This document shows, one piece after another, positions 1 through 64,000 of a stretch of 64,000 nucleotides of DNA. The DNA comes from Ruminococcus sp. (GTDB lineage Bacteria > Bacillota > Clostridia > Oscillospirales > Ruminococcaceae), in the NCBI GenBank assembly GCA_029055625.1, contig JAIDCY010000027.1:226-64225 (forward strand). The letters run 5' to 3'. Within the stretch, counting starts at the first letter, position 1. Every line of letters starts with the position of its first letter. A program made the translations under genes and the position numbers. The notes under the pieces are model-generated. The model made no database searches. It was not told where the DNA came from and saw only the letters and a list, made by a program, of their open reading frames with translations.

Positions 1-2
1 AC

Positions 3-62
3 GGTACTGATGCCGACGCACTCGTTGAAAAACTTAACGCTCATTTCTCAGCGAAACAGTAA
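3..62 (+). CDS. 3' end of an upstream gene, possibly a DUF1858-type small protein (partial)
   Basis: Frame from nt 3 reads GTDADALVEKLNAHFSAKQ*, resembling the HGxDxDxLVxxLN tail of DUF1858 proteins; followed by a terminator hairpin. Confidence 0.4.
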   Translation, partial: GTDADALVEKLNAHFSAKQ

Positions 63-69
63 ATTATTC

Positions 70-99
70 AGGCGTGTCACCGGCACGCCTCTGTTTTTG
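70..99 (+). terminator. Rho-independent terminator
   Basis: AGGCGTG (70-76) pairs with CACGCCT (84-90), followed by CTGTTTTTG. Confidence 0.7.
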
Positions 100-129
100 T
101 ATTCATAAAATTTTATAAGAGGTGTTAAA

Positions 130-1581
130 ATGCTCGATAACAGATTAAAGGCTTGTGCCGATATGGTAAACGGTAGCGGTATTGTCTGCGACGTCGGAAC
201 TGACCACGCTTACCTTGCATCAGAACTTATTATCAGTGGAAAATGTCAGAAAGTTATAGCATCAGATATAAATATAAGTCCGTTAGGTATGGCACGGCAT
301 ACCGTTGAAAAAAATAATCTCGCCGATAAAATTGACCTTATTCTCTCCGACGGTCTCGAAAATATCCCGCTCGATAACGTTTCCGATATAGTCATTGCCG
401 GTATGGGTGGCGAAACTATCATTGAAATTTTACATAAATGCCCGGAACTTGCGGAAAGCAGTATAAGACTTATCCTTCAGCCTATGACTAAATCTGAAGT
501 TCTCCGTAAATGGCTTTATGACAGCAATTTTGCGATTACTTCGGAAAAAATAGTTGAGGACGGCGATAAATTTTACGTGATAATGTGTGCGAAATGGAGC
601 GGTCAGTTTCAACGTCTTACCGAAACAGAAGCTCTTGCCGGATTCTTCAGCGATAATGACCCTCTCGCTAAAAAATACCTCGCCCATGAGGTGACACGTC
701 TGCGGAAAGTGAGTTCCGCACTCCAGCAGGGCGGTATGCGTTACGAATCCGTACACTTTTCCGCACTCGCTTACAAACTGGAAAACGGTATTGATAAAGT
801 AAGCATTAATGAAATTTATGATTATCTGAATCAGGTCTATCCGGTGGATACGCAGGAAAAATGGGATAATTCCGGCTTACTCGTCGAAAATTATGACATG
901 GAATGCAGTAAGATTATGATTACCCTTGATATTACTATCCCGTCAATATATGAGGCGGAATGCAAAGGTGCGGAGTTAATAATTTCCCATCACCCCGTAA
1001 TTTTCCAGCCTCTCAAAAAAATTAACCGGAAAAGTCCCGTATTCCGCCTTATCTACAGTGATATTTCCGCCATTTGTATGCATACTAATCTTGACATTGC
1101 CAAAGGTGGTACTAACGGCGTAATACTCCGGAAACTCTCCGAACATCTCGAATTTGAAAGTAATCCGGAATTTTTCGAGGATTGCGGTAATGGTAACAAT
1201 TTAGGCTGGATATGCGAACTCCGTGAAAATATTACCGCTGAAAAATTCGGTCAGCTCCTCAAGGATATTTTCGGATGCCCTTACGTCCGTATGAACCGTT
1301 ACGGTTCGCATAAGGTGAAACGTTTTGCATTCTGTTCGGGTTCGGGTGGCTCGATGCTTGAACTCGCTATATCGAAAAAATGCGATGCCTTTATTACCGG
1401 CGACGTGAAACACGATGTCTGGATTGATGCCAATAACCGTCATATAATCCTTTTTGACTGCGGACACTTTCACACGGAAAATCTCGTACTCGAAGAATTA
1501 AGATGTACCATTGAAGAAAAATTCCCACAGATTGAAGTTATATTGGCGGAAACTTCTGTTGACCCTGTTATATATATGTGA
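130..1581 (+). CDS. trmK: tRNA (adenine22-N1)-methyltransferase fused to a Nif3-like dinuclear metal-centre protein
   Basis: N-half: RLKACA, DVGTDHAYL, DGLE, IAGMGG, LILQP (TrmK). C-half: QEKWDNSGL, IISHHPVIF, HTNLD, SGSGG, TGDVKHD, GHFHTE (Nif3). One open frame. Confidence 0.9.
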   Translation: MLDNRLKACADMVNGSGIVCDVGTDHAYLASELIISGKCQKVIASDINISPLGMARHTVEKNNLADKIDLILSDGLENIPLDNVSDIVIAGMGGETIIEILHKCPELAESSIRLILQPMTKSEVLRKWLYDSNFAITSEKIVEDGDKFYVIMCAKWSGQFQRLTETEALAGFFSDNDPLAKKYLAHEVTRLRKVSSALQQGGMRYESVHFSALAYKLENGIDKVSINEIYDYLNQVYPVDTQEKWDNSGLLVENYDMECSKIMITLDITIPSIYEAECKGAELIISHHPVIFQPLKKINRKSPVFRLIYSDISAICMHTNLDIAKGGTNGVILRKLSEHLEFESNPEFFEDCGNGNNLGWICELRENITAEKFGQLLKDIFGCPYVRMNRYGSHKVKRFAFCSGSGGSMLELAISKKCDAFITGDVKHDVWIDANNRHIILFDCGHFHTENLVLEELRCTIEEKFPQIEVILAETSVDPVIYM

Positions 1582-1589
1582 GGTGTCAT

Positions 1590-2387
1590 ATGGGTATCCT
1601 GATATGTCCGGTATGTCGGGAAAAACTCGACGTATCGGGAAAAAATTTCATCTGTACTAACCGGCACAGTTTCGACATCTCAAGAAGCGGTTACGTAAAC
1701 CTGTTACTGTCGAAGCATACCGGAAAAACGATACACGGTGATAATAAATTAATGGTAAATTCAAGGCGTGATTTCTTAAAAAAGGGCTTTTACGCTCCGT
1801 TACGTGAGGCAATCTGCGAAAATATAAAATCCGGAATTATACTTGATGCCGGTTGCGGTGAGGGATATTATACTTCCGGTATAAAAAATATCTCGCCGGA
1901 TTCTGAAGTTTACGGTATAGATATTTCTAAAACCGCCGTTGAAATGGCATCTAAAACCTACAAAAATATTACTTTTGCAGTGGCGAGCGTCTTTAATATT
2001 CCGGTTGCGGATAGTTCCAGCGATACACTCGTTACCGTATTTTCCCCGTACTGTAGCAACGAATTCCAAAGAGTGCTGAAAAATAACGGTACTATGTTAA
2101 TGGCGATACCTTCAGTAAATCATCTGTGGGAACTAAAACAGGCGGTCTATGATACGCCTTACAGAAACGACGTCAGACCCTACGAACTCGACGGCTTCCA
2201 ATTCATCTGTACAAAACGTATAAACTATCAGTTCCTGCTCTCCTCTAATCAGGATATACAGTCGCTTTTCTCTATGACACCCTATTATTACCGTACCGGA
2301 AAATCTCAGCAGGAAAAATTATTTCAACTCGAAAATCTCGAAGTAACCGCCGATTTTGAACTTCTTGAATACAAAAAATTATTGTAA
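1590..2387 (+). CDS. rlmA: 23S rRNA m1G745/m1G748 methyltransferase (RlmA family)
   Basis: N-terminal zinc site CPVC...C.NRHSFD, SAM motif LDAGCGEGYY, MTPYYY near the C-terminus; ATG at 1590 after GAGGTG. Confidence 0.85.
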   Translation: MGILICPVCREKLDVSGKNFICTNRHSFDISRSGYVNLLLSKHTGKTIHGDNKLMVNSRRDFLKKGFYAPLREAICENIKSGIILDAGCGEGYYTSGIKNISPDSEVYGIDISKTAVEMASKTYKNITFAVASVFNIPVADSSSDTLVTVFSPYCSNEFQRVLKNNGTMLMAIPSVNHLWELKQAVYDTPYRNDVRPYELDGFQFICTKRINYQFLLSSNQDIQSLFSMTPYYYRTGKSQQEKLFQLENLEVTADFELLEYKKLL

Positions 2388-2402
2388 AGGACTGATTTTT
2401 TT

Positions 2403-4154
2403 ATGGCTTTAGACGGAGCTTTTCTGTTCGCAGTAAAAAACGAACTCATGCAACTTATCGGCGGACGTATCGAAAAAATACACCAGCCGTCACGAGAGGA
2501 AGTTATTATTTCCATACGTACCCGACATGGTACTAAAAAACTCTATATATCGGCAAATGCCAGTAGTGCGAGAATCCATATTACCGAAAAAAATGTTGAT
2601 AATCCGCAGACTCCGCCTATGTTCTGTATGCTTTTAAGAAAACGCCTCGGTAACGGAAAATTAATCGCTGTCCGTCAGGACGGTCTCGAAAGAATAATTT
2701 TTCTTGATTTCGAGTGTGTCAACGAACTCGGCGATATGGTTATTATCACTCTTGCGTGCGAGATTATGGGCAGATACTCAAATCTTATAATAGTCTGTGA
2801 CGGTAAAATTATTGACAGTATAAAGCGTGTCGATAGTGGAATGTCACGTGAAAGACTGGTACTTCCGGCAATGTCATACTCCCTACCGCCGAAAACTGAC
2901 CGTCTCAATTTCCTGACCGCTGACGGTGAGGAAATCATAGACAGATTACACCAATTCCCACAATCTGAACTTTCCAAGGCTCTTATACGTGTCTTCGAGG
3001 GTATCTCACCGGTTCTTGCCCGTGAATGGACTTTCTATGCCGGAAACGGTCAGCATCTCAACGGTAACGTTACCGGTCAGGCTCTCGTAAGACTTCTTTT
3101 CATTATTCAACGTACCAGTTCGCTACTCCTTGACGGTCAATGCTGTTTTAACGCCGTAATCACTAAAGACGGCATTTTAAAAGATTTTTCTTTCATACCG
3201 ATTACGCAATACGGCGATTTCATGGACAATAAAGAACTCCCGACGGCTTCGGAACTCCTTGACTTTTTCTACTCTGAACGTGATAATATCACACGTACTA
3301 AACAACGTGCCAATGACCTTTTCAGACTTCTTGTAAATCTTACAGAACGCATTAAAAGAAGAATTTCCGTACAACATGAGGAACTTTCCGCCTGCTCCGA
3401 CAGGGATTACTTCAAACTCTGTGGTGACCTGATTTCCGCTAACATCTACCACATCAGAAAAGGGGATAAATCCGTAATACTCGAAAATTTCTATGATGTG
3501 AATTATCCGACTGTAGAAATAGGTCTTGACGTAAGAAAAACACCGTCGCAGAATGCACAGTACTATTACAACGAATACAAAAAATCCGTCACCGCTGAAA
3601 AAAAACTTACTGAACAGATTGAACACGGTACGGAAGAATTACAGTATCTTGACAGCGTTTTTGATTCCCTCACCCGTGCGACTTCTGAAAATGACATCAT
3701 ACAGTTACGTCTCGAACTAAGGGAGCAGGGTTATATAAAATCCGCTGACGGTAAGGCGAAACCTCCGAAAGCTCTGCCTCCTATTGAATACAAATCTTCC
3801 GACGGTTACACGATACTTGTTGGCAGAAATAACTTTCAGAACGATAAATTATCCCTTAAATTCGCTGAAAAGTCTGATATATGGTTGCATACTCAGTCCA
3901 TAACCGGTTCACACGTAATAATTGTAACAAACGGCGAAACTCCACCCGACAGAACCATTGAAGAAGCCTGTATTATCGCATCTGTCAACAGCAAGGGTCG
4001 TAACTCCAATCTCGTGCCGGTTGACTATTGTCTCGCAAAGTATGTTAAAAAGCCATCCGGTGCAAAACCTGGTAAGGTAATTTTTACCAACTACAAAACC
4101 GCTTTTGTTAAACCGGATACGGAACTTGAAAAAATCCGGAGGATTTCCAAATGA
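2403..4154 (+). CDS. rqcH: NFACT/FbpA-family ribosome quality control protein RqcH
   Basis: MALDG start, RIEKIHQP, EIMGRYSNLII, coiled coil, C-terminal GRNNFQND...WLH...GSHVII (NFACT-R). Confidence 0.9.
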   Translation: MALDGAFLFAVKNELMQLIGGRIEKIHQPSREEVIISIRTRHGTKKLYISANASSARIHITEKNVDNPQTPPMFCMLLRKRLGNGKLIAVRQDGLERIIFLDFECVNELGDMVIITLACEIMGRYSNLIIVCDGKIIDSIKRVDSGMSRERLVLPAMSYSLPPKTDRLNFLTADGEEIIDRLHQFPQSELSKALIRVFEGISPVLAREWTFYAGNGQHLNGNVTGQALVRLLFIIQRTSSLLLDGQCCFNAVITKDGILKDFSFIPITQYGDFMDNKELPTASELLDFFYSERDNITRTKQRANDLFRLLVNLTERIKRRISVQHEELSACSDRDYFKLCGDLISANIYHIRKGDKSVILENFYDVNYPTVEIGLDVRKTPSQNAQYYYNEYKKSVTAEKKLTEQIEHGTEELQYLDSVFDSLTRATSENDIIQLRLELREQGYIKSADGKAKPPKALPPIEYKSSDGYTILVGRNNFQNDKLSLKFAEKSDIWLHTQSITGSHVIIVTNGETPPDRTIEEACIIASVNSKGRNSNLVPVDYCLAKYVKKPSGAKPGKVIFTNYKTAFVKPDTELEKIRRISK

Positions 4155-4669
4155 ACATCAAACTTAATGAAAATTTCTTCCGTCGTGACTGTCTTACAGT
4201 AGCTCCTGAACTCGTCGGGAAAATACTTGTCAGGAAACTTTCCGACGGTACGCTGATAAGCGAACGAATTGCCGAAACGGAAGCGTACAGAGGTACGGAA
4301 GACAAAGCCTGTCACGCCTCGAAAGGTAAAACTCCACGTACTGAAATAATGTATGGTAAAGGTGGTAAAATTTATGTTTATCTGTGTTACGGCATTCACT
4401 GGCTCATGAACGTTACAACCGGTGATTCCGATATACCGCAATGCGTACTCATCCGTGCCGGTGAAGCCCATAACGGACCGGCGAAAATTACAAAGTATCT
4501 TCATATTGACGGTACTTTAAATAAACAGTCGGTCTGCGGAAACAATGACATCTGGTTTGAAGATGACGGATTCCGTCCGGATATTATAACCGCTCCGAGA
4601 ATTGGTATTGATTATGCCGGTGACTACTGGAAAAATATTGAATGGCGTTTTATAGCGTCAGGAAGGTGA
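4151..4669 (+). CDS. mpg: DNA-3-methyladenine glycosylase (MPG/AAG family)
   Basis: FFRRDCLTVAPELVGKILV, IAETEAY, DKACHA, NGPAK, PRIGI..A...WRF. Confidence 0.9.
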   Translation: MNIKLNENFFRRDCLTVAPELVGKILVRKLSDGTLISERIAETEAYRGTEDKACHASKGKTPRTEIMYGKGGKIYVYLCYGIHWLMNVTTGDSDIPQCVLIRAGEAHNGPAKITKYLHIDGTLNKQSVCGNNDIWFEDDGFRPDIITAPRIGIDYAGDYWKNIEWRFIASGR

Positions 4670-4677
4670 TTTTTTCT

Positions 4678-5457
4678 GTGAATATTATCTCTACCGGTTA
4701 TAATTCCATATATGATAGTCATTACAGCTTCCGGCACAAACCGGCAAAAAATTCGTTTCTGCTTATCCTTACTAAAAGCAATTCCGTATTCCATATAAAT
4801 GATACCGACTATCACACACCGCCTTTTACTTTCGTACTTTATGACGATTCCGTTACATGGGCTTACTCCGCAGATAACGATTTCTTTATCTGCGACTGGT
4901 TATGTTTCGAGAAAAAAGGCGACAATGAATTTTTTGAATCCGTTGAACTCCCTTTCAATAAACCCGTAAAGTTTGCAGACGTCGATTTTATAAGTAACAT
5001 TATGCGGAATATCGCCAACGAATACTATTCACTCGCTTCAAGACGTCTGAAAATTACAGATACCCTTATGAAAACCCTGTTACTTAAAATAAGCGATTCT
5101 GTAGTAGGTCACGTGGAAAATCAGCAGACCGTTGACCCTCATTACAGTGCGTTAATCGACCTCAGGGAAAAAATATACAGAAATCCACAGATGCGGTGGA
5201 ATGTCGATTCTATGGCAACTTACGTTAATATGTCAAGGTCTTACTTCCAGCACATCTATAAGGAAATGTTCGGCGTATCCTGTATCTCCGACGTAATAAG
5301 CGGTAAAATAGAAAAAGCAAAGGAAATTTTAAGTGAGACTTCCTGTACCGTCTCACAGGTGGCGACCATGTGCGGTTATGACAATGAAGAGCATTTCATG
5401 AGACAGTTTAAGAAAATAGTCGGCGTTACCCCTACGAAGTACAGGCACAAAATCTGA
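4678..5457 (+). CDS. AraC-family transcriptional regulator
   Basis: C-terminal double HTH (MSRSYFQHIYKEMFG...IEKAKEIL...VSQVATMCGYDNEEHFMRQFKKIVGVTP); likely GTG start at 4678 after GGAAGGTGA. Confidence 0.85.
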   Translation: MNIISTGYNSIYDSHYSFRHKPAKNSFLLILTKSNSVFHINDTDYHTPPFTFVLYDDSVTWAYSADNDFFICDWLCFEKKGDNEFFESVELPFNKPVKFADVDFISNIMRNIANEYYSLASRRLKITDTLMKTLLLKISDSVVGHVENQQTVDPHYSALIDLREKIYRNPQMRWNVDSMATYVNMSRSYFQHIYKEMFGVSCISDVISGKIEKAKEILSETSCTVSQVATMCGYDNEEHFMRQFKKIVGVTPTKYRHKI

Positions 5458-5460
5458 AAA

Positions 5461-5482
5461 AAACTACCGTTTCCGGTAGTTT
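5461..5482. terminator. Bidirectional terminator between convergent genes
   Basis: Perfect stem AAACTACCG/CGGTAGTTT with 4-nt loop between the AraC stop and the GH25 stop. Confidence 0.7.
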
Positions 5483-5488
5483 CAGGAT

Positions 5489-6781
5489 TTATTTTTTTAT
5501 TTCCTCGAATCTGTCTGTATACAGGATATTCGTATCTACATAGCCTTCTATACCTTCAATAAGTCCGGTACTGCTCGCCTGCCACATGAAATAATCGCCG
5601 GTATAGTCTGTTTCATCGGTGAAGTGTGCAAGCCATACGGGTTCGTTATAATTATTCATCCAGGTATTCAGCAGGAAATTTTTACTGCTATACAACATCG
5701 CAGAATATCCGTAATTTTCCATCTCCGCACAGAAAAGATTGAAAAGTTCGTTGAGTTCATGCAGGCTTATATTGTACTCCTGAAAAGTAGAAAATTCTTC
5801 CCAGTCGAACGCTACAGGAAAATCCAGTTCCTCACCGTCGAGGGTCTCGTTTATATACTCCGCCAGCTCCTTTACTCCCTCCGCTGTATGTAGCGTTGTA
5901 TAGAAATATATCCCTACTTCAAGCCCTGCTTCCTTCGCTTTCCGGATATTCTCGGCGTACCAGTCATCCTGTTTTATCTCGTCGTAAAAATGCCCCATAC
6001 GTATTATCACAAATTCGCACCCCGCATTTTTTACCGCATTGAAATCTATATCACCCTGCCATGTTGATACGTCTATTCCTAATTTTACGTTGTCTCCTGA
6101 ATATTTTTCGACAAACTCGTTGAATGGTGTACCGTCGCTGTAATCGGGTGTCCATTCACCGTTGAACTCATACGACGGCGTTTCACTCAGTACTACTACC
6201 GTCATATTCCATGACGTTTCATTTCCTGAACTGTCGGTAACGTGTACTTCTATAGGGTAATTCCCTATTTCTTCGGTATTTACTTCCCCCTCGTATGTAA
6301 GATTCGGTACAGGGTCATAATTATCACCGTATCCTACAAGTTGCTTAAGGTCAAATTCCGTACCTTTCGTTACATAAGGCGAGTTACCCATATTAAACAA
6401 CGTCGGCGGTGTGGTATCTGCGACGGTATATGTCACTTTCTGCTGAAATTCTCCCTCACTGTAACGACAGTTTATATATACCTCGTGTTCGCCCATTGAA
6501 GAAGTATCAAGTAATCTGTCACCGTTGAGAATCTCCACGTTGGATTTTTTTACAAATTCTTCGATAGTCAGATAGTCGTAAATCTCTACAGTTTCCGGTG
6601 TATCGAAAATAAGATTATCCGGTGGCTTGACGTTTGTTTTGTTTGAAAGTACCGGTATACTGTCGGGTACTGTTGTGCCGGTCATAAGTGGTGTTTTTAC
6701 GCTTGCTGGTAAAGTCTGCACCTCATGCGTACAACCTGTGAAAAGGCTAAGTGCAATAATCGGAATAAATAATTTTTTCAT
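5489..6781 (-). CDS. GH25 lysozyme lipoprotein with Ig-like domains
   Basis: Lipobox LFTGC, Ig-like DTTPP...Y.VTDSSGN segment, GH25 motifs GIDVSTWQG, IRMG, GIYFY, FDWEE, MWQ.SSTG...VDTN. Confidence 0.85.
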   Translation of the reverse strand: MKKLFIPIIALSLFTGCTHEVQTLPASVKTPLMTGTTVPDSIPVLSNKTNVKPPDNLIFDTPETVEIYDYLTIEEFVKKSNVEILNGDRLLDTSSMGEHEVYINCRYSEGEFQQKVTYTVADTTPPTLFNMGNSPYVTKGTEFDLKQLVGYGDNYDPVPNLTYEGEVNTEEIGNYPIEVHVTDSSGNETSWNMTVVVLSETPSYEFNGEWTPDYSDGTPFNEFVEKYSGDNVKLGIDVSTWQGDIDFNAVKNAGCEFVIIRMGHFYDEIKQDDWYAENIRKAKEAGLEVGIYFYTTLHTAEGVKELAEYINETLDGEELDFPVAFDWEEFSTFQEYNISLHELNELFNLFCAEMENYGYSAMLYSSKNFLLNTWMNNYNEPVWLAHFTDETDYTGDYFMWQASSTGLIEGIEGYVDTNILYTDRFEEIKK

Positions 6782-7054
6782 GCTGTCTCCTTCAGATATT
6801 TTATAAAAAAATTATAACACATCTCAGATAGTTTGTAAAGTATATTTTAATATATTTATGACAATCTGTTTTAATACCTTATTTATATATCGTATTATGT
6901 TAACCTTGGTTAACACGAAAATATGCCGTAAAACAGGCAAAAAAAATTTTTTTAAAAATCCGGAAAAAATTTCGTCTTTTTCGCCTCCTGAAATCACTTA
7001 TATATGAAAAGCTTTTCACATATCATAAACCCTTAAAGAAAGGAGTGACGGACT

Positions 7055-7663
7055 TTGACTGTCGATTCTAAATTCTATGCCGGAGGTGACGGTAAAATTT
7101 CAGTTCTATTAAATCATAACGAACAACCCCTGAATTACGACGTATCAGGCGAAAATGTCAATCAGCTGATTGTTGAATGTTCGCAGTCCAAAGAAAAACT
7201 CGAAAAACTTTATACAATGTTCAAAGATACCGTTTTTGCTGTAGCTTTCGGCATAACTTCTGACTATCATCTCGCAGAAGACTGTGTGGCGGAAACTTTT
7301 ATACGTCTTACTCAGATTAAACGTTTCTCCGCAAAAAAAGGGGACGGCAAAGGGTTTATTATAACTATCGCACGCAACGTTGCACTCGAATATCGCCGTA
7401 AATACAGGAAAGAAACTGAAAATTCTGATATATATATCAGAAATTACGGCGATTCTGACAAGACTGTTGAAAACAGTATTTATATAAATCATTTACTTGG
7501 ATTCCTTAACGACAAACAACGTCAGGTTATCGTCCTGAAATGCTGTTCAGAACTGACGTTCAAGGAAATAGCTAAAATTATGAAATGTCCCGAATCTACG
7601 GTAAAATCAAGGTATCGCAAGGCTATGGCTATTTTACAGGAAAAGGCAGGTGCTGACAATTGA
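7055..7663 (+). CDS. ECF-type RNA polymerase sigma factor
   Basis: Region 2 (AEDCVAETF...IARNVAL) and region 4 (RQVIVLK...LTFKEIAKIMKCPESTVKSR); TTG start after AAGGAG. Confidence 0.85.
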   Translation: MTVDSKFYAGGDGKISVLLNHNEQPLNYDVSGENVNQLIVECSQSKEKLEKLYTMFKDTVFAVAFGITSDYHLAEDCVAETFIRLTQIKRFSAKKGDGKGFIITIARNVALEYRRKYRKETENSDIYIRNYGDSDKTVENSIYINHLLGFLNDKQRQVIVLKCCSELTFKEIAKIMKCPESTVKSRYRKAMAILQEKAGADN

Positions 7664-9093
7664 AAAATAATAATCCCGAAGTAAACCGGGAACTTGAAAA
7701 AATGTTCAGTGACAAAATGCGTGAACTTTCCTCATCTGTGGATTGCTTTGATAAAATTTCTGCAAAGGCTTTTCCTGAAAAAAATCAGGATTTTTCAGAA
7801 AGCGGATTCACCGTATGTGACCTTGAAAATATAACCGGTAAATCAAAAAAAAATAATTTCCTTAAATGGTCTGCTGTAATAGTTGCCTGCACCGTCTGTG
7901 CTTTCGTACTCCCTCAGACCCGTATCGTCAATAATTTCATAGCCGGACTGGGTGGAAGTGCGAAAAAAGCATACTCTAAACTCATAGAAGAAATAAATAC
8001 GGAAACTTCGCAGAATACCTACAGAATTTATGACCTCCCACTTGACGACTACATTAAATACGACAGACTTGTTACGCCGTTATATGCATGTCCGTTTGCG
8101 GATTGCGGTAAGGATAATATAAACGTCCGCATATTCGTGAGAACTTACAACGACATCCCCACCAATCAGATTTACGCCGTCGAGTATACAGGAGATTACG
8201 CAACTTCTAACTTCATAGCCGTCGCAGATACTACCGCAAAATTCACCGTTGAGGAACTCGAACATCTTGACGAGGCAATAATACCATACGACAAACAAGC
8301 GTTAAACAGTGCCATTATGATTAACTTCAAACCGGCTATCACGGCAGAATCCTTTATGACAGACTTAAATTCAGATAAAGTTTCCCTCGCATCTTTCGAT
8401 TACGGAAATATCTTCAAATCCGACGAAGAAACTATTTATTACAGTCCTGCTCAGATGATTTATTACGGTGACAAAATCGACGACAAACCCGAAACATATT
8501 ATTATGACATCAATAATCTCCCCACCGCTGACGGTACGTGGAAAAATACCCTATGTTTCGACGGTTTTTCCTCTATGCCTGCGGAAAGTCAGTCGCTTTT
8601 CGTACGTGTTCCGCTGTTCGACGTAAAATATGTATCTTCCGATAGTGCGGTTGGTATTGCTAATGCTATGTCATGCAAATATATTAAAAATATATTATTC
8701 AACGAAAATAAAACTTCCAGTATAGATTTCTATACACTGTTTCTACAGAGTTACGGCGAAAAAAATATAAGTACTATGGCAGTACCTTACGATAACGAAA
8801 TTCTTAAAAGTATCAGAATGTATTTTTCAGACTCAGGTATACTGTTTTCAAGTGATTCAAATGCCTCTGTAGTACTGAAATCTGAAAATACGGAAACTAC
8901 AAACGTTATACCTGACGACAGCGATAATTATTACAATTTACTCTCCGACGAAGAAACGGAAGATATAATGCTATCGGAGCAGGAAACAAAAACGGAATTT
9001 TCCTCGGAAACTGAAATTGACACCGATGAGCAACAACGACAGACTATCATAGAAAAAGAACAACAATTGAAACAAAACGATAAAAAAAAGTGA
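7660..9093 (+). CDS. Putative anti-sigma factor (single transmembrane helix, large extracytoplasmic domain)
   Basis: Overlaps the sigma gene stop; short N-terminal domain, hydrophobic WSAVIVACTVCAFVL, long C-terminal region. Confidence 0.55.
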   Translation: MKNNNPEVNRELEKMFSDKMRELSSSVDCFDKISAKAFPEKNQDFSESGFTVCDLENITGKSKKNNFLKWSAVIVACTVCAFVLPQTRIVNNFIAGLGGSAKKAYSKLIEEINTETSQNTYRIYDLPLDDYIKYDRLVTPLYACPFADCGKDNINVRIFVRTYNDIPTNQIYAVEYTGDYATSNFIAVADTTAKFTVEELEHLDEAIIPYDKQALNSAIMINFKPAITAESFMTDLNSDKVSLASFDYGNIFKSDEETIYYSPAQMIYYGDKIDDKPETYYYDINNLPTADGTWKNTLCFDGFSSMPAESQSLFVRVPLFDVKYVSSDSAVGIANAMSCKYIKNILFNENKTSSIDFYTLFLQSYGEKNISTMAVPYDNEILKSIRMYFSDSGILFSSDSNASVVLKSENTETTNVIPDDSDNYYNLLSDEETEDIMLSEQETKTEFSSETEIDTDEQQRQTIIEKEQQLKQNDKKK

Positions 9094-9130
9094 ATCCGCA
9101 TACAGATAGACAAAAGAAAGTATATATAAA

Positions 9131-9168
9131 AAAATCCCTCCGGACTGTGAAAGGTTCGGAGGGGTTTT
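9131..9168. terminator. Bidirectional terminator
   Basis: AAAATCCCTCCGGA pairs with TTCGGAGGGGTTTT between convergent genes. Confidence 0.7.
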
Positions 9169-9172
9169 GTTT

Positions 9173-10495
9173 TCAACTGCTTTTCCGGAAATTATTATCC
9201 GTAATTATTCTCGCAAATATCAAGCCTAACGGTAACGATATTACTATAAGTAACGCTTTCGTCAGCCATAACGCACCTGTCTGAAGTTCGTTCAGGGCTA
9301 TGTAGTACACTCCCTTATACATGAACATTCCCGGAATCATTATAACTATTGACGGTACTGTCAGCGTTATTCTCGGATAGCCTACCTTTTTCTTCAGTGC
9401 GGATGCTAACAATCCGGCACATAATGCCCCCACAAATGCTCCCACACTGACCGGTATTGACGTAAAATCCAGTAATTCAAGGCGTATAGTATTTACTATC
9501 ATTCCGATTACTCCGGCTGTCAATGCCATTTTCCGGGGACTATTAAACATCAACGAAAATCCGTATACACCGCAGAAACTCGTAACAAGTCTGAGAACCA
9601 GTTTCAGTAACGGTTCTATCTCGATTTCCACGAACTCCGACGGATGAAACTTGAATATCGTCGCCGTTATCCAGCCCGTAAGCGTTGCCATAACTATTAT
9701 CAGTAACGCATATGTCACACGCTCCAGTCCGGAACGCAAATCGAGTTTTGCAATGTCTATCCCACCGGTTATTAACGGAAATCCCGGTATCACGAAAAGC
9801 ATTGAACATATATATCCTGCCTGATGCACGCTGGATACCCCTATAAGTATTTCCGCAACTTCAAGGCATATCATGTACACCACACACGCCATAGCTACGC
9901 CGACTGTTACATTCGCAAGTAACGTTATGTGCCTTTCCAACAGCTTTTTACGTACAAAATTTCCCACACCTGCTCCGAAAAATGCACAGATCATCTCAAC
10001 TACTCCGCCACCTAACAGAAACGTAAACGCACAGCACGCCACTGCTGACGCTAAACCTAAATTCCATGCGGTGTAATTAGCTGGCATCTCCTGAAACTTG
10101 TCAAGTATGTGGTGAAACTGTTCTATTGAATATTTTTCCGCTCTCTCCTGAAATCCGTCCGCAAACTCTTCAAGATAGTTCAGACGGTCTGTATTCACTC
10201 CGGTAGTGTTTATCGACAGTGCATTTGTATAAGTCTCGCCGTTTTCAATACACGTGTACGCTATCGCCAAAAGTCCTATGTCTGCGTTACACGTTACCCC
10301 TAACGCTCTCGCTATCTTATTCATAGAGGCACGCACTCGCCATGCACCAGTACCCACCGAAAGCATCATTAATCCTAATCGTCCTATAAGTATTGACTTC
10401 TCTTTCAATGATGCCTCTACCGCCGGTACGGGATTCTCATTCTCTACTATTTCGTGCCACGCTATCGGCATATGCTGTTTCCGAAACTTACTCAT
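9173..10495 (-). CDS. Threonine/serine exporter family (ThrE) membrane protein
   Basis: G.GAWRV, GVNTDRL, about 10 hydrophobic segments, IPGFPL and IPG motifs of the ThrE duplicated domain. Confidence 0.85.
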   Translation of the reverse strand: MSKFRKQHMPIAWHEIVENENPVPAVEASLKEKSILIGRLGLMMLSVGTGAWRVRASMNKIARALGVTCNADIGLLAIAYTCIENGETYTNALSINTTGVNTDRLNYLEEFADGFQERAEKYSIEQFHHILDKFQEMPANYTAWNLGLASAVACCAFTFLLGGGVVEMICAFFGAGVGNFVRKKLLERHITLLANVTVGVAMACVVYMICLEVAEILIGVSSVHQAGYICSMLFVIPGFPLITGGIDIAKLDLRSGLERVTYALLIIVMATLTGWITATIFKFHPSEFVEIEIEPLLKLVLRLVTSFCGVYGFSLMFNSPRKMALTAGVIGMIVNTIRLELLDFTSIPVSVGAFVGALCAGLLASALKKKVGYPRITLTVPSIVIMIPGMFMYKGVYYIALNELQTGALWLTKALLIVISLPLGLIFARIITDNNFRKSS

Positions 10496-10565
10496 TTAAT
10501 ATTACCACCTCATTACAATTTATAATGTATAATTAATAATTATTAATTGTTAATTATTAATTGAA

Positions 10566-11810
10566 TTAAAAGTATTCCGCAATCTTTATCATTAAATTTT
10601 CAGCAGATTCTTTTGCGGTTGCCTTATCATATATTACGTCGTTGCACGCTGAAAAAAATGCATCTATCAGACTATTGTTTTCAAGCACCGGTGAAAGTTC
10701 CGCCAACTCGCAACCTTCCATTTTCTGTGATGCCTCATACTGTATACCATACAACATATAGTTTTTTTCAATGGTCTTCTTTGCCGTTCTGCTTAGTGGT
10801 ATACCTTTTTCCACGCCCTGAAGTTCTGCCATTTCCGGACTGTTCATGAGAAAATCAAGCAATAATCCTGCTTCTTCGGGGTGCTGTGTATTCTTACTTA
10901 TGGCGTACATCGTCGCCGGTTTTGCGTACCAACCTTCCCCGACATCCTTTCCGTCAGTCGTCGTATAGTCTGCCGTCACTATATTTACGCCGTCCTCAAT
11001 CATACTTCCGAAATAATTAGTTGCGTCGCTTACCCATGCTATCGAACCGGCATAAGTTCCCTTTGCTATCTCCTTACTGTCATAATATTCAAGCTGTGGG
11101 ATTACGCTTCTGTCGACGAGTTCTTTATAAAATTCTATCATGTTCTGAAAATCTTTCGCCTTGAAATTGAGTTTGTTTTTCTTGATTATCTTCTTTCCCG
11201 TAACCTGCTCGGTATGTGCGATAAGATACAGCCATATTGATTTTGACGCACCACTCATAGGATATACGCCGTCTTTTTTCATTACGTCCGCTGACCTGAA
11301 CAAATCGTCCCACGTCTGCGGTACGTCGAGACCGTATTTGTTGTAAATGTCCTGATTTATATATACCGTCTCCGCATTCATCGCTATCGGTACGGCGTTC
11401 AGATGATTCTTCTTTATTCCGTACTTCAGAAAATCTTCCGAAAAATTGGATATATCAAAATTTTCAAGTTCGTTTATGTCATAATATCCTTTGCCGTCTT
11501 CGGAATACTGCGATAACCAGCTGAAATTTATCTGCATTACGTCTGCTTCCGTATTTGAACGCATCTGTATTTTGCTTCTCTCCTCGTATCCTGACCACTC
11601 CGAATAGCTACAGTTTACCTTTATATCGGGGTGCTGTTCCTCAAAAATTTCCACCGCTTTTATAGTATATCTGTTCCGTGCATCAGTCCCCCACCACGAA
11701 AGATTTATTTCAGTCTGCTTTTCCTGCTGAGTGACAACAGGTTCACGTCCGGAGCAGGCGGTAAATAATATCAATGAAATACTACCCGTAATCGCAAGAA
11801 TTTTTTTCAT
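10566..11810 (-). CDS. ABC-type extracellular solute-binding lipoprotein (sugar-binding, family 1)
   Basis: Lipobox LFTAC, SWWG, HPDIKV, ADVMQIN, VPQTWDDL; no permease or ATPase gene adjacent. Confidence 0.85.
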   Translation of the reverse strand: MKKILAITGSISLILFTACSGREPVVTQQEKQTEINLSWWGTDARNRYTIKAVEIFEEQHPDIKVNCSYSEWSGYEERSKIQMRSNTEADVMQINFSWLSQYSEDGKGYYDINELENFDISNFSEDFLKYGIKKNHLNAVPIAMNAETVYINQDIYNKYGLDVPQTWDDLFRSADVMKKDGVYPMSGASKSIWLYLIAHTEQVTGKKIIKKNKLNFKAKDFQNMIEFYKELVDRSVIPQLEYYDSKEIAKGTYAGSIAWVSDATNYFGSMIEDGVNIVTADYTTTDGKDVGEGWYAKPATMYAISKNTQHPEEAGLLLDFLMNSPEMAELQGVEKGIPLSRTAKKTIEKNYMLYGIQYEASQKMEGCELAELSPVLENNSLIDAFFSACNDVIYDKATAKESAENLMIKIAEYF

Positions 11811-11826
11811 TTAATATTATACCTCC

Positions 11827-13299
11827 TCAATCGTAAATAACAAAACTGTCTGTACCGTTTTTCTTGGCGGTATACAGTGCTATATGTGCACAATCAAATA
11901 ATTTTTCCGCTGTAGTTGCATTATCCGGCGATACCGCCACCCCTACGCTTACCGTTACAGGAAATTTACCGCTTTCCGTGTGAAGAGTACTTCTGTATTC
12001 CGTACATATTTCCGCACACTTCCTTGACAGTTCTTTATGCACCGCCATGCTGTCTTTTTCTGATATTTCTATAATTACCGCAAATGTATCTGTATTTATT
12101 CTGCCTATACATTCAGACCTCGGAAAAAGTCGCTGTATCTCATTTACCAGTCTGCCTATATTTCCCTCTGCGTAACTCCGTCCGAAATTATAAATCATTT
12201 CACCGTAATTATCAATATCAATCAGTATCATTGCGTATGAATTCTTATCAGAAATTATTTCGTCAGTTTTTTCGATAAATGCACCCTTCGTCAGTACAGA
12301 ACTGTATTCCTCATCCCGTGTATCTTCGTTCAGATTTGCGGTAACTATACGTCCGGGGTCTGTGAGTTTCGAGGTGAAGAAAATGCCTATTAATATAGCT
12401 ATTATCGCCGAAACCAATGCGACAATATATATGTATATCTGCATCTGATTCTTTTCTTTCATGATTATTTCCGTCGGTATCGAACACACCACATACCACC
12501 CGACATCACACGAATTTATAGTAGTAAGGTATTTTTCACCCAGTACTGTTGATGCGTCTTTTCCCTCTACCTGCTCCCCTATCTCAAACGGCAGATTTTT
12601 ACCGTTTTCGTCCTTTTCCGTTGAGTTCATTATTATGTACTTCTGGTCTGTCAGGCGTATTGTCATGCCGTTATCCGCTTCAGAATTTCTTATCACGTCG
12701 GAAAGTTCGGAGGTATATATTGATATTACTATCAGTGCGTTTTCGTGTATGTACTTTACGTAATATATCCGCTCGTAATCGTCCTGATAGCCGGTATACC
12801 AGCCGTCACGTGTCCGCCTGTTTGTAATCATCTTTTCAAACTCTTCAAACATATTATCAGTAAAAAGGCTTTTCGTACCTTTCGAGATGTTACCGATTGT
12901 ACTGTTATTTCTGTAAACTATTCCGTAATCAAGAAAATTTTCCATCAGGCATATTTTCGATAACTGGTCGGAAATAGATTTTTCCGTATTTATTCTTTCG
13001 TACTCGTCCATATCCCCGGCGGTAGCATCATATGTATACGCCTCGTCTATCGAAAACGCAAGAGTTCCGGCATTTGCAAGCCTCGAAAGGTAATTATTCA
13101 GATTTATATTCAGCTGATTATTCAACGACGTTGTCATTGAACTTACTTTACTTTTCAGCACGTCCTCACTGGTATGCACCGCAAACAGTGTTACGCCTAA
13201 TATTACCACTATTATTATTATCGCATAACATATTATCATTGAAAATCTCATACTTCGTATCTTCAGCAGACTTTGCGTACGTTTTTCATTTCGTGTCAT
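11827..13299 (-). CDS. Membrane sensor with a degenerate GGDEF domain
   Basis: Two TM helices flanking an extracellular Cache-like region; C-terminal MILIDIDN...GRINTDTF...VTVSVGVA...ALY.AKKNG; the GGDEF signature reads NTDTF. Confidence 0.75.
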   Translation of the reverse strand: MTRNEKRTQSLLKIRSMRFSMIICYAIIIIVVILGVTLFAVHTSEDVLKSKVSSMTTSLNNQLNINLNNYLSRLANAGTLAFSIDEAYTYDATAGDMDEYERINTEKSISDQLSKICLMENFLDYGIVYRNNSTIGNISKGTKSLFTDNMFEEFEKMITNRRTRDGWYTGYQDDYERIYYVKYIHENALIVISIYTSELSDVIRNSEADNGMTIRLTDQKYIIMNSTEKDENGKNLPFEIGEQVEGKDASTVLGEKYLTTINSCDVGWYVVCSIPTEIIMKEKNQMQIYIYIVALVSAIIAILIGIFFTSKLTDPGRIVTANLNEDTRDEEYSSVLTKGAFIEKTDEIISDKNSYAMILIDIDNYGEMIYNFGRSYAEGNIGRLVNEIQRLFPRSECIGRINTDTFAVIIEISEKDSMAVHKELSRKCAEICTEYRSTLHTESGKFPVTVSVGVAVSPDNATTAEKLFDCAHIALYTAKKNGTDSFVIYD

Positions 13300-13411
13300 A
13301 AAAATCCCCCTTGTTTTAAATTACTATAATATTATATCATATAATCATGCGGATTTTATGAATTTTCTGTGAATAAAAAAACTACCGGATTTTTCTTCCG
13401 GCAGTTGATAT

Positions 13412-15061
13412 TTAAAAATTTTTTACTATAAATTCTTCAGCTGGTACAGGTTTTGAATAATAATATCCCTGAAAACTCTTTATCCCGTACTTACGCAGAA
13501 AATCACGCATATTTGCGGTTTCTACCCCCTCAACGCACACTTCCGCCTGAAAAGCATCCGCAAGGGTTGATATAAACTGGACGGTGCTCTGGTCTGACTG
13601 ACTGCTTTCTATATCCTTTACAAATTCACGGTCTATCTTTACCGTATCTATCGGCAACGTTCGCAGTACACCAAGTGAGGCAAAACCTGTCCCGAAATCG
13701 TCGAGGGCTATTTTTATACCGTGTTCCTTGAATATCCTGAACATATTATCAAGGGTTTCTATATCGAGAAGCCGACATCTTTCCGTTATCTCCAGGCATA
13801 AATTTTCCGGCGGAAATCCCGTTTCCTTTAGTATGCTGAAAACGTCGGAAACAAAATCTCCCTTTTCAAGCTGTGCGTAAGATATGTTGACGTTCATTAT
13901 GAAATCAGGATACTTCGCAAGAAATTTTTTTCCGTCCGTCATCGCCTGCCGGAGTATCCACCTTCCCAGCTCCGGAAACAATACGTCCTGCTCCAATACC
14001 GGCACAAACTGCACCGGCGGTACTACCCCGTACTTATCGTTTTTCCAGCGTATCAGGGCTTCCATTCCTTTTAACTTTTCCGTATCCGCAAACATTATCG
14101 GCTGATAACACAGATAAAATCCCTTGCAGTTTTCAATTACGCTGTTACGTATGACGTTTATTGTCTCTATCGAATTTCTGTTATGACCGTTTTCTATCCT
14201 GTCAAATACAACCATATCCCCTAACTGTCGGTTTTTCGATTCATAATATATATATTTCAGACATGAATAAATTGTTTCACTCTCAATGTTGAAGTCTTTC
14301 AGCATCATTAATCCGCCGTTTATCGAAAGGCTTAGTTTTTCGTCGTCGACGTGGAAATTATGCGATACCTCTTCACGTAACCTATTATATAAATCCTTTA
14401 AATGCATTTCATCCAGTGAACTGCTTATTATCGCAAATTTAGTACCGTCCATGCGGTACACTGAGCCATAGTTTGCGAAAGTCTTCTGTATTGTATTAGC
14501 AAAATTCCGCAAAACCTTATTACCGGTTTTATATCCGTACATATCATTTATAACGGAAAATCCGGTTATGCCGGTTATTATTACCGAACCTTTCTTCTTT
14601 TTCCACAAAACAGTCTTGATGTCGTCGAAAAAACCGTAAAGACTGCGTAAACCTGTTATTGCGTCGATATAACTTAAAGAACCGTGATTCTTTATCGCTC
14701 CGGCAAAATATTCAGGTTCGCCGTTTTCATCACGGATTACCGCCCCCCTGCACGTACACACCACGTAATTACCGTCGGAGGCTTTCGCCCTGTATTGCAT
14801 ATCATGTCCGCTGTCCTCACCGGAAAATATACTGTCAATACTCTTACGGTACGTTTCACGGTCTTCAGGGTGTATACATTCTTCCCATATCGTACCGGCA
14901 TTATACATATAACGGTCAGGCAGATTGAAATAGTCGACGGCACTTCTCGACCATCTGGAATAATTGGTCTTCATGTCGCAAAGGTATATATAACTTCCCT
15001 CAGCTATAATAGAAAAAGTTTCAAACATACTGTCAAGTCTTTTGATACGGTTTTTATCCAT
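13412..15061 (-). CDS. PAS-GGDEF(degenerate)-EAL c-di-GMP phosphodiesterase
   Basis: PAS (IHPEDRE), GGDEF site reads DGTKF, intact EAL motifs MEALIRW, LEITE, LDDFGTG, KID, EGVE, QGYYYSKP. Confidence 0.85.
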   Translation of the reverse strand: MDKNRIKRLDSMFETFSIIAEGSYIYLCDMKTNYSRWSRSAVDYFNLPDRYMYNAGTIWEECIHPEDRETYRKSIDSIFSGEDSGHDMQYRAKASDGNYVVCTCRGAVIRDENGEPEYFAGAIKNHGSLSYIDAITGLRSLYGFFDDIKTVLWKKKKGSVIITGITGFSVINDMYGYKTGNKVLRNFANTIQKTFANYGSVYRMDGTKFAIISSSLDEMHLKDLYNRLREEVSHNFHVDDEKLSLSINGGLMMLKDFNIESETIYSCLKYIYYESKNRQLGDMVVFDRIENGHNRNSIETINVIRNSVIENCKGFYLCYQPIMFADTEKLKGMEALIRWKNDKYGVVPPVQFVPVLEQDVLFPELGRWILRQAMTDGKKFLAKYPDFIMNVNISYAQLEKGDFVSDVFSILKETGFPPENLCLEITERCRLLDIETLDNMFRIFKEHGIKIALDDFGTGFASLGVLRTLPIDTVKIDREFVKDIESSQSDQSTVQFISTLADAFQAEVCVEGVETANMRDFLRKYGIKSFQGYYYSKPVPAEEFIVKNF

Positions 15062-15233
15062 TTTCAGCCCTCCCCGACTTCTTACCGATTATAAAAACAC
15101 TCTTTATAGTTCTTTTCATTATAACATACTGCAACCGGTTTTTCAAGCACTTTCACCATATTATCTGTATTTTTATGCATTATCGCTAAAATTTACTGTA
15201 TTTTTTTGTCAGTAATTTAAATAAATCAATTGC

Positions 15234-15262
15234 TTTACAAAAAACAAGAATTATGTTATAAT
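15234..15262 (+). promoter_or_regulatory. sigma-A-type promoter
   Basis: TTTACA (15234-39), 17-nt spacer, TATAAT (15257-62) with an extended-10 TG. Confidence 0.6.
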
Positions 15263-15317
15263 CAGGTATATGTTGTTGAAAAAGAGGTGAACTGTTATAA
15301 TTAAAAGACTTATCATT

Positions 15318-17672
15318 ATGATTTTTTTAATCTGTATGCTCACTGATACCTGCGTATCAATTGAAGCGGATTCGGCAAGCGGTGGGGTAAGCATAAATGA
15401 AGTATGTTCAGAAAATACATTCTATAAATCGCCTGACGGTAACCTTTACAGCTGGGTGGAAATCTGCAACAGCTCAACGGATAAAGTTGATTTAAGCGGG
15501 TGGGGGTTATCCGATGACCCCAAAGACCCGTTAAAATGTACTCTCGCCGGTGGGACGGTGCTTGGAGCAGGGCAGAAAACCGTTATATTCTGCTCACCGA
15601 AACACGCAGACATCAATATAAACCGTGAAGAAAATATCCTTATCCTGTCAGACCGCAAAGGAAATGAAATTGACAGGATTTCCTTTAAAAAAACTGAACC
15701 TGATACGTCATACGGTCAGTTTCCCGACGGTAGCGGTAATTATACCGTCATGGAGTGTACACCCTATCAGACAAACGCTTCTCCTTCCGAAAAAATAATT
15801 GTGGAAAAGCCCACACTCTCACATGAAAGCGGTTTTTATGAAAAAGATTTCATGCTGACTATCGACGTACCAGCCGGTACTACCGTATACTACACCACAG
15901 ACGGTTCTGTACCTGATACGGATTCTCAGCAGTATAACGCACATATCCGGGTATGTGACAAATCGGATTCCCCTAATGTTCTGAGTGCGAGAACAGATAT
16001 AAGCTCTTACGGAGCTTCCGCCCCTAAAAAAACCGTCGACAAGGCGTTTGTGATACGTGCGGTGGCAGTCGACGAAACCGGACGGAAAAGTGAGACGGTG
16101 ACGGCAAGTTATTTTCTCGGAAAAACCTGCTCTTCTTACTATCGGGATATGAAAGTTATTTCAATAGTTACAGACCCCGACAATCTTTTTGACTACAACA
16201 CCGGTATATACGTAAAAGGTGCTTACTATGATATGTATAATTCGGGGAACGTCGAGGCGTGGAACAAGAAAGCCAATTATACACAGAAAGGGAAAGACTG
16301 GGAACGTCCGGCGGTCTTCGAGGTTTTCGACAAGGGGGAAAAAGTATTATCGGAAAACGTCGGAATACGTATCAAGGGTGCTACATCACGTTCAACCCCT
16401 CAGAAAAGTTTCAATATATACGCCAGGGAGGAATACGGCTGTAAAAAATTTGAATACGATTTTTTCGGGAGTCAGGCGGTAAACGCCGTAACCGGTGAGA
16501 CTATCGGAAAATATGATACCCTTTCCATACGCAATGCCGGAAATGATACGTCATACTCTTATCTGCGTGATAACATTAATCAGAAGCTAATCAGTGACAG
16601 ACCCCTTACCATGCAGACTATGAGCGAATGCATTCTTTTTATCGACGGCGAATTCTGGGGATTCTATACCCTTACGGAAAAAACTGACGACAATTTCATA
16701 AAAAATCACTACGGTATCAAGAAAAAAGACGTTGCAATAATAAAGAATAACGAGGTTGAAGAGGGTTCGGAACAGGATTACAAGGACTGGAATAATCTGT
16801 TATCAAAGTATGTCAGGGCTGATATGAGCATCGAGGAAAATTACATGAATTTCTGCAACGAGGTGGATATTGAAAGTTTTATAGAATACTTTGCGGTACA
16901 GATTTACTGGTGTAACGGCGACTGGCCCTGGAATAACTTTGCGGTATGGCGTTCCGATAAAGTTGACAAGTCTAATCCTTACGCTGACGGTAAATGGCGT
17001 ATGTTCCTTTTCGATACCGATTTTACAACAGGTCTTTTCAAAAATAATGATACATCTTATAAAGCCGATACTTTCGCACGCATTGCCGGTTACGACTACA
17101 ACGCAAGCCGTATACTGATAAGACTTCTTAAAAATCAGGATTTCAAGGAAAAGTTTGTAAATACGTTTTTAGACCTTGCAAACTATAACTTCAGTCCAGA
17201 CAGGACAGATGCAGTTATTGAGGAATACAGGGAAAAATATCATCAGCAGATTATCGATACCTGCGAAAGATTCTATGCGAGCAGTTTTAAAATATCCGGC
17301 GATACTTACAGGTTCGACACTGAAATGAATACGATAAAGGAATTTTATCAGAACCGTTTTCCGTACGCTACCGACGCTCTGAAACGTACCGCCGGTATAA
17401 ATGGGGTTCTGAAAAATGTAACTTTGAAGCAGAGCAGGCAAGGTGCAATAAAACTTAATACGATAACGCCGGACATCTCTTCTGAAGACTGGACGGGGCA
17501 GTATTTTTCCGACTGCAATATATCTATGACAGCCATTGCAAAAGACGGTTACAAATTCGACAAGTGGATTGTTACCGGTACGAAAATTCCGGTGACGGAA
17601 ACAAAATCTCCTGTTCTGCATATCTCACCAGATGATAATATCACCGTACAGGCGGTATACAAAAAATTATAA
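15318..17672 (+). CDS. Secreted CotH kinase-family protein with lamin-tail and Fn3-associated domains
   Basis: LTD (VSINEV...WVEI.N...VDLSGWGLSD), FSHESGFY...YYTTDGS.P, CotH motifs IRIKG..SR..PQKSF, LFIDGEFWGFY, DWP.NN, W...LFDTD. Confidence 0.8.
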   Translation: MIFLICMLTDTCVSIEADSASGGVSINEVCSENTFYKSPDGNLYSWVEICNSSTDKVDLSGWGLSDDPKDPLKCTLAGGTVLGAGQKTVIFCSPKHADININREENILILSDRKGNEIDRISFKKTEPDTSYGQFPDGSGNYTVMECTPYQTNASPSEKIIVEKPTLSHESGFYEKDFMLTIDVPAGTTVYYTTDGSVPDTDSQQYNAHIRVCDKSDSPNVLSARTDISSYGASAPKKTVDKAFVIRAVAVDETGRKSETVTASYFLGKTCSSYYRDMKVISIVTDPDNLFDYNTGIYVKGAYYDMYNSGNVEAWNKKANYTQKGKDWERPAVFEVFDKGEKVLSENVGIRIKGATSRSTPQKSFNIYAREEYGCKKFEYDFFGSQAVNAVTGETIGKYDTLSIRNAGNDTSYSYLRDNINQKLISDRPLTMQTMSECILFIDGEFWGFYTLTEKTDDNFIKNHYGIKKKDVAIIKNNEVEEGSEQDYKDWNNLLSKYVRADMSIEENYMNFCNEVDIESFIEYFAVQIYWCNGDWPWNNFAVWRSDKVDKSNPYADGKWRMFLFDTDFTTGLFKNNDTSYKADTFARIAGYDYNASRILIRLLKNQDFKEKFVNTFLDLANYNFSPDRTDAVIEEYREKYHQQIIDTCERFYASSFKISGDTYRFDTEMNTIKEFYQNRFPYATDALKRTAGINGVLKNVTLKQSRQGAIKLNTITPDISSEDWTGQYFSDCNISMTAIAKDGYKFDKWIVTGTKIPVTETKSPVLHISPDDNITVQAVYKKL

Positions 17673-17743
17673 CCATATTACTACATCTGAATCCGGCAAA
17701 TTTTGTGAAATTACAATAAAAATAATATTTTTTCCGGAAACAC

Positions 17744-17772
17744 TTGATTTTTATTCCGGTATGTGTTATAAT
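17744..17772 (+). promoter_or_regulatory. sigma-A-type promoter of tRNA-Ser
   Basis: TTGATT, 17-nt spacer, TATAAT, 15 nt upstream of the tRNA. Confidence 0.7.
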
Positions 17773-17787
17773 GATACGGTAGCATAT

Positions 17788-17878
17788 GGAGATGTATCGA
17801 AGTGGTCATAACGAGAACGACTCGAAATCGTTTGAACGGTAAAACGTTCCGTGGGTTCAAATCCCACCATCTCCGCCA
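17788..17878 (+). tRNA. tRNA-Ser (anticodon CGA)
   Basis: Acceptor stem GGAGATG/CATCTCC, anticodon loop CTCGAAA, long variable arm, T-loop GTTCAAATC, encoded CCA. Confidence 0.95.
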
Positions 17879-17961
17879 GTTAGTTGTTTTCATAGTATCA
17901 CTAACCTTTCAAAAAAAGAAAAATAGTCCGGATTTCTGTAAGTCCGGGCTGTTTTTCTGTA

Positions 17962-17990
17962 TTGACATATTCTTAATATAATGTTATAAT
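17962..17990 (+). promoter_or_regulatory. Consensus sigma-A promoter of smpB
   Basis: TTGACA (17962-67), 17-nt spacer, TATAAT (17985-90). Confidence 0.75.
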
Positions 17991-18025
17991 TAAATAAATA
18001 ATCCGAGAAGGGAGCATTTAAAAAT

Positions 18026-18490
18026 ATGCGTTCAAAAGGTACTAAGACCATCGCCGAAAACAGAAAGGCACGTCATGAATACTTCGTACTCGAAACTTAC
18101 GAGGCAGGCATTGAACTCGTCGGAACGGAAGTAAAATCCATACGCAACGGTAGCGTAAATCTTAAAGACAGCTGGTGTTCCGTCGATAACGGCGAACTCT
18201 TCATCAGAGGTATGCACATCTCTCCATACGAAAAGGGTAACATCTTCAATAAAGACCCCCTCCGTGTACGTCGCCTGCTCATGCACAAAAAAGAAATAAA
18301 CAAACTTTACGGCACACTCAAACAGGACGGTCTTTCACTCATACCGTTAAGCCTTTACTTTAAAGATTCGAGGGTAAAGGTTCAGTTAGGACTTTGTAAA
18401 GGTAAAAAACTTTACGACAAGCGACAGGATTCAGCTAATCGTGACGCTAAACGTGAAATTGACAGAAATCTTAAAATCCGTAATCAGTAA
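18026..18490 (+). CDS. smpB: SsrA-binding protein
   Basis: [45 protein letters not shown]. Confidence 0.97.
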
Positions 18491-18501
18491 AGGATGATTT
18501 T

Positions 18502-18996
18502 ATGGCAAAATGTCAGTTGTATCTTTACGACGAACAGAAAGAATTTCTGTTAAAATATATCCGTGAAAGACGTTCAAATGATATTATAATCCTGTGGACT
18601 TCCGCAATAGTTTTTATCGTCATGATAGCGCTTCTGAGAATGAATATTTTAATGGTCGGTTCATTTGAATTTAATGAATTAAATGCAGAATGTGTTTTAT
18701 ATATGCTTATCAGTGGTTTTATTTTTGTAATGACTTTTATTAAAAATTTCGGAAAAACTATCGGATACGGTTGTGATAAAAAGTGCATCGAAAACGACTG
18801 GTACACTATCACCGCCGGAAAGTTCGTCTGCCGTGACAAGAACACCACCAACAAACACCCCTACTATATCAGCGACCGGGCATATAATCAGTATATATGC
18901 CCTCGCTTTCTTGACTGGAAAAACGCTACGGAAGATACGGTTTTTCTTTATATAAAACTCGGTAACGGCAGGAATTACGCAATCGCAGACAGTTAA
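18502..18996 (+). CDS. Hypothetical membrane protein (two TM helices)
   Basis: RBS AAGGATG, two hydrophobic stretches, closely follows smpB. Confidence 0.6.
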   Translation: MAKCQLYLYDEQKEFLLKYIRERRSNDIIILWTSAIVFIVMIALLRMNILMVGSFEFNELNAECVLYMLISGFIFVMTFIKNFGKTIGYGCDKKCIENDWYTITAGKFVCRDKNTTNKHPYYISDRAYNQYICPRFLDWKNATEDTVFLYIKLGNGRNYAIADS

Positions 18997-19010
18997 TCAA
19001 GGGGGATTCT

Positions 19011-19679
19011 ATGGGCTTTTTTTCAAAATTTTTCAAGGCTAAAACTGGTACGGAAACCAAAAAAACAATAACGCTTCTGAAAAACTGGGAACTTCGGCAT
19101 TTTCCCGATTTACATAATAGCAATAAAAATATCCGCTATAACGTTTATGTGACGGACAGTGGCGAAAAAATACGGTTTATTGATATAAAAATTCCGGAAA
19201 TAAACAAATCCGGTGAAAAAAATATTATGGATTACTGCAGGGATGTTATGGATTTTTTCGGTATTTCCGATAAAAAGCGTCTGACCGGTTTCATTGCCGG
19301 ATACCGTGAAAAATTCCGTACGGAAATTATGACTTTCACAGAAAATCTTTCAAAAATGCGGAATCTGAGTAAAGACGTACGCAATGACCCTGTTTTCCGG
19401 AAAATTGACTACATTTTCAATCTGAAACTTAAAATTTTACTTAATGAACTTGTTTTCTGTAAATTCCGTAAAATGAACGATATTACATATTTCACCGCTT
19501 TCAATGAACGTCTTTCTGCAATATACGGTGATTTACAAAGTCTCAACAATGATTTTTCGGAGTGTATGTATGTTATGTCAAGCCTTGAATATGCAGATGT
19601 AAAATATCATATAGAAAGTATAAATATGCGTGTGGATTTGCTCTTGCAGACCGCCGACGAAATACTTGACAATACATAA
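19011..19679 (+). CDS. Hypothetical protein
   Basis: 222-aa ORF with RBS AAGGGGG, in series with its neighbours; no motif recognised. Confidence 0.55.
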   Translation: MGFFSKFFKAKTGTETKKTITLLKNWELRHFPDLHNSNKNIRYNVYVTDSGEKIRFIDIKIPEINKSGEKNIMDYCRDVMDFFGISDKKRLTGFIAGYREKFRTEIMTFTENLSKMRNLSKDVRNDPVFRKIDYIFNLKLKILLNELVFCKFRKMNDITYFTAFNERLSAIYGDLQSLNNDFSECMYVMSSLEYADVKYHIESINMRVDLLLQTADEILDNT

Positions 19680-19706
19680 TTAATAATTAATTTAAGGGGA
19701 AAATTT

Positions 19707-20261
19707 ATGAACTTTTTACTTGAATATCTTAAAAATCCACGTACTATAGGGGCAATCGCACCCAGTGGGAACGGTCTTGCACGGAAAATGATAAAGCCTG
19801 TTGACTTCTCAAAAGCGGAAGTAATCGTTGAATACGGAGCAGGGACGGGGGCATTTACCCGTGAACTCGTCATAAACCGTAAGCCTGATACCTTTCTTAT
19901 CCTGATTGAACAAAACAGGAAATTCTGTCGGGAACTTGTAAAAACTTTCCGTAACCAGCCGAACATACATATTATTAACGGCAGTGCGGAAAACGTCAAT
20001 TTATACCTGAAAAAATACGGTTTTGAACACGCCGATTACATTATTTCCGGACTTCCTTTTACCAGTCTTCCGGCGGATATTTCCGAAAATATTTTCCGTG
20101 AAACGATTAAGGCTATCGGCAATAACGGAAAATTTATCACGTTTCAGTACAGCATGGTTAAAAGAAAATTCTTTGAAAAATATTTCCGGATTTCCGACGT
20201 ACTCCACGAAATAAAAAATATCCCACCGGCTTACGTCCTCGTGATGCGTAATTCAAAATAA
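19707..20261 (+). CDS. Class I SAM-dependent methyltransferase (phospholipid N-methyltransferase-like)
   Basis: P..IGAIAPS...LA..M, VEYGAGTG.FT, IISGLPF, FITFQY. Confidence 0.8.
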   Translation: MNFLLEYLKNPRTIGAIAPSGNGLARKMIKPVDFSKAEVIVEYGAGTGAFTRELVINRKPDTFLILIEQNRKFCRELVKTFRNQPNIHIINGSAENVNLYLKKYGFEHADYIISGLPFTSLPADISENIFRETIKAIGNNGKFITFQYSMVKRKFFEKYFRISDVLHEIKNIPPAYVLVMRNSK

Positions 20262-20419
20262 TTTTTAAAAGTTTTTCTGTCATCATAATGCACAACAGGA
20301 AAACTTATTTTTATACATTTTATACAAACTTTTCTTATTTTCCGGTTTTTTTATTAAAAAACTATTGACATATATATATAATAGGATTATGGATTTTTTC
20401 CAAACAGGGAGGTGATTTT

Positions 20420-20620
20420 ATGGCAGGGAAATTATGTCCTAAATGTGGAAATTTTACACTCTTTGAAACGCTTACAGGCAGAAAATGTACAAAATGCAAT
20501 TACGGCGTATATGTTCCGCCAAACAACGGAAAAGGTGGCAGAGGTCAGAAATGCCCTATATGTGGTGCAATGTCCATGTTTAACGGAAAGTGTACAAAAT
20601 GCGGAGCTAAAGAATTGTAA
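20420..20620 (+). CDS. Small double zinc-ribbon protein (66 aa)
   Basis: Four CxxC pairs (CPKC, CTKC, CPIC, CTKC) and RBS GGGAGGTG upstream. Confidence 0.7.
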   Translation: MAGKLCPKCGNFTLFETLTGRKCTKCNYGVYVPPNNGKGGRGQKCPICGAMSMFNGKCTKCGAKEL

Positions 20621-20633
20621 AGGAGAATTAAAA

Positions 20634-20987
20634 ATGGATTCCAAACAGAAAGCAAAATGTAATGCTATAATCCATGCGGCATCAGGTTCAGCGGCAGCAG
20701 TAGGCGGAGGACTGGCAAATATACCCTGTTCCGATGCACCGATACTGTTGACAATTCAGACAACTATGATTATTTCATTAGGGGCTGTTTTCGGAGTTTC
20801 TCTAACCGAATCTATGGCAAAATCAGTACTTGCTAAATTTTTAGGGTGTACAGTAGGAAAATCTGTTGCTAATATTTTAGTGGGCTGGTTACCCGGAATC
20901 GGAAATGCGGTAAATGCTTCTACTGCCGCCGGAATTACTGAAATTATCGGCTGGGCAGCTGCAAAAATGTTTGATAAAGGAAAATAA
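20634..20987 (+). CDS. DUF697-like small membrane-associated protein
   Basis: IIH.AS..AAAVG...IPCSDAPIL..IQ..MII.LG.VFG; ATG at 20634 after AAGGAG (the ORF track start at 20412 is an over-extension). Confidence 0.7.
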   Translation: MDSKQKAKCNAIIHAASGSAAAVGGGLANIPCSDAPILLTIQTTMIISLGAVFGVSLTESMAKSVLAKFLGCTVGKSVANILVGWLPGIGNAVNASTAAGITEIIGWAAAKMFDKGK

Positions 20988-21071
20988 CTATATACATAAA
21001 CTTCCGGAAATATTTACAACGGTATTTCCGGAATCTTTTTATTTTGTAACCGATTTTTAATAATTTTCCTG

Positions 21072-21100
21072 TTGACTTTTCTTAAAAAATGGGGTATAAT
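21072..21100 (+). promoter_or_regulatory. sigma-A-type promoter of tmRNA
   Basis: TTGACT, 17-nt spacer, TATAAT. Confidence 0.7.
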
Positions 21101-21122
21101 ATATTATACTTCTTATTTCTGC

Positions 21123-21491
21123 GGGGGCGTAAAGGTTTCGACGGGGATTCTGAAGTGTGATAAGCGAGCGGAGCATGGTATAATCTCCTTAATCTGTACC
21201 ACGTTTAAATATAAACGCAAGAAAAAATATCACGGTTACTAGAAATAGTCAACTGATGGCTGCCTAAGTCAGCCATTGTCCTGTAACTGAGTACCACGGC
21301 TTTTACAGGGCATCGATTAGTGGTGAACGGTTCGCCGGAGTGTCCGTGCCGGTGAATTGTATACGGACTACTTTGTGTAACAGCCTGATTACCGGCGGTT
21401 GCATGAGGGAATTTTAATAGATAATATACGCTCGTAGAAAGTTGCATGAATGGGTTTTCGGACAGGGGTTCAATTCCCCTCGCCTCCACCA
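21123..21491 (+). ncRNA. ssrA: tmRNA; predicted tag (A)ARKNITVTRNSQLMAA encoded at 21217-21267
   Basis: 5' GGGGGCGTAAAGGTTTCGAC, 3' GGGTTCAATTCCCCTCGCCTCCACCA with a G.U acceptor pair; internal ORF ending in AA-stop; smpB nearby. Confidence 0.95.
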
Positions 21492-21505
21492 ACTGAATAT
21501 ATATT

Positions 21506-21546
21506 ATTCCTGTATGCCGTAAAATACGGTGTATGGGATTTTTTTT
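21506..21546 (+). terminator. Terminator after tmRNA
   Basis: ATTCCTGTATGCCGTA/TACGGTGTATGGGAT stem followed by a T-run. Confidence 0.7.
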
Positions 21547-21825
21547 GCGTTCTGTTTGTTATCAACAAAGAATTTAAGTTTTTGTTGCAATTCAAATGAT
21601 TCGGTGCTATACTATAACTGATATTTTTCAGTAAAACTCCGGAATACTTCAGCGAAAATATATTATATTATAAAAAATACAGAAAAATCCCGTAATACCG
21701 CTGTTTTTCCGGCACTATGGGATTTTTTAGTCTTTCAGTTTATTAATTTTATGTAAATAAACTGTAAAAAATTTTTGAACGGACACCCTTATGTCCTGCA
21801 CGGTTTGTATAATGGAAATATGGAC

Positions 21826-22161
21826 TTACAGATTCTGAAAATCGTCGGAAAGCAGGTCCATAAATGCAAGTAACAGACGTTTGCTGTTCGGAGAAAGTGT
21901 ATGAAATTTCTCCAGCAGTACTACATCTTCTTCTGAATAATCTGTTTGGCGGACAGTACCCAGTAAGATGTGGTCGGGAGTTGTTTCAAGAGCAGTACAA
22001 AGTTTCATAAAAACTTCCAGACTTGGTTTGGAACGTGCCGTTTCAATACAGGAAAGATATTTATCATTGATTCCCGCACGTTCACAGACTTCAAACTGTT
22101 TCAGTTTCAACTCCTTTCGTCTCCTTGCAAGATTCCTTCCTATCTGTTTGTAATCAAGCAC
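21826..22161 (-). CDS. XRE-family HTH transcriptional regulator
   Basis: IG..L...RKEL.L.Q.EV...AGI...YLS.IE.ARSKPSL; GTG start after GAGGTG; divergent from the GTPase operon. Confidence 0.9.
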   Translation of the reverse strand: MLDYKQIGRNLARRRKELKLKQFEVCERAGINDKYLSCIETARSKPSLEVFMKLCTALETTPDHILLGTVRQTDYSEEDVVLLEKFHTLSPNSKRLLLAFMDLLSDDFQNL

Positions 22162-22235
22162 TGTTTACATCACCTCAATAAAAATAGTATAGAATTTCTC
22201 CGGAAATGTAAACAGATTAAAAGTTGAAAAACTAC

Positions 22236-22264
22236 TTGACAGCTTAAAAAATATAGTTTATAAT
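22236..22264 (+). promoter_or_regulatory. Consensus sigma-A promoter of the double-GTPase operon
   Basis: TTGACA (22236-41), 17-nt spacer, TATAAT (22259-64). Confidence 0.7.
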
Positions 22265-22378
22265 AAGAATATGGCTTGAAAAATCAGTTTAAAAGCAGAT
22301 TTTATTATTGTAACACATATATTATATAATACATTCAGATACATACTCACGATAAATAAGAAAGTTGGATTACATTTT

Positions 22379-23935
22379 ATGCAGAATTTTAATTGCTTTA
22401 TACTCGGTTCGGAAAATTCCGGCAAATCCTCGTATATAAATCAGTTCGTCAATGGTATTGCCGATTCCAGATTCTCACCGTTTCATATCGAACACAATAA
22501 TATTCAGACCGTGAACGGTAAAGAAAATCCCGGCGCTTATTACAATAACTCTTTTAAAGTCGACGTATATGAAAAACTTCTGTCTTTAAAAACACAGGAT
22601 ATTTTTTCATTTTCCATAAGCGACTATGCCGGAAAGATTATTGAAGAAAAAAATGAACAGTCTGAATCATATAAAAAACTTAATTCAGATTTACATGATG
22701 CTGATTTCCTTATCGTTATGCTTGACGGCGATTTATTTTCCGGTGAGAGCAAGGAAAAAACAGTTAAAAAAATAAAGAGAAAATGTTCAAGACACTATAC
22801 CCCTCTTATATCGGTATACTCGGAAAACAAACTTTCGCCGGAAATAACATTTGTTGTTACAAAATGTAAAAACGTATTCGCTACCTATGACGAACAGTCC
22901 GCCTTAAATATCGTGAAAGAATCATTTGACGGTGTTTTTGTTGAAGATAACGACAATCAGCCACAGATAACATTTATTGAAAATTTTCAGGAAAGCGGTT
23001 TGTTCATTCCTCTTGCCACCGCTATGAAACATTTCATAAACATAATCGGAAATCAACTGAATGATAACCTCGACGAACAAAACAAAAAGTTACAGGATGC
23101 CATAAATGATAATGAGGACTTCCTCCGGGAACAGGAAGACAGACTACTTCTGAAAAATCCCTTTAAAATGAAAGAGGCACGGGAAAAAATATCAAGCCTG
23201 AAACATCAGATACAATGTAATGAAAATATACGTTCCGAAAGCCGGACACAGGAATTTATTTCTGATATGAACAATATTCTTTCCAGAGAACAGGAAACAA
23301 ACAGAAAGTTCATTGATTCTATATTCAATCCGGAAACCACTCCTGCTCCCGCAACTACTGAAAAGGATTCTTCATGTACCGGATGTATCGCAATTATTGT
23401 ATTACTGATAATTATAATATTTATTCTTGTAAAACTGGTCAGCTGTGGTGCGAACTTCATCAAGAACAAAAAGGATAAACCTGATAATACATCTTCACAG
23501 ATTACACAGAATATTGATAAAAAAGCGTTATATTTCGATGATGACAATATGCTTGTAATCGATACGGATATTATCGGACAGCCACTGAAAAAGGTAAAGA
23601 AAAAGCTGGGTAATGAACTTGATGTTGAACCGGAATACAATGTCACATCATATGATGAACCCGTTTATAACTATAAATTTCTTCATAATGACGGATTTCT
23701 TCAGTTTACTTTTGACGAATCATATGACAGACTTTTAAAAGTTCAGTTTTTCGATTACCGCTCATTCGATGATGACGTATATGATACCGCCTGCGAAATG
23801 TACGGCAAACCGACAGAACACGAAGGCTCATACACTGTGTTTAATGTAGATGATAACACCGATTATGGTATCATGGAAGCCACTGCCGACGGAGAAACGG
23901 TATTTGTACAGGCGTATGCGTATACAGAAGATTAA
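22379..23935 (+). CDS. TRAFAC-type GTPase-like protein with coiled coil, TM helix and extracellular C-terminal domain
   Basis: G1 GSENSGKS, G3 DYAG, degenerate G4 VVTKCK; TM CIAIIVLLIIIIFILV; paralogous to the next gene. Confidence 0.7.
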   Translation: MQNFNCFILGSENSGKSSYINQFVNGIADSRFSPFHIEHNNIQTVNGKENPGAYYNNSFKVDVYEKLLSLKTQDIFSFSISDYAGKIIEEKNEQSESYKKLNSDLHDADFLIVMLDGDLFSGESKEKTVKKIKRKCSRHYTPLISVYSENKLSPEITFVVTKCKNVFATYDEQSALNIVKESFDGVFVEDNDNQPQITFIENFQESGLFIPLATAMKHFINIIGNQLNDNLDEQNKKLQDAINDNEDFLREQEDRLLLKNPFKMKEAREKISSLKHQIQCNENIRSESRTQEFISDMNNILSREQETNRKFIDSIFNPETTPAPATTEKDSSCTGCIAIIVLLIIIIFILVKLVSCGANFIKNKKDKPDNTSSQITQNIDKKALYFDDDNMLVIDTDIIGQPLKKVKKKLGNELDVEPEYNVTSYDEPVYNYKFLHNDGFLQFTFDESYDRLLKVQFFDYRSFDDDVYDTACEMYGKPTEHEGSYTVFNVDDNTDYGIMEATADGETVFVQAYAYTED

Positions 23936-23967
23936 AAAATTTTAATATAAATAAAGGAGTTTTTAAA

Positions 23968-25008
23968 ATGGCAGACACAAGATTTACAGCTTTAGGACTT
24001 TCCGGAAGCGGAAAAACCTGTTACGTTCTCGGTATGTATTACGAGATGGTAACAGGCATGAAAGGTTTCACCCTCAAGACAGCTAATGAAACAGCATCAA
24101 AACTTGAAGACTGGATGGATAAACTCGACGACGAAACAGGGGCTGACAGATTCCCTGCCGGTACAGGTCTTACGGAAGTTTCAAACTATGCTTTTGACAT
24201 GAACTATCAGAACAAATACGTAATGAGTTTCGACTGGATGGATTACGGCGGACGTACTCTCAGGGAAAAGGAAAAAAATCCGCAGGCTTTTGCAGAACTT
24301 CAGAAATCTATCAAGGAATCAACAGCTCTTTATATCTTTATCGACGGTGAGCTTCTCTGTGAGGAAGAAACGGAAGAAAAGATTAAAAAGGTTAAAAGAA
24401 AATGCGGACGTATCATAAATCCGTTTATTACTGATTTTATTCAGGAAAACGGCTCAAACCTTCCGCCTATCGTATTTGTTATCACAAAATCCGACCTCTG
24501 CAGAGAGTACATAAAAAGCACCGGGGAAGTATATGACGTTATTTCCGAATCTTTCAGCAGTGTGTTCGGTAAGGACGGCAGATGTTATATAACCACCGTT
24601 TCACTCGGTGAAGATATTGAGGAAGAAGACGGCGAAGCAGACCCGATAAACATTCAGATTCCCTTCTTTATCGGAATATATCATGAATTTCTCAATATAT
24701 GCTATGGTATCAAATATCAGATTGAAGAGGATGAAAGGGGTCACCGTGAGGCAATAAACAGAAATCAGAATGAAATCGCACGTCAGAACAACAGATGGTT
24801 CTTCACTGACTATGACGCTATTTCACAGGCAAGAAGCAATATCCAGAATGCGGAAGCAAGTATTGCAAATAACAAGGAATACCTTAAATATATCAAAAAA
24901 CTTCTTCTTTCCGTTGCAGGAGAACTTACAAGACTTAGCAGTAATTTCGTACTTATAGAAGGTGGCAAGGAAACAGACTTCTCCGCTGACGAAGCTTACG
25001 AATTTTAA
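23968..25008 (+). CDS. TRAFAC-type GTPase with C-terminal coiled coil
   Basis: G1 GLSGSGKT, G3 DYGG, G4 VITKSD; strong RBS AAGGAG. Confidence 0.8.
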   Translation: MADTRFTALGLSGSGKTCYVLGMYYEMVTGMKGFTLKTANETASKLEDWMDKLDDETGADRFPAGTGLTEVSNYAFDMNYQNKYVMSFDWMDYGGRTLREKEKNPQAFAELQKSIKESTALYIFIDGELLCEEETEEKIKKVKRKCGRIINPFITDFIQENGSNLPPIVFVITKSDLCREYIKSTGEVYDVISESFSSVFGKDGRCYITTVSLGEDIEEEDGEADPINIQIPFFIGIYHEFLNICYGIKYQIEEDERGHREAINRNQNEIARQNNRWFFTDYDAISQARSNIQNAEASIANNKEYLKYIKKLLLSVAGELTRLSSNFVLIEGGKETDFSADEAYEF

Positions 25009-25019
25009 GGAGGTAATAT

Positions 25020-26429
25020 ATGAAAGCATATCCTTTGATTTACAGCAGAACAAAAAATGATGACTTCGTGCCGGATTTTCTGGCACGTCCGGCTGACATA
25101 AACTATGAAACAGCATTGAAATACGTTGGAAATTCCATCGCAAACCTTGATGCATTAAATGGTATAAGATACAATATATTCAGGGTTGATGACTATTGCG
25201 TATATGGTGTTTCATGCAGAACGAAAATACTTTTAAGCAAAATTGAAGAAACTTCCGCATTAAGTCCGGAAGCTGTCGAAAATGCGAAAAACTACCTGAA
25301 AGACTGTAAAGGAAGAAATATCGTCGCATTCATAGGCTTTGCCATACCGGTTACGGAAGCGGTATCCGGAAGTCTGCCTGATATCGAACTTTCCGATTAC
25401 TGGAAAGTATATCAGGAATATCTTGAGCATCAGTGGGAAGATATGCACACACATTCGGAACAGCTCACCACTCCGGAGATAACGACAGGTAAAAAGTCAT
25501 ATACTTCCACGTATAAACCCGATACTGAAAATATTCAGGAAAAGTATATAGTAAAGAAGTTCCGGGAAAGTACGGCATCAGAGCAGGCGGTACTTGACTA
25601 TTTCACAGACAGGATTCTGAATCACAAAGAAGATATATCATTTATTTCTGACCTCGTCTATAAGGCAGACTGGGACAGTATGAATTTCAGTCATGCCTAT
25701 GTATCCGACACGCTTTATAATTCTATCCTGAATTCCGCTAAATCTTTCGCATCTTCAGCTTCTTCTTCCGTTTTTCCGGAAAGTTCACAGAAAACGGTAA
25801 GAAGTGAAAGGTCTCCGAGTGTAGCAGAACAGGCTAACAGCAGAACCCGTCCGGGAATTTACGGCAGACCCTCACAATTCAACATACCTGCTCCACCGCA
25901 GAAACCGACTGAATCAGAAAAAAAATCTGAATCAGGAGGTTTAAAAAAAAATACGGGCATTCATTCCCTTTTTCGCAATATTCCTGATAGTTCTGCTTAT
26001 AGTACTATTGGTCGCACGAAAGCCGGAGACTCAACCGGAAACAGCCAATACGCCACCGGAGAATCAATCAGAAGCAGTAAATACGCCACCGGAGAATCAA
26101 CCAGAAGCAGTCAATTCGAATCCGGAAGCGTAAACAGAAACAGTCCATACGGAAACGTACCCAAAGTAAGTCCATACGAAACCGGAAACACAGAAAAAAA
26201 CAGTGCATACTATGAACAACTCATCTGTGACAACATCCGGAAATACGAACAATACATCATCCGGGACAGAAACCAATGTATAATTTCTCCCGAAAAAGAT
26301 ATGGGATTCTATAAGTTTATACTAAAAAATGTCGGCTATATGCATTCCGCAAATCAGGTTAATTATCAATATATTTCAAAGGTATCTTTTTCACCGGAAA
26401 AACAACAGATAACAATTTTATTTAAATGA
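25020..26429 (+). CDS. Hypothetical GTPase-associated protein; probable alternative membrane-anchored C-terminus in the +1 frame
   Basis: RBS AAGGAGG; globular N-terminal ~240 aa, then a low-complexity linker; A9 tract at 25943-25951 precedes a +1-frame TM helix. Confidence 0.65.
   Translation: MKAYPLIYSRTKNDDFVPDFLARPADINYETALKYVGNSIANLDALNGIRYNIFRVDDYCVYGVSCRTKILLSKIEETSALSPEAVENAKNYLKDCKGRNIVAFIGFAIPVTEAVSGSLPDIELSDYWKVYQEYLEHQWEDMHTHSEQLTTPEITTGKKSYTSTYKPDTENIQEKYIVKKFRESTASEQAVLDYFTDRILNHKEDISFISDLVYKADWDSMNFSHAYVSDTLYNSILNSAKSFASSASSSVFPESSQKTVRSERSPSVAEQANSRTRPGIYGRPSQFNIPAPPQKPTESEKKSESGGLKKNTGIHSLFRNIPDSSAYSTIGRTKAGDSTGNSQYATGESIRSSKYATGESTRSSQFESGSVNRNSPYGNVPKVSPYETGNTEKNSAYYEQLICDNIRKYEQYIIRDRNQCIISPEKDMGFYKFILKNVGYMHSANQVNYQYISKVSFSPEKQQITILFK
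26047..26112 (+). repeat. Two tandem 33-bp repeats
   Basis: AATACGCCACCGGAGAATCAA(T/C)CAGAAGCAGT(A/C) twice; reads NTPPENQ(S/P)EAV in the +1 frame. Confidence 0.9.
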
Positions 26430-26446
26430 AAGGAGTTTAAAAAATT

Positions 26447-26824
26447 ATGGGTGATTTATTCGGTTCATACCGTAGCGTAGGGGCGGAAAAAAGAAACCGT
26501 TCTTTTGAATCCGTTTCAGCATATGAAGAGCATTATATGAAACTTCTGAAGAAATATCTGAACGAAATCAATGAAATTGAAGAAATGATGCGGAATCTGC
26601 GGAAAGAACGTCAGGATTTCTATATGAAACAGCTCCCCGCAATAAAAAAGGCTATGGTTGAAGATGATGTACTTTCCGCCGACTGTAAGGCACAATGGCT
26701 CACCGAACTGCAAAACAATATGGAACGCAGTTTCCAGATAAGCGAATCTCTCATACAGCATTACATAACAAAAAACCTTGAAGAGTTCAAACAGGCTCTG
26801 AAAGATGAAGTAAACAAGGTGTGA
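26447..26824 (+). CDS. Hypothetical helical/coiled-coil protein
   Basis: RBS GAAAGGAG; E/K/Q-rich helical composition. Confidence 0.7.
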   Translation: MGDLFGSYRSVGAEKRNRSFESVSAYEEHYMKLLKKYLNEINEIEEMMRNLRKERQDFYMKQLPAIKKAMVEDDVLSADCKAQWLTELQNNMERSFQISESLIQHYITKNLEEFKQALKDEVNKV

Positions 26825-26827
26825 AAT

Positions 26828-27325
26828 ATGTTCAGAGAAGAAAATTACCGTTTCTGCGTAAATTCCGCATTGCAGATTATGCAGGAACAAAGAAAAAAAC
26901 TATTCAATGACTGTATACACTCTGACCCTACAATATATAACGGTCTTCATTCTTCAGAATCTCCTGCATTATGCCGTCTTTACTTTCAGGCTTACTTCGT
27001 CGAATGGGTTGGTATGCACTGGGAAACCATGTTTGAAATTCTTAAACGCCATAGTGAATACTCTGCGGAACAAAGAAGAAAAATGATACTGTTTTTTGCG
27101 GAATATCTTTCCGAATTAATATCTGAATGCAGTCAGAAAGGATTGCTTGCAAATCTCGCCGTTCCCGAACTTCTGAAAGTTCAGAAAAAACAGCTTAAAG
27201 AAATGATTCAGTTTTCGGGAAAATGGGAACATAACAGCAACAAATTACGTGTTCAGATGAAAAAGGGTCATGAACAATATATGAAACTTATCCGGGAAGC
27301 GGAAGCAGAAGCAGAATCTGAATAA
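26828..27325 (+). CDS. Hypothetical helical protein
   Basis: Starts 3 nt after the previous stop; 165 aa. Confidence 0.65.
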   Translation: MFREENYRFCVNSALQIMQEQRKKLFNDCIHSDPTIYNGLHSSESPALCRLYFQAYFVEWVGMHWETMFEILKRHSEYSAEQRRKMILFFAEYLSELISECSQKGLLANLAVPELLKVQKKQLKEMIQFSGKWEHNSNKLRVQMKKGHEQYMKLIREAEAEAESE

Positions 27326-27349
27326 AACCAAGAAAGGATTAAAAAAAAT

Positions 27350-28111
27350 ATGCTGGAAATGTTTGATAAACTCGATGACATAATATACGCACCGGTTAAC
27401 GCTGTATGCAACTGGGCTCAGGAACCTCTCAGAAAATTTGACCACAAACGAGAGATGGAAAAAATGCAACGCTCCGCTGACCTTCAGATGCAGATGAAGC
27501 AACAGGAAGCAGAGTTACAGGTATTCAATCAAAGGCAGGCAGTGAAAATAGAGGCTGACAGAAAACGTTGGGATGCGGAACTTGAAGCTATGATAGCTGA
27601 CCAGGAAGACAAACGCCGTGACAGACTTGTTGAATCTATCAAGAATTATCAGATTGACCTTGGAAACGCAATAAAGGATATTGTGGAAAGTCTCGGAGTA
27701 ATGTCCCTTGAACTTAGAAGTCGGGCAAATAATCTTCTCATAGAAAAAACAAGGGAATACGAAAAAATACAGGAAGAAGCTATGGATAAATCAATGAAAC
27801 GAATGGAGGATATTCAAAATCGTTTCGCAAATAACGAACGTGTACGTTTAATGATGGAAGATTCTATTATGAATCAGATGAACACTATTGTTGACGCTGC
27901 CGCTAATTTAATAAAAGAACTTTCCGAGGATTTAAAACATCTTAATATGAATACTGACAGCCTCATGCAGATGGGTATGAAAAACATTGATAAATATTTA
28001 TCCCCTATGATACAATCCGCAGGTGTTGCAAACACCAGTATTCAGAGCGAGTACAACAAAAAACAACTGGAAGAAAAACCCGTTATTGACGCTGAATTTG
28101 CAGAAGTATAA
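27350..28111 (+). CDS. Hypothetical long coiled-coil protein
   Basis: RBS GAAAGGA; E/Q/K/M-rich helical sequence; followed by a terminator. Confidence 0.7.
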   Translation: MLEMFDKLDDIIYAPVNAVCNWAQEPLRKFDHKREMEKMQRSADLQMQMKQQEAELQVFNQRQAVKIEADRKRWDAELEAMIADQEDKRRDRLVESIKNYQIDLGNAIKDIVESLGVMSLELRSRANNLLIEKTREYEKIQEEAMDKSMKRMEDIQNRFANNERVRLMMEDSIMNQMNTIVDAAANLIKELSEDLKHLNMNTDSLMQMGMKNIDKYLSPMIQSAGVANTSIQSEYNKKQLEEKPVIDAEFAEV

Positions 28112-28137
28112 AAATTAACACACCTCCAATATAAACG

Positions 28138-28182
28138 AAACCGCTGTATTCCGGTATAAAGCCGGTATGCAGTGGTTTTTTC
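28138..28182 (+). terminator. Terminator of the double-GTPase operon
   Basis: AAACCGCTGTATTCCGG pairs with CCGGTATGCAGTGGTTT, followed by a T-run. Confidence 0.7.
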
Positions 28183-28239
28183 TGCTGTAAACGCAGAATT
28201 TAACACACAAAACGCAAAAAAACAGGAAAATCAGTTTTA

Positions 28240-28268
28240 TTGACTTTTTTTGTAAAATATGATACAAT
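28240..28268 (+). promoter_or_regulatory. sigma-A-type promoter giving a ~180-nt leader before the dockerin gene
   Basis: TTGACT, 17-nt spacer, TG-a-TACAAT. Confidence 0.65.
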
Positions 28269-28457
28269 TTAATAGCAGTTCTTTAAATTCAGTAAAAATA
28301 TCTTGCGGAAATTGTATGTAATACGGTTTTTATTACTGAAAAGCCTGCTCCTGTGCATTGTATCAGGATTATAACGGTCTGAAAGGAGGGTCTTTATTAT
28401 ATGCCGAAGATACGGAAAACTTAACGCACAAAATAAAATCAAGGAAAGGAGTTTATC

Positions 28458-31001
28458 ATGAAAACAAAAAATTTTTTAGTTTCATTAATGCCGTTTATTG
28501 TTTCTTTATCTTTCATTATGTTCTTTATAACCGGCAACAGCTACAATCCGGCAGTTATTCAGTCTTACGCCACGGAAGGCAGACTTTATAACCAGTATGA
28601 CACAAAGTGGAAAAACATAAAATTCAATAAATATTCAAATACCGCAAATGATATGTATACGTCAGGGTGCGGAATATTTTCTTTCTGTAACGCCATATAC
28701 GCCCTGAACGACAATACACCCGATGCCGTGGAAATTGCAACATGGGCGGTAAACAACGGTTCTTATCAGCCCGGAAACGGCGGAACATATCGTCATCCGT
28801 TCTATAACGCAATCGAATCGGCATACGGCGAGAGGTTCAACTTTAAATTCGAGGGCGATTATTACGGCAAAGTAACTGATGCAAGACTTGTAAACCATTT
28901 AAAAAAGGGTGGTGTTGCTGTAATACACGTATATAACCATTTCATGGCTATTTCCGGATATAATCCGCTGAATAACACATATCTCGTCATAGAAAGTGCG
29001 GTATCAAATACACGTGGTTTACAGCCATACGGCTGGGAAAGTGCTTCAAAAATGAACAGCGGAAATACCGCCGTTGACTGGTATGCATTACTCAGCAACA
29101 AAGAAGGTGTATCTATAACTTCCGGTATGGAGCTTTCTTACGAAACAATACCTAGTTTTCTTGAAAGGGGTGAAGATTTCAGCATACAGGGAAATATAGA
29201 ATCTTATCTGCCGATTGATTCCGTACAGGGCGGAATCTATAATGAAGACTGGTCTGTAAGACAATACGCCGAAGATAAACCACACAGTACATCGTATAGT
29301 CTCGCTCCTTATTTTGATAATCATATAGATTTCAGCCAGCTTGAAGAGGGAACATATAACTATCTTATCACGGCGACGGATTCCGGCGGTAAGGAATACA
29401 CTATAATAAACGTTGAATTTGCCGTCGGTGATTTTGGTATAACCGATTTACAGGCAACCTCAAAATACATAACTATGAGCAGGTCACAGGGTGAGTGCGG
29501 ACAGATAATTTTTTCCTACGAACTTTACGAAGGAGATATTACATTATCATACGAACACGGTGAAAACTGTGTTACAGATTGCGAATTCGGGCAGTGGTCA
29601 GACAAGAATTCAATACCGCTGATTATCAGCGGAACACGTGACGGTACGGAAATAATAACGGTTCAGATGAAAGACACGAACACGAACGAAATAATAGATA
29701 CCGTATATATAATGGTAAAAATTACAAGTGAACCGTTTGAATTTACCGCATCCAGGGATTACGTAACGATAAACAATTCAGAAAGTGAAAAAATAGTGTT
29801 CGGTTACAAAAATTATCCCGGCAACACCTTTTTAAGTTTTGAACACGGCGAGAATGCTATAACGACGTTAAACTGGGAGGGTTGGAATAATAACACGAAT
29901 ACTCTTGACATAAAGGGATACAAACTGGGTGAGGAGACAATAACGGTATCTCTCAAGGACAGCGATAAAGGCGATATACTGGCAACAGTGAAGATAAAAA
30001 TTGTTGTAACGGATTTGAAAACGGAACTTATCGCCTCAGATTCCGCACTTGAAATAGATATGGACAATGACGAAATAAAAAGTATAACATTTTCATATAA
30101 AAACTTACCGGCAGATTCGAGGGGATGCAGTATAAACTATGAACACGGCGAACATAAAGCCGTTGACCTTGAATGGAGCGAATGGAACGAACACCAGATA
30201 ACATTGTATATTCAGGGTTACAGAACAGGCACGGAAAATCTGAAAATAAGATTATACGATAAAACCACTGGCAAATTATACGACGAAAAGACAATAGAAA
30301 TCAAAGTATCGGGAACACCGAAAATAATATCATCAGAAGATAATATTTCATTGAATTATAATAAACCGGAAAGTAAAACGGTTGAATTTACTATGATAAA
30401 ATATCCGTATGACTGTTCAATATTCTATATACACGGTGAAAATCCTGTAACGGAATGTAAATGGAACGGCTGGAACGGCGATACAGACATATTACTGATA
30501 ACACCAACAGCACCAGGCACGGAAACAATCAGAATTGAAATGCGTACAGGAGAAAACGTAATAGTTTCCAAAGAAATAGAAGTTACAGTAACGGCAGAAT
30601 TTAACATTACATTTGATGCAAACGGCGGAAACGTCAGTGTATCCGAAAAAACGGTAACATTCGGCGGAAAATACAAGAATCTGCCATCACCCGTACGTGA
30701 GGGATATATTTTTGACGGCTGGTATACTAAAAAAATAGCGGGAACAAAGATAACAGCCGATACAGAAGTATCAATAACCGATAATCAGACACTTTACGCA
30801 CACTGGAAGGCACAGGTAATAGAGGGCGATTGTAACAATGACGGTGAATTTGATGTTTCAGATGTTGTAATTTTACAGAAATGGCTTGTCGGCAACAGCA
30901 ACGTTAATATAAAGAAATGGAAAAACGCCGACCTCAACGAAGATGATGTGCTTGATGTATTCGACCTTGTGATAATGAAGCGGAAACTTATAAACAATTA
31001 A
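28458..31001 (+). CDS. Secreted dockerin protein: C39-like cysteine peptidase domain, Ig-like repeats, Listeria-Bacteroides (InlB B) repeat, type I dockerin
   Basis: Signal peptide; YNQ.D..W...SGCG.FS...HFMAI.GY papain-fold triad; ITFDANGG...P.REGY.FDGWYT; GDCNNDGEFDVSDVVILQKWL...ADLNEDDVLDVFDL. Confidence 0.8.
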   Translation: MKTKNFLVSLMPFIVSLSFIMFFITGNSYNPAVIQSYATEGRLYNQYDTKWKNIKFNKYSNTANDMYTSGCGIFSFCNAIYALNDNTPDAVEIATWAVNNGSYQPGNGGTYRHPFYNAIESAYGERFNFKFEGDYYGKVTDARLVNHLKKGGVAVIHVYNHFMAISGYNPLNNTYLVIESAVSNTRGLQPYGWESASKMNSGNTAVDWYALLSNKEGVSITSGMELSYETIPSFLERGEDFSIQGNIESYLPIDSVQGGIYNEDWSVRQYAEDKPHSTSYSLAPYFDNHIDFSQLEEGTYNYLITATDSGGKEYTIINVEFAVGDFGITDLQATSKYITMSRSQGECGQIIFSYELYEGDITLSYEHGENCVTDCEFGQWSDKNSIPLIISGTRDGTEIITVQMKDTNTNEIIDTVYIMVKITSEPFEFTASRDYVTINNSESEKIVFGYKNYPGNTFLSFEHGENAITTLNWEGWNNNTNTLDIKGYKLGEETITVSLKDSDKGDILATVKIKIVVTDLKTELIASDSALEIDMDNDEIKSITFSYKNLPADSRGCSINYEHGEHKAVDLEWSEWNEHQITLYIQGYRTGTENLKIRLYDKTTGKLYDEKTIEIKVSGTPKIISSEDNISLNYNKPESKTVEFTMIKYPYDCSIFYIHGENPVTECKWNGWNGDTDILLITPTAPGTETIRIEMRTGENVIVSKEIEVTVTAEFNITFDANGGNVSVSEKTVTFGGKYKNLPSPVREGYIFDGWYTKKIAGTKITADTEVSITDNQTLYAHWKAQVIEGDCNNDGEFDVSDVVILQKWLVGNSNVNIKKWKNADLNEDDVLDVFDLVIMKRKLINN

Positions 31002-31012
31002 AAAATCAGAAA

Positions 31013-31052
31013 AAAATGACGGCTTTGTAAAGAAATACAGAGCTGTCATTTT
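31013..31052 (+). terminator. Terminator
   Basis: AAAATGACGGCTTTGTA/TACAGAGCTGTCATTTT stem. Confidence 0.65.
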
Positions 31053-31178
31053 ATTTATATAAATTTTTTTGCGTTTCGCTTGTGATTAAACATCCTGTCT
31101 CATAAGGAATTGTTTTAAATTTAAGTTTACAAGAAGCTGATTTTGTGATAAAATATAAAGGGAAAGGAGATTTTTTTT

Positions 31179-32369
31179 ATGAACGAATACGAAGAAATAC
31201 AACGCTGGCTGGACGAACAGGCAAAAAATTATATTCCGACGGAAGAAACGTTAAAGGATTACGGGCTTACAATGAAAACTGCATCAGAGCAGGCGGACTT
31301 ATACAGGGAAAAATTTTTCCGGTTATTGCGGAAATACGGCATCATCACAGATAATATCAGTGTAATAATTGCGGAAGTTGACAGACTGATATGTGAAACT
31401 CAGAATGAAGATTTACTGTTTGTCTATACTGCACTTGCAACGGAAAAAGGTTTATTTTTCGGCGATATGTACGACGAAGAGCAGAAAATTATTTGCTGGC
31501 TGAAACAGTGGGGAAATGCGGAAAAATTTTCAAAAGCGATACAGAATGATAAAATCTATAAAAAACGGCTTGCAGGTCTGCAAGGATTTGTTGAGAATAA
31601 GGATTCTGAAGAACCGGATACGGAAGAGCAGACGTTATTATATCAGATGTCGATAGAACACGATTTCCTTTATAAAGGCAGAAAAAGTAAATTTTATCTG
31701 GAGAATATCGGCGAACTTGTCCGGAAAGTAAATTCAGTTCCGGAACTGAAAGTTATAAAGCCTTATGTATACAGTGCGATACTCAGCCGGAAACACAATC
31801 TTATGATTAACAGAAAAAATTACAGTCCGAATTTTGCGAACATCTTTGAAAGAACGGATTACAGGATAAAAACGGATAACGGCAAAAATTTTGACACTTA
31901 CCAGTCGTATATAGAATTATATGACCACCTCCGGCGGTTTTATCAGGACGAAGCAGACATTGATTTTTCCGATTATTACTTTTCACATCTTAATAATCTG
32001 AGTGAGTGGTATTACGAAAACTGTGAACCGAACGAAGAAATCCCCATGACACTTGAACGTATGGCGAAACATTATATAAATCATATAAATATTAAAATTC
32101 CGGAATATATAGAAAAAAAACAACCATTACTCGAAATAGTATATGACAATATCCTGGCGAATGAAACGAAATGGTCTGATATGATAAATGACGTTCAGAA
32201 CGGCGGTAATATCAGTAATTACTGCGAAAGACTTTATAAAATGGCAGATGGTATGAGACTATGCGGGAACAGAAAAACCGCCTTGAAGTATGCGGAACTT
32301 CACCTGATTGTATTTATGGAGGAAATAAACCACCGGATTCTGACGAATGGTTATAAAAATTTTCTGTAA
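31179..32369 (+). CDS. Hypothetical protein, paralog of 40884..41942
   Basis: RBS GAAAGGAG; shares NF..YQS..ELY.HLRR.Y, FSDY.F..L..LSEWYY.NCEPNE.IPM with the paralog. Confidence 0.75.
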   Translation: MNEYEEIQRWLDEQAKNYIPTEETLKDYGLTMKTASEQADLYREKFFRLLRKYGIITDNISVIIAEVDRLICETQNEDLLFVYTALATEKGLFFGDMYDEEQKIICWLKQWGNAEKFSKAIQNDKIYKKRLAGLQGFVENKDSEEPDTEEQTLLYQMSIEHDFLYKGRKSKFYLENIGELVRKVNSVPELKVIKPYVYSAILSRKHNLMINRKNYSPNFANIFERTDYRIKTDNGKNFDTYQSYIELYDHLRRFYQDEADIDFSDYYFSHLNNLSEWYYENCEPNEEIPMTLERMAKHYINHINIKIPEYIEKKQPLLEIVYDNILANETKWSDMINDVQNGGNISNYCERLYKMADGMRLCGNRKTALKYAELHLIVFMEEINHRILTNGYKNFL

Positions 32370-32440
32370 AAACAGTTCCGGAAAAAATAAAATCCGCTGT
32401 GACAATAATTTCACAACGAATCTTTATTTTTATTCCGCTT

Positions 32441-34162
32441 CTAAAACCGGGAGGCATATATAAGGCATCTGTTATTCAGAGAACGATATGACGCCAATAA
32501 ATCCTGTTTATTGTTTTCCGACATCATAATTATATCCCTGAATTTTATTTTTCCGGCGGAATATTTCAGCAGGAAACTTTCACATTCACTGAAAATATAA
32601 CTGCCATAAGTGAGCAAACCGTTCTTATATTCCAGAAGACTAAACGTTCTTACAGGATATAATTCAAGCAGTTCATCATCTGTATAATCATTGTTTCCGT
32701 GACGATATATTGAAATAATTCTTTCAATATAATTTACAATATGTTCCTGTTTAAGATAATAATCTTTCCATAAAGAAGATATATTCAGACGTTCACCAGC
32801 CTTGAAGAAAATACGTTCAACATCTGCTTTAACGGCATTCCGTGACAACATTCTTATTTTTTCCTTAAGCATTTCATCAAATGTTTTCTTGAAAGAAATC
32901 AGTTTTTCATATTCCATTGATTCAGGCTTCATCAATGGCATCTGCATGGAATATATACAGGTGTTTTCGTCAACTCCGGAATATTCAAGATTATAATCAG
33001 CCGGATTTAAAGTAATAGGTGTGTGCGGATAAGGTGCAAGAAATACGGTTTTACACTCAAACATTCCCTGACCTGCTTCAAGCATTTGTTCCGCAAGCTT
33101 CATACTTTCCGATATTGATTCTTCCGTTTCGTATGCACCGCCAACGATAAAATTTCCGACCAGCCGGGGCAGTCCCGCATTTTTACAGATATTCACAACT
33201 TCTAAAATCATATCCCTGTCGGTTTTCTTATTATACGCTTCAAGTACAGTATTACTTCCGCTTTCAATACCAATCTGCAAACCAATCATTCCGGAATCAA
33301 CCATAATTTTTACCATTTCCGGATTTTTAGCTATATTTGAAGTATGCCCCTCACAATACCAGAATAACTTTCTTTTTTTCACTTCCTTACAAAAAGCTTC
33401 AACCCGTCTGAAATCAAGAGTGAATGTATCATCATATATATTCAGATACTTTAATTTATGGTTTTCGGAAATGGCAAAATCAATTTCAGAAATTACGTTT
33501 TCTATGGAGCGTAAACGCACTTTTTTAGTATTTGCCCCCTCGTAACAGAAAGCACACCGGAAAGGACAGCCCCGACCCGTAATGATTCCGAAATCAATTT
33601 TATTTCTGAAATCTGAACCGATACATCTTTTCCGGCTTGGGAACGGTATTTCATCAAGATTACAGAAAGGCTTCGCAAGGGGATTTTCATGATAAATATT
33701 ATTTTTATCAATATAACGCAGACTCTGTACCTGCTCCAGCGGAAGTATATTATCAATAATACAGCTCAGCAACTGATATTCCGGAATTTCCCCCTCTCCC
33801 TCTATAACAAAATCACAGCCTGTTTCACGCAGAAAATCTTCTTTCAGGGCAACAGCTTCAGGACCTCCGGCAATTGTATATACATTATAAGTCTTTTTAA
33901 TCCATTCAATCAGATGCTTCACAACTGAAAGATTATCTGTTGCTGTATAAAATCCTATAACAGGTACGGAATCTTTTTCTATTGCTCCGGAAATTATTTC
34001 TTCACAGTCTCCGGTAGTTCCGGAATAAACCATCGCCTTGAATCCTTTGGTTTCAAGATATGATGCTATGGAATGCTGACCCAGATTATCAAACATATGA
34101 GAAGGAATGCGTTCAACGTTCATAAGAAGAAGTTCATACTTAGTGGCATCCGTAATTTTCAT
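32441..34162 (-). CDS. Cobalamin-dependent (class B-like) radical SAM protein
   Basis: B12-binding N-domain (IASYL...IAGGPEA...GEGE), GRGCPFRCAFC, IYDDTFT, GIESGS, FIVG...ET.ES; extra C-terminal ~100 aa. Confidence 0.9.
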   Translation of the reverse strand: MKITDATKYELLLMNVERIPSHMFDNLGQHSIASYLETKGFKAMVYSGTTGDCEEIISGAIEKDSVPVIGFYTATDNLSVVKHLIEWIKKTYNVYTIAGGPEAVALKEDFLRETGCDFVIEGEGEIPEYQLLSCIIDNILPLEQVQSLRYIDKNNIYHENPLAKPFCNLDEIPFPSRKRCIGSDFRNKIDFGIITGRGCPFRCAFCYEGANTKKVRLRSIENVISEIDFAISENHKLKYLNIYDDTFTLDFRRVEAFCKEVKKRKLFWYCEGHTSNIAKNPEMVKIMVDSGMIGLQIGIESGSNTVLEAYNKKTDRDMILEVVNICKNAGLPRLVGNFIVGGAYETEESISESMKLAEQMLEAGQGMFECKTVFLAPYPHTPITLNPADYNLEYSGVDENTCIYSMQMPLMKPESMEYEKLISFKKTFDEMLKEKIRMLSRNAVKADVERIFFKAGERLNISSLWKDYYLKQEHIVNYIERIISIYRHGNNDYTDDELLELYPVRTFSLLEYKNGLLTYGSYIFSECESFLLKYSAGKIKFRDIIMMSENNKQDLLASYRSLNNRCLIYASRF

Positions 34163-35240
34163 TGTATAATTCCTCTCGTTTTTCTTTCAGTTTATTTTCA
34201 ATAAAAACAAGCCCGTCGGTCATGAGATACCTGAAAAATTTTTTATAGTCATTACATAAAGGGTTTCTGTGGCTTCCGTCAATCCATACCATATAGGGAC
34301 AGCCACCGTTACAGATTTTCTGGAATTTACACGCCGAACACTCCGGACGGATTTCCGGCTTGTACATTTTATTTTCAAAAGGCAGTGAAATATTATCAAC
34401 GTTTATATTTCCACCGCTGAAAGCCTTGTTATCACAGAATCTTCCGCAAGGATAAATTTCACCTTTATAATCAATTGCTATGAAATTACAGAAACAGTTT
34501 CCCGAAAAAGTACACTCACCGTATGGTGAATGACTGAAAATCTTTTGTGAAAGGCTTTCGACCGGCTGAAAAGGAATATCAAGCTCATTTGACATGATAT
34601 ACTCATATACTTTTATAAGATATTCCGCATACTGTCCGGATTCAAGAAGAATTTCACTGTTATTTTCCGCTTCACCGCAATTAATCAGCGGATTTATTTT
34701 TATCGGGATGTGATGTTCTGCGAATTTATCAAGGAAAGAAAAATCATCTGTTACATTTGCCCCCACTACCATAAGAGCGGAAGCAGGTATATTTTCTGAT
34801 TTCATTTTCAGGATATTGTTAAAAATAGTATCATAAGTAGGTTTTCCGTTTATATCCGTCCGGGTCTGATTGTGAATATCAGCAGAACCGTCTATACTTA
34901 CGCCGATTCTGAAACCGTATTCTGAAAAAAGATTAATGAATTTATCATTTATATGATAGCCGTTACTCTGCATACGCCAGCAGAAAGTAATATCCGGATA
35001 TTTTTCATTTATCCTGCTGATGGCTTGTTCATAAAATTCACATGGTACTATTGTAGGTTCTCCGCCATGAAAAATAATATCAACCTTGTCTTCATTTCCC
35101 GCCCTTGAATTTTCCACACAGAAACAGATGTTTTTATATAGCTGTTCTTCTGAAATTATATGAAAGTCCGATTTGTCACCGACACAGCAATATTTACAAC
35201 GCATATTACAGCCATCCGTAACTTTAAGAATATAGTTCAT
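34140..35240 (-). CDS. Radical SAM/SPASM domain protein (peptide/protein maturase type)
   Basis: CNMRCKYC, FHGGEP, QSNG, GVSIDG...HN..R; SPASM G.IYPC and CSACKFQKICNGGC (Cx2Cx5Cx3C). Confidence 0.9.
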   Translation of the reverse strand: MNYILKVTDGCNMRCKYCCVGDKSDFHIISEEQLYKNICFCVENSRAGNEDKVDIIFHGGEPTIVPCEFYEQAISRINEKYPDITFCWRMQSNGYHINDKFINLFSEYGFRIGVSIDGSADIHNQTRTDINGKPTYDTIFNNILKMKSENIPASALMVVGANVTDDFSFLDKFAEHHIPIKINPLINCGEAENNSEILLESGQYAEYLIKVYEYIMSNELDIPFQPVESLSQKIFSHSPYGECTFSGNCFCNFIAIDYKGEIYPCGRFCDNKAFSGGNINVDNISLPFENKMYKPEIRPECSACKFQKICNGGCPYMVWIDGSHRNPLCNDYKKFFRYLMTDGLVFIENKLKEKREELYNENYGCH

Positions 35241-35245
35241 AATTA

Positions 35246-37012
35246 TTATCCCTTCATTGCGGAAAGTCGGGAAACTGCGGTATCAATGAGTTTTACCGCT
35301 TCCTGATTGAGATTCACAACCGGACGGAAATACATATCAATAAGTTCGTTAATCTGTACTTCCACGTTATCCTGAAAATATACGTTAATCTGTGAAGTTA
35401 TAGCATCCCTTATTGCAGATTCATTAACGCCGGTATTGATATTATGATGTTTTGTTACCGTCCGGGTATGGTTTTCATAATATTCTTTTCCGAAAAAAGA
35501 ACCGATATGTTCAAAAAGACCATGTGGTGGACGTGAACGTCTTTCCACAAATTGCTGTTGATAGGAAATACTTTCCGTCTGCATTTTCATTTCCGGAATA
35601 CTGAAACCGTTTTCCTGCATATTATCAAAAATACGTGTGGAATTGCTTGTCATGAACTCGGAAAGTTCCCTTTCACAGATAGTGCGTGAGGATTCGGAAA
35701 TAATTTTTACAATATCGCCGGAAATTCTGCCGGAACTTATACTTTTGCCACCGTCTCCTATTTCCGTACGATACCGGCTGATTAAATTCTGAATTTTCGC
35801 CATTGAATCCGATTTTATCATAGTACGTATGCTTTCTTTTTTCGTGTCAAGTTCCTGTATCTGCCTGTTAAAATCGCTTATATTTTCATTGAGTGTCTTT
35901 TTAAGACCCATAAGCGATTCCGTATTTTCATTACCTATAACATCAGTAATCATAGTATTAATACGTTTCATAGGGGTTGCAAGCTTCATCTGTCCTGCGT
36001 CGTTCTTTGTGATTTCAATTAACTTATCAAGAAATTTATCGATATTACTTTGTCTGTACTGTTCGTCGTCACCGTTTCTGAATGCTTCAACGGCGAGCTG
36101 TTTTGATATTGTCATAATACTGCTGTACTGAAGAATATCATCAAGATTCTGTTCACGTATACTATCAAGCAGATAATCTTCAACGTCCTTTCTGTCCTTG
36201 TCACTTTTCGCCATCAGAACTTTGATTATATTTCCGTCGTCGTCGCAGTCTTCGTCGTAAGTGTCGGACATAGTGACGAGAAGAAGAACAGGTTTTTTCA
36301 TTTCTGCAAATCTTTTCATTTCAAGAAATTCCTGCTGAGTTCCTGCCGCATCTGAACTGCACGTAAAAATAACGAGGTCTGAATTCTGAATATATTCCTT
36401 TGCAAGTTCTTCATTTTCCTTCGTTATACTGCCTATACCGGGGGTATCAAACCATGAAAGACCGCCTATTGTAAAATACTGAATAGTACTTGTAGTTTCC
36501 GTTGAACCCACGCCGAATTCACAGTCTTCTTCCGAAAGAGTTTCCAGCTTGTTGCTTGTTGTGATTTTTCCCCTGTCCTCAACGGTGACAACGGGCTTTA
36601 TCTTATCGTATTCAGAAGAAATACCGAGTTTTTTTATCTCACTGCCCATTATAAAGTTACCGAGCGAGCTTTTACCGGACTTCACTTTTCCGAATACGGA
36701 AACAACAAATGTTTTTTCATGTCCTTTGATAAATGACATTCCTTTTCCGGATTCAAGTATTTTTGCCGTACCTGTTTTTATGCACTCGTTCAGAACGGAA
36801 GTAACATTCTTTTTAAGAGATGCAATATTCATGCTGTCTTCAGGATTGGCGGAATTTCTGACGAGATTGTTTATCTGCTTTTCCATATCGGAAAAAATCT
36901 GTTCTATCTGTGCCTGCTTATCCTCGTATGCTTTTATTCCCTGCGAAAACTTTTCTTCTGAATCAAGCATTGCACTGACAAAATTATTGACGCTGTCTGT
37001 TCTGAATGACAT
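35246..37012 (-). CDS. Bacterial dynamin-like GTPase
   Basis: G1 FGKVKSGKSS, G2 region GSTETT, G3 DTPG, G4 VTMSD, long helical C-terminus with a hydrophobic GLFEHIGSFFG loop. Confidence 0.8.
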   Translation of the reverse strand: MSFRTDSVNNFVSAMLDSEEKFSQGIKAYEDKQAQIEQIFSDMEKQINNLVRNSANPEDSMNIASLKKNVTSVLNECIKTGTAKILESGKGMSFIKGHEKTFVVSVFGKVKSGKSSLGNFIMGSEIKKLGISSEYDKIKPVVTVEDRGKITTSNKLETLSEEDCEFGVGSTETTSTIQYFTIGGLSWFDTPGIGSITKENEELAKEYIQNSDLVIFTCSSDAAGTQQEFLEMKRFAEMKKPVLLLVTMSDTYDEDCDDDGNIIKVLMAKSDKDRKDVEDYLLDSIREQNLDDILQYSSIMTISKQLAVEAFRNGDDEQYRQSNIDKFLDKLIEITKNDAGQMKLATPMKRINTMITDVIGNENTESLMGLKKTLNENISDFNRQIQELDTKKESIRTMIKSDSMAKIQNLISRYRTEIGDGGKSISSGRISGDIVKIISESSRTICERELSEFMTSNSTRIFDNMQENGFSIPEMKMQTESISYQQQFVERRSRPPHGLFEHIGSFFGKEYYENHTRTVTKHHNINTGVNESAIRDAITSQINVYFQDNVEVQINELIDMYFRPVVNLNQEAVKLIDTAVSRLSAMKG

Positions 37013-37024
37013 ATATTTCCCTCC

Positions 37025-37477
37025 TTAATCTTTACCATCAAGACCGTATTCAGTCATAAGCTGATTACGCATAGTGCCCAGACTACTTATAGCATATTCA
37101 ATATCTTTAAGTTGCTGGTCAAATCCGGCGGTTTCAGCCTTTATTTCTTTATCATAGTCAACATTAATTTTGTGAGTTCCGGCTGACTGTATTTCATTAA
37201 GTGAAACATTTTCAACATTGGAATCGGATATACTACCCTTAGAAGTTCCGGAAAGATATTTCTGTAACTGATTATTTTTAATATCAATCAGGGTTCTCTT
37301 TGCGGATTCATATTCATTTCTTGCGGCTTCCTGTCTTCTGCGACGACGTTCTGCGGCATCGCTGTAATCGCTGTGGTTACTGTAGTTTCCGTAATCGCTG
37401 TGGTCGCTGTAGTCGCTGTGGTCACTGTGAGCGATAGCACCTATTATAGCACCACCAACTGCTATCCAAACTGGCAT
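37025..37477 (-). CDS. Small protein with N-terminal hydrophobic helix, eight (H/Y)-x-(D/N) repeats and a coiled coil; candidate radical SAM substrate
   Basis: RBS AAGGAGG; MPVWIAVGGAIIGAIA then HSDHSDYSDHSDYGNYSNHSDYSD then a charged helix. Confidence 0.8.
   Translation of the reverse strand: MPVWIAVGGAIIGAIAHSDHSDYSDHSDYGNYSNHSDYSDAAERRRRRQEAARNEYESAKRTLIDIKNNQLQKYLSGTSKGSISDSNVENVSLNEIQSAGTHKINVDYDKEIKAETAGFDQQLKDIEYAISSLGTMRNQLMTEYGLDGKD
37358..37429 (-). repeat. Eight degenerate 9-bp coding repeats
   Basis: CACAGCGAC/TACAGCGA(C/T)-like units encoding HSD/YSD/YGN/YSN. Confidence 0.9.
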
Positions 37478-37494
37478 ATTTTATTTCCTCCTTG

Positions 37495-38394
37495 TTATAT
37501 ATTGTTATATTCGTCTCTTTTGCTTTTCACGATATTGTACTGATTCCTGAACATCTCAAATACAGATTTCCATTCATTTTTTAAAGAATCGTACTTTTGT
37601 TTTATTCTGTCGACAACGTTCTGTTTTGTTTCCCTGATTTGTTTTTTCCTGATGTCAAGTTCTGTCTTGCTCTCCTTACAGAGACTGTATAGCTGTTCTG
37701 CAATAAGGTAATCCGAAACGGCAGAATAAGCATCTGCTTTTTTTATTATCGCCTCCTTTATTTCCGGGATTCTGCTCATTTCAATCATTTTGTCCTTGCC
37801 TTTTTCCACACCGGTAAGATAACGCTTGACAGAGATTTCATAGAAATCAATATCACAGCCAACGGCTTCTTTTACCATACGGCGAGTTTCTTTGATTGTA
37901 TCCGGATATGATGGGTCAGACTGTCTCTCATCAATCCAGCTACATACAAACATAAGCCTTGCCTTTTTCTCACGGTTACTGCTCATTCTTCCGGCGATGG
38001 ACTGAAGCCATTTATACTCCGCATCATTAAGCATACCGAGTTTTATATTATGAATCATGATGATAATATCAGATTCAAGGATTGAATTTAATGCAACCTG
38101 TGTATCTTCTTCGTTTACGTCAATACCGGGTGTATCGACAATATCGATTTTGTCCGTAAGACTTTCTATGTCCTGACTTTTTGTAACTCTCGCCGCACCT
38201 GTTGCGAAACGTTCGGACGAATCGATAAGAACATTGAACAGACTGCTTTTTCCGGAACTTACAAGTCCGGTATTTGCGATTTTAATTTTTCTTTCAGTAT
38301 TCATACGTGAGTTTATACTGCTCCATTTGTACGAAAGTTCCTGAGAAAGATTTTCTTCCATAATAGTTAATAAACGTTCTGATATTTTTATCAT
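37495..38394 (-). CDS. Short dynamin-like/TRAFAC GTPase
   Basis: G1 GLVSSGKSS, G2 region GAARVT, G3 DTPG, G4 region CSWID, C-terminal helix. Confidence 0.75.
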   Translation of the reverse strand: MIKISERLLTIMEENLSQELSYKWSSINSRMNTERKIKIANTGLVSSGKSSLFNVLIDSSERFATGAARVTKSQDIESLTDKIDIVDTPGIDVNEEDTQVALNSILESDIIIMIHNIKLGMLNDAEYKWLQSIAGRMSSNREKKARLMFVCSWIDERQSDPSYPDTIKETRRMVKEAVGCDIDFYEISVKRYLTGVEKGKDKMIEMSRIPEIKEAIIKKADAYSAVSDYLIAEQLYSLCKESKTELDIRKKQIRETKQNVVDRIKQKYDSLKNEWKSVFEMFRNQYNIVKSKRDEYNNI

Positions 38395-38398
38395 ATTA

Positions 38399-40000
38399 TC
38401 ACCTTATCCTGTTTTTTATTGTTAAAGCCTTTGTTTTAAAAGTGTTAAGCTGACGGCATAAATCAAGCAGTAAATCCATTTCCTGCTGATTTCTGTTAGC
38501 AGAAGCAAGAATACACGCTTCCGCTTTTTCAAATACGGCGGAAAGCTGAGAGGTCATAAGGGTTCGCATATCAACACGGATTTTATGACTTTGTGTTTCA
38601 ACGGAAATTCTTATATCCTGCCTCCGCCTTGCTTCATTGAAGGCATTTTCTTCAGCTATCCGGTTTCTTTCCCTTGCTTCCTCCTGAAGACGCTTGAATT
38701 CTTTAAGTTCCTTCTCTTTTCTTGAACCGAAAATTTTTGAAAAAATATTCACAATGAGAAGAGGATTCGGAGCAGGTGTGGGGGAAATTATATTACTTGC
38801 CACTCCGGTTAAACTGCCGAGTATATCTGTTCCGGAAATATCGTCATCATCTTCCGGCAGGCTGAAATCATTGTCTGTATGTTTTTCAGGACTTCCTTCA
38901 AAGTCCACCATATCGTAACCGGAAATATCACCGGAAATATTATTTGTCGTGATTCCCGAAAAATCAACCTGTGTATACTTTGCGGAAAAATATGACATAA
39001 GATTTCTGACGTTCTCACTGTACATATTTTCAAATTCCCTGTACATTGACTGTATGTTTTCTTCCCAGCTGTTATTGTTTCTGCTGTAAGCGGATTCAAT
39101 CAGTGTTCTTTCATATCTGCTTACCATCATATCAACATTATACGGTATCTCTTCCATGAATGAGTTGCGTTTTGCCCTTATGTCGGAAAGATAGGAACTG
39201 AAAACATCATTAATATCAGGATTTGTTTTTTCTTCCGCATCGGCAAGCATTTCATCAAGTAAAGCGATAAGATTATTTACAGGAGCAGTATATATATGCA
39301 TAGCAGACCTTGAATGAAGAAAATGAAGTATTCTGTCTTTAATCATAGGGAGATTACTTAATTCAACAAGTTTTTCTTTCTGTTTCAGCTGACCCATAAG
39401 GGCACGCTTACCGTTTACTGCTATAGTATCGAATAAGTTTTCTATATGATGATTACCGCTTACTTTCTGAAGATTTTCAATAATCTTACACTTTATGCTG
39501 TTGATGTTTTCACTGTTCCTGATGTCGTTTTCACTGTTTTTGTCATTGATAACAATAATAAAAGGTTTTCCGGTTTTAATAAGCCTGTACATATTTTCAT
39601 AGTTCCGGATGCTTTCAAATCCGCCTTTTGTACTTATAACATAGAGAATAACATGACAGTCTGCAATATTATCTTCCGTAATCTTCTGATGTTCAACAGG
39701 TGCGTCAACCCCCGGACTGTCTATCAATGTATAGTCGCCGTTGTCGTATTCATCTATTCTGTATGTTGTGGGACAGTCTCTCATTTCAGCGACTTCTTTT
39801 CCGATAATAGCGTTAATGAGCGTACTTTTTCCCGCATTGTAGATACCATAAACCATAACTTTAGGTTTTTCGGCAAGAATAAGCGAAAGAACTTCTTTAT
39901 TTATTCTGTTCAGATAATCCTGTTCATTATTACCATTTAATTTAAACCATTCAACAACTTCTGATGTCAGTTGTTCAATATCATATTTAATATCTGACAT
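38399..40000 (-). CDS. Bacterial dynamin-like GTPase (LeoA-like)
   Basis: G1 YGIYNAGKST, G2 region DCPTT, G3 DSPG, G4 region VINDK, helical stalk; ATG at 40000 after GAAAGGA. Confidence 0.8.
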   Translation of the reverse strand: MSDIKYDIEQLTSEVVEWFKLNGNNEQDYLNRINKEVLSLILAEKPKVMVYGIYNAGKSTLINAIIGKEVAEMRDCPTTYRIDEYDNGDYTLIDSPGVDAPVEHQKITEDNIADCHVILYVISTKGGFESIRNYENMYRLIKTGKPFIIVINDKNSENDIRNSENINSIKCKIIENLQKVSGNHHIENLFDTIAVNGKRALMGQLKQKEKLVELSNLPMIKDRILHFLHSRSAMHIYTAPVNNLIALLDEMLADAEEKTNPDINDVFSSYLSDIRAKRNSFMEEIPYNVDMMVSRYERTLIESAYSRNNNSWEENIQSMYREFENMYSENVRNLMSYFSAKYTQVDFSGITTNNISGDISGYDMVDFEGSPEKHTDNDFSLPEDDDDISGTDILGSLTGVASNIISPTPAPNPLLIVNIFSKIFGSRKEKELKEFKRLQEEARERNRIAEENAFNEARRRQDIRISVETQSHKIRVDMRTLMTSQLSAVFEKAEACILASANRNQQEMDLLLDLCRQLNTFKTKALTIKNRIR

Positions 40001-40049
40001 ATTAACTATCCTTTCATAAATTTGTAACAATTAAAATTGTCCATATGTC

Positions 40050-40079
40050 ATTATAACACTGAAAGTTATATTTTGTCAA
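40050..40079 (-). promoter_or_regulatory. sigma-A-type promoter of the dynamin/radical SAM operon
   Basis: Minus strand TTGACA (40079-74), 18-nt spacer, TG-t-TATAAT (40055-50). Confidence 0.65.
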
Positions 40080-40159
40080 CCCTTAAAGTATATTTATTTT
40101 CCGGAAAATTTTTATATAATAAAATTAGTATTATGTAAAAAAACGGAGGATTTCAGAGA

Positions 40160-40495
40160 ATGAAAAAAATAAATTATCATGAAATGGGCAACAGAATACG
40201 AAAACAAAGAGAATTTTTAGGGTATACAAGAGAACAACTGGCGGAAAAACTGGAAGTTTCCACAAAATTCTGTTCTGATATTGAACTGGGTGTGAAAGGG
40301 GTATCAATTCAGACACTTTCCCGACTTTCTGAAATTCTCTGTCTTCATACAGATTATATACTTTTCGGAAGTGAAACCGATAATTCTTCAGAACTGGAAA
40401 TGCTGTCTGTTCTTGTCAGAAGATGTCCTGAAAAATCAAGGAAAGAACTGATTACTATTATAAATGCATATATCAGAGCGGTTTCTGATGATTGA
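40160..40495 (+). CDS. XRE-family HTH transcriptional regulator
   Basis: MG.RIRKQRE.LGYTREQLAEKLEVS..F.SDIELG.KG.S; divergent from the dynamin operon. Confidence 0.9.
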   Translation: MKKINYHEMGNRIRKQREFLGYTREQLAEKLEVSTKFCSDIELGVKGVSIQTLSRLSEILCLHTDYILFGSETDNSSELEMLSVLVRRCPEKSRKELITIINAYIRAVSDD

Positions 40496-40745
40496 CTGAT
40501 TCTCTTATTTCCTCTTCCGAAAAGTGAGGGTTCAGCCCTAAAATCCTGTAAATTTCAATCAGAATAAAAGCGTCTGTTTTCTGAATATGACGTATCTGTT
40601 CTGCTTTCTGAGTTTCACCGATTTTTCTGAGCCATATTTCAAGCCCTCCGCTTTCATAACAATAAAGCAGTTCTTCAATGCTGAAACATCTTTTTAAATC
40701 TTCTATACTGCATAGTTCCTCACCGTTCATAAACATATCCTTCAC
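40473..40745 (-). CDS. Hypothetical 90-aa protein
   Basis: RBS AGGAGGTG; NG....SIEDLK..F..EELL..Y..G.L..WL pattern; 3' end overlaps the XRE gene 3' end. Confidence 0.6.
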   Translation of the reverse strand: MKDMFMNGEELCSIEDLKRCFSIEELLYCYESGGLEIWLRKIGETQKAEQIRHIQKTDAFILIEIYRILGLNPHFSEEEIRESVNHQKPL

Positions 40746-40883
40746 CTCCTGCGATTACATAATATCATAATTATATACATCTTACAATATAAAACAATTC
40801 AGGAAAAAATTTTTATTTTTCTGTACTGTTTTATATTGACAAACAAAAAAGCGTGTACTGTCTATACAATACACGCTGTAATT

Positions 40884-41942
40884 TTATATGATATATTCTG
40901 CAATATCAAGCATTTTTTCCCTCAGTTCATATTCCGCATCACAATATATCTGATATTCCGTTTCTTCAAGTGTTTCATAGTCTTTATAACTCATAATCAC
41001 AGGAAATGATTTCGACATTAACGTTTCAATTTTACTTCTTGTACTCATCGGAATCGGTTCATTTGGTTCACAGTTCTGATAATACCATTCACTGAGCGGA
41101 CTGAGATTTGCGAAACAATAATCTGAAAATGAGATGTCAACTTCCGGAGAATCCTCATAATATCTCCGGAGATGTTCATATAGTTCAAGTGCAGACTGAT
41201 AAGCATTGAAATTTCTTCCGTTATCCTTATAGATATTATATTCCTGATATTTCAGCACGCTTTTAATATTCGGGATATAATGTTTACGTTCTGTCATAAG
41301 AGTAGTACGCCGACTTAAAACCGCAGAAATAATATATGGTTTCAATGAACATAATTCATTATGACTGTTTACCTGATACATAAGCCCGTTTATATTTTCA
41401 TAATAAATCCTGCTGTTTTTTCCTTTATTAAGAAAATTATGCTGTAAAGTCATATGCAGAATATCGTCCAGTTCTTCTTCATACCCGGAAACAGTATTAT
41501 ATGGGTGTTTCAGTATCTTAAAAACTTCATGTAAACGTTTTTTCATAACGCACTGTTCATAAAGAAAATCCGTTAAATTATCTGAAAATTTTTTCTGTTC
41601 CGTCCAGTTGCGGATATCCTGTTCTGCCGTACGTTCGCCACGGTGCATATCCATTAAAACCCCACGGTCTGTGATAACCACAGAGTATATATAATGCAAA
41701 TCCTTATTTTCCGGATTTTTTTCTATCAGATTAATCAGGTCAATACAAACGGAAACAATATTATCCGGACATATCTTATACTTTTCCAGTAAATCAAAGA
41801 AGTTCTTTCTGTATTCATTTACTTTATTTAAAGCTTCATTAAAAGTCATATCATTATTTTTAAGAAAATCTTTGAAATTAACATATTTTTCCGCCTCTTC
41901 ACATAAATATTTAAAAATTTCATACTCTAAATCATAATTCAT
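40884..41942 (-). CDS. Hypothetical protein, paralog of 31179..32369
   Basis: See the shared motifs listed for 31179..32369; start overlaps the upstream gene. Confidence 0.75.
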   Translation of the reverse strand: MNYDLEYEIFKYLCEEAEKYVNFKDFLKNNDMTFNEALNKVNEYRKNFFDLLEKYKICPDNIVSVCIDLINLIEKNPENKDLHYIYSVVITDRGVLMDMHRGERTAEQDIRNWTEQKKFSDNLTDFLYEQCVMKKRLHEVFKILKHPYNTVSGYEEELDDILHMTLQHNFLNKGKNSRIYYENINGLMYQVNSHNELCSLKPYIISAVLSRRTTLMTERKHYIPNIKSVLKYQEYNIYKDNGRNFNAYQSALELYEHLRRYYEDSPEVDISFSDYCFANLSPLSEWYYQNCEPNEPIPMSTRSKIETLMSKSFPVIMSYKDYETLEETEYQIYCDAEYELREKMLDIAEYII

Positions 41943-42174
41943 TATTCAGTCTCCGTATTATATTATTCTTTCTGTACTGATACGTTTCAGACTGCAGAAG
42001 TTCCATATCTTCAAGTATCATCAGTATAAGTTCTTTCCATAAGTCGTCACCGGCTTCTCTGGCGAGTTCAAGACTGACAATCAACTGTTCTGTTTCAGAC
42101 AATTCATAGCTGATTTCAGGCTTTATTCTCTTAAACGTTTTCTTCTGAATATATTCTTTATTATTCAAAATCAA
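41932..42174 (-). CDS. Hypothetical 80-aa protein
   Basis: RBS AAGGAG; its stop overlaps the start of the next gene. Confidence 0.55.
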   Translation of the reverse strand: MILNNKEYIQKKTFKRIKPEISYELSETEQLIVSLELAREAGDDLWKELILMILEDMELLQSETYQYRKNNIIRRLNNEL

Positions 42175-42339
42175 TACTCCTTTACTTTACCCCGTCCTGT
42201 TCCGGACAAATTTTTCAACTGTCTTATTGTATCATTAATTTTCTGAAAATGCAATAGTATAAAACATAAAAATTTCATTCAGATAAAAAAGAACGCCGTT
42301 TGTATAAATGCAAACGACGTTTAATTTTATAATAGATTT

Positions 42340-42615
42340 TTATATATCCTGCAAATCTGCCACAGGAATATCGTTCTCCAGATTATCACGTGCAAGGTCG
42401 TTGTCGATAACCGGATATGCAGAAGATATCGGAATTTCTTGTGAGTATGATTTATTATGCCATACCTTTTGTGAAACACCTGATGTTCCTGCAATTACAG
42501 GATTCGTATGAATCTTTCCCGACTTAGCTTTTCCCTGAATCTCAGGTACAGGAGACACGTCGTTTTTTGGATGCGTATGAGTGTATTCGGGACGCTTCAT
42601 TCCTTTTTTCGCCAT
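42340..42615 (-). CDS. Hypothetical 91-aa protein
   Basis: RBS GAGGTG, MAKKGMKRP start, followed by a hairpin at ~42286-42322. Confidence 0.6.
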   Translation of the reverse strand: MAKKGMKRPEYTHTHPKNDVSPVPEIQGKAKSGKIHTNPVIAGTSGVSQKVWHNKSYSQEIPISSAYPVIDNDLARDNLENDIPVADLQDI

Positions 42616-42682
42616 TTTACATCACCTCAAAGTCAGTATGTGCAGAATGACTTAAGTTATTCCTTAATTCAGACTGATTAAA

Positions 42683-42713
42683 AAAGATGACAGCTTTTCG
42701 GGCTGTCATCTTT
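42683..42713 (-). terminator. Terminator of the lysozyme/GLUG operon
   Basis: AAAGATGACAGCT/GGCTGTCATCTTT stem; the minus strand reads into a T-run. Confidence 0.7.
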
Positions 42714-42783
42714 GATTTATCCCCTTTATGTAAGTATTTTATCGTCGTGTGCAGTACAACGACAAAATTCTGACATCTATATA

Positions 42784-44919
42784 TTAACCGATAAGCTGTT
42801 TCTTCATTAAGACAAGGTCGAAAACGTCAAGTGTATTGTCTTCGTGGAGGTCAGCGTTTTTCCAGTTCTTTAAAATGACATTGCCGTCCGAAATAAGCCA
42901 CCTCTGAAGCAGTACCACATCCGCAACACTGAACTTTCCGTCATCATTTACATCACCGTTTGTTTTTATCTGCCACATAAAAACAGGATAGCCATTATTA
43001 AAATCAATATCCGGATTCTTTACAAATGCGTCCCCTAAATTATCATAGGCATTTCTCATCATGTTTTCGCTTAATTCGGTCACGTCGTAATTGTCAGTAT
43101 AATTTCCGCTTATATTCCCCGAAACGTCCCCTTTTATAGCGTAGCAGTTATCTACATATATTTCTCCATCAACTCTTTTATAGTGTGACATATCACCCAC
43201 AATACTACCTATGCCATTTGAAGTACCTATAATTTCCCCGATATTATAGCAGTTTCTTACAACAACTTTATGTATATTTACATTATTAATTTCGCCTTCT
43301 CCTACTATTAACTGACCTACTATACCGCCAAAATTCTTACTTTCCGTTGTTAATGATGATACATTGCCGATATGGTAACAGTTATCAATTGTGCCATTTT
43401 GATATAGTACACCTGCAATACCACCGACATTATTATTATTTCCTGCTATATCACCTATAAATTCACAATTTCTTATAATGCCACCACCGTTTACTACTTC
43501 TCCGGCTATACCACCAACACATCTGCTATTACTCTTTACTTCACCATAAACAATAAGATTTTCTATTATTCCGTCACCTCTGTGTGAACCGAAAAGCCCT
43601 GTATAGCCGTTACCACCTGTTTCATTTAAGTATAGATTTTTTATGACATACCCATTTCCGTTATAACTACCCCAGAATAACGGTGCAGACTGGTCAATAT
43701 TATTAATCATTCTTGTACCTATCGGTGTCCACGGTTCGTTTTCCAAGTCAATATCGGCGGTCTGTATGTAGCATTTATCGGAATACTGTTCGGTAAAAAA
43801 TTTACTATTAACCAAATCCCGCATTTTTTCGAGTTCTTCCTTGCTTGAAATCTGATATGGGTCATCAGATGTACCGCTTCCCCTGAACTGATACGGTACT
43901 GACTGCCATTCAAAGACTGGGTAACCGTTGTTAATAGCGTCAGAATCATTGTACACAAACGGACTGCCGAGAAGTTCATTGACGTTCTTCATAAATTTAG
44001 CATCAAGCTTACTGCAACCGGAAGTATTATTTCCGTTTACTCCGCCGGAGCAGGTAGAGGACAGATAATAATTATTTTCTAATATGATTTTACAATCTTT
44101 ATTTTTTTCTCCGTATTCGAGATAACCACAAATACCACCAACTGCACCGTTAGTTGCTTCAACTGTTCCTCCGGTATGATATGAGTTATATACTTCTGCA
44201 TTAACGGAAAAATCATAATTTCCAACACGTAAACCACCTATTATACCACCGACATTTTTATTTGTGGCTGTTACTGTACCATTATGATAACAGTTACGAA
44301 CATACCCACCGTTATATGTCATACCTGCTATACCGCCTACACTTTCATTACCTGAAACATCTCCATTAAAACTACAATTTTCAATGGTACTTCCTGTACA
44401 GGCTTCACCTGCTATACCTCCGACAATATTTCCAGTACTTGTAATGTTACCATACACTGAAAGGTTAGAAATTACGCATTTATCCGTGTAATCTGTTCCG
44501 TTTTCACCTAATCTTCCGAACAAACCAATATAATTACTATCAGAATTACAGTTAAGATTTTCAATATAATGATAATTACCGTCATAATGTCCAGAAAAAT
44601 AAAAACGTTTAGAATTTGTATCAGTTGGTGTGAATGTTCCTATAGGTGTCCAGTTTACACCGTCAGGGATTGTAATATCTTCCGTCTGAATGAAATATGC
44701 ATCTTTATATTTTGCATTTGTACCGTCCATTGTAGTCTCATTAATTCTTTCTGAAAGTAAAGCAAGTTTAAAATATGAATTAATCTGATACGGGTTATTT
44801 TTAGTTCCACTTCCTGCAAACTCTTTGTCTGTATCTTCCGCAAAGCTAATTATATTAAACGGAACTGTCATAAAGCACATCAGCAGACTTAACAGAACGC
44901 TTACAACTCTTTTTGTCAT
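42784..44919 (-). CDS. Secreted GLUG-repeat protein with type I dockerin
   Basis: Signal peptide; two F.GSGT..DPYQI.S units, many VGGI.G (GLUG) motifs; GDVNDDGKFSVADVVLLQRWL...ADLHEDNTLDVFDL; TAATG-coupled to the upstream gene. Confidence 0.8.
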   Translation of the reverse strand: MTKRVVSVLLSLLMCFMTVPFNIISFAEDTDKEFAGSGTKNNPYQINSYFKLALLSERINETTMDGTNAKYKDAYFIQTEDITIPDGVNWTPIGTFTPTDTNSKRFYFSGHYDGNYHYIENLNCNSDSNYIGLFGRLGENGTDYTDKCVISNLSVYGNITSTGNIVGGIAGEACTGSTIENCSFNGDVSGNESVGGIAGMTYNGGYVRNCYHNGTVTATNKNVGGIIGGLRVGNYDFSVNAEVYNSYHTGGTVEATNGAVGGICGYLEYGEKNKDCKIILENNYYLSSTCSGGVNGNNTSGCSKLDAKFMKNVNELLGSPFVYNDSDAINNGYPVFEWQSVPYQFRGSGTSDDPYQISSKEELEKMRDLVNSKFFTEQYSDKCYIQTADIDLENEPWTPIGTRMINNIDQSAPLFWGSYNGNGYVIKNLYLNETGGNGYTGLFGSHRGDGIIENLIVYGEVKSNSRCVGGIAGEVVNGGGIIRNCEFIGDIAGNNNNVGGIAGVLYQNGTIDNCYHIGNVSSLTTESKNFGGIVGQLIVGEGEINNVNIHKVVVRNCYNIGEIIGTSNGIGSIVGDMSHYKRVDGEIYVDNCYAIKGDVSGNISGNYTDNYDVTELSENMMRNAYDNLGDAFVKNPDIDFNNGYPVFMWQIKTNGDVNDDGKFSVADVVLLQRWLISDGNVILKNWKNADLHEDNTLDVFDLVLMKKQLIG

Positions 44920-47462
44920 TATTTAACCATCCTTTCCACAACTGCACGCCTTACAATGACAAGATCGAATACGTCAACTACATTATCATCAGTAACATCG
45001 GCTTTTTCTGCCTGCTCCTTGTTTAAGCTTTTACGTCCTAAAAGATAATCATGAAGAAGTACAGCGTCATCGTCATCAACAACACCATCAAGGGTTATGT
45101 CGCCGACTGTTTCTGATGCCCATTTTGCGTATAAAGTGATGTTATTTTCCAGTTTTACAATGTCATTTGATGTTATTTCCGTGCCGTCTGCCGTGAACCA
45201 GCCTACAAACTTATCATTTTTCATAGTTGCCTCAGGAAGTACACCATAAGCCCTACCGTATACAACAAGCTTTGTCTTGACTTCAGGAATACCGCCGTTT
45301 CCGTCAAAAGTAACGGTATACTGCTTTAAATTCCACTTTGCATAGACTGACTGGTTACTTGTTATCTTTACCGTATCACTTTCTGAAATCTTATTCTTGT
45401 ATTCCCTGTCAAGATACCAGCCGTCGAATGTATAACCGCTTCTTTCAGCCGTCGGAAGAACACCGTACTTGCTGTCATAGGTTAAAAGTTTTGTTATACC
45501 CTCAGAAGTACCACCGACTGCATCAAAAGTAATCATAATCCTATCTTTTGACCAGTGGGCGTAAAGTGTCTGGTCTGCTGTAATTGATACTTTAGTATTA
45601 TTTGAAATCTGTGTGCCACCGTCGGCAGAAGTGAACCAGCCATTAAAGTTATAGCCGGTTTTCGTCGGTGTTGGCAGGTCATTGTAATTCTGGTCATATG
45701 TAACTGTCTTTGAAGCCGTTGAAACATTACCACCGTTTGCATTAAAGGTGACTGTATAATTACGTGCTTTCCAGATTGCATACAGATTTATTGAAGGAGA
45801 CTTTGAGTTAATCCAATCATTTGATACATTGGAATATGTGGAATATTCAGCAGATTTTGCATTTCTATCACTGCTCCAGCCTAACAGTTCATAACCTGTC
45901 TTTGTCCAGCTACCAAAACCAACGCTTGCGGAGTTCATCGGAGAATATCTTCCTGTTCCATCTGTTTTATATCCGAACTTCTGATTCGCTGTACCATAAG
46001 TAAATGTTTCTGTAACACTGTCCGTATCACTTGTATTATGATTTCTGAATAATTTGACAGAAACGTTTTTTGCTGACCAGTGGGCATAAAGTGTCTGATT
46101 AGAGGTGAGATTTACTTTTGTATCAGATTTAATCTGTGTACCACCGTTTGCCTCAGTAAACCAACCTGCAAATATATAATCTGTTCTTGTTGGTTGTAGC
46201 AAGTCTCCGTAATTTTGATTATAAGTGACTGTTTTTGAAGTAGGTGAAACACTTCCGCCGTTAGCGTTGAATGTTACAGTAAAATCTTTTTCACGAACCG
46301 TAAATTTCACATTGTCAGTACCTGCATTGCCGAAAGAATTATTTGCACTGACATAAGCTATATACTCACCAACTGGCAATTTCAAAGTTATTACAGTATC
46401 AACACCCTCATTCTTATATAATTCTCCGTCCTTGTATAAAGACATATAATACCACTCCGCATTTTCTGTAGGACTAAATGTTATTTTAACTTCCTCATCT
46501 TTTAAGAACGAAGTTTTGTTAATACTTAATTTCGGAATACCTGGATATACAGGAGTAGGTGCTGGATTGCCGACTGTAAAATCATTATGAATAAGTTCTT
46601 TTTGCTTGCCGTCGCTGTCCTCGGCAGAAAGAGAAAAATAGTAATTGCCTACCGGAATATCATCAAATATAATGGAATTATTAAACTTTCCCCTTAAACT
46701 ATATGATGTTGAATTCGGATAGTCGTCACAGGTTGTACTGCTTCCTGAAGCTTTAGTGCCGTCCATATTATAGACACCACCCCACACGTGTTTCAAAGTG
46801 TGGTTTGATGTAATTGTGCCATATAATCCGCAGTTTGCACCGGGAGTATGTACATAGCCTTTCTGAGGATTCTGAAAGCCGGAGAGTTCTATATTACAAG
46901 CAGAAGTATTTACCTGCGAAAAAAATAAATTTGCCTCATCATTTCGTCTGTTAACAAGTCCCTGTAATTTCTTGTTACCTGAATATACATAATACTCGGA
47001 ATATTGTGTTCTTGCTCCAGATTCAGATAATTCCCCACGTAAATATTTCACTAATGGTGACGATGAAATAATAGTAGTTCCTCCACCTGTATTATAACAT
47101 AAACTAACCAAGGCATTAAATTGTGATTGTGTCATTGACAATCCGCTTGTTTGTCTCTTAACATTATTTTCTTTTGCAACCAAATCCTGTCTTAAAAATC
47201 TTTCTGCTTCTGTAATCTTCATTCCTGCATATACATCAGATCCATAATGTCCATAGCCTATAGTATAGTATTGTTCGGAAGAAACTGCTTTATATGCGGT
47301 TAATCTTAAACCTTCATGTTTTTTTATAAAGTTTACTCCTGCATCATCTATAATAAAGTCAGAAGATGTTAACGCAAATGTTTCATTAAATTCTGCCTGA
47401 CCAAATAAATGAAAAATAACAAGCAGAAAAATTATTGGTATAAAAACCTTTTTGTAGTATTT
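44919..47462 (-). CDS. GH24 (phage-type) lysozyme + Ig module + InlB B-repeats + dockerin; start codon apparently damaged
   Basis: The frame stays open upstream of the ORF-track ATG (47222) to a stop at 47481-83 and reads [17 protein letters not shown]...[14 protein letters not shown]...YTIGYGH, continuing into [13 protein letters not shown]...GLVNRR..EA.LF. No in-frame ATG/GTG/TTG lies in the extension. Confidence 0.75.
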
Positions 47463-47770
47463 ATTTTCTTTCCTTTCTGATTATTTTAGAAAACTTTTAA
47501 CTTCCTAACAAATTTTCCCATATATCGTGACTACTGACTATAATTTTTCTTTGATGTATCAGCCCTCCCTGTTATGATATAATAATAGTGTGCGATAAAA
47601 AGTTTTCGTAAAAACCGCACCTATGCGACTTTTTCTGAACACCGCAAAACTTCCTGCCCATTCAATATCGTTCTTTCTGACACCCTCTCCGCATAGTATC
47701 TGTGTAGCTGTTATAACATTTAAATTTATCTTTTTTCCCTGTAATATTGCTTTACCAAGTACGGTATACT

Positions 47771-50700
47771 CTATAACGACAAGAAACTCCGCTTTTTAAA
47801 ATAAATATCAGGAAGTATTATAGCAGATTCATCAGTATCATCTTTGCCTTTCCATGCACAAACTAATCTGATTTTTGCACAATAAGGATAATACCCTTCT
47901 GACATCTTTTTCTTGATTTTTTCATTGCCAGCTGATGAAAACTGCAATACAGGCAATGCTTTATTTTGTGATTCCAAATAAAGTTTATTTCCTATAATGC
48001 TCAGATATAATCCACTATAAAGTTTCAGTATTAACTGCTTTTTATCCTTGAAGTAATCAAGAAATACATCTCTATGAGACAACTGTAATATCAGTTCATC
48101 CGGATCGGGATAGGAGATATAATTATTTTCAAAACACATTGACATTTCGGAATATTTGTCGAATTGTTGACCTGAATAATGAATATGAAGAAATTTTTTA
48201 GCACGTGTAATGCCCACATAAATTTTTCTTTTAGCCTCATCATTATCAACAGGAACATTATTCAACAGCATAAAAACATTATCAAATTCCCTGCCTTTTG
48301 ATTTGTGCATAGTTGAAACGGTAATAATCCCCTGTTCACTTTCATAAAAATCTTCAAGTTTGGATTCATGCAGAAATATCAGTAAATCTGTGCGATATAT
48401 TTTAGTATTTGTCTGTCTGAATGTATTCAATATGTCAAGCAAATCAGGCAAAAACTCACTTTTTGAATACCTTTCTTTTAATTGTTCAACCGCTTTGTCC
48501 CATTGCTTATCACTTATAACGGGTAATACATCATCTGTTTCAAGTTTTTTTATAAAAAATCTTATTTCTGCAATATTATACATATCGAAGTCGTCATTGG
48601 ACTGAATAAGCTTTGATGGAATTTTTTTCTGTTTCAGCAATCCTAAAACAGTTAAAGCCTCCTGATTGGTGTTTGTAAGAACACAAGTTGTACCCGTAAT
48701 TGATGATGAAATAATATCATTAACAACAGGAATTTCCATATTACAACTGCTGTGCCTTATAATTTTAACCTCGCCGTTATTTTCTGAAACAGGATTTATA
48801 TTTTCGGTTTTCATTCTCTGAGAAATATCACTTGCAAATCTGTTTGCAAAATCAACAACACTGCGACAACTTCTGTAATTATCAACAAGAAAATATTGTA
48901 CAGCATTATGGTCTGTTATAAACGACCTGAGATACTTTGAATCCGAGCCTCTAAACTGATAAATATTCTGGTCATCATCGCCGACAGCAATAATACGCAT
49001 ATCGTCGTTTCTTGCCATTAAAGCTTTAACAAGGTTAAATTCGTTTTTGTCCATATCCTGAGCTTCATCAATTACAAGAACAGTTTTTGTTATTCTGCCA
49101 AGGTCAACATCACCATTTTGAATCAGTTCCGCAGCATCTCTTACAATATTTTCAGAATCCTGTAAATTTCCGATTTTTCCAATCAAATCAAAACAATATG
49201 AATGAAATGTTTTTATTTCAATAAAATGTGCTGAATTACCAATAAGTTCATGTAAACGCTGTTTAAATTCAATTGCAGCAGCTCTTGAAAATGTCAGCAT
49301 AAGTAATTGTTCATGTTTTACATCTTCCAATAAAAGTAACGCCGCTAATTTATGCACTAATACTTTTGTTTTTCCACTTCCCGGACCTGCCGTCACAACA
49401 ATATATTGTGCTGAATTATCGTTTATGATTTCAAGCTGTTTTGGTGAAAGCGTATCAAAAAGCTGATGATATTTTTCAGGAGTAATATTACGTTCTATTT
49501 GTAAAGCACGCTCACCGGAAAAATAATGTGACAAAAATTTTTTATAGTCCATTTGGAAATAATCATTTACAAACTTCAATGCTGATTTGTAATCACGAAC
49601 CATCATATTGGCATATTCTCCGATTATATGTATCTGCTGGATTTTATGCTTATAGAATTCATTAAGTTGCCTATAATCATCAACTTTATAACGAATTTTA
49701 TTATCAAGAACAAGCCGTTTCAATCTCATACCGTTGTACAGAACAAAAAATCCACCATCTAATTTTAAAGCACCTATTTTTGATAAGAACAACAATGCTT
49801 CCTCAATATCATTTTCGGAAATATCAGAATTAAATTGAGAATTATATGTACATTTCAATTCAAGCTCAGAAAAACCGACTAAAACTTCTTCTGCTTCACT
49901 TGCCTGAAAATTACTGTGCTTAAACAGATAATGAATGATAAATTCTGCAATTTTGTAGCTTTTCATTCGTTTTTCAGCAAGATTTTCAAGTTTGATTTTC
50001 AGAACAACAGTTACTTTTTTTGTTTCCTCGTCCTGTTCTTTTTCAATGTAACTTTTTATAGTCCAATAATAAAAAAGAGTTTTTATTGCATTAACCGTAC
50101 TTGACTTAATACCGTTTGCAAGAGCAGAATCGTTCAATTCCTTATAATTTATACAAAAATTATCTTCATCTAAATTTTCGAGTAAAAACTTTTCGAGTGC
50201 CTGAAACTTATGTAAAACCAAAAGTGATTTATTTACTGTATCAGTTTTAAGAATATATGCCGTTAAATCCTTTGCATCTGAAAGAATTCCCTCTCCACGC
50301 ATCTGCTGAACAGCGTTAAGAATTTCGGATTTTTCTATACCGAGACGGTCTGCCAGATAGTCAATTCTTGACTCTGCATCAAAATTATCAGCATTGGAAA
50401 TACTTTTACTTGAAATCAAAGATTTAATAATCCTCTTAGCCGTCTGCCGTTCAATATCATTTGCAAATCTGTGAGAATTTTCAATTTTTTTAACTGCTTC
50501 CATCATATTTTTAACAAGAATACTTGTTGCATATATTCTTGGAACATTCTTTCCTCTTTTAATATATCCTGCGTTTTCAAGAGCCTGAATAGCCGTCTTG
50601 ACTCTGGTTTCAATATCGGCAACACTATCATCCCAACCTGCCTGACGTGCAACTTCCAATGGTGAACAGCATATTTCTGGTCTTGTCTTTGTCAAAGTTT

Positions 50701-52549
50701 TTATAGCTTTCCATACCTGCTGTATTTCATTCATACTTAATTTTGTCTGATTCAATAAAATAAAATGCTTGTCCAAATCGCTATTGTTAAACAACACATA
50801 GCATTCCGCCTGCAATGACTGGTCACGACCTGCTCTTCCAGCCTCCTGAACGTAATTTTCAAGCGAATCTGATATATCATAGTGTACAACAAGCCCGACA
50901 TTTGATTTATCAACTCCCATACCAAATGCCGATGTTGCAACAATTATCTGTACTTTATCATTAATAAAAGCTTCCTGATTAGTCTGCTTTTCACTGCTCG
51001 CCATTTTGCCATTAAAAGCCCTTGCCTTAAACCCATCATTTGTAAGCTTTTCTGCAAGCTGTCGTGTACGTTTTGTTCTGGAAACATAAACTATAGTAGG
51101 ACAATTCTTTTGTTCTATAAGCATACGTAATATATCATATTTTTCATCATCATTTTCCTTATAAATCACATTATAATGAAGATTTGTCCTTGTTGCATTT
51201 GTTGCAAATAATTCAAGTTCCAATTCAAGTTTTTTATTAAAGTAATCTTTAATATCACTGATTACTTTTTGCTTGGCAGTTGCTGTAAAGCAAGATACAG
51301 GTATATGACAATCATTTCCCTTTTTTTCCTGCAATTCACGGATAAAATCACCGATGTAAAGATAATCAACACGGAAATCCTGTCCCCATGCCGAAAAGCA
51401 ATGTGCCTCATCTATTACAAACCTTGTGATTTTTCGGGATAAAAACAGACTTTCAATTGTTACTGAGCGGAGTGATTCAGGGGAAATATAAAGTATCGAT
51501 GCAATTCCACTTTCAACACGTTCTATCGCCTCGGCTCTTTCAATTGGACTAAGCAAACCATTTATTGTAACTGCATCTGCAATGCCCTTCTTTTCAAGAT
51601 TATCCACCTGGTCTTTCATAAGAGACTGTAACGGTGAAATTACAACTGTTAATCCCTTTTCTGTTTCGCCAGCAATAAGAGCTGGTATCTGGAATGTCAA
51701 TGATTTTCCACCGCCGGTCGGAAATATTGCAAGAAGTGATTTATGAGAAATAGCAGCGTTCACTGCATTTTCCTGCAAGGGTTCATCATTATACTTACGA
51801 AAAGACGGATATCCGAAATATTTACGCAGATATTTTGTAGGGTTTAACCGTTCTTTACAATATTCACATTCGCCACAAGGTGTATTTCTTAAATGCCTTA
51901 CAATATTATCGACATTCGGATAATTCATCATTACCCATTTAGGTATTAATGAATGTTCTTCATTTGCAGAAATAAAAGCAAGACAGTATGCAAGTTCAAT
52001 AGGATTGGATAAAGTAAAATTCGATAAATTTACACTTTCACATATTCTGCCAGAGAAATATGATGAGATTGTTGCATCAAGTTCACATTTTTCAGAGAAC
52101 TTCAGATATTGAAAAAATCCTGAAAAATAAGGAGATTCATGCAATAATGTATAGTATATCTTTTTTAAATCATTGTCCAGCTCATTAAAAGCATTTACTT
52201 CATCACAAAACAACTCCATAGCTTTTAAAGCATCATTCAAAGGATTATTCAATTCATCACTTTGAAGCTTGTCGTCTTTTAAAAGTGCATGATATGGCTT
52301 ATTCGGAAACATCAATGGTGAAAGATAAAGCGTATCAATAAAAATAAATTTATCAGAAATATCTATATATTTTAAATCATGGTCAATTATATTGTGACCA
52401 CAAATAAATTTGGCATATGAAATAAATTCCGAAAATATCGATGAAATATGAGTATGTAATTTACCATTCTTCTCATTTACTGCTCCATAATCATAAACCT
52501 TTTTATCAGATTCACTTACTTCTGTATCTATAAAAAAAACTGATTCCAT
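47771..52549 (-). CDS. DnaQ-like exonuclease + RecQ (SF2) helicase + UvrD/Rep (SF1) helicase fusion
   Basis: N-term IDTE...GHN...D; PTGGGKSL.FQ, SPL.SLM.DQ, DEAHC.S.WG.DFR, ATSAFGMG.DK, QE.GRAGRD; then AGPGSGKT, IDEAQD, VGDDDQNIY.FRG, STMHKSKGREF, YV.ITRAK. Confidence 0.85.
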   Translation of the reverse strand: MESVFFIDTEVSESDKKVYDYGAVNEKNGKLHTHISSIFSEFISYAKFICGHNIIDHDLKYIDISDKFIFIDTLYLSPLMFPNKPYHALLKDDKLQSDELNNPLNDALKAMELFCDEVNAFNELDNDLKKIYYTLLHESPYFSGFFQYLKFSEKCELDATISSYFSGRICESVNLSNFTLSNPIELAYCLAFISANEEHSLIPKWVMMNYPNVDNIVRHLRNTPCGECEYCKERLNPTKYLRKYFGYPSFRKYNDEPLQENAVNAAISHKSLLAIFPTGGGKSLTFQIPALIAGETEKGLTVVISPLQSLMKDQVDNLEKKGIADAVTINGLLSPIERAEAIERVESGIASILYISPESLRSVTIESLFLSRKITRFVIDEAHCFSAWGQDFRVDYLYIGDFIRELQEKKGNDCHIPVSCFTATAKQKVISDIKDYFNKKLELELELFATNATRTNLHYNVIYKENDDEKYDILRMLIEQKNCPTIVYVSRTKRTRQLAEKLTNDGFKARAFNGKMASSEKQTNQEAFINDKVQIIVATSAFGMGVDKSNVGLVVHYDISDSLENYVQEAGRAGRDQSLQAECYVLFNNSDLDKHFILLNQTKLSMNEIQQVWKAIKTLTKTRPEICCSPLEVARQAGWDDSVADIETRVKTAIQALENAGYIKRGKNVPRIYATSILVKNMMEAVKKIENSHRFANDIERQTAKRIIKSLISSKSISNADNFDAESRIDYLADRLGIEKSEILNAVQQMRGEGILSDAKDLTAYILKTDTVNKSLLVLHKFQALEKFLLENLDEDNFCINYKELNDSALANGIKSSTVNAIKTLFYYWTIKSYIEKEQDEETKKVTVVLKIKLENLAEKRMKSYKIAEFIIHYLFKHSNFQASEAEEVLVGFSELELKCTYNSQFNSDISENDIEEALLFLSKIGALKLDGGFFVLYNGMRLKRLVLDNKIRYKVDDYRQLNEFYKHKIQQIHIIGEYANMMVRDYKSALKFVNDYFQMDYKKFLSHYFSGERALQIERNITPEKYHQLFDTLSPKQLEIINDNSAQYIVVTAGPGSGKTKVLVHKLAALLLLEDVKHEQLLMLTFSRAAAIEFKQRLHELIGNSAHFIEIKTFHSYCFDLIGKIGNLQDSENIVRDAAELIQNGDVDLGRITKTVLVIDEAQDMDKNEFNLVKALMARNDDMRIIAVGDDDQNIYQFRGSDSKYLRSFITDHNAVQYFLVDNYRSCRSVVDFANRFASDISQRMKTENINPVSENNGEVKIIRHSSCNMEIPVVNDIISSSITGTTCVLTNTNQEALTVLGLLKQKKIPSKLIQSNDDFDMYNIAEIRFFIKKLETDDVLPVISDKQWDKAVEQLKERYSKSEFLPDLLDILNTFRQTNTKIYRTDLLIFLHESKLEDFYESEQGIITVSTMHKSKGREFDNVFMLLNNVPVDNDEAKRKIYVGITRAKKFLHIHYSGQQFDKYSEMSMCFENNYISYPDPDELILQLSHRDVFLDYFKDKKQLILKLYSGLYLSIIGNKLYLESQNKALPVLQFSSAGNEKIKKKMSEGYYPYCAKIRLVCAWKGKDDTDESAIILPDIYFKKRSFLSL

Positions 52550-53123
52550 AACATCATCCTATCTTTGATATTTACTATATTATATCATATATGTATAATG
52601 TTTTCAACGTTTTTGACAAAATAATTTAAACAGAAGGCATATCGTCTGAACTGCTGATACAGTACTTTATAAAATATGGTAAGGGTATGAGGGATTTACA
52701 TAATTTCTAAAATTTTGCGTTACTCAACGTATGCACTGTGAGCAACTTTTTTGGGGTCAAGCTTGTGGTTCTTCCAAGTTTATATACTTGCAATCTTTTA
52801 TATTTTCTATCAACTTTTCTGATTTAATTTTTCAAGTTGATATATTTAGTATTAATCACAAATATTGTATTATTTAAATATATCTTAGTGTCTGTTCAGT
52901 ATCTTAATGTGTTTGTATTTATAATTCTATAATTCATAATTTCTCCGGAGCAGTCCGGAGGTTTTTTTGTTACCTGAGATTACAAAGAATTTACAATATT
53001 GTTTATAATATTACAATATGGTTTCCCATTGTTTAATATATTACATATTCTGTTGACTTATCCGGAATTATATGGTAATATGAACCCATGATAACAGATT
53101 CATTTTTTTAAGGAGTTGACTTT

Positions 53124-54455
53124 ATGAAAATAAAAAGAACAATGATGATGCTTATTTGTATTGGTATGGCGGCATCTTTTACAGGGTGCGGTTCAGACGA
53201 TAGTATGTATTCAAGCAGTGGCGGTGCAGTGGTTAATGAATATGCTCCGGCAGAATATGAAGAAGTGGCAGAAGGTGATGAAAGCAGTTCCGCTGATGCT
53301 GATGGCAGAGAGGGTGCGGAAATGGCTGAGGAAGATGCTCCGGTGGCTGATTCTGCTGATGATGAAAAAACTGCCGACGAAATTCTGCTTAATGAACCGG
53401 TTGAAAAACAGCATGAAGATATTCCGGAAAATCTGGCAGGCATTCTTACAGCCGGAGAGTGGAATGATAACGACAACTGGGGATTTTTCAGAAATCTGCT
53501 GTCAACTGGTGCTATAAGCCTTCCGGAATACTGTCTGAATGTTGCTGACCGGATAAAAGTTGATATTATTGACAAATCCGGCGAACCTCTTGCAAATGCA
53601 AAGGCTGAGCTGTGCGACAGTGATGGGAATATCGTGTGGACGGCATTAAGCGGAGAGAATGGCGTGGCATATCTTTTTTATCCTGGTACTTCGGCTAAAA
53701 ATCTTGCGGAGGTGAGAGTTTCCCTCGGCGATTCTTCGGAAACTGTACCGGTTGAAATATCTGAAAACGAAAACGGACAGGGAAACAGTTCGGGAAATGA
53801 GGAAACTGTCAGTGCAGTTCTTGATACAGAGGCATATCTTAAAGAGAATATGCAGGTAATGTTTATTCTTGATACAACCGGCTCTATGGGAGATGAAATG
53901 CTTTTCCTGCAAAGCGAATTCGGAGCTATTGCAGAAGCGGTAGGCTCGGAAAATATTGAGTATTCGGTTAATTTTTACCGAGACTATGGCGACGACTATG
54001 TAACTAAACTCAATGATTTTACCAGTGATACGGACAAAATAGTTAAGCTTCTCAACGGAGAAAGTGCATCCGGCGGTGGAGATACTCCGGAAGCTGTGGC
54101 GGAAATACTCACTGAAACAATGATAGATACGCAGTGGAATGACGATGCAGTCAAGGTGGCATTTCTGATTTTTGATGCTCCTCCGCACGATGATAAAAAG
54201 GAAGAGCTTGAACGGGCAGTATCTGCCGCAAGTGAGCAGGGAATAAGAATAGTTCCGGTCGTGTCGTCAAATTCCGAACGTGATACTGAAATATTCGCAC
54301 GCACGCTTAGTATAGCAACAAATGGAACGTATGTTTTTCTTACTGATGATTCGGGAGTCGGAGAAGGTCATCTTGAACCAATAATCGGCGATTATCAGGT
54401 TGAACTGCTTCAGAATATAATAATACGAATAATCAATGACTACAGACAGGGCTGA
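53124..54455 (+). CDS. VWA-domain lipoprotein
   Basis: Lipobox FTGC, acidic linker, MIDAS LDTTGSMGDE, GGGDTPEA, IFDAPPH. Confidence 0.8.
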   Translation: MKIKRTMMMLICIGMAASFTGCGSDDSMYSSSGGAVVNEYAPAEYEEVAEGDESSSADADGREGAEMAEEDAPVADSADDEKTADEILLNEPVEKQHEDIPENLAGILTAGEWNDNDNWGFFRNLLSTGAISLPEYCLNVADRIKVDIIDKSGEPLANAKAELCDSDGNIVWTALSGENGVAYLFYPGTSAKNLAEVRVSLGDSSETVPVEISENENGQGNSSGNEETVSAVLDTEAYLKENMQVMFILDTTGSMGDEMLFLQSEFGAIAEAVGSENIEYSVNFYRDYGDDYVTKLNDFTSDTDKIVKLLNGESASGGGDTPEAVAEILTETMIDTQWNDDAVKVAFLIFDAPPHDDKKEELERAVSAASEQGIRIVPVVSSNSERDTEIFARTLSIATNGTYVFLTDDSGVGEGHLEPIIGDYQVELLQNIIIRIINDYRQG

Positions 54456-54560
54456 GAAAAAATACCGCAGTTTAGAGAGATACTCAAAGAAGTTTAAGCC
54501 ATAGTACTTTCTCTTATGCTGATATAAAATATCAAAAAATAGCCGTTGTGCCGAATAACA

Positions 54561-55544
54561 TCAAGTTTTTCTGCCATTCGTTCCAGCGTCAGCAGATACT
54601 CTATATCTCAACCAAATAGCTCCATTTGACTGAATTTTTACATCTGATAAGGAGAACTCACGCATCGCATTCTTTTCAAAAAGCGGTTTACTGTTTTCAC
54701 CGGCAACAATCGGAGCAACAACAAGGCTCAGCTCATCAATCAGATTTTCTCGTTCAAAAGCACCATTGATGATACTTCCACCCTCAAGCAACAGCTTTTT
54801 GATTCCGAAAATACTGTAAAGTTTATTCAAGGCAACATTCAAATCAATATCATCTTTGCCTGCAAAAATATAGGAAACTCCTATACTACGATAATAAGCA
54901 AGCACTTCTTTCGAAGTATTTTCACATAAAACCTCAATAATATGGCAATCATCATAACCAGGGTCAGAATCGTGAATCCTGCTGTCCTTCCAACCAACTT
55001 TGCCATGACGGTCAAATGAAATAGCGTAATAATTATGCTTCTGAGCAATAAAATCTTCACATGGAATTTCGGCATTTTTGAAAGCCGTCAAATCAGGCTG
55101 AAAACCATTTGTAAAGCTCGATTCCATGGTCACTCTGCCACAGGCAAATGCATCACCTTTCAACTGCCGATTAATCTCATAATAGGTTTCGCTGACTTCC
55201 AAAGCCTTTGCAGAATTAAGAAAATCACCAGTAACCTTGCCGTCAATCGAAGTAACCATATGGCAGATGATAAACGGACGGATTCCGTATTTTTCAATCC
55301 ACTGTTTCGCATAGGAACAGCTTGCTGTAATCTCACCGCCACGCCTGTTGATTTCACTGATTGCCATTTGTACCAGCTTTTTTGCAATTCCCTGCCCACG
55401 CAAGTTGTTATCTACAAATGTTTTTTGAATCTCATAGACATTCGGCGATATTTCAGGAAATGTGATTTCAGCAACTTCTTTTTCATTATCATCTATAAAA
55501 CTGATTTTATTATAATATATTTTGTAGTCCATCTTAGTCTCCAT
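54561..55544 (-). CDS. GNAT (YjdJ-like) domain fused to a RibD C-terminal/DHFR-fold reductase
   Basis: N-term TFVD..LRGQGIA..LV...CSYA; then ICHMVTSIDGK, LLLEGG..ING.F...LIDELSLVVAP. Confidence 0.75.
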   Translation of the reverse strand: METKMDYKIYYNKISFIDDNEKEVAEITFPEISPNVYEIQKTFVDNNLRGQGIAKKLVQMAISEINRRGGEITASCSYAKQWIEKYGIRPFIICHMVTSIDGKVTGDFLNSAKALEVSETYYEINRQLKGDAFACGRVTMESSFTNGFQPDLTAFKNAEIPCEDFIAQKHNYYAISFDRHGKVGWKDSRIHDSDPGYDDCHIIEVLCENTSKEVLAYYRSIGVSYIFAGKDDIDLNVALNKLYSIFGIKKLLLEGGSIINGAFERENLIDELSLVVAPIVAGENSKPLFEKNAMREFSLSDVKIQSNGAIWLRYRVSADAGTNGRKT

Positions 55545-56991
55545 TCTTTATGTACTCATACAAAGCGACTGCATGATGAATTGCAAAGGTTGTGTGGTAT
55601 TTATAGGCTTCCAAATCGGATTTTATAGTTGTAATCGCCGTATTAACATAGCCGGGATTTTCTTTTTCTTCCTCGTAGAATGTAACATAGTCCCCTTCGC
55701 TACTTTCGTTCGCCTCTACAGCGATTTCCAAATTGCAGTCATTCTTTTCTATGTAGTAGAAAACAGAATTTTCCGCATTGTTCTGTACTTCTGTTACCAA
55801 TCTCTCGACTGCGTCTGCACTGTCACGGTATACCATCAGTATTGTATCATTTGCAATCTGCGTGATAGAATCATAAACGTTTCTTGTGACCCCATCGTCA
55901 TCTGTGTATTCATATTGGACAATCCAGAACGGCAGGCAATAGGATACGGACAAATTTTTAAACTTCGCATATTTCTGTGCTGTTTCAATGAATTTCACTT
56001 GCTGGTATCTCGCTTCATTGTTATTCTTCCAGTTAAACTCCGAATTTGTCCACACCTCAACATCATAAGAAACTCCGGCTAATCTTGCGTTGTAATCGAC
56101 CAGACTGTTATACTCTTCAACTTTGTCGAAAATATTATAAATCGCCGTCTGGTAGCTGTCCTCGTATAGCCACGTATTTTCACCGGTCAGCAGATACACT
56201 TTCATGTTTCTTGCATAAGCATTTTTTACAAAGGTTTCCACCATATCCTTGCTTTTTACCAGTTTATTTGCACCAATAGAATAGTAAATCTCGGTAATAC
56301 CGTAGAATTCCATCGCATCTAAAAATTCATTCTGCTTTTCTTCATTGTCATCAATTCCGTATAAATCAGCTTTTGAACCTTTCCAATACCATGTCGCACA
56401 ATTAATTTTTGTTTCTTCATTGACAACATAAACGTCCATTGTAGTAGCGTTATAAAGATATCTGGTATCACTGTTCAAACCGAGTTTTTCATTATTCACG
56501 AGATAAAACCGGTCTATTGAATAATCCAGAGGACGACCCATTTTGTTTTCAATTGTACTTTTCAAGTTTCCTGAAATCTGATAATTATACTCCGATTTTG
56601 AAATATAAGCATTCCGGACAGCATCTTCATAATTCATGCCAATCAGCAAATCCAAGGGATTATGCGTCATTGTTTGAATCAATACTCGTTTCATCAGGCA
56701 AAAATCAAAAACATCAAGTCTATCATCCTCACACAAGTCACCTGCTTTCCAGTCTGCAAGTTCTGTATCCGGAACAGCCACCAGCCATTTTTGCATCAAC
56801 ACAACATCTGAGATAGAAAATTCACCGTCTGCATTGACATCTCCTGTAACAGAATTATACTGATTATAGTTCAGTCTGTCATTTTTATCTGTTTCAACGG
56901 CGTATGTCTGCCCTCCAGGAAATGAAAAGGATGCCAATATATATGCTGAGATAACAGATAATATTTTTTTCACAGTTATATTAACTCCCAT
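55534..56991 (-). CDS. Secreted protein with N-terminal dockerin and a putative TIM-barrel hydrolase domain
   Basis: Signal peptide; GDVNADGEFSISDVVLMQKWL...GDLCEDDRLDVFDF; C-domain with AGVSYDVE. Confidence 0.65.
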   Translation of the reverse strand: MGVNITVKKILSVISAYILASFSFPGGQTYAVETDKNDRLNYNQYNSVTGDVNADGEFSISDVVLMQKWLVAVPDTELADWKAGDLCEDDRLDVFDFCLMKRVLIQTMTHNPLDLLIGMNYEDAVRNAYISKSEYNYQISGNLKSTIENKMGRPLDYSIDRFYLVNNEKLGLNSDTRYLYNATTMDVYVVNEETKINCATWYWKGSKADLYGIDDNEEKQNEFLDAMEFYGITEIYYSIGANKLVKSKDMVETFVKNAYARNMKVYLLTGENTWLYEDSYQTAIYNIFDKVEEYNSLVDYNARLAGVSYDVEVWTNSEFNWKNNNEARYQQVKFIETAQKYAKFKNLSVSYCLPFWIVQYEYTDDDGVTRNVYDSITQIANDTILMVYRDSADAVERLVTEVQNNAENSVFYYIEKNDCNLEIAVEANESSEGDYVTFYEEEKENPGYVNTAITTIKSDLEAYKYHTTFAIHHAVALYEYIKNGD

Positions 56992-57321
56992 AGTTTAAAT
57001 TTCTTTCAATCGCTCCTTCAATTTTGTATTGTATTTCGTAACAGTGATATGTTTCACTGCATACGGTATAGCTTTTTTTATTCCGGCAAGCTCCTGCATT
57101 GATTCTATGTGTATTCATAATACTTCTGCTTGACTGTGCCTGCCGGAAAATTTTTGTCAACCTGATTACCGGAAACTGCTCCGAATAAATGATGCCATGC
57201 AGAACGTTTCCTGCTCCCCTGTCCGCTTCGGAATTATAACGCATGGAATATTGAATTTTCCTGCGATTTTCAGTGTATTTCTGACAACCGGACAACCAAT
57301 GTATATTTTCATAAATACTAC

Positions 57322-58206
57322 TTATTCACCTGTCATCTCACTGTTTTCAATATCCTTAAGTGAACGTCCATCACTTGTCTTCCAGCTTGTTAAACCGTTT
57401 GCACTTTTGCCAATCACAAACATGGCTGCATAAGACGGACTGGAAAGCAAAACATCTTCTTTTAAAATACCCGATTCAATACTTGCTTTCTTCCGCTGTT
57501 CTTTCAGTGCAATTGAAATTGTGTTATCATCAACCGGTGATATGTGACTTCCTTTCAAAACAACAAAGCCTTCTGATGTACGGATTCCGTCAGCTTCTAT
57601 TTTTCCCACATCTTTAATTGTACGTTCTAAATGAAGTCTCATCTCTTCGGGTTGTCCTTTACCTGATGTATCATTTTTATTTTTTTCTGGCTTGTCCAGA
57701 GGTTCAAGAACTTTAAATCCGAGAGTTCCCAACAGGATTTTTACATTTTCTATAAATTCTTCCATCGCTACAATCTGCGATTCTTTCATGACTGTATTGC
57801 GATATGTATTTTTAGTCAGCACCAAATATCTTTTTAGACTTCTGGCGATTTCTACAAATCGGTTTTCAAGATAACGAATCAAAGCCTTATTCAAATCCCT
57901 GCCCACAAAAATAACAGCTGTACTCCAATAATACTTTTCTTTTTCTGAAGTGTAGTCACGCATATGCTGTACAAGACGTTCCTTTACATTTTCTGCCTCA
58001 CCAATATACACAGAATCCGCACCGTCAGCATCTTTGCAAAACAGGAAATATACACCTGCCTGCGTGATGTCCTCCCGTTTGCACCCTGCAACCTCAATAC
58101 GTGGAATCTTTATCGCCTTTCCGTTCCAATTTGAGAGTTCCGCTGTCACAATACTGTCAGCAGTACCATTAACAAGAAATAATTCGATTGATTTTCCATA
58201 CTTCAT
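57322..58206 (-). CDS. GIY-YIG nuclease with C-terminal DUF4357
   Basis: GVYFL...VYIGEAEN..ERL..H; C-terminal F.VLKGS...F.SPS.AA..V.G.SANG...WK. Confidence 0.85.
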   Translation of the reverse strand: MKYGKSIELFLVNGTADSIVTAELSNWNGKAIKIPRIEVAGCKREDITQAGVYFLFCKDADGADSVYIGEAENVKERLVQHMRDYTSEKEKYYWSTAVIFVGRDLNKALIRYLENRFVEIARSLKRYLVLTKNTYRNTVMKESQIVAMEEFIENVKILLGTLGFKVLEPLDKPEKNKNDTSGKGQPEEMRLHLERTIKDVGKIEADGIRTSEGFVVLKGSHISPVDDNTISIALKEQRKKASIESGILKEDVLLSSPSYAAMFVIGKSANGLTSWKTSDGRSLKDIENSEMTGE

Positions 58207-58242
58207 TATGATTCTCCTTTTATTCTGAATTTTATCCTTTTT

Positions 58243-59058
58243 TCAATCACACTTTCCGCACCAATGACAGCCATTACAGCTATTTTTTCTTTTGCAGAAT
58301 CTGCATTCAGGCTGAATTGGAATATCCGTATTTTCTGACGGATAACTAAGTCCTGAACGCTGTGCCTGTACTCTCTGATACGCTTTCGGAATGTGATATT
58401 CCTTACCGTCTTTGATAAAAATATTTCCTGTACCGATAAAGTCAAATTCTATGTTTGCGTTTTCGCACTGGTCATGTAAATACTTTATCCATTCATAGCG
58501 ACAAGGTCTTTTCCCGTCATAATTTTCGCCGTCAGCAAGAACCTTTTCAAACTGACCTGTTGCAAGATACTGTTCTGCATGAATTTCCGATAAAATAGGT
58601 GCACACATAAATGCCTTATGCTTTGCCGGAACAAACAGCAAAATCGGAAGTCTTTCATCTGCACGTTTCTGATTTTCTGTTGTTACGCATAGAATGACAT
58701 TCTCCCAGCCGTCACCCCAATCTTTCGGAAGATGCTCAGCAATTCTTTCCGCACGTTTCGTCTGAATCCAGAACATCACATCGGGACGCTGACGTATCAT
58801 AGCCCAGACCTCTTCACGCCACTTATCTGCTTCTTCCAGAAAGAAATCAGAAGTCATGCAGACATGAAGCAATGTTCCTGACTGAATTTTATAATTTCCC
58901 TGTCTGTCCCTTTTCAGCGGAAGATTAAAGTTTGTTTTTGTTTTGTAAATCTCATTGCCGTCAAGGTCACGCTGAGTATCAAGGTAGTACATATAGCAAT
59001 GGTCACATCCTTCTGAATATTTGCGACAGCCGTGCCAAGGATTCCATATCTGCATCAT
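58243..59058 (-). CDS. DUF5131 (phage Gp37/Gp68-like, radical SAM-related) protein
   Basis: WNPWHGCRKYSEGCDHCYM, CMTSDFF, TKRAER, GVT.ENQ-like CVTTENQ...RLP.L; start 59058. Confidence 0.85.
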   Translation of the reverse strand: MMQIWNPWHGCRKYSEGCDHCYMYYLDTQRDLDGNEIYKTKTNFNLPLKRDRQGNYKIQSGTLLHVCMTSDFFLEEADKWREEVWAMIRQRPDVMFWIQTKRAERIAEHLPKDWGDGWENVILCVTTENQKRADERLPILLFVPAKHKAFMCAPILSEIHAEQYLATGQFEKVLADGENYDGKRPCRYEWIKYLHDQCENANIEFDFIGTGNIFIKDGKEYHIPKAYQRVQAQRSGLSYPSENTDIPIQPECRFCKRKNSCNGCHWCGKCD

Positions 59059-59501
59059 AAACTCTCCAGAAGCTGACGGCAACCCTCGTAAATATCATTA
59101 TAGGCAACGTCAAATCTATCCGTGTACCAAGGGTCTGAAACGTCTTTATTTTTAATCAGCTTGCGGACTTTATTATCGGGGTCACTGCCGAAAATCCGCA
59201 AAGTATTTGTAACATTTCTGCTGTCCATACACAAAAACAAATCATATTTATCATAATCTGATTTTTTCAGTTGTACGGCTCTTTTTCCTTTACAGGATAT
59301 TCCATGCTTTGCAAGTTCTGCTTTTGCAGGCGGATATACAGGATTGCCCATGCCGTTCCATATTTCCTCGGTGCTTGTTGCACTGGACGCAACAATAAAT
59401 TCCGCTTCACGTCCACACTTTTTAAGCATATCTTTAAAAATAAACTCCGCCATAGGACTGCGACAGATATTTCCGTGGCAGATGAATAGTATCTTATTCA
59501 C
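59055..59501 (-). CDS. Low-molecular-weight protein tyrosine phosphatase
   Basis: P-loop FICHGNICRSPMAE, MD..N, DPWY; GTG start at 59501 after GAAAGGAG. Confidence 0.9.
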   Translation of the reverse strand: MNKILFICHGNICRSPMAEFIFKDMLKKCGREAEFIVASSATSTEEIWNGMGNPVYPPAKAELAKHGISCKGKRAVQLKKSDYDKYDLFLCMDSRNVTNTLRIFGSDPDNKVRKLIKNKDVSDPWYTDRFDVAYNDIYEGCRQLLESL

Positions 59502-59627
59502 TATTATTTCTCCTTTCTCAAATGCCGTAAAATACCATGTTTTCAAGGATAAAAGCGTTAAAATTTTACTTCTTTGCATTTAGTTTTCATAAAATACTTC
59601 ATTTTAGCTGTTCATATTATAAAACAG

Positions 59628-62600
59628 TCACTTACTATACTTTTTAAAATTCTCAGCCTGCTCCAATACCTCTTTATAAACGTCATCAATAGTTACAGGA
59701 GGATAATCAAATTCATCAAGCAGAAGTATCAAATCAACCTGTAAATTAGCCTTTATATCCTCACGAGTTGCCCAGTCAGTATATCGAGCCTTATCATCAA
59801 CAATAAGCTTAATCTTCTTTGACAACTCTATCATCTTATCATCAGGATACTCAAACTCATATTTCTTTGCGACTGAACTCAGAATATCATAAAATGCTTT
59901 TTCTTCAAAGTCAATTCCCATATCCTTGAATGAATCTTTTTCATTTTTAAGTTCAGACAGCAAATTTGCTAATTGTTCAGCTATATCGTTAAGCACTTCA
60001 TTCGCATATGCTTCATCACATCTTCTGTTGTTATACTCATCAACAATCTGCTTCAATCTCTCTGAAAACTCTACACCTTTTATTTTATTTATTTTCTTAA
60101 ATTCATCTATAGCCTGTGAAAGAAGTCTCTGAAGAATTTTAATTTTTGTATTCGGCAACTGAATAGAATTGATTCGGTTCAGATATTCTTCGCTGAAAAT
60201 ATCAATTTCCATATGCTTTCCGGATTCAAACAGTTCTTCTATACCATCTGACTGAATAGCTCCCTCAAGAAGTTCTCTGACACGAATATTCATCTGTGAT
60301 ATATCCGGTGCTTCGCCTTTTGTCAGTTTAAATAAAACTGAACGCACTGCACAATAAAAATGAATATAGTCCCTTTCTTTATCAGAAAATTTATCACTTG
60401 AACTGCACAAATTAAATGCCTGCTTTAATCTCCTTACTGCTGTCATAAATCTTGTTTCAATTTCGGAAGAAAGCTGAACATATTCCACTGCTCTGTTTAT
60501 ACAGTCAAGTTGTTCCCTTGGACTACCCTCAAAGAAATCCTTGCTATTAAAATTATGAAGCATCTGATTAATAACATCCAACTGGTCTTTTACAATATTT
60601 ATGGACTGTTCTGTTTCTTCAAATTTATCACACTCAAAGTTTGTGTACTTTCTCAACGCAAGATTCATATTCTTTTTGATACCAATATAATCAACTATCA
60701 AGCCTTTTTCCTTACCCTCATACACTCTGTTTACACGGGAAATAGTCTGAATAAGTGTATGCTGTTGTACCGGTTTATCAATGTATATTGTATCAAGAGC
60801 AGGCACGTCAAAGCCAGTAAGCCACATATCCACAACAATTGCAATTCTGAAATTGGAATGAATATTCTTAAACTGTCTGTCAAGTTCTTTTCTATTGTCC
60901 TTTGTTCCAAGCATTCCGAAAAGTTCCGGTTCATCATCCTTGTTTCTTGTCATGACAAGCTTTATCATTTCAACAGGTTTAAGTTCTTTCTTTTCCCTTT
61001 CAGTTAATTCAATACCATCCGGACATACTTTCTTTTCTGCCCATTCCGGTCTTAGTTCTTTGATTATTTTATAAAATCGATATGCTATATTTCGGTTTGA
61101 ACATACAAACATAGCTTTTCCTGCAACAGTTGCACCCTCAGCTACACGAGTTTCGTAATGATTGATAAAATCTTCTGCAACTGCTTTAAGTCTGTCCGTA
61201 TCACCAATTATTACATCAAGTTTCGCAACCGCCTTTTTACTCTCCTCTATCTGATATTCATTAGAACCTTCTTCTGCACACTGGTCATAATAACGCTCAA
61301 TTTCCTGAATTTTTTCCTGATTCAGAATAACTTTCGCCGCTCTACCGTCATAAACAAGATTTACTGTTATTCCGTCTTCTACAGATTCTGTCATTGTATA
61401 AGTATCTACAACAGCACCAAAAACTTCAATTGTCGCATCAATGGGAGTACCTGTAAAACCAACATATGTAGAATTAGGCAAAGAATCATGCAGATACTTT
61501 GCGAATCCATAAGCTTTATGTACACTATCATCAGTAATTTTCATTTTCCGGTCAAGATTAACCTGACTTCTGTGTGCTTCGTCAGATATGCAGATTACAT
61601 TTGAACGCTCTGTAAGCAGTTTTATATCTTCAGAAAATTTCTGAATTGTAGTAAGGTATACACCACCACTTGTTCTGCCTTGCAATTCTTCACGGAGTTT
61701 TTCACGGGATTCTATACTTACAACAGTTTCGTCACCGATATACTTCTTTGATGCCAGAAATTGTTTTGAAAGCTGGTCGTCGAGGTCTGTTCTGTCGGTA
61801 ATTAAAAGAATAGTCGGACTGCGTAAATCTTTGGATTTCATAAGCATTCGGGTAAGGAACAGCATTGTATAACTCTTTCCGCAACCTGTTGCACCAAAAT
61901 ATGTACCACCTTTTCCGTCGCCGTGCGGTTTCATGTGTATCCTGATGTTTTCAAGCAACTTTGTAGCTGCAAAAAACTGCGGATAACGACATACAATCTT
62001 CAATTCATTGTCTGAACTGTCAGGAAAATATACAAAGTCTTTAATCACCGAAAGAAGTCTGTTTTTACGAAACAAACCTTTTATCATAGTCAGAAGCGAA
62101 TTTATTCCGTCAAGTTCGGTGTCTGTAGATTCAATCTTCCGCCATGAATAGAAATAATCATACTTTGAAAAGAAAGAACCGTATTTATTATTTGCTCCGT
62201 CGCTTATTACCACAAAAGCGTTATACCTGAACAATTCGGGAATATCTCTCCTGTATCGTACAGTAAGCTGTGTGTACGCATCTTTAATTGTAGTATCTTC
62301 ACGGACTGCACTCTTGAACTCAAATACAACTACCGGAAGTCCGTTTACAAATACTATAGCGTCGGGAATCCGCACCTGATTGTTTAAGCCCTTAATCTCA
62401 AACTGGTTTACTATCCTGAAAATATTGTTATCGGGACTTTCAAAATCGACAAGGTTAATAAACAAATCTTTCTGTGCGTTATCCTCTCTGTTAAGGATAA
62501 AGCCGTCACACAGCATTTTATAGAAAGTTTTGTTTGCCTCGTATAGCGTTCCCGAAATACTGCGTAATTGCATAATAATTCCGTCTGTTTCGCTTTTTGT

Positions 62601-62768
62601 AATGCCGTTGTTGCCATAACGTTTATTAATATATTTACGCAAATCATCTGTTAACAGAACTTCCGAAATATCACGGCTTATATTTTCGCCGTTTGTGTAT
62701 ATATATTCCTCGTCCTGAAAAAGTTCCATTATAGCCATTTCAAGAGAATGCTCGTTAAAACTTGACAT
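59628..62768 (-). CDS. hsdR: Type I restriction enzyme R subunit
   Basis: PD...VNGLP.VVFEFK nuclease motif, GATGCGKS, DEAH, FTGTP, VDMWLTGFD; ATG at 62768 after GAAAGGAGG. Confidence 0.95.
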   Translation of the reverse strand: MSSFNEHSLEMAIMELFQDEEYIYTNGENISRDISEVLLTDDLRKYINKRYGNNGITKSETDGIIMQLRSISGTLYEANKTFYKMLCDGFILNREDNAQKDLFINLVDFESPDNNIFRIVNQFEIKGLNNQVRIPDAIVFVNGLPVVVFEFKSAVREDTTIKDAYTQLTVRYRRDIPELFRYNAFVVISDGANNKYGSFFSKYDYFYSWRKIESTDTELDGINSLLTMIKGLFRKNRLLSVIKDFVYFPDSSDNELKIVCRYPQFFAATKLLENIRIHMKPHGDGKGGTYFGATGCGKSYTMLFLTRMLMKSKDLRSPTILLITDRTDLDDQLSKQFLASKKYIGDETVVSIESREKLREELQGRTSGGVYLTTIQKFSEDIKLLTERSNVICISDEAHRSQVNLDRKMKITDDSVHKAYGFAKYLHDSLPNSTYVGFTGTPIDATIEVFGAVVDTYTMTESVEDGITVNLVYDGRAAKVILNQEKIQEIERYYDQCAEEGSNEYQIEESKKAVAKLDVIIGDTDRLKAVAEDFINHYETRVAEGATVAGKAMFVCSNRNIAYRFYKIIKELRPEWAEKKVCPDGIELTEREKKELKPVEMIKLVMTRNKDDEPELFGMLGTKDNRKELDRQFKNIHSNFRIAIVVDMWLTGFDVPALDTIYIDKPVQQHTLIQTISRVNRVYEGKEKGLIVDYIGIKKNMNLALRKYTNFECDKFEETEQSINIVKDQLDVINQMLHNFNSKDFFEGSPREQLDCINRAVEYVQLSSEIETRFMTAVRRLKQAFNLCSSSDKFSDKERDYIHFYCAVRSVLFKLTKGEAPDISQMNIRVRELLEGAIQSDGIEELFESGKHMEIDIFSEEYLNRINSIQLPNTKIKILQRLLSQAIDEFKKINKIKGVEFSERLKQIVDEYNNRRCDEAYANEVLNDIAEQLANLLSELKNEKDSFKDMGIDFEEKAFYDILSSVAKKYEFEYPDDKMIELSKKIKLIVDDKARYTDWATREDIKANLQVDLILLLDEFDYPPVTIDDVYKEVLEQAENFKKYSK

Positions 62769-62805
62769 ATAAATTCCTCCTTTCTGAGTTAATGGAAATA
62801 ATAAT

Positions 62806-63876
62806 TTAGAGGTTTGAAATAGTAGCAAGTACCACATTTTTCAATTCTATTAGTTTACTGATTTCAGAATTATTTTTTTCTATATTTATAAAAAATGAAT
62901 ATACTTGTTTAGAAAATTGTTTCTGTAGCTCAATAGGTGGTACTTGTATTTCATAAGCGTGAACATCATTTCTATTTAAAGTTGGAACTGCACTACCACC
63001 AACAAAACTGTCATAATTAAGATTTTTCAGTAAGAAAAATGTCCATAACGGCTCTGATAAATAAAAATTTTTAACATAAAGTGAGGTATTATGTACCCAA
63101 CAATTACAGAAATATATGCGTGGGTTTCCAATGTTTCCACTTCGTCCCATAACAATCACTGGAGCAAGTGTTGTATATTCATCGTGATATCCTATTGTTT
63201 CAGTTGAACCTGCTACAGGATACAAACCACCATTCATCTTGATTCTTGGCAAATCATGTCCCCTCTGCAACTGTAAAACATCACCAACAACGCCTTTATT
63301 CCAATGTTTTTTACTTGCATTAATAAATGTTTCATTATAAATAGCCTGTGCTGTGGCTTCTAAATTATCATTTATCTTCTGTTTCAGGGCAATTCTATCT
63401 GTAATGGTGCGATAAGCCTTAACTATCTCCTTTTGCTTTTCAAGTGGAGGTACATAAACTTCCATTCTGCAAAAATCTTCCCACGGCATACTGCCCCTCA
63501 CACCGCCAACTGCTATAAAAGTAGCTTCTCTGTCAAATTCGGCTCTCTTAAACCACATATCAAGATACTCGGGCAAAATAATATTTTCATCTGAAACTTT
63601 AAATATCGGATAAGCAGGTGACATTATAGCCACTTCATAATCAGTCTGCATTGCAACCGGAATTTTTTCATCTCGGCTAACCTGCATTAAACTGACAGCA
63701 AAATATTTTTTTCTGATAATCTTATATTTTGTTAAATCAGTGCCTATTATGTTCGCAACAGATTTAATAAAACATTTGTCAATACTTAATCCAACAAGTG
63801 TTGAGACACTGCCATCAGTATTTCTTTCATCAACTTTTTCTATAAGCTGTCCAATTGGTTTATAGTTTGATTCCAT
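62806..63876 (-). CDS. hsdS: Type I restriction-modification specificity subunit
   Basis: Two TRDs each ending in a conserved spacer (VPPLEKQKEIV...IN.NLE; VPPIELQKQF...L..LK..LL). Confidence 0.9.
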   Translation of the reverse strand: MESNYKPIGQLIEKVDERNTDGSVSTLVGLSIDKCFIKSVANIIGTDLTKYKIIRKKYFAVSLMQVSRDEKIPVAMQTDYEVAIMSPAYPIFKVSDENIILPEYLDMWFKRAEFDREATFIAVGGVRGSMPWEDFCRMEVYVPPLEKQKEIVKAYRTITDRIALKQKINDNLEATAQAIYNETFINASKKHWNKGVVGDVLQLQRGHDLPRIKMNGGLYPVAGSTETIGYHDEYTTLAPVIVMGRSGNIGNPRIYFCNCWVHNTSLYVKNFYLSEPLWTFFLLKNLNYDSFVGGSAVPTLNRNDVHAYEIQVPPIELQKQFSKQVYSFFINIEKNNSEISKLIELKNVVLATISNL

Positions 63877-64000
63877 AGCCCAGTCCCTCAAATACAGCCA
63901 ATAAATCAGCCTTTGATTTTTCTTCCTCGATAAGAAGTTCTTTAAATTCAGCCTGTAAAGACTTCATTTTAGTGTCAAAATCAATGTTTTCGTCACGGTT
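63860..64000 (-). CDS. hsdM: Type I RM methyltransferase subunit, C-terminal end (partial)
   Basis: Minus frame reads NRDENIDFDTKMKSLQAEFKELLIEEEKSKADLLAVFEGLGYGIKL*, overlapping the hsdS start; typical HsdM tail and hsdM-S-R order. Confidence 0.75.
   Translation of the reverse strand, partial: NRDENIDFDTKMKSLQAEFKELLIEEEKSKADLLAVFEGLGYGIKL

Follow-up and report, generated by a model that had tools for sequence, protein, structure and literature searches.

The locus and its genes

The gene studied here lies in a window of 64,000 nucleotides, the whole stretch of DNA that was analysed from a Ruminococcus sp. assembly (contig JAIDCY010000027.1). Its features are collected in Table 1. Homologues P0003-P0008 align end to end with the 469-aa protein that the assembly predicts. 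The N-domain, modelled alone, is folded confidently from residue 2 (pLDDT 92, pTM 0.89), and its alignment across 39 sequences contains 25 invariant columns. No family in Pfam, NCBIfam or PADLOC matched the 469-aa protein. Across 57 family members the Pfam matches were weak and mostly to small TM-protein families, apparently because the TM helix described below drives them. A fold search with the full-length and N-domain models returned a sole PDB match, to the T6SS protein TagF (9t0n), and this match to the N-domain is weak (E 2.5e-3, TMq 0.29, rmsd 6.4 over 193 columns). The genome itself holds no paralogues and the family is found in 2 of 401 genomes of its own taxonomic family; this is a rare and uncharacterised protein family.

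Table 1. Features of the gene, its A-run and the flanking operon (positions in the window)
Feature	Position	Strand	Description	Basis
Two GTPase genes, same operon, upstream	22379..25008	+	518 aa, MMR_HSR1/DO-GTPase2-like; 346 aa, DO-GTPase1/2-like	Pfam
Gene as assembled (A9 register)	25020..26429	+	469 aa: N-domain, disordered linker, soluble C-domain	ORF and translation
N-domain	25020..25763	+	residues 1-248; common to all isoforms	AF2 pLDDT >90
Second run, A8	25918..25925	+	17 nt upstream of A9; only in the window's lineage	sequence
GGAGG (Gly-Gly codons)	25935..25939	+	Shine-Dalgarno-like; 3 nt upstream of A9	sequence
A9 slippery run	25943..25951	+	codons TTA AAA AAA AAT (LKKN); junction of N-domain and C-terminal module	sequence
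+1-frame tail	25945..26133	+	reached on loss of one A; KK, IR, TM helix, RK, Pro/Glu tail, stop	
0-frame linker overlapping the TM frame	25952..26201	+	predicted disordered	AF2 pLDDT <50, residues 274-390
TM helix, +1 frame	25957..26016	+	AFIPFFAIFLIVLLIVLLVA; Kyte-Doolittle 19-residue maximum 3.31	
33-bp tandem repeat	26023..26115	+	2.8 copies, 86% matches; in the dual-coding linker; lineage-specific	
Soluble C-domain, 0 frame	26202..26426	+	residues 395-469; alpha-beta-beta-alpha-beta-beta	AF2 pLDDT ~95
Three downstream genes	26447..28111	+	125, 165 and 253 aa; conserved trio in homologous loci	

The GTPase immediately upstream is a borderline member of its families in the window (PF19975 at 27.0 bits against a cut-off of 27, PF19993 at 26.2), and PF19975 was matched at the homologous loci L004, L011 and L049 without being marked as weak or faint. 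Wherever the upstream flank could be recovered, a DO-GTPase gene of 346-350 aa lies directly 5' of the homologue. The downstream trio matched no family in Pfam, PADLOC or NCBIfam. GAP1, the family described downstream of such GTPases, gave no Pfam match at E <= 1 for the window protein (P0001) and was absent from the 25 commonest of 55 Pfam families over the 57 members. At the second, lineage-restricted run of eight adenines, both alternative frames reach a stop in at most 10 codons.

A predicted membrane anchor in the +1 frame

The sequence-only reading of this DNA had pointed to the A9 tract at 25943-25951 and to a transmembrane anchor behind it, and these features are all present: with one A removed, the gene reads through LKKIRAF into a 20-residue TM helix, RK and a Pro/Glu tail with a stop at 26131-33. 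Taken by itself, the +1 frame of the window reads as a valine and a stop, then KKIRAFIPFFAIFLIVLLIVLLVARKPETQPETANTPPENQSEAVNTPPENQPEAVNSNPEA, then a second stop. In this frame no start codon precedes the helix, and the beginning of the run is overlapped by a TAA. The TM frame can thus be entered solely from the N-domain frame. The resulting isoform, with a single predicted TM helix flanked by KKIR and RK and 40 residues after it, is a predicted tail-anchored protein: its TM segment is near the C terminus, the flanks are basic and it carries no N-terminal signal peptide.

As a control for chance, we scanned 1509 ORFs (200 aa or longer) of the same genome in the +1 frame. Open windows with a Kyte-Doolittle (KD) value of at least 3.0 occur at 7e-5 per window, and the probability of finding the start of one within 12 codons of a chosen site is 2e-4. 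We then held the 0-frame peptide fixed and redrew its codons 20000 times; the hydrophobicity seen in the window was reached in 2 of 20000 recodings, and when six loci were treated in this way the observed value was reached in 0-40 of 20000 at five of the six. Codon choice in the 0-frame linker is fitted to the helix in the +1 frame. That the -1 frame stays open across a helix of NTN codons is partly automatic. Such dual coding would work because a helix of Val, Ile, Ala and Leu reads in the neighbouring frame as a flexible linker rich in Gly, Ser, Asn and Asp, and AF2 predicts disorder where the 0 frame overlaps the helix, with confident domains on both sides.

The linker of the window is about 70 aa longer than that of its closest homologues, relative to which the 33-bp repeat appears as an insertion. 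Nothing indicates that the Pro/Glu tail "explains" this repeat, as had been suggested, because a unit of 33 bp keeps both frames.

The 0 frame encodes a conserved folded domain

The C-terminus in the 0 frame is a genuine conserved folded domain, conserved from about 26199 on and supported by HMM matches to annotated and hidden C-domains and by an alignment (A2) in which the two share one pattern. Since it is both conserved and folded, both products are encoded, and the earlier proposal that the anchored form is the real protein is not supported. That reading was to be refuted by orthologues that conserve the 0-frame C-terminus and lack the TM helix, and the comparison bears out half of this. 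The orthologues do conserve the C-terminus (...YYEQLI...ITILFK), but the TM helix is not lacking from them: it is hidden in their +1 frame. A T/S/N-rich +1 stretch past two TAA stops, running to about 26283, had also been noted. It is there, but it is no more than the conserved start of the C-domain read out of frame, and homologues read AVYTMSNSS at the corresponding place. Readthrough of the two TAA stops was considered and rejected: the 0 frame is conserved from about 26199, and homologues likewise have TM tails that stop after 25-62 codons.

These observations weigh on the simplest alternative, namely that the run is a miscalled A8, that the tail-anchored form is the real one and that no switching occurs. 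Homopolymers are prone to error, the assembly is a draft of 151 contigs and TM is in frame in most family members in the databases. However, the downstream 0 frame is conserved and confidently folded, and orthologues have it in frame in at least six lineages, one isolate genome among them. Because both modules are encoded and conserved at any run length, a miscall would alter the reported register and not the design. We regard a miscall as extremely unlikely, and the assembly error that the sequence-only reading had kept in play is not supported, given a C-domain that is conserved and folded.

The run and both frames are conserved in homologous loci

A homologous run of A7-A11 is present in 28 of 28 distinct sequences (A7 in one, A8 in two, A9 in 22, A10 in two and A11 in one). 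It has been kept although 25% of the Lys codons found elsewhere are AAG and the residues on either side of it are variable. Wherever both frames can be recognised, the TM helix lies in the frame +1 to that of the C-domain, and the remaining frame meets a stop after only 3-22 codons. Assemblies contain each of the three registers, with the N-domain running into the C-domain, into the TM helix or into the dead frame. The window and Ruminococcus albus 8 are in the C-domain register and most assemblies in the TM register, with the C-domain hidden in many relatives.

The hidden modules can be recognised in both directions. Five other lineages with the C-domain in frame (L001, L003, L004, L007 and L010) carry +1 helices with KD values of 2.64-3.56 after runs of A9-A11; the first four share 53-55% full-length amino acid identity with the window protein, and L010 is R. 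albus 8, a cultured isolate with A11. Conversely, we built a C-domain HMM solely from annotated C-termini and searched with it the loci that have TM or neither module in frame. It matched the predicted hidden frame and no other at L011 (1e-31), L008 (4e-11) and L032 (2e-6); five further loci matched at E 0.002-0.01, and one HMM iteration brought L020 to 2e-6 and L017 to 1e-5. L009 and L010 have long open C-domain-frame ORFs that are not significant against this HMM. In the TM-in-frame lineages L015, L016, L019, L022 and L025-L029 the C-domain frame is lost or damaged and A9 is kept; the soluble isoform is thus dispensable in some lineages.

Such losses could be taken to mean that a recent frameshift swapped the two architectures and that the unused frame is a functionless relic awaiting decay. 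This is very improbable in our judgement: both frames are intact, in both polarities, among lineages sharing 35-60% protein identity, the hidden helix is maintained by codon choice and a homopolymer of A8-A11 stands almost everywhere.

The TM-in-frame loci admit another account, in which the C-domain is a separate small protein made by re-initiation at an internal ATG after the stop of the TM ORF, with no slippage, and genes of the window type are secondary fusions. A C-domain-frame ATG does lie +113 to +187 nt after the run in eight of nine TM-in-frame loci examined, only a few nt past the TM-ORF stop in L017, L020 and L023, and gene callers give a separate 129-aa ORF in the A8 alleles. However, no Shine-Dalgarno motif precedes this ATG, which lies within helix 1 of the domain, and the C-domain frame is already open at the run, its upstream stop being only 0-23 nt before the run. 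The fusions through the run in six lineages also count against re-initiation, which would leave the conservation of the run unexplained, and we consider it unlikely.

Run-length alleles in near-identical genes

Two near-isogenic pairs differ essentially in run length alone. R. albus 8 (A11, C-domain in frame) and the metagenome contigs L049/L050 (A10, TM in frame) share 99.2% nucleotide identity with a single gap, and L048 (A8, null) and L016 (A9, TM) share 99.84% with one mismatch and one gap. The A8 null allele P0057 occurs on 14 contigs, with A8 in 10 of 10 among the matches listed, from different samples; P0021 and P0026 show 100% identity over 295 aa. In the window's own lineage A9 is the sole allele on record. 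Because many of the contigs come from metagenome assemblies of low coverage, any one run length could have been miscalled, but the recurrent A8 and A10 alleles speak against this. As read from these assemblies, the differences between near-identical genes demonstrate slipped-strand variation at the DNA level, that is, apparent phase variation.

The alleles also bear on programmed ribosomal frameshifting, by which a homogeneous mRNA would yield the second isoform as ribosomes shift on the run. In the window's clade ribosomes would have to shift by +1, possibly aided by GGAGG in the manner of prfB; in TM-in-frame loci they would shift by -1 on A_AAA_AAA, like those on E. coli dnaX. A_AAA_AAA is a classical slippery heptamer, known from dnaX. 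It is present in the run, the C-domain lies exactly in the -1 frame at TM-in-frame loci, and a Shine-Dalgarno-like GGAGG or GGGAGG is conserved 3 nt before the run in the window's clade (window, L001, L003 and L007), where the sequence into the run reads GGAGGTTT-A9, GGGAGGTTC-A9, GGGAGGCTC-A9 and GGGGGGTTC-A10. Yet the motif encodes a conserved Gly-Gly, is absent from R. albus 8 and the TM-type loci, and is not accompanied by a slow A-site codon of the prfB kind. The 80 nt downstream of the run form no unusually stable structure at 12 loci (z -1.65 to +1.0). Moreover, run length ranges from A7 to A11 and differs between near-identical genes, and genes of the window type would need a +1 shift, those of the TM type a -1 shift, and the A8/A9 null alleles shifts in both directions. 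Such variation by lineage favours polymerase slippage over a one-directional ribosomal frameshift, to which we give only an outside chance.

Discussion

Altogether, these data lead us to propose, with a probability of about 0.78, that the A-run is a conserved slippery site at which a shared cytoplasmic N-domain is switched between alternative C-terminal modules encoded in overlapping frames. One module is a flexible linker followed by a folded soluble domain of roughly 75 residues. The other is read one base further on and consists of a TM helix flanked by Lys, which would turn the product into a tail-anchored membrane protein; the third phase meets a stop in 3-22 codons and leaves a bare N-domain. 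Each A lost moves the gene from the C-domain register to TM, to the truncated form and back to the C-domain, and the register assembled in the window gives the soluble form, with A8 (or A11) needed for the anchored one. The sequence-only reading had proposed that slippage or phase variation switches the protein between an anchored and a soluble form, and the joint conservation of run, TM frame and C-domain frame, together with the run-length alleles, supports this.

DNA phase variation is probably joined by transcriptional slippage. With a length of at least about 8-9 and a conserved alternative-frame product, the run is a good candidate for slippage of the Thermus dnaX type, and RNA polymerase may slip on it as it does on the A9 of that gene. 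Under such slippage a cell of any register would make a mixture of anchored, soluble and truncated forms. We envision that the isoforms would differ in the location or the partners of a GTPase-associated protein, in what appears to be a DO-GTPase-like conflict operon borne on a mobile element. More tentatively, and as a possibility that we think somewhat less probable than its opposite, the run could act as a three-position selector on two time scales, in which the heritable run length sets the default register, transcriptional slippage supplies minority isoforms and co-assembly through the N-domain yields mixed complexes that tune the membrane tethering of a GTPase-based conflict system.

Few bacterial cellular genes are known in which slippage makes multiple useful products, the main cases being Thermus dnaX, mxiE and the IS transposases. 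Here a whole protein family appears to be built around a slippery site, and what would be chosen is which of two modules, an anchor or a soluble domain, the product carries, rather than whether there is a product at all. The same stretch of DNA can serve a TM helix and, in another frame, a disordered linker; if the proposal is correct, overprinting an anchor on a linker would amount to a general recipe not described before, and in searches of the literature on slippage, phase variation and defence we found no description of a poly-A switch between anchored and soluble forms. There is a practical side as well. Members of the family are split, cut short or given the wrong type by gene callers (entries of 294-469 aa, with or without TM) and near-identical genes are recorded with different C-termini, so annotation of this family and of similar poly-A junctions needs all three frames. 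Since R. albus 8 is a cultured isolate with A11, the idea of a switch is directly testable.

The genomic setting recalls the DO-GTPase/GAP1 conflict systems of Kaur, Burroughs, Iyer and Aravind 2020 (PMC7159879), in whose passages on these systems a GAP1 protein (GAP1-N1/N2, -M, -C) follows the GTPase. As there, the gene directly upstream is of the DO-GTPase type, the GTPase gene is immediately followed by one for a conserved "third" protein, TM components occur often and the genomic contexts are mobile or variable. In contrast, no GAP1-N/M/C domain is detectable in the window protein, and the same passages mention no frameshift or poly-A feature.

Homopolymeric tracts of G or C phase-vary genes in Neisseria and Campylobacter, restriction-modification systems among the phase-variable ones (PMC5084427, PMC8355987, PMC12707154). 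The A-run resembles them in being an intragenic homopolymer whose length differs in near-identical strains and shifts the frame, within a gene set that looks conflict-related. Unlike classical ON/OFF tracts, two of its three registers are predicted to give different functional C-termini, and unlike species-specific contingency DNA, the run is conserved across families of bacteria. In Shigella mxiE (T9) and IS-element transposases, transcriptional slippage likewise joins two overlapping ORFs through a slippery A/T run (PMC1088944); there the outcome is one extra fusion product, with no alternative between membrane and soluble forms.

A cellular parallel is dnaX of Thermus thermophilus (tau/gamma). 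In the account given by Baranov et al. 2005, transcriptional slippage at its A9 produces about 50% alternative product and mRNAs in all three phases (Larsen et al. 2000, in PMC1088944). Both genes carry a sense-strand A9 at a domain boundary, with a common N-terminus and differing C-termini, but the alternative frames of dnaX merely terminate, whereas here two of three phases encode conserved modules in overlapping, dual-coding DNA. In addition, run-length alleles are seen here at the DNA level. A further likeness, cited in PMC1088944 (its refs 16-18), comes from a virus. Editing at a site of seven A residues in the Ebola virus GP gene yields either soluble sGP or membrane-anchored GP, with the third phase as a minor product. 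That system uses a viral RNA polymerase on an RNA template and has no homology to the bacterial cellular or mobile-element gene described here, and yet in both cases stuttering on an A-run, as we propose for the present family, would choose between a soluble and a TM-anchored product that share an N-terminus, and would leave a minor product in the third phase.

A transmembrane helix hidden behind the poly-A run

The 469-residue protein of the window is encoded in frame across an A9 run (Table). Read one base later, in the +1 frame, the run leads into KKIRAFIPFFAIFLIVLLIVLLVARKPETQPET...NPEA and a stop codon, and beyond two TAA stops the same reading stays rich in T, S and N to about position 26283. 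The run, the +1 transmembrane (TM) peptide with its stop, the repeat and the T/S/N-rich continuation described in the sequence-only reading were thus all found in the window. The helix has a Kyte–Doolittle (KD) mean of 3.31. As a background, 1509 long ORFs of the same 2.5-Mb genome were read in the +1 frame: open 19-residue windows with a KD mean of at least 3.0 occur at a frequency of 7e-5, and at a given site one starts within 12 codons with a probability of 2e-4. When the 0-frame peptide was held fixed and its codons were redrawn from family usage, 2 of 20,000 recodings reached the KD of the helix. The +1 helix is not a chance product. The TM frame of the window cannot be translated independently: its sole start codon, a TTG, lies inside the helix, and the beginning of the run is overlapped by a TAA in this frame. 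A second homopolymer, an A8 that the closest homologs lack, lies 17 nt 5' of the A9 (SEKKSESGGLKKN); a slip there leads to stops within 10 codons, including the TAA overlapping the A9 start.

Table. Positions of features in the window
Feature	Position	Strand	Basis
469-aa gene	25020-26429	+	ORF and translation
A9 run, codons TTA AAA AAA AAT (LKKN)	25943-25951	+	sequence
33-bp repeat, 2.8 copies	26023-26115		repeat detection
Stop of +1 TM frame	26131-33		
Second homopolymer, A8	25918-25925		
tmRNA gene	21123-21491		
847-aa protein	28458-31001		

Two modules in alternative frames across the family

A protein search recovered 146 relatives, and the family has two architectures that split exactly at a Lys-Lys motif. 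In about ten proteins of 380–409 aa a short linker joins the N-domain to a C-terminal domain, which aligns to the 0-frame tail of the window (...YYEQLICDN...ISKVxF...IxIxFK); about a hundred, of 294–362 aa, have the N-domain followed by a TM helix, and a few, of 307–315 aa, end shortly past KK. The sequence-only reading had held that a 0-frame C terminus conserved in orthologs would count against its hidden anchor. This C terminus is conserved, and the proposal of the TM form as the real protein is not supported, but that is only half the picture: in every lineage with the C-domain in frame (L001, L003, L004, L007 and L010, the last being Ruminococcus albus 8) the junction carries A9 to A11 and the +1 frame after it encodes a TM helix (KD 2.64–3.56). 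For the first four, full-length identity to the window is 53–55%.

In TM-form lineages the -1 frame is open for 100–125 codons from the run and ends just before the next gene. A C-domain HMM built solely from annotated C termini matched the hidden frames of TM and dead-frame loci, and never TM frames or third frames. First-pass E-values were 1e-31 (L011), 4e-11 (L008), 2e-6 (L032) and 0.002–0.01 (five other loci); one iteration gave 2e-6 (L020), 1e-5 (L017) and 5e-4 (L027/28), and a second gave 0.01 (L030). The aligned domains share one succession of elements: helix, strand, helix, two strands. The long ORFs that are open in the C-domain frame of L009 and L010 fall below HMM significance. Wherever both frames are recognizable, the TM frame is the C-domain frame +1 and the third frame stops after 3–22 codons. 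The assemblies of three loci (L008, L024, L032) read into this dead frame, and each of their other two frames still holds an intact module. The C-domain frame is lost or broken, with A9 kept, in the TM-type loci L015, L016, L019, L022 and L025-L029; the soluble isoform is therefore not indispensable everywhere, and where its frame is gone the run has only the anchor to switch on or off.

Between L011 (protein P0015) and L007 (P0004), whose N-domains are 60% and C-domains 82% identical, a 2-nt indel directly after the retained A9 swaps the in-frame module, a contrast suggestive of an exchange of modules, or of recombination, at the junction. Public annotation of the family is inconsistent. In L038-L047, which are A8 alleles, the C-domain frame is called as a separate overlapping 129-aa gene starting at an ATG 21 nt before the run end and 13 nt upstream of its first A.

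AlphaFold, run with 57 aligned sequences, predicts for the window protein an N-domain (residues 1–248, pLDDT above 90), a disordered stretch (about 250–390, below 50) and a C-domain (395–469, about 95). This disorder coincides exactly with the overlap with the TM frame, and the codons of the stretch rather than its residues appear to be constrained. Translated in the -1 frame, the helix of TM-type loci, written in GTN, ATH and GCN codons, becomes a linker rich in Gly, Ser, Asp, Cys and Asn (for example GGIGGGDCCNNR), so the two codings are mutually tolerant. Modeled alone, the N-domain reached pLDDT 92 and pTM 0.89; its single PDB neighbor, the type VI secretion protein TagF, is a weak match (E 2.5e-3, TMq 0.29) that we take as a lead rather than an assignment. 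Neither the protein nor its three conserved downstream genes match a Pfam, NCBIfam or PADLOC family.

Conservation and alleles of the run

Among 28 distinct sequences the run is A7 in one, A8 in two, A9 in 22, A10 in two and A11 in one, and it is kept even though Lys is written as AAG 25% of the time in the rest of these genes and the residues before (Q/S/L/D/E/M) and after (T/N/K/M) KK are variable. The two KK columns belong to a small set of almost invariant positions outside the N-domain, and in remote members (~30% identity) the motif recurs 5–20 residues before the C-terminal helix. In a remote subfamily, L037 (G138:C113; gene start 1501; 35% identical) has A7 with TM in frame, and its hidden +2 frame, open for 141 codons, resembles the helical C terminus that P0147 has in frame (E 0.002 by blastp in a small database). 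The resemblance is no more than suggestive; L037 may combine the same device with another soluble module. A further A7 (ccAAAAAAAgt) lies ~70 nt upstream of the A9 in L016, L018, L019, L022 and L025-L028, and in this group it also gives rise to a frameshifted database protein, P0036. P0053 has a frameshift a few codons past A9, in an ACA/AAC-rich stretch.

DNA-level variation, here meaning differences between assemblies, recurs in the run. The R. albus 8 gene has A11 with the C-domain in frame, and TM is in frame behind an A10 on two metagenome contigs that represent five; across 1300 nt these genes share 99.2% identity, and their alignment has one gap. Between the dead-frame L048 (A8) and the TM-form L016 (A9) identity reaches 99.84% across 1250 nt, with one mismatch and one gap, and the L048 protein is 100% identical over 295 residues to A9 proteins on 18 contigs. 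A second dead-frame A8 allele, P0057, occurs on 14 contigs and reads A8 in all 10 places shown, from different samples, which is hard to explain as an error. The dead register can thus persist. For the window's own lineage one allele is on record. With both frames and the run conserved and run-length alleles on record, the comparative evidence supports the switch of the sequence-only reading; its alternative of an assembly error finds no support.

Operon and genomic context

Wherever the upstream flank was recovered, a GTPase of 346–350 aa lies directly upstream, matching Pfam DO-GTPase1/2 at or near threshold, and three small conserved genes follow the poly-A gene. The window has a second upstream GTPase of 518 aa. 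A tmRNA gene (tag ARKNITVTRNSQLMAA), of a kind at which islands commonly integrate, lies about 0.9 kb upstream of its operon. Downstream of the five-gene cassette, L001 (9116-13209) and L003 (4607-8756) carry Amidoligase_2, GATase_6/7, DUF1643 and a serine recombinase, and upstream of it L001 has TerD and WYL/WCX genes; these flanks point to carriage on a mobile element. The surroundings resemble a mobile defense island. The family is rare, with 80 representative clusters (E <= 1e-10) among 1.84 billion proteins; within the taxonomic family of the window itself, 2 of 401 genomes carry it. Elsewhere in the window, an 847-aa protein that combines a Listeria-Bacteroides repeat with a type I dockerin points to a cellulosome-bearing, Ruminococcus-like host.

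DO-GTPase systems have been predicted to act in conflicts close to the membrane, with GAP1 as their constant "third" protein (PMC7159879). The poly-A protein occupies the place of GAP1 but has no detectable GAP1 domain, and the operon is therefore DO-GTPase-like rather than a member of the DO-GTPase/GAP1 system.

Mechanism

Lineages differ in the register that the N-domain feeds into, and hence in the shift that would bring in the other module: +1 (one A fewer) for the window type, -1 (one A more) for the TM type, and both for dead-frame alleles. A ribosomal frameshift signal of fixed direction does not fit this variation, and the 80 nt after the run show no unusually stable RNA fold in 12 loci. 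In the window's clade a GGAGG 3 nt upstream of the run could help a prfB-like +1 shift, but it encodes a conserved Gly-Gly and is not present outside that clade, and we regard ribosomal frameshifting as a minor rival. A second minor rival, for TM-type loci, is re-initiation at an internal ATG. In 8 of 9 such loci examined this ATG falls within helix 1 of the hidden C-domain, and in three it follows the TM-ORF stop by a few nt, but it lacks a Shine-Dalgarno motif. Polymerase slippage on the homopolymer yields both longer and shorter runs, fitting the lineage-dependent direction, and we infer that it acts at the RNA level. Slippage during expression would supply functional isoforms even from dead-frame alleles, whose persistence makes sense if it does.

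The feature is best described, from these comparisons, as a conserved three-register poly-A selector among tail-anchored, soluble-domain and truncated isoforms. A9, the length found in 22 of the 28 sequences, is also that of the run in Thermus dnaX, where about half of the product is the alternative one and the mRNAs cover all three phases (PMC1088944). The selector is a variation on known slippage and phase-variation mechanisms, in an uncharacterized protein family.

Follow-up and report, generated by a model that had tools for sequence, protein, structure and literature searches.

A mobile operon of dynamin-like GTPases, a triplet-repeat protein and two radical SAM enzymes, probably related to the Eleos anti-phage system

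Why should three dynamin-like GTPases be encoded together with a small repeat protein and two radical SAM enzymes, and what might such an assembly do? The question is raised by a minus-strand operon of six intact genes (positions 32441–40000 of the window, the whole 64,000 nt stretch of DNA analysed) in a rumen Ruminococcus. A preliminary description of this DNA had delimited the six packed genes, which are as it placed them, and knew of no described counterpart; our literature searches likewise found no publication describing a combination of dynamin GTPase, repeat protein and two radical SAM enzymes. We lean towards a reading in which a radical SAM-modified repeat protein (R) and a dynamin-like hetero-oligomer work as one mobile module with an Eleos-like anti-phage or conflict role.

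Operon organization and control

From the first GTPase gene (G1) to that of the B12-binding radical SAM enzyme, the intergenic spacings are 4, 17, 12 and 5 nt, followed by a 23 nt overlap. The single consensus promoter noticed earlier (40050–40079, minus strand; TTGACA, an 18 nt spacer, TATAAT and an extended −10 TG) is the only 12/12 match to the sigma-70 consensus within 32000–41000, and an intrinsic-terminator-like hairpin with a T-run (32389–32424, minus strand) stands directly after the last stop codon. Divergent from the operon lies the gene of an XRE-family HTH regulator (40160–40495, plus strand; 111 aa), an assignment borne out by a Pfam HTH_3 match above cutoff (E 1.2e-8) and by PADLOC matches to HTH_VI and control-protein models; an inverted repeat between the divergent promoters (40109–40141; 13 nt arms, 92% complementary) is its candidate operator. 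At one related locus (L013) a 111-aa open reading frame, matched by position and length, occupies the place of the XRE gene, and at most other loci a WYL regulator replaces it. Since one perfect promoter and one terminator enclose genes no more than 17 nt apart, since all six orthologues diverge together, and since the genomes of 16 species, like several metagenome contigs, have them in identical order, the six genes form one unit under a repressor-type regulator, XRE here and WYL elsewhere.

Recurrence and spread of the cassette

The association of dynamin, repeat and radical SAM genes, which the preliminary description raised from this one locus, is strict at every related locus examined, and the six genes keep the same order in about 25 independent loci (counting only those with sufficient DNA) at 30–90% identity. 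The six orthologues are 82, 75, 66, 88, 81 and 82% identical at one such locus (L006) and 30, 40, 36, 39, 35 and 37% identical at another (L001); even at 30–40% identity the order is unchanged, with frames that abut or overlap. Such recurrence is far beyond chance. The cassette is present in two of the 37 species of the genus and elsewhere in scattered Clostridia, and was found in none of 24 other families of the order; it is a horizontally spread, mobile module. What follows its 3' end differs by locus: nothing, as in the window, two membrane proteins (X1/X2) in one clade, or a patatin phospholipase in another, the patatin being fused on in four loci.

Three paralogous dynamin-like GTPases

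G1 (38399–40000, minus strand; 533 aa) starts with an ATG at 40000, the start position of its orthologues, behind an AAAGGA ribosome-binding site. Besides a G domain and a helical bundle it has a C-terminal helix some 120 residues long; its hydrophobic, Gly/Ala/Pro-rich insert (approximately residues 380–420), of low confidence in the model, is confined to versions without X1/X2. G2 (37495–38394, minus strand; 299 aa) is a short GTPase with a G domain and a C-terminal helical tail. G3 (35246–37012, minus strand; 588 aa) combines a G domain and a helical stalk with a helical hairpin at its N-terminus, a helix at its C-terminus and a long beta-hairpin (residues 477–529) with an aromatic tip; clustered at 90% identity, its family comprises at least 320 clusters.

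The earlier view of all three as dynamin-like is upheld by HMM matches throughout and by predicted fold for G1 and G3. Dynamin_N and MMR_HSR1 are matched in each (G1, Pfam scores of 53 and 55 bits; G2, MMR_HSR1 39 bits; G3, Dynamin_N 41.6 bits), as are the PADLOC LeoA/LeoBC profiles, with E-values of 1e-16 to 1e-27 (G1, LeoA 1.4e-27 and LeoBC 8e-26; G2, LeoA 6e-16; G3, LeoBC 3.9e-22). For the AF2 model of G1 (pLDDT 79.5) the best Foldseek matches are Cj-DLP1 (5oxf, E 1.4e-8), LeoA (4aur, E 2.1e-8) and BDLP, with IniA among the top; for that of G3 (pLDDT 78) they are the Cj-DLP pair (5oxf/5owv, E 6e-8), IniA, BDLP and mitofusin. Invariant motifs and residues are the P-loop, the switch I Thr and DSPG in G1 (13 orthologues), GxxSSGKS, Thr71, DTPG, WxD155 and SxK190 in G2 (15 orthologues), and the P-loop, DTPG and TxSD250 in G3 (15 orthologues); the G4 motif of G1 (LND[KR]) is non-canonical and tells against the favoured reading. 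It is on these Leo profiles, fold matches and conserved G motifs that the dynamin-like assignment stands, and the three are paralogues inherited with the other three genes as a fixed operon.

The repeat protein R

Between G2 and G3 lies the gene of R (37025–37477, minus strand; 150 aa), the proposed substrate and membrane anchor. A Gly-rich hydrophobic N-terminal helix (residues 1–16) is followed by the (H/Y)-x-(D/N) repeat already recognized, which amounts to eight exact triplets (residues 17–40; HSD, HSD, YSD, HSD, YGN, YSN, HSD, YSD) and is the predicted cyclophane site (37358–37429, minus strand), then by AAERRRRR and a helical/coiled-coil C-terminal part. Since the 9 bp periodicity of the underlying DNA is only degenerate (73% matches), the array is kept at the protein level and does not stem from recent slippage. 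R matched nothing in Pfam, NCBIfam or PHROG; a profile search gathered 247 family members (representatives at 50% identity), of which almost all are full-length (125–165 aa), and the family layout of a hydrophobic N-terminus, four to eight (Y/H)-(S/D/G)-(D/N) triplets, a basic patch and a coiled coil is maintained in distant members. In a census of 142 triplets from 22 homologues, position 1 is Y or H in 98% and position 3 is D or N in 97%, with R or K also found at position 3 in distant members. The C-terminal helical part is conserved and the YSD-AAER junction invariant. R holds the only strongly hydrophobic segment of the six-gene core; since this is short (about 16–20 residues) and without flanking positive charges, true membrane insertion remains a candidate feature.

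Radical SAM enzymes and predicted chemistry

Both radical SAM identities given in the preliminary description hold. The SPASM enzyme (34140–35240, minus strand; 366 aa), of an anSME-like clade, is the predicted three-residue cyclophane maturase for R: it matches Radical_SAM, has CxxxCxxC at residues 11–18 and carries a 7-Cys SPASM motif (C249-x10-G-x4-C265, C301-x2-C-x5-C-x3-C314, C329) invariant in 16 orthologues. Its best NCBIfam matches, every one below its family cutoff, are DynA (182 bits), anSME (169 bits) and the cyclophane formers YhhB, GrrM, FxsB and AmcB, and its PDB profile match is anSME (4k36, E 3e-42). The enzyme belongs to a distinct clade, members of which score 211–839 bits before a gap down to 150 bits or less; the low-end member examined (P0170, 34% identity) still lies within a cassette. 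The nearest outgroup (P0180, 30% identity) is encoded directly after a 56-aa leader-plus-YxD-repeat peptide, an arrangement in favour of triceptide-type chemistry (three-residue cyclophanes) on the repeat of R. Since some lineages (L016, L111/L112) have a split SPASM gene, the cross-link may sometimes be dispensable.

The second enzyme (32441–34162, minus strand; 573 aa), its start overlapping the SPASM gene by those 23 nt, matches Pfam B12-binding (45.7 bits) and Radical_SAM (93 bits) above cutoff, and HpnJ, PhpK, ApyD and the RiPP C-methyltransferase TIGR03975 of NCBIfam far below cutoff. At related loci it is always encoded directly after the SPASM gene. It is the predicted second modifier of R, most likely a C-methyltransferase. 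YxdB reportedly links Tyr C3 to Asp C-beta, and YhhB Tyr or His to Arg (PMC11002830); considering these links together with the triplet census, the best family matches of the SPASM enzyme and the peptide beside P0180, R is the putative radical SAM substrate. Since both enzymes fall below all curated family cutoffs, we judge their chemistry by analogy: most likely they cross-link and methylate the Tyr/His-x-Asp/Asn repeat.

Proposed mechanism

We suggest that the SPASM enzyme, acting in the cytoplasm, would close every (Tyr/His)-x-(Asp/Asn) triplet of R into a three-residue cyclophane by bonding C-beta of residue i+2 to the aromatic carbon at position i, in the manner of YxdB on YxD. Once cross-linked, the 24-residue segment beside the N-terminal helix would be a rigid, acidic rod of as many as eight fused rings, resistant to proteases, and the B12 enzyme may add a further mark, most likely by C-methylation. 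Mature R would be held in or on the cytoplasmic membrane via its Gly-rich N-terminal helix, and its basic patch and C-terminal coiled coil may bind all three GTPases by their long C-terminal helices, and assembly of the hetero-oligomer, driven by GTP, would remodel, seal or, in some variants, attack the membrane. The role would most likely be that of an Eleos-like anti-phage or conflict system with a modular output. The membrane link of the module is suggested by the hydrophobic segment of R, the G1 insert where X1/X2 are absent, and the patatin fusions.

Relation to known systems

Eleos consists of LeoA and LeoBC and was formerly called 'Dynamins' (Millman et al., 2022; name from bioRxiv 10.1101/2022.12.12.520048). 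Like the cassette, Eleos and the LeoABC of enterotoxigenic E. coli have several co-operonic dynamin-like GTPases and are accessory and horizontally spread; the LeoA and LeoBC profiles cover most of all three cassette GTPases, and the LeoA crystal structure is the second-best fold match of G1. Eleos, however, is defined as two genes, whereas three GTPases here always accompany a repeat protein and two radical SAM enzymes; the GTPases are distant (10–14% identity in fold alignments), and those of the cassette lack a clear transmembrane segment, the hydrophobic anchor being on the separate protein R. The cassette is probably an undescribed relative of Eleos. The bacterial dynamins that best match G1 and G3 in fold (Campylobacter DLP1/DLP2, B. 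subtilis DynA and Nostoc BDLP) include paralogues encoded side by side that form hetero-oligomers on membranes, but without the modified accessory subunit and radical SAM partners of the cassette.

Three-residue cyclophane formers include XncB, OscB, MscB, YxdB, HaaB and YhhB (Nguyen, 2020; Sugiyama, 2022; reviewed in PMC11002830). Triceptide systems resemble the cassette in placing an anSME-like SPASM enzyme beside a tandem aromatic-x-X3 substrate; Tyr-x-Asp is the reported YxdB motif, and the sister clade of the cassette enzyme sits beside a short YxD-repeat precursor. In contrast, the cassette enzyme is under the cutoff of every named 3-CyFE family, R is a conserved protein of 130–150 aa with a hydrophobic N-terminus and coiled coil and not a leader–core peptide, protease and exporter are absent, a B12 radical SAM enzyme is an obligate partner, and the setting is a GTPase operon.

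Radical SAM-matured repeat proteins and peptides have precedents in defence. In the HXS anti-phage system (HxsA–D; Li et al., Nat Commun 2026, PMC13128918), which acts at the cell envelope, two radical SAM enzymes likewise mature a repeat-bearing protein effector and not a small peptide; yet its repeat is H-x-S against (Y/H)-S-(D/N), the HxsB model scores 70 bits on the cassette enzyme against a cutoff of 370, its second enzyme is another SPASM enzyme and not B12-dependent, and it lacks GTPases, whereas the cassette lacks HxsD and a peptidoglycan-binding domain. The FxS-peptide/FxsB modules of VMAP ternary systems (Kaur et al., eLife 2020, PMC7159879) also set a cyclophane-type SPASM maturase and a motif substrate within an NTPase-centred predicted conflict system, but their NTPases are of vWA-MoxR/AP-ATPase types and not dynamins, the FxS peptide is cut by a dedicated peptidase, and they have no B12 enzyme.

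Defence context and alternative explanations

Context suggests an anti-phage role: next to tmRNA, the window makes up an island that includes a DO-GTPase operon, a RecQ–UvrD fusion, a GIY-YIG protein and a type I restriction R subunit, and this setting, the WYL/XRE regulators, the patchy spread and the swappable patatin and membrane-protein modules together strengthen the case. The flanks of 15 related loci, tallied descriptively, are mixed, with many housekeeping genes. Dynamins of membrane repair or stress include B. subtilis DynA and mycobacterial IniA, and the same modified R/dynamin machine could serve membrane repair, stress tolerance or envelope remodelling instead of immunity. We consider this unlikely, although both G1 and G3 have IniA high among their fold matches and related loci often have housekeeping neighbours: a patchy, horizontal distribution (2/37 congeners), recurrent regulators, interchangeable modules and a defence-island context are what conflict systems, unlike core physiology, typically show.

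That R is instead a RiPP precursor, its repeat excised as a triceptide-like compound and the GTPases serving export, immunity or vesicle release, seems to us improbable. The repeat motif, a SPASM clade of RiPP type and a sister clade that is a classic small-precursor system speak for it, but about 25 loci share no conserved peptidase or exporter in operon or flanks (a single locus has an ABC pair), more than half of the operon is taken up by three large GTPases, and, unlike a normal triceptide precursor, R has its repeats near the N-terminus with about 110 residues after them. The constant length of R, its conserved C-terminal helices and its invariant YSD-AAER junction are unlike a disposable follower. 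Since peptidase and exporter are not conserved and R keeps its length and helical part, a modified structural or effector protein is favoured over a secreted RiPP; the preliminary description had already argued for a structural one.

GTPase-assisted cofactor or metallocluster maturation, with R a scaffold or irrelevant, has a precedent in the radical SAM pair HydE/HydG and the GTPase HydF, and G1 bears a weak G-domain likeness to HydF (38.9 bits); we give it very little credence, given that the HydF matches are confined to the G domain and far under the 325-bit cutoff, the radical SAM types are SPASM/anSME and B12 and not HydE/HydG, the GTPases have dynamin-like stalks, and the neighbourhood has no conserved client gene such as a hydrogenase. 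Finally, that the GTPase and radical SAM genes are two unrelated units adjacent by chance is scarcely credible and effectively refuted by the conserved order of related loci, which is strict at 30–40% identity and over phylum-level distances, with overlapping or abutting frames, and extends to the cassette of P0170.

Organization and conservation of the cassette

The preliminary description placed six minus-strand genes at 32441–40000, an observation that is borne out in full, all six ORFs being intact at these coordinates. In 5' to 3' order on the minus strand they encode the dynamin-like GTPases G1 (38399–40000, 533 aa) and G2 (37495–38394, 299 aa), the repeat protein R (37025–37477, 150 aa), a third dynamin-like GTPase, G3 (35246–37012, 588 aa), a SPASM radical SAM (rSAM) enzyme (34140–35240, 366 aa) and a B12 rSAM enzyme (32441–34162, 573 aa). 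The cassette is compact (7.6 kb); its genes are spaced by 4, 17, 12 and 5 nt, and the last junction is a 23-nt overlap. On the same strand, a TTGACA-18-TATAAT promoter with a TG extension (40079–40050) is the sole 12/12 sigma-70 match in a scan of 32000–41000, and a terminator-like hairpin with a T-run (32424–32389) follows 3' of the last stop codon. A divergent XRE-type HTH gene lies at 40160–40495 on the plus strand, with an inverted repeat (40109–40141, 13-nt arms) between it and G1. NCBIfam holds a model for none of the six cassette proteins.

A pattern search with the G3 alignment across 185,579 species genomes yielded 16 loci, which include a Ruminococcus flavefaciens MAG (86% identity), Lachnospiraceae, Clostridium, Otoolea muris, Filifactor villosus, Roseburia, Blautia and one Riflebacteria MAG. 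ORF calling and comparison to the six proteins recovered the order G1-G2-R-G3-SPASM-B12 in every locus with enough DNA, and the same order is seen in further metagenome contigs and around all R homologues found by word search. The neighbourhood check thus upholds the dynamin–rSAM linkage that had been claimed: the two co-occur in all loci with enough DNA, and non-co-occurrence was not seen. Moreover, the orthologue identities of the six proteins co-diverge (82/75/66/88/81/82% in locus L006 and 30/40/36/39/35/37% in the distant locus L001). At 90% identity the G3 family comprises at least 320 clusters, for which 'dynamin family protein' is the most specific annotation, and the sources of the family are gut, rumen and environmental anaerobes. 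Considering that two of 37 congeneric species carry the cassette and that it is missing from all 24 other families examined in the order, we regard it as accessory and horizontally spread.

Some lineages carry decaying cassettes. The SPASM gene is in two ORFs in L016:5413-6540 and in L111:11762-12898 (L111/L112), and G3 is in three ORFs in L028:9584-11401. Since the L111/L112 split is found on many contigs, it is probably real, and the decayed SPASM copies indicate that the putative cross-linking step is not always retained.

The three GTPases are dynamin-like

G1, G2 and G3 carry Dynamin_N/MMR_HSR1 signatures, and the PADLOC profiles for LeoA and LeoBC, the components of the anti-phage system Eleos, match all three over most of their length (E 1e-16 to 1e-27). 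LeoA matches G1 with E 1.4e-27 (residues 10–344, corresponding to model positions 22–375 of 559) and G2 with E 6e-16, and LeoBC matches G1 with E 8e-26 and G3 with E 3.9e-22; since the PADLOC library has no curated cutoff, the LeoA match counts as distant membership. PDB sequence searches with the GTPases were uninformative, returning generic G-domain matches (Der, Era) or none, and G3 and G1 were therefore modelled from orthologue alignments for a fold search (AF2; pLDDT 78 for G3 and 79.5 for G1). For both models the top Foldseek matches in the PDB were bacterial dynamins and their relatives (Campylobacter DLP1/DLP2, LeoA, IniA, BDLP, mitofusins), LeoA (4aur) being the rank 2 match of G1. 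The E-values range from 1e-8 to 1e-6, the alignments span about 600 columns (full-length versus BDLP, Cj-DLP, IniA and LeoA), and the TM-scores are low (0.25–0.35), as expected for elongated, hinged proteins. Both models show a helical neck/trunk (stalk) beside the G domain. The assignment of the GTPases as dynamin-like, made initially from the sequence alone, is thus confirmed by the Dynamin_N signatures, by the LeoA/LeoBC profiles and by the dynamin folds that head the Foldseek results of G1 and G3.

Across the orthologue alignments of each GTPase the P-loop, the switch I Thr and DxxG do not vary; the Asp of the G4 motif is kept in G2 and G3, and G1 has an atypical LND(K/R). The C-terminus of G1 is predicted to form a single helix of about 120 residues, and the G3 model shows a long beta-hairpin whose tip is aromatic. 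A hydrophobicity scan of G1–G3 found no segment above threshold; candidate membrane-binding parts are, in G1, a Gly/Ala/Pro insert modelled with low confidence and, in G3, this hairpin tip.

The repeat protein R and its predicted modification

No Pfam, NCBIfam or PHROGs family matches R, and its sole PADLOC match is marginal and at chance level (CRISPR-Lon, E 0.0034). An HMM built from R collects 247 representatives at 50% identity, nearly all of 125–165 aa and matched end to end; a word-based search, which gave four clusters only, under-reports the family by comparison. In a census of 142 triplets from 22 homologues, position 1 is Tyr (81%) or His (17%), together 98%; position 2 is Ser (69%), Asp (14%) or Gly (13%); and position 3 is Asp (63%) or Asn (35%), together 97%. 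The homologues have four to eight triplets, always preceded by a Gly-rich hydrophobic N-terminus of 16–20 residues (the sole strongly hydrophobic stretch among the six core proteins), the last triplet being always YSD and followed by AAER and an Arg run. Distant family members follow the same plan, with Arg or Lys sometimes at position 3. At the DNA level the array shows only a degenerate 9-bp periodicity and is thus maintained by selection on the protein.

The SPASM enzyme carries CxxxCxxC at residues 11–18 and the full SPASM motif of seven Cys; none of these Cys varies among 16 orthologues. It falls in an anSME-like clade (profile versus the anaerobic sulfatase maturase structure 4k36, E 3e-42), and its best NCBIfam matches are the dynobactin maturase DynA, anSME and the cyclophane formers YhhB, GrrM/OscB, FxsB and AmcB. 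No named-family cutoff is reached, that of AmcB included (DynA 182 vs 450, YhhB 108 vs 445, GrrM 99 vs 310, FxsB 89 vs 370, XyeB 66 vs 450). The cassette SPASM enzymes form a clade of their own, at 211–839 bits with the next matches at 150 bits or less, and a low-end member (34% identity) is still inside a cassette. The B12 enzyme combines an N-terminal B12-binding domain (PF02310, 45.7 bits, cutoff 32.1) with an rSAM core (PF04055, 93.2 bits, cutoff 29.5) and reaches no named NCBIfam equivalog.

The strongest new evidence on the chemistry of the cassette SPASM enzyme comes from its nearest outgroup, P0180, a homologue with 30% identity and the same NCBIfam match profile, whose gene lies directly 3' of a gene for a 56-aa peptide that combines a leader and eight Y-x-D motifs. 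With this pairing, the enzyme lineage is linked to substrates of the (Y/H)-x-D type in two contexts that are unrelated to each other. The signature of triceptides, three-residue cyclophane peptides, is an aromatic residue (i) followed two positions on (i+2) by a conserved one, and among their maturases YxdB is reported to link Tyr C3 to the Asp C-beta and YhhB to link Tyr or His to the Arg C-beta (review PMC11002830). From the triplet pattern of R, these precedents and the context of P0180, we infer that R is the protein on which the SPASM enzyme forms three-residue cyclophanes. The B12 enzyme most likely adds a second mark to R, with C-methylation the favoured reaction. We argue against an anSME-type conversion of the repeat Ser to formylglycine as the main reading, since position 2 is variable whereas positions 1 and 3 are conserved. 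That R is the rSAM substrate and also a partner of the GTPases we regard as probable, and the R family would then offer a natural multi-site Tyr/His-x-Asp/Asn substrate for studies of processive cyclophane formation.

The P0180 gene itself is part of an unannotated RiPP-like cluster (L117:5773-7963, also in L118) that encodes, in this order, the leader-bearing Y-x-D peptide (MNKRIEEFIELHNTNDDCQYSDSTYHDEYHDYSDSTYHDDYVDDRYDDRYTDGRDY), P0180 and a kinase of the APH family; the arrangement resembles a triceptide pathway of the YxD type to which phosphorylation may add a further step.

Relation to known systems

The cassette resembles Eleos in that LeoA-like and LeoBC-like dynamins are both present (PADLOC, distant), but Eleos consists of two genes without other obligate parts, whereas the six genes of the cassette are always together. 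Its GTPases share G-domain motifs and a helical stalk with bacterial dynamin-like proteins, the G4 motif of G1 being atypical. With the triceptide maturases the SPASM enzyme shares CxxxCxxC, the full SPASM motif and an adjacent aromatic-x-X3 substrate, R; unlike them, it lies below the cutoff of every named family. The B12 enzyme, in its B12-binding domain and rSAM core, is like the B12-dependent class B methylase-like rSAM enzymes. Since the cassette fails the two-gene definition of Eleos and all triceptide cutoffs, we file it as a member of neither: it is built from known kinds of protein and belongs neither to Eleos nor to any named triceptide maturase family.

Two further systems serve as precedents. 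In the HxsA–D anti-phage system (HXS), an HxS-repeat protein effector is matured by two rSAM enzymes and blocks phage DNA entry (PMC13128918); membership in HXS was rejected, since the score for the HxsB model is 70.5 bits, its cutoff being 370, and the cassette repeat has another register, (Y/H)-S-(D/N) and not H-x-S. Modules of an FxS peptide and a SPASM enzyme have also been predicted in ternary conflict systems of the VMAP type (PMC7159879). The combination in the cassette had been put forward as undescribed, and this stands: full-text literature searches turned up no paper on dynamin together with radical SAM and cyclophane or SPASM, nor one on Eleos together with radical SAM.

Variable modules and genomic context

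The periphery of the cassette varies. The adjoining regulator is of the XRE type in the window and WYL-WCX in most other loci, and no gene is added after the B12 gene in the window or in L013, L002 and L006. In four independent loci the B12 gene is abutted, or overlapped at its end, by a gene for a patatin-like phospholipase (L113:14578-15447, L018:14575-15456, L021:6645-7523 and L027:4595-5446; 33–39% mutual identity), and these represent a third, lipase-armed form of the system.

In one clade, two further proteins are always encoded 3' of the cassette (L001:8908-11163, L014-17, L019, L020, L025, L028, L111 and L115): X1 (about 286 aa) has coiled coils on either side of a hydrophobic, Gly/Ala-rich centre, and X2 (about 465 aa) has transmembrane-like segments; neither has a match in Pfam or PHROG. 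Among 13 aligned G1 orthologues, the hydrophobic Gly/Ala-rich insert of G1 is present solely where X1/X2 are missing, and it is missing exactly in the X1/X2 loci.

The window looks like a defence island adjoining a tmRNA (21123–21491); it also carries a GIY-YIG/DUF4357 gene (57322–58206), a type I restriction R subunit (59628–62837) and a DUF5131 protein. The 109 ORFs flanking the cassette in 15 related loci include WYL and HTH proteins, patatin, UvrD/GajB-like helicases and kinases, together with much housekeeping; this plain tally, which is not a statistical test, is suggestive of a defence context. A prophage origin is unsupported, PHROGs containing no phage family for R, F1/F2, X1/X2 or the GTPases.

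Proposed mechanism and alternatives

We suggest that R would be modified in the cytoplasm by the rSAM enzymes; since these enzymes are cytoplasmic, the repeat must face inward. The N-terminal helix of R may then hold the protein at the membrane, where its basic patch and coiled coil could dock the long helices of the three GTPases, and a GTP-driven assembly would act on the membrane. In keeping with a membrane-acting assembly, each of the interchangeable 3' modules sits in or targets membranes. Given the regulators, the patchy distribution and the island context, an Eleos-like immune role is the most likely function. We lean, by a little, towards the chain as a whole, from modification and anchoring of R through GTPase docking and membrane action to immunity.

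A bolder version, which we offer tentatively and think doubtful as a whole, is that RiPP-type radical chemistry has been recruited to make a mechanical part of a protein machine. Fusion of as many as eight Tyr/His-Asp/Asn cyclophanes, further modified by methylation, would give the small anchor R a stiff, acidic rod on its membrane face. A motor of three dynamins would take hold of the rod and thereby deliver interchangeable membrane-damaging outputs (the motor's own hydrophobic inserts, X1/X2 or the patatin lipase), and anaerobic Firmicutes would have in it a new class of immunity that acts by abortive infection or by blocking entry. To our knowledge, the immune mechanism of the dynamins of Eleos is still unknown, and we know of cyclophane-forming rSAM enzymes from small secreted peptides only. 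If the main model holds, bacterial dynamins and cyclophane-forming rSAM enzymes, fields so far apart, become linked, and R would be the second rSAM-matured protein inside a defence system, after HXS (2026), and the first with a dynamin machine.

Among other readings, a housekeeping machine for membrane repair would also employ dynamins at the membrane, but the patchy distribution and the swappable modules make it unlikely. Less probable still is that R is the precursor of a secreted RiPP: its length and C-terminal part are conserved, and the absence of a peptidase or exporter that was pointed out for the operon extends to its surroundings, none being conserved among the 109 flanking ORFs of the 15 related loci. 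A maturation pathway like that of HydE/HydF/HydG was rejected as very improbable, since the HydF model scores at most 38.9 bits, far under its cutoff of 325, and the cassette rSAM enzymes are of other, and for this purpose wrong, classes. Chance adjacency of GTPase and rSAM genes is refuted by the conserved gene order.

Other features of the island

Downstream of the tmRNA (window 21123–28111) lies an operon with two GTPases, one matching Pfam DO-GTPase1/2 (Double-GTPase) at threshold, followed by several uncharacterised proteins; it is predicted to be a second GTPase conflict system of the same island. On the minus strand at 47771–52549, in a region AT-richer than its surroundings, a single 1592-aa protein joins DEAD/RecQ-like and UvrD/Rep helicase parts.

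Two inward-facing paralogues with 40% identity bracket the cassette (31179–32369, plus strand; 40884–41942, minus strand). We do not count them as part of the system, since their family has three to four copies in a few congeners, also occurs without the cassette, and is missing from all non-Ruminococcus cassette loci. Finally, an 87-aa ORF (40473–40736, minus strand), which matches no Pfam or PHROGs family, stands behind a strong AGGAGGTG ribosome-binding site, and its 3' end runs about 20 nt into the 3' end of the convergent XRE gene.

What the first reader, a model, noticed from the sequence alone, without database searches (positions are those of the whole stretch)
37025..37477. Eight perfect aromatic-X-(D/N) tripeptides embedded in a membrane-anchored coiled-coil protein
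Seen: residues 17-40 read HSD-HSD-YSD-HSD-YGN-YSN-HSD-YSD (nt 37358-37429), directly after a Gly-rich hydrophobic helix and before RRRRR and a coiled coil. Established: triceptide maturases (radical SAM/SPASM cyclophane formers) cross-link an aromatic residue at position 1 (W/F/Y/H) to the residue at position 3 of three-residue motifs, often in tandem. Inference: the adjacent SPASM enzyme, whose FHGGEP motif I associate with those families, could install up to eight His/Tyr-to-Asp/Asn cross-links. That would stiffen a juxtamembrane segment of a full-size protein rather than a classical leader-core peptide. The His/Asp array could instead bind metal.
Basis: partly seen in the sequence, partly recalled or inferred. 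Interest (0 to 1): 0.85.

Follow-up and report, generated by a model that had tools for sequence, protein, structure and literature searches.

The report
Radical-SAM-stapled anchor of a dynamin operon
A small membrane-anchored protein with eight back-to-back His/Tyr-x-Asp/Asn triplets always sits in one operon with three dynamin-like GTPases and two radical SAM enzymes. The triplets are most likely stapled into small rings by chemistry so far known only from peptide natural products, but no experiment has shown this yet.

Summary
Window 37025-37477(-) encodes a 150-aa protein: a hydrophobic N-terminal helix, then HSD-HSD-YSD-HSD-YGN-YSN-HSD-YSD (nt 37358-37429), then AAERRRRR and a predicted two-helix hairpin. 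It is gene 3 of a six-gene operon with three LeoA/LeoBC-like dynamin GTPases, a SPASM radical SAM enzyme and a B12 radical SAM enzyme.

In every related locus that was long enough to judge (about 17, from several phyla), the same cassette recurs. The small-protein family has 253 representatives, and 145 of 147 examined carry at least four [H/Y/W]-x-polar units (Asp or Asn at position 3 in 82%).

The SPASM enzymes form their own clade. They lack the Asp that is invariant in the anaerobic-sulfatase-maturase-like clade. Their nearest sampled relatives sit beside classical short precursors rich in Tyr-x-Asp. Tyr-C3 to Asp-Cbeta rings (YxdB) and His-C2 rings are published triceptide chemistry.

The best reading is a triceptide-type maturase stapling the linker next to the membrane in the only membrane anchor of an Eleos-like, probably anti-phage, dynamin machine. 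The chemistry is inferred, not shown. I found no paper describing this combination.

The parts
40050..40079 (-). Promoter-like site in front of the operon: TTGACA, 18-nt spacer, TG-TATAAT, 12 of 12 matches
   Evidence: It lies about 20 nt upstream of the first GTPase gene. This is a consensus match only.
40160..40495 (+). Divergently oriented XRE-type helix-turn-helix regulator (111 aa), a possible regulator of the cassette
   Evidence: HTH_3, E 1.2e-8. L026 also has an HTH_3 gene upstream of its cassette. Other cassettes carry a WYL regulator instead.
38399..40030 (-). Gene 1: dynamin-like GTPase, 543 aa, LeoA/LeoBC-like
   Evidence: Dynamin_N 5e-14, MMR_HSR1 9e-15. PADLOC LeoA 1.1e-27, LeoBC 9.6e-26. 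Conserved in all cassettes.
37495..38394 (-). Gene 2: short GTPase, 299 aa, LeoA-like G domain
   Evidence: MMR_HSR1 8e-10. LeoA 6.2e-16. Conserved in all cassettes.
37025..37477 (-). Gene 3: the 150-aa repeat protein, the proposed substrate and membrane anchor
   Evidence: No Pfam or NCBIfam family matches. The family has 253 representatives at 50% identity.
37430..37477 (-). Residues 1-16, MPVWIAVGGAIIGAIA: a Gly/Ala/Ile-rich hydrophobic helix and the only transmembrane-like segment among the four non-enzyme proteins
   Evidence: hydropathy 1.99. The three GTPases reach at most 1.19 in a 19-residue window. 139 of 147 family representatives have a hydrophobic N-terminus.
37358..37429 (-). Residues 17-40: eight contiguous aromatic-x-(Asp/Asn) units, the proposed radical SAM target
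   Evidence: Among 16 context-verified homologues, position 1 is Y 79, H 22, W 1; position 2 is S 75, D 12, G 11; position 3 is D 69, N 28, E 3.
37334..37357 (-). Residues 41-48, AAERRRRR: a conserved basic block that fixes the register of the array and predicts that the C-terminal part faces the cytoplasm
   Evidence: Alignment A3: E43, R44, R45 and R48 are invariant or nearly so. The topology follows from the positive-inside rule and is inference.
37046..37366 (-). Residues 38-144: predicted two-helix hairpin (helices 38-75 and 93-144)
   Evidence: AlphaFold2 with 16 sequences, block pLDDT 58-87 in this part, mean 65, pTM 0.31. Moderate confidence only.
35246..37012 (-). Gene 4: dynamin-like GTPase, 588 aa, LeoBC-like
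   Evidence: Dynamin_N 1.7e-10. LeoBC 3.9e-22. 320 database homologues; the two whose contexts were examined are in the same cassette.
34140..35240 (-). Gene 5: radical SAM/SPASM enzyme, 366 aa. The CxxxCxxC motif is at residues 11-18, there is no N-terminal recognition domain, and 8 conserved C-terminal Cys residues suggest two auxiliary clusters. This is the proposed cross-linking enzyme.
   Evidence: SPASM model TIGR04085 scores 47.5 bits against a cut-off of 27. The closest solved structure is anSMEcpe 4K36. The enzymes form their own clade with support 97/87. The motif C-G-R/K replaces the C-D of the sulfatase-maturase-like clade in 53 of 53 cases.
32441..34162 (-). Gene 6: B12-binding (class B) radical SAM enzyme, 573 aa. 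Its start overlaps gene 5 by 23 nt. It is the proposed second modifier; C-methylation is the default expectation.
   Evidence: B12-binding 7e-12, Radical_SAM 2.7e-26; only far-below-cut-off hits (HpnJ, PhpK, ApyD); distant matches to AprD4, OxsB, CysS and TokK. Always present next to the SPASM gene.
32389..32424 (-). Terminator-like hairpin (14 pairs) followed by a T-run, just after the last gene
   Evidence: Pattern match only.

Best explanation
Gene 3 encodes the membrane-anchoring subunit of a three-GTPase dynamin-like machine related to the Eleos (LeoA/LeoBC) anti-phage system.

Its N-terminal helix sits in the membrane. The Arg block and the helical hairpin face the cytoplasm, where they would contact the GTPases. 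The 24-residue linker between them is a tandem array of aromatic-x-(Asp/Asn) units.

The co-transcribed SPASM radical SAM enzyme probably abstracts the Cbeta hydrogen of residue 3 (Asp or Asn) and joins that carbon to the ring of residue 1 (Tyr C3 or His C2). This would give up to eight back-to-back three-residue cyclophanes, each costing 2 Da. That is triceptide chemistry, as shown for YxdB, HaaB and YhhB. The B12 radical SAM enzyme probably adds a second modification to the same segment, most likely C-methylation.

The product would not be cleaved or exported. It would stay as a rigid, protease-resistant linker next to the membrane.

Shown here: the anatomy, the operon, the invariable co-occurrence in the loci examined, the family-wide conservation of the unit, the separate clade of the enzyme, and the defence-type neighbourhoods.

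Inferred: the substrate-enzyme relation, the bond type, methylation, topology, and the defence function.
For: 1. Operon. Six minus-strand genes have gaps of 17 nt or less, or overlap. They lie between a 12/12 promoter match and a terminator-like hairpin.

2. Co-occurrence from three independent starting points.
- Starting from the repeat protein: L001, L005, L009, L013-L017 and L019.
- Starting from the SPASM enzyme: L023-L026 and L034-L036.
- Starting from the 588-aa GTPase: L029-L031, including the cultured Clostridium novyi A str. 4570.
Every locus long enough to judge has the three GTPases, the repeat protein, the SPASM enzyme and the B12 radical SAM enzyme. The hosts include Bacillota, Synergistota and Riflebacteria.

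3. Family-wide conservation. Of 147 representatives, 145 carry at least 4 units. Position 1 is Y 583, H 248, W 9, F 2. Position 3 is D 62%, N 20%, E 6%, R 4%. Free exchange of His, Tyr and Trp fits a requirement for an aromatic residue, not metal ligation. L015 keeps the units but inserts spacers between them.

4. The enzyme side.
- SPASM domain with 8 conserved Cys.
- The cassette clade is monophyletic (97/87) and separate from the clade that contains the named sulfatase maturase.
- The residue after the third auxiliary-cluster Cys is Asp in 20/20 of the sulfatase-maturase-like clade, Gly in 53/53 cassette enzymes and Asn in 5/5 of the next clade.
- That next clade sits beside short precursor-like ORFs rich in Tyr-x-Asp: L027 has 8 such motifs in 56 aa, and L032 and L033 are similar.

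5. Published precedent. YxdB makes a Tyr C3 to Asp Cbeta bond. HaaB, YhhB and HtkB make His C2 to Cbeta bonds. OscB makes Trp C7 to Asn/Asp Cbeta bonds (PMC11002830, PMC11499958).

6. No sulfatase-type substrate in this genome. The only PF00884 protein is LtaS-like and has no C/S-x-P-x-R motif.

7. The repeat protein has the only transmembrane-like segment among the non-enzyme proteins.

8. Defence context.
- The GTPases hit the LeoA and LeoBC models.
- WYL regulators, PDC-M09A and BnzB-like genes, or a patatin gene are attached to other cassettes.
- The window lies downstream of tmRNA, between a DO-GTPase pair and a DpdF/GajB-like helicase.
- The 588-aa GTPase was found in only 1 of 399 genomes sampled from the same class.
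Against: - There is no biochemical evidence.
- The enzyme is below the cut-off of every curated 3-residue-cyclophane family. By sequence it is at least as close to sulfatase maturases (4K36, 148 bits) as to the one solved triceptide synthase, ChlB (85 bits, N-terminal half only).
- Position 2 is Ser in 66-74% of units. The enzyme could therefore act on Ser or Asp alone rather than making a ring.
- In a gap-free array the reading frame of the unit (Y-S-D, D-Y-S or S-D-Y) cannot be fixed from sequence.
- Two lineages (L014, and L029/L030) have an in-frame TAA stop inside the SPASM gene yet keep an intact repeat. The modification may be dispensable there, or those cassettes may be decaying.
- AlphaFold2 gives no structure for the repeat region.
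- All characterised triceptides are cleaved peptides (PMC12912966).
Confidence: 0.55

Rival explanations
1. The radical SAM pair does modify the repeat, but with different chemistry. Options include oxidation of Ser or Asp Cbeta to formylglycine or aminomalonate, in the manner of a sulfatase maturase. Others are ether or C-N links as made by DarE and DynA, larger i-to-i+3 Tyr/His rings, or only methylation by the B12 enzyme.
For: The best NCBIfam scores are DynA and the sulfatase maturase model, nearly tied. The best solved structure is anSMEcpe, matched along its full length. Ser dominates position 2. From my own memory, not checked here: Ma et al. 2021 (Angew. Chem.; cited in PMC12186529) reported a 3-residue-cyclophane enzyme that makes formylglycine and aminomalonate in vitro and shares ancestry with sulfatase maturases.
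Against: The Asp that is invariant in the sulfatase-maturase-like clade is Gly in 53/53 cassette enzymes. From memory, that Asp is the catalytic base D277 of anSMEcpe. Position 2 is not invariant (Gly, Asp, Ala, Asn and His occur), whereas aromatic position 1 is essentially invariant. The Tyr-x-Asp ring has direct precedent.
Confidence: 0.22
2. The repeat is not modified. It is an acidic, aromatic, disordered linker next to the membrane, or a Ca2+ or transition-metal binding array. The two radical SAM enzymes act on something else: one of the GTPases, a lipid, a nucleotide or another small molecule.
For: His/Asp and Tyr/Asp arrays can bind metals. Two cassettes with a stop codon in the SPASM gene keep the repeat. 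The SPASM enzyme has weak PADLOC hits to prokaryotic viperins. Class B radical SAM enzymes often act on small molecules.
Against: His, Tyr and Trp interchange freely at position 1 and Asp, Asn, Glu and Arg at position 3. That is a poor fit for a defined metal site. SPASM enzymes of this branch are peptide or protein modifiers. The nearest sampled related clade is paired with short precursor-like ORFs rich in Tyr-x-Asp. The viperin hits cover only the generic radical SAM core, residues 6-167. No other repeat or Cys-rich candidate substrate is conserved in the cassette.
Confidence: 0.15
3. Gene 3 is a true RiPP precursor. The hydrophobic N-terminus or the helical tail acts as leader or follower, and a polycyclophane peptide is cut out and released, for example as a toxin or signal.
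For: All characterised triceptides are proteolytically released. Relatives of the enzyme are in classical precursor/maturase clusters.
Against: No peptidase or exporter gene is conserved in about 17 cassettes. The tail is a conserved 100-residue helical hairpin, not a short follower. The protein always sits between GTPase genes.
Confidence: 0.05

Closest known systems
Triceptides and their 3-residue cyclophane-forming radical SAM/SPASM enzymes, especially YxdA/YxdB (Tyr C3 to Asp Cbeta), and HaaB, YhhB, HtkB (His C2 to Cbeta) and OscB (Trp to Asn/Asp Cbeta)
   Same: Tandem Omega1-X2-X3 motifs with Tyr, His or Trp at position 1 and mostly Asp or Asn at position 3. A radical SAM/SPASM enzyme is encoded next to the substrate. 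The enzyme belongs to the same broad sulfatase-maturase/DynA/DarE/cyclophane-former branch.
   Different: The substrate is a 150-aa membrane-anchored protein with a conserved helical hairpin. There is no leader-core organisation, no protease and no exporter. The enzyme is below every curated family cut-off and forms its own clade. It is always paired with a B12 radical SAM enzyme and three GTPases. The chemistry is untested.
Eleos ('Dynamins') anti-phage system and the E. coli LeoA/LeoB/LeoC bacterial dynamins (Millman et al. 2022, bioRxiv 10.1101/2022.05.11.491447; Michie et al. 2014)
   Same: Consecutive dynamin-like GTPase genes match the LeoA and LeoBC models at E 1e-16 to 1e-28. The cassette lies in variable, defence-type regions with WYL regulators and candidate defence genes.
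   Different: Eleos is a two-gene system. Here there are three GTPases, a repeat-bearing anchor and two radical SAM enzymes. No anti-phage test exists for this cassette.
Anaerobic sulfatase-maturating enzymes (anSMEcpe, PDB 4K36)
   Same: Closest solved structure by sequence. It aligns over the full length, including both auxiliary-cluster Cys sets and the GGEPT motif.
   Different: The score of 169 bits is below the 349 cut-off. The Asp after Cys276 is replaced by Gly throughout the cassette clade. The cassette enzymes form a separate clade. The genome has no formylglycine-type sulfatase.
Dynobactin and darobactin maturases DynA and DarE
   Same: DynA is the highest-scoring NCBIfam model (182 bits). 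These enzymes cross-link aromatic side chains, including His, to Cbeta of a residue two positions away.
   Different: The score is far below the 450 cut-off. There is no short precursor, the taxonomic setting is different, and the partner genes are different.

Membership tests
Triceptide system (3-residue cyclophane-forming enzyme plus precursor) | Radical SAM enzyme with a CxxxCxxC motif and a SPASM domain carrying auxiliary clusters | tested here: met
   Radical_SAM 5.9e-17. TIGR04085 scores 47.5 bits against a cut-off of 27. C11, C15 and C18 plus 8 invariant C-terminal Cys.
Triceptide system (3-residue cyclophane-forming enzyme plus precursor) | Co-encoded substrate with Omega1-X2-X3 motifs, where Omega is Trp, Phe, Tyr or His (definition from PMC11499958) | tested here: met
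   Eight units in the window. 145 of 147 family representatives have at least 4 units.
Triceptide system (3-residue cyclophane-forming enzyme plus precursor) | Enzyme belongs to a recognised cyclophane-forming family (XyeB/XncB, GrrM/OscB, FxsB, YhhB, AmcB, WgkB models) | tested here: not met
   YhhB 108 bits (cut-off 445), GrrM 99 (310), AmcB 92 (425), FxsB 89 (370), XyeB 66 (450). No YxdB model or sequence was available.
Triceptide system (3-residue cyclophane-forming enzyme plus precursor) | Aromatic-carbon to Cbeta cross-link, -2 Da per motif | not testable with these tools
   Needs co-expression followed by LC-MS/MS and NMR.
Triceptide system (3-residue cyclophane-forming enzyme plus precursor) | Short leader-core precursor that is cleaved before the first ring (PMC12912966) | tested here: not met
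   The substrate is a 150-aa protein with an N-terminal anchor and a conserved helical hairpin. No protease or exporter is conserved in about 17 cassettes.
Anaerobic sulfatase maturase | Score over the TIGR03942 cut-off and placement in the sulfatase-maturase clade | tested here: not met
   169 bits against a cut-off of 349. The cassette clade is separate from the clade holding the named sulfatase maturase.
Anaerobic sulfatase maturase | Asp following the third Cys of auxiliary cluster I (D277 of anSMEcpe; its role as catalytic base is from my memory) | tested here: not met
   Gly in 53/53 cassette enzymes, against Asp in 20/20 of the sulfatase-maturase-like clade.
Anaerobic sulfatase maturase | A sulfatase substrate with the C/S-x-P-x-R motif in the genome | tested here: not met
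   There is one PF00884 protein. It is LtaS-like, has multiple transmembrane segments and lacks the motif. The genome is 92% complete.
Eleos / LeoABC dynamin-like defence system | LeoA-like and LeoBC-like dynamin GTPases encoded side by side | tested here: met
   PADLOC LeoA and LeoBC hits on all three GTPases, E 6e-16 to 1e-27. The PADLOC models have no curated cut-off.
Eleos / LeoABC dynamin-like defence system | Two-gene architecture without accessory enzymes | tested here: not met
   The conserved cassette has six genes.
Eleos / LeoABC dynamin-like defence system | Protection against phage | not testable with these tools
   Only contextual support: WYL regulators, PDC-M09A/BnzB-like genes, patatin, a tmRNA-adjacent island and a patchy distribution.
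DynA (dynobactin maturase, NF041298) | Score over the equivalog cut-off | tested here: not met
   182 bits against a cut-off of 450.

The most novel reading that the evidence does not exclude
Peptide-natural-product chemistry has been recruited to build a permanent structural element of a cellular machine. A radical SAM pair would convert the linker next to the membrane, in the only anchor of a dynamin-like immune complex, into a rod of up to eight fused three-residue cyclophanes, possibly methylated. This would be the first triceptide-type modification of a non-secreted, full-size protein, and the first link between RiPP-type maturases and dynamin-based anti-phage defence.
Probability: 0.4. 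Interest if true: 0.85.

Novelty: new variant of a known kind. Interest (0 to 1): 0.74.

Why it matters
Three-residue cyclophanes are known only in small, cleaved, secreted peptides. Finding them in a membrane-tethered subunit of a GTPase machine would show that this chemistry is also a true protein post-translational modification with a structural role.

It would also give the poorly understood bacterial dynamin (Eleos-type) defence systems a concrete handle that can be mutated: the anchor and its staples.

The family is compact and easy to test. It has about 250 sequence clusters and a conserved six-gene cassette. One cultured carrier (Filifactor villosus CCUG 46385) could supply the genes, and the readout is a simple mass shift.

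The enzymes are a new, well-separated clade for radical SAM enzymology. They carry a C-G-R/K signature where sulfatase maturases have C-D.

Tried and rejected
- Signal peptide. The window protein has A-I-A just before His17, but there is no basic n-region, and the A-x-A is not conserved in homologues. Rejected.
- Selenocysteine or recoding in the split SPASM genes of L014 and L029/L030. The in-frame stops are TAA at a conserved Tyr and a conserved Glu, so they are nonsense mutations, not Sec.
- A second Omega-x-D array in the genome (contig C68). It is an off-frame reading of a low-complexity surface-protein gene.
- His-Xaa-Ser (HxsA/HxsB) system. The spacing does not fit, because Ser is at i+1 rather than i+2, and HxsB scores only 70 bits.
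- Prokaryotic viperin. The PADLOC hits cover only the generic radical SAM core.
- The two flanking paralogues, 31179-32369(+) and 40884-41942(-). They have no family hits. A homologue travels with the cassette only in the close R. flavefaciens relative L013. They are not part of the conserved cassette.
- The natural experiment with repeat-less family members (P0285, P0339/P0360). A tail-only alignment was too weakly conserved to scan with.
- Phylogeny with named cyclophane formers. Their sequences were not obtainable with these tools, so only a tree with unnamed relatives and one named sulfatase maturase was possible.
- Structure search with the AlphaFold2 model. Not done, because mean pLDDT of 65 and a disordered repeat would give meaningless matches.
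Full report
**1. The observation.** The minus-strand ORF 37025-37477 encodes a 150-aa protein:

MPVWIAVGGAIIGAIA | HSD HSD YSD HSD YGN YSN HSD YSD | AAERRRRRQEAARNEYES...

At DNA level this is a degenerate 9-bp tandem repeat with 7.8 copies and 73% matches.

I scanned all six-frame ORFs of at least 50 aa in the organism's own genome (2.5 Mb, 39.8% G+C, 1.93 million residues). This is the only run of eight consecutive [HYWF]-x-[DN] units, where composition predicts 1.4e-9. The runner-up (five units) is an off-frame artefact in a low-complexity gene.

The N-terminal 16 residues have a Kyte-Doolittle mean of 1.99 and no charge. Seven Lys/Arg follow the repeat. AlphaFold2, run with 16 homologues, leaves residues 1-38 unstructured (pLDDT below 50). 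It predicts two long helices, 38-75 and 93-144, at moderate confidence (mean pLDDT 65).

**2. The surroundings.** The gene is third in a tightly packed six-gene minus-strand operon:

| Gene | Coordinates | Product | Evidence |
|---|---|---|---|
| 1 | 38399-40030 | 543-aa GTPase | Dynamin_N / MMR_HSR1 |
| 2 | 37495-38394 | 299-aa GTPase | MMR_HSR1 |
| 3 | 37025-37477 | repeat protein | no family hit |
| 4 | 35246-37012 | 588-aa GTPase | Dynamin_N |
| 5 | 34140-35240 | radical SAM/SPASM enzyme | Radical_SAM, SPASM |
| 6 | 32441-34162 | B12-binding radical SAM enzyme | B12-binding, Radical_SAM |

A perfect 12/12 extended -10 promoter match precedes the first gene and a 14-pair hairpin follows the last. 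A divergent XRE-type regulator lies upstream.

In PADLOC, all three GTPases match the LeoA and/or LeoBC models of the Eleos ('Dynamins') defence system, with E-values of 6e-16 to 1e-27. None of the three GTPases has a transmembrane-like segment; their maximum hydropathy over 19 residues is 1.19 or less. The repeat protein is therefore the only plausible membrane anchor in the cassette.

The window as a whole looks like a variable or defence island. It holds tmRNA at 21123-21491, a DO-GTPase pair, dockerin proteins, this cassette, and a 1592-aa helicase that hits DpdF, PsyrT and GajB models.

**3. Related sequences.** I approached the family from three independent starting points.

- *From the repeat protein.* Four database relatives and ten genome loci were found. 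Where the contig is long enough, each has the same six genes in the same order. These are R. flavefaciens L013, Clostridium sp. L014, Lachnospiraceae L015, Riflebacteria L016, Filifactor villosus L019, and metagenome loci L001, L005 and L009. In Synergistales L017 the large GTPase has moved to the end of the cassette.
- *From the SPASM enzyme.* 54 clusters score at least 211 bits, followed by a gap to 150 bits or less. The three in-clade members I looked up, plus three gut-metagenome loci, all sit in the cassette.
- *From the 588-aa GTPase.* There are 320 database homologues. The two whose contexts I examined are again in the cassette, including the cultured Clostridium novyi A str. 4570.

No complete locus lacked the repeat protein, the SPASM enzyme or the B12 enzyme. 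The cassette is rare and patchy: only 1 of 399 genomes sampled from the same class has the 588-aa GTPase, and that one is the window's own genome.

Many cassettes add further genes. These are a WYL regulator and two downstream genes that match PADLOC PDC-M09A (E about 1e-90) and BnzB/PDC-M09B (E 1e-119 to 1e-134), or else a patatin-like phospholipase. The window's copy has none of these extras.

**4. The repeat across the family.** A profile search of 1.84 billion representative proteins gave 253 hits at E of 1e-3 or better, and 138 at 1e-10 or better. I examined 147 usable representatives.

- 139 have the hydrophobic N-terminus.
- 145 have at least four [HYW]-x-polar units. In-register runs range from 3 to 9 units.
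- Position 1: Y 583, H 248, W 9, F 2.
- Position 2: Ser 66%, otherwise mostly Asp, Gly, Ala.
- Position 3: Asp 62%, Asn 20%, Glu 6%, Arg 4%.

The array almost always ends in ...Y-S-D-A-A-E-R-R. In L015 the units are kept but separated by spacers: YSD-H-YSD-H-YSY-DD-WGE-YSD. The conserved entity is therefore an aromatic-x-X unit, not a mere period of three.

Free exchange of His, Tyr and Trp argues for a requirement for an aromatic ring and against a defined metal site.

Two representatives lack the repeat, P0285 and P0339/P0360. Both also lack the hydrophobic N-terminus. I could not retrieve their gene neighbourhoods.

**5. The SPASM enzyme.** The CxxxCxxC motif is at residues 11-18, so there is no N-terminal recognition domain. 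Eight invariant C-terminal Cys residues are enough for two auxiliary clusters. The SPASM model TIGR04085 is over its cut-off.

All named NCBIfam models are far below cut-off: DynA 182 bits (cut-off 450), anaerobic sulfatase maturase 169 (349), PapB 133, DarW 121, YhhB 108, DarE 108, GrrM/OscB 99. The closest solved structure is anSMEcpe 4K36 at 148 bits over the full length. The triceptide synthase ChlB (9GM3) matches only the N-terminal half, at 85 bits.

It is the generic SAM-binding motif and is not diagnostic.

In a maximum-likelihood tree of 89 relatives, the cassette enzymes are one clade with support 97/87. That clade is separate from the clade holding the one named sulfatase maturase, and from a third clade around P0060. 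The branching order of these three groups is not resolved.

One position separates the three groups cleanly. It is the residue after the third Cys of auxiliary cluster I:

| Group | Residue | Count |
|---|---|---|
| Sulfatase-maturase-like clade | Asp | 20/20 |
| Cassette clade | Gly (C-G-R/K) | 53/53 |
| P0060 clade | Asn (C-N-R) | 5/5 |

This Asp corresponds to D277 of anSMEcpe. From memory, D277 is the proposed catalytic base.

The genome has no formylglycine-type sulfatase. Its single PF00884 protein is LtaS-like and lacks the C/S-x-P-x-R motif.

**6. What the nearest relatives do.** The P0060 clade is 25-30% identical to the cassette enzymes and sits in classical RiPP-like clusters.

- L027 has a 56-aa ORF immediately upstream: MNKRIEEFIELHNTNDDCQYSDSTYHDEYHDYSDSTYHDDYVDDRYDDRYTDGRDY. 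It contains eight Tyr-x-Asp motifs.
- L032 has a partial ORF with HWD..YND..YHD.YYD.YDD.YGD..YHD.YRD.
- L033 has a 60-aa ORF ending CSYSEVHYQTEFSQTW.
- L027 (Pfam APH hit) and, by eye, L032 and L033 carry a kinase-like gene next to the enzyme.

Two further DynA-like SPASM enzymes lie next to long exported proteins full of Y/W-x-D/N units. These are L018 (Solibacteraceae) and L020 (Dehalobacter).

The literature confirms the chemistry exists. YxdB forms a Tyr C3 to Asp Cbeta bond. HaaB, YhhB and HtkB form His C2 to Cbeta bonds. OscB forms Trp C7 to Asn/Asp Cbeta bonds (PMC11002830, PMC11499958). Cyclophane formers and daropeptide maturases share ancestry (PMC12912966).

**7. The B12 enzyme.** This is a class B radical SAM enzyme. 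Its B12-binding domain is over the Pfam cut-off. It has only distant similarity to HpnJ, PhpK, ApyD, AprD4, OxsB, CysS and TokK. C-methylation is the default expectation for this class, but nothing here tests it.

**8. Most likely mechanism.**

*Shown.* The anatomy, the operon, co-occurrence in every locus examined, conservation of the unit, a distinct enzyme clade lacking the sulfatase-maturase Asp, relatives paired with Tyr-x-Asp precursors, and defence-type neighbourhoods.

*Inferred.* The N-terminal helix inserts with its N-terminus outside and its C-terminus inside, following the positive-inside rule. This leaves the repeat at the cytoplasmic face, where radical SAM enzymes can reach it. 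The SPASM enzyme abstracts the Cbeta hydrogen of residue 3 and joins that carbon to the ring of residue 1, unit by unit. The B12 enzyme decorates the same segment. The stapled and therefore stiff, protease-resistant linker connects the membrane to a helical hairpin that docks the GTPases. The whole cassette acts as an Eleos-like membrane-surveillance or defence module.

I put 0.55 on this reading, and roughly 0.75 on 'the radical SAM pair modifies the repeat in some way'.

**9. Caveats.**

- There is no biochemistry.
- The frame of the unit within a gap-free array cannot be read from sequence.
- Ser at position 2 is suspiciously common.
- Two lineages carry an in-frame TAA stop in the SPASM gene yet keep the repeat: L014 at the Tyr of YPCG, and L029/L030 at a conserved Glu. 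These may be recent decay, or a sign that the enzyme is dispensable.
- I could not include named cyclophane formers in the tree.

**10. Novelty.** No paper in the searchable library combines dynamin, SPASM and radical SAM. Papers holding both 'dynamin-like' and 'radical SAM' are almost all interferon reviews that mention Mx and viperin, and the one preprint on prokaryotic immunity that I opened does not describe such a system.

An earlier agent of this scan reported the same cassette type in another genome and reached the same reading. That is agreement between similar methods, not independent evidence.

I classify the finding as a new variant of a known kind. The chemistry and the GTPase family are known. 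What is new is the combination, and a substrate that is a full-size membrane protein rather than a cleaved peptide.

Noticed in passing
L014:5413-6540 and L029:10762-11898 (same in L030:7585-8721): The SPASM gene of two different cassettes carries a single in-frame TAA stop. In L014 it replaces the Tyr of the conserved YPCG. In L029/L030 it replaces a conserved Glu after IHD. The rest of each cassette, including the repeat, is intact. These look like independent nonsense mutations, not selenocysteine.
   Followed up: partly
L031:9408-11671, L025:10846-13025, L009:8908-11163, L029:13590-15818; L023:10831-11682 and L026:10733-11629: Many cassettes have two extra genes after the B12 enzyme, and those scanned (L031, L025) match PADLOC PDC-M09A (E about 1e-90) and BnzB/PDC-M09B (E 1e-119 to 1e-134). 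Others have a patatin-like phospholipase instead. WYL regulators flank several cassettes. The window's copy lacks all of these.
   Followed up: partly
L027:7773-9963, L032:3165-6326, L033:817-3774: A sister clade of SPASM enzymes (25-30% identical) sits in classical RiPP-like clusters. Each has a short precursor-like ORF rich in Tyr/His-x-Asp (8 Tyr-x-Asp motifs in 56 aa in L027). L027 has a Pfam-confirmed APH kinase-like gene; the L032 and L033 neighbours look kinase-like by eye only. This may be the YxdA/YxdB family, but that could not be checked.
   Followed up: partly
L018:4985-6864 (Solibacteraceae) and L020:6159-11432 (Dehalobacter): Long exported proteins carry many Y/W-x-D/N units (about 30 in L018) and lie next to DynA-like SPASM enzymes. 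L018 has a lipobox-like signal (read by eye). L020 has a Sec-type signal (read by eye), a second radical SAM enzyme and a 400-aa Cys-rich protein.
   Followed up: no
window 31179-32369 (+) and 40884-41942 (-): Two inward-facing paralogues of an unknown family bracket the cassette. They have no Pfam, NCBIfam or PADLOC hit. A homologue accompanies the cassette only in the close R. flavefaciens relative L013 (5530-6594), so they are not part of the conserved cassette.
   Followed up: partly
window 21123-21491, 22379-25008, 47771-52549: A tmRNA gene is followed by a DO-GTPase1/2-like pair. Further on, a 1592-aa protein joins a DEAD/RecQ-like helicase to a UvrD-like helicase and hits PADLOC DpdF, PsyrT and GajB models. 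Together these suggest a defence or variable island downstream of tmRNA.
   Followed up: partly
proteins P0285, P0339/P0360 (also P0253, P0261, P0273, P0288, P0304): A sub-family of the small protein replaces the hydrophobic N-terminus with an amphipathic 'MG(L/F)..D.L' start. P0339/P0360 has no aromatic-x-Asp array and P0285 has a poly-Asp run instead. Whether their loci still encode the radical SAM enzymes is unknown.
   Followed up: partly
cassette-clade SPASM enzymes, window residue 265-267 (nt about 34440-34448): A basic residue (Arg or Lys) follows the C-G of the third auxiliary-cluster Cys in the cassette enzymes inspected, and the P0060 clade has C-N-R. It might pair with the substrate's Asp carboxylate, mirroring the Asp214-Lys logic reported for HtkB. 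This is pure speculation.
   Followed up: no
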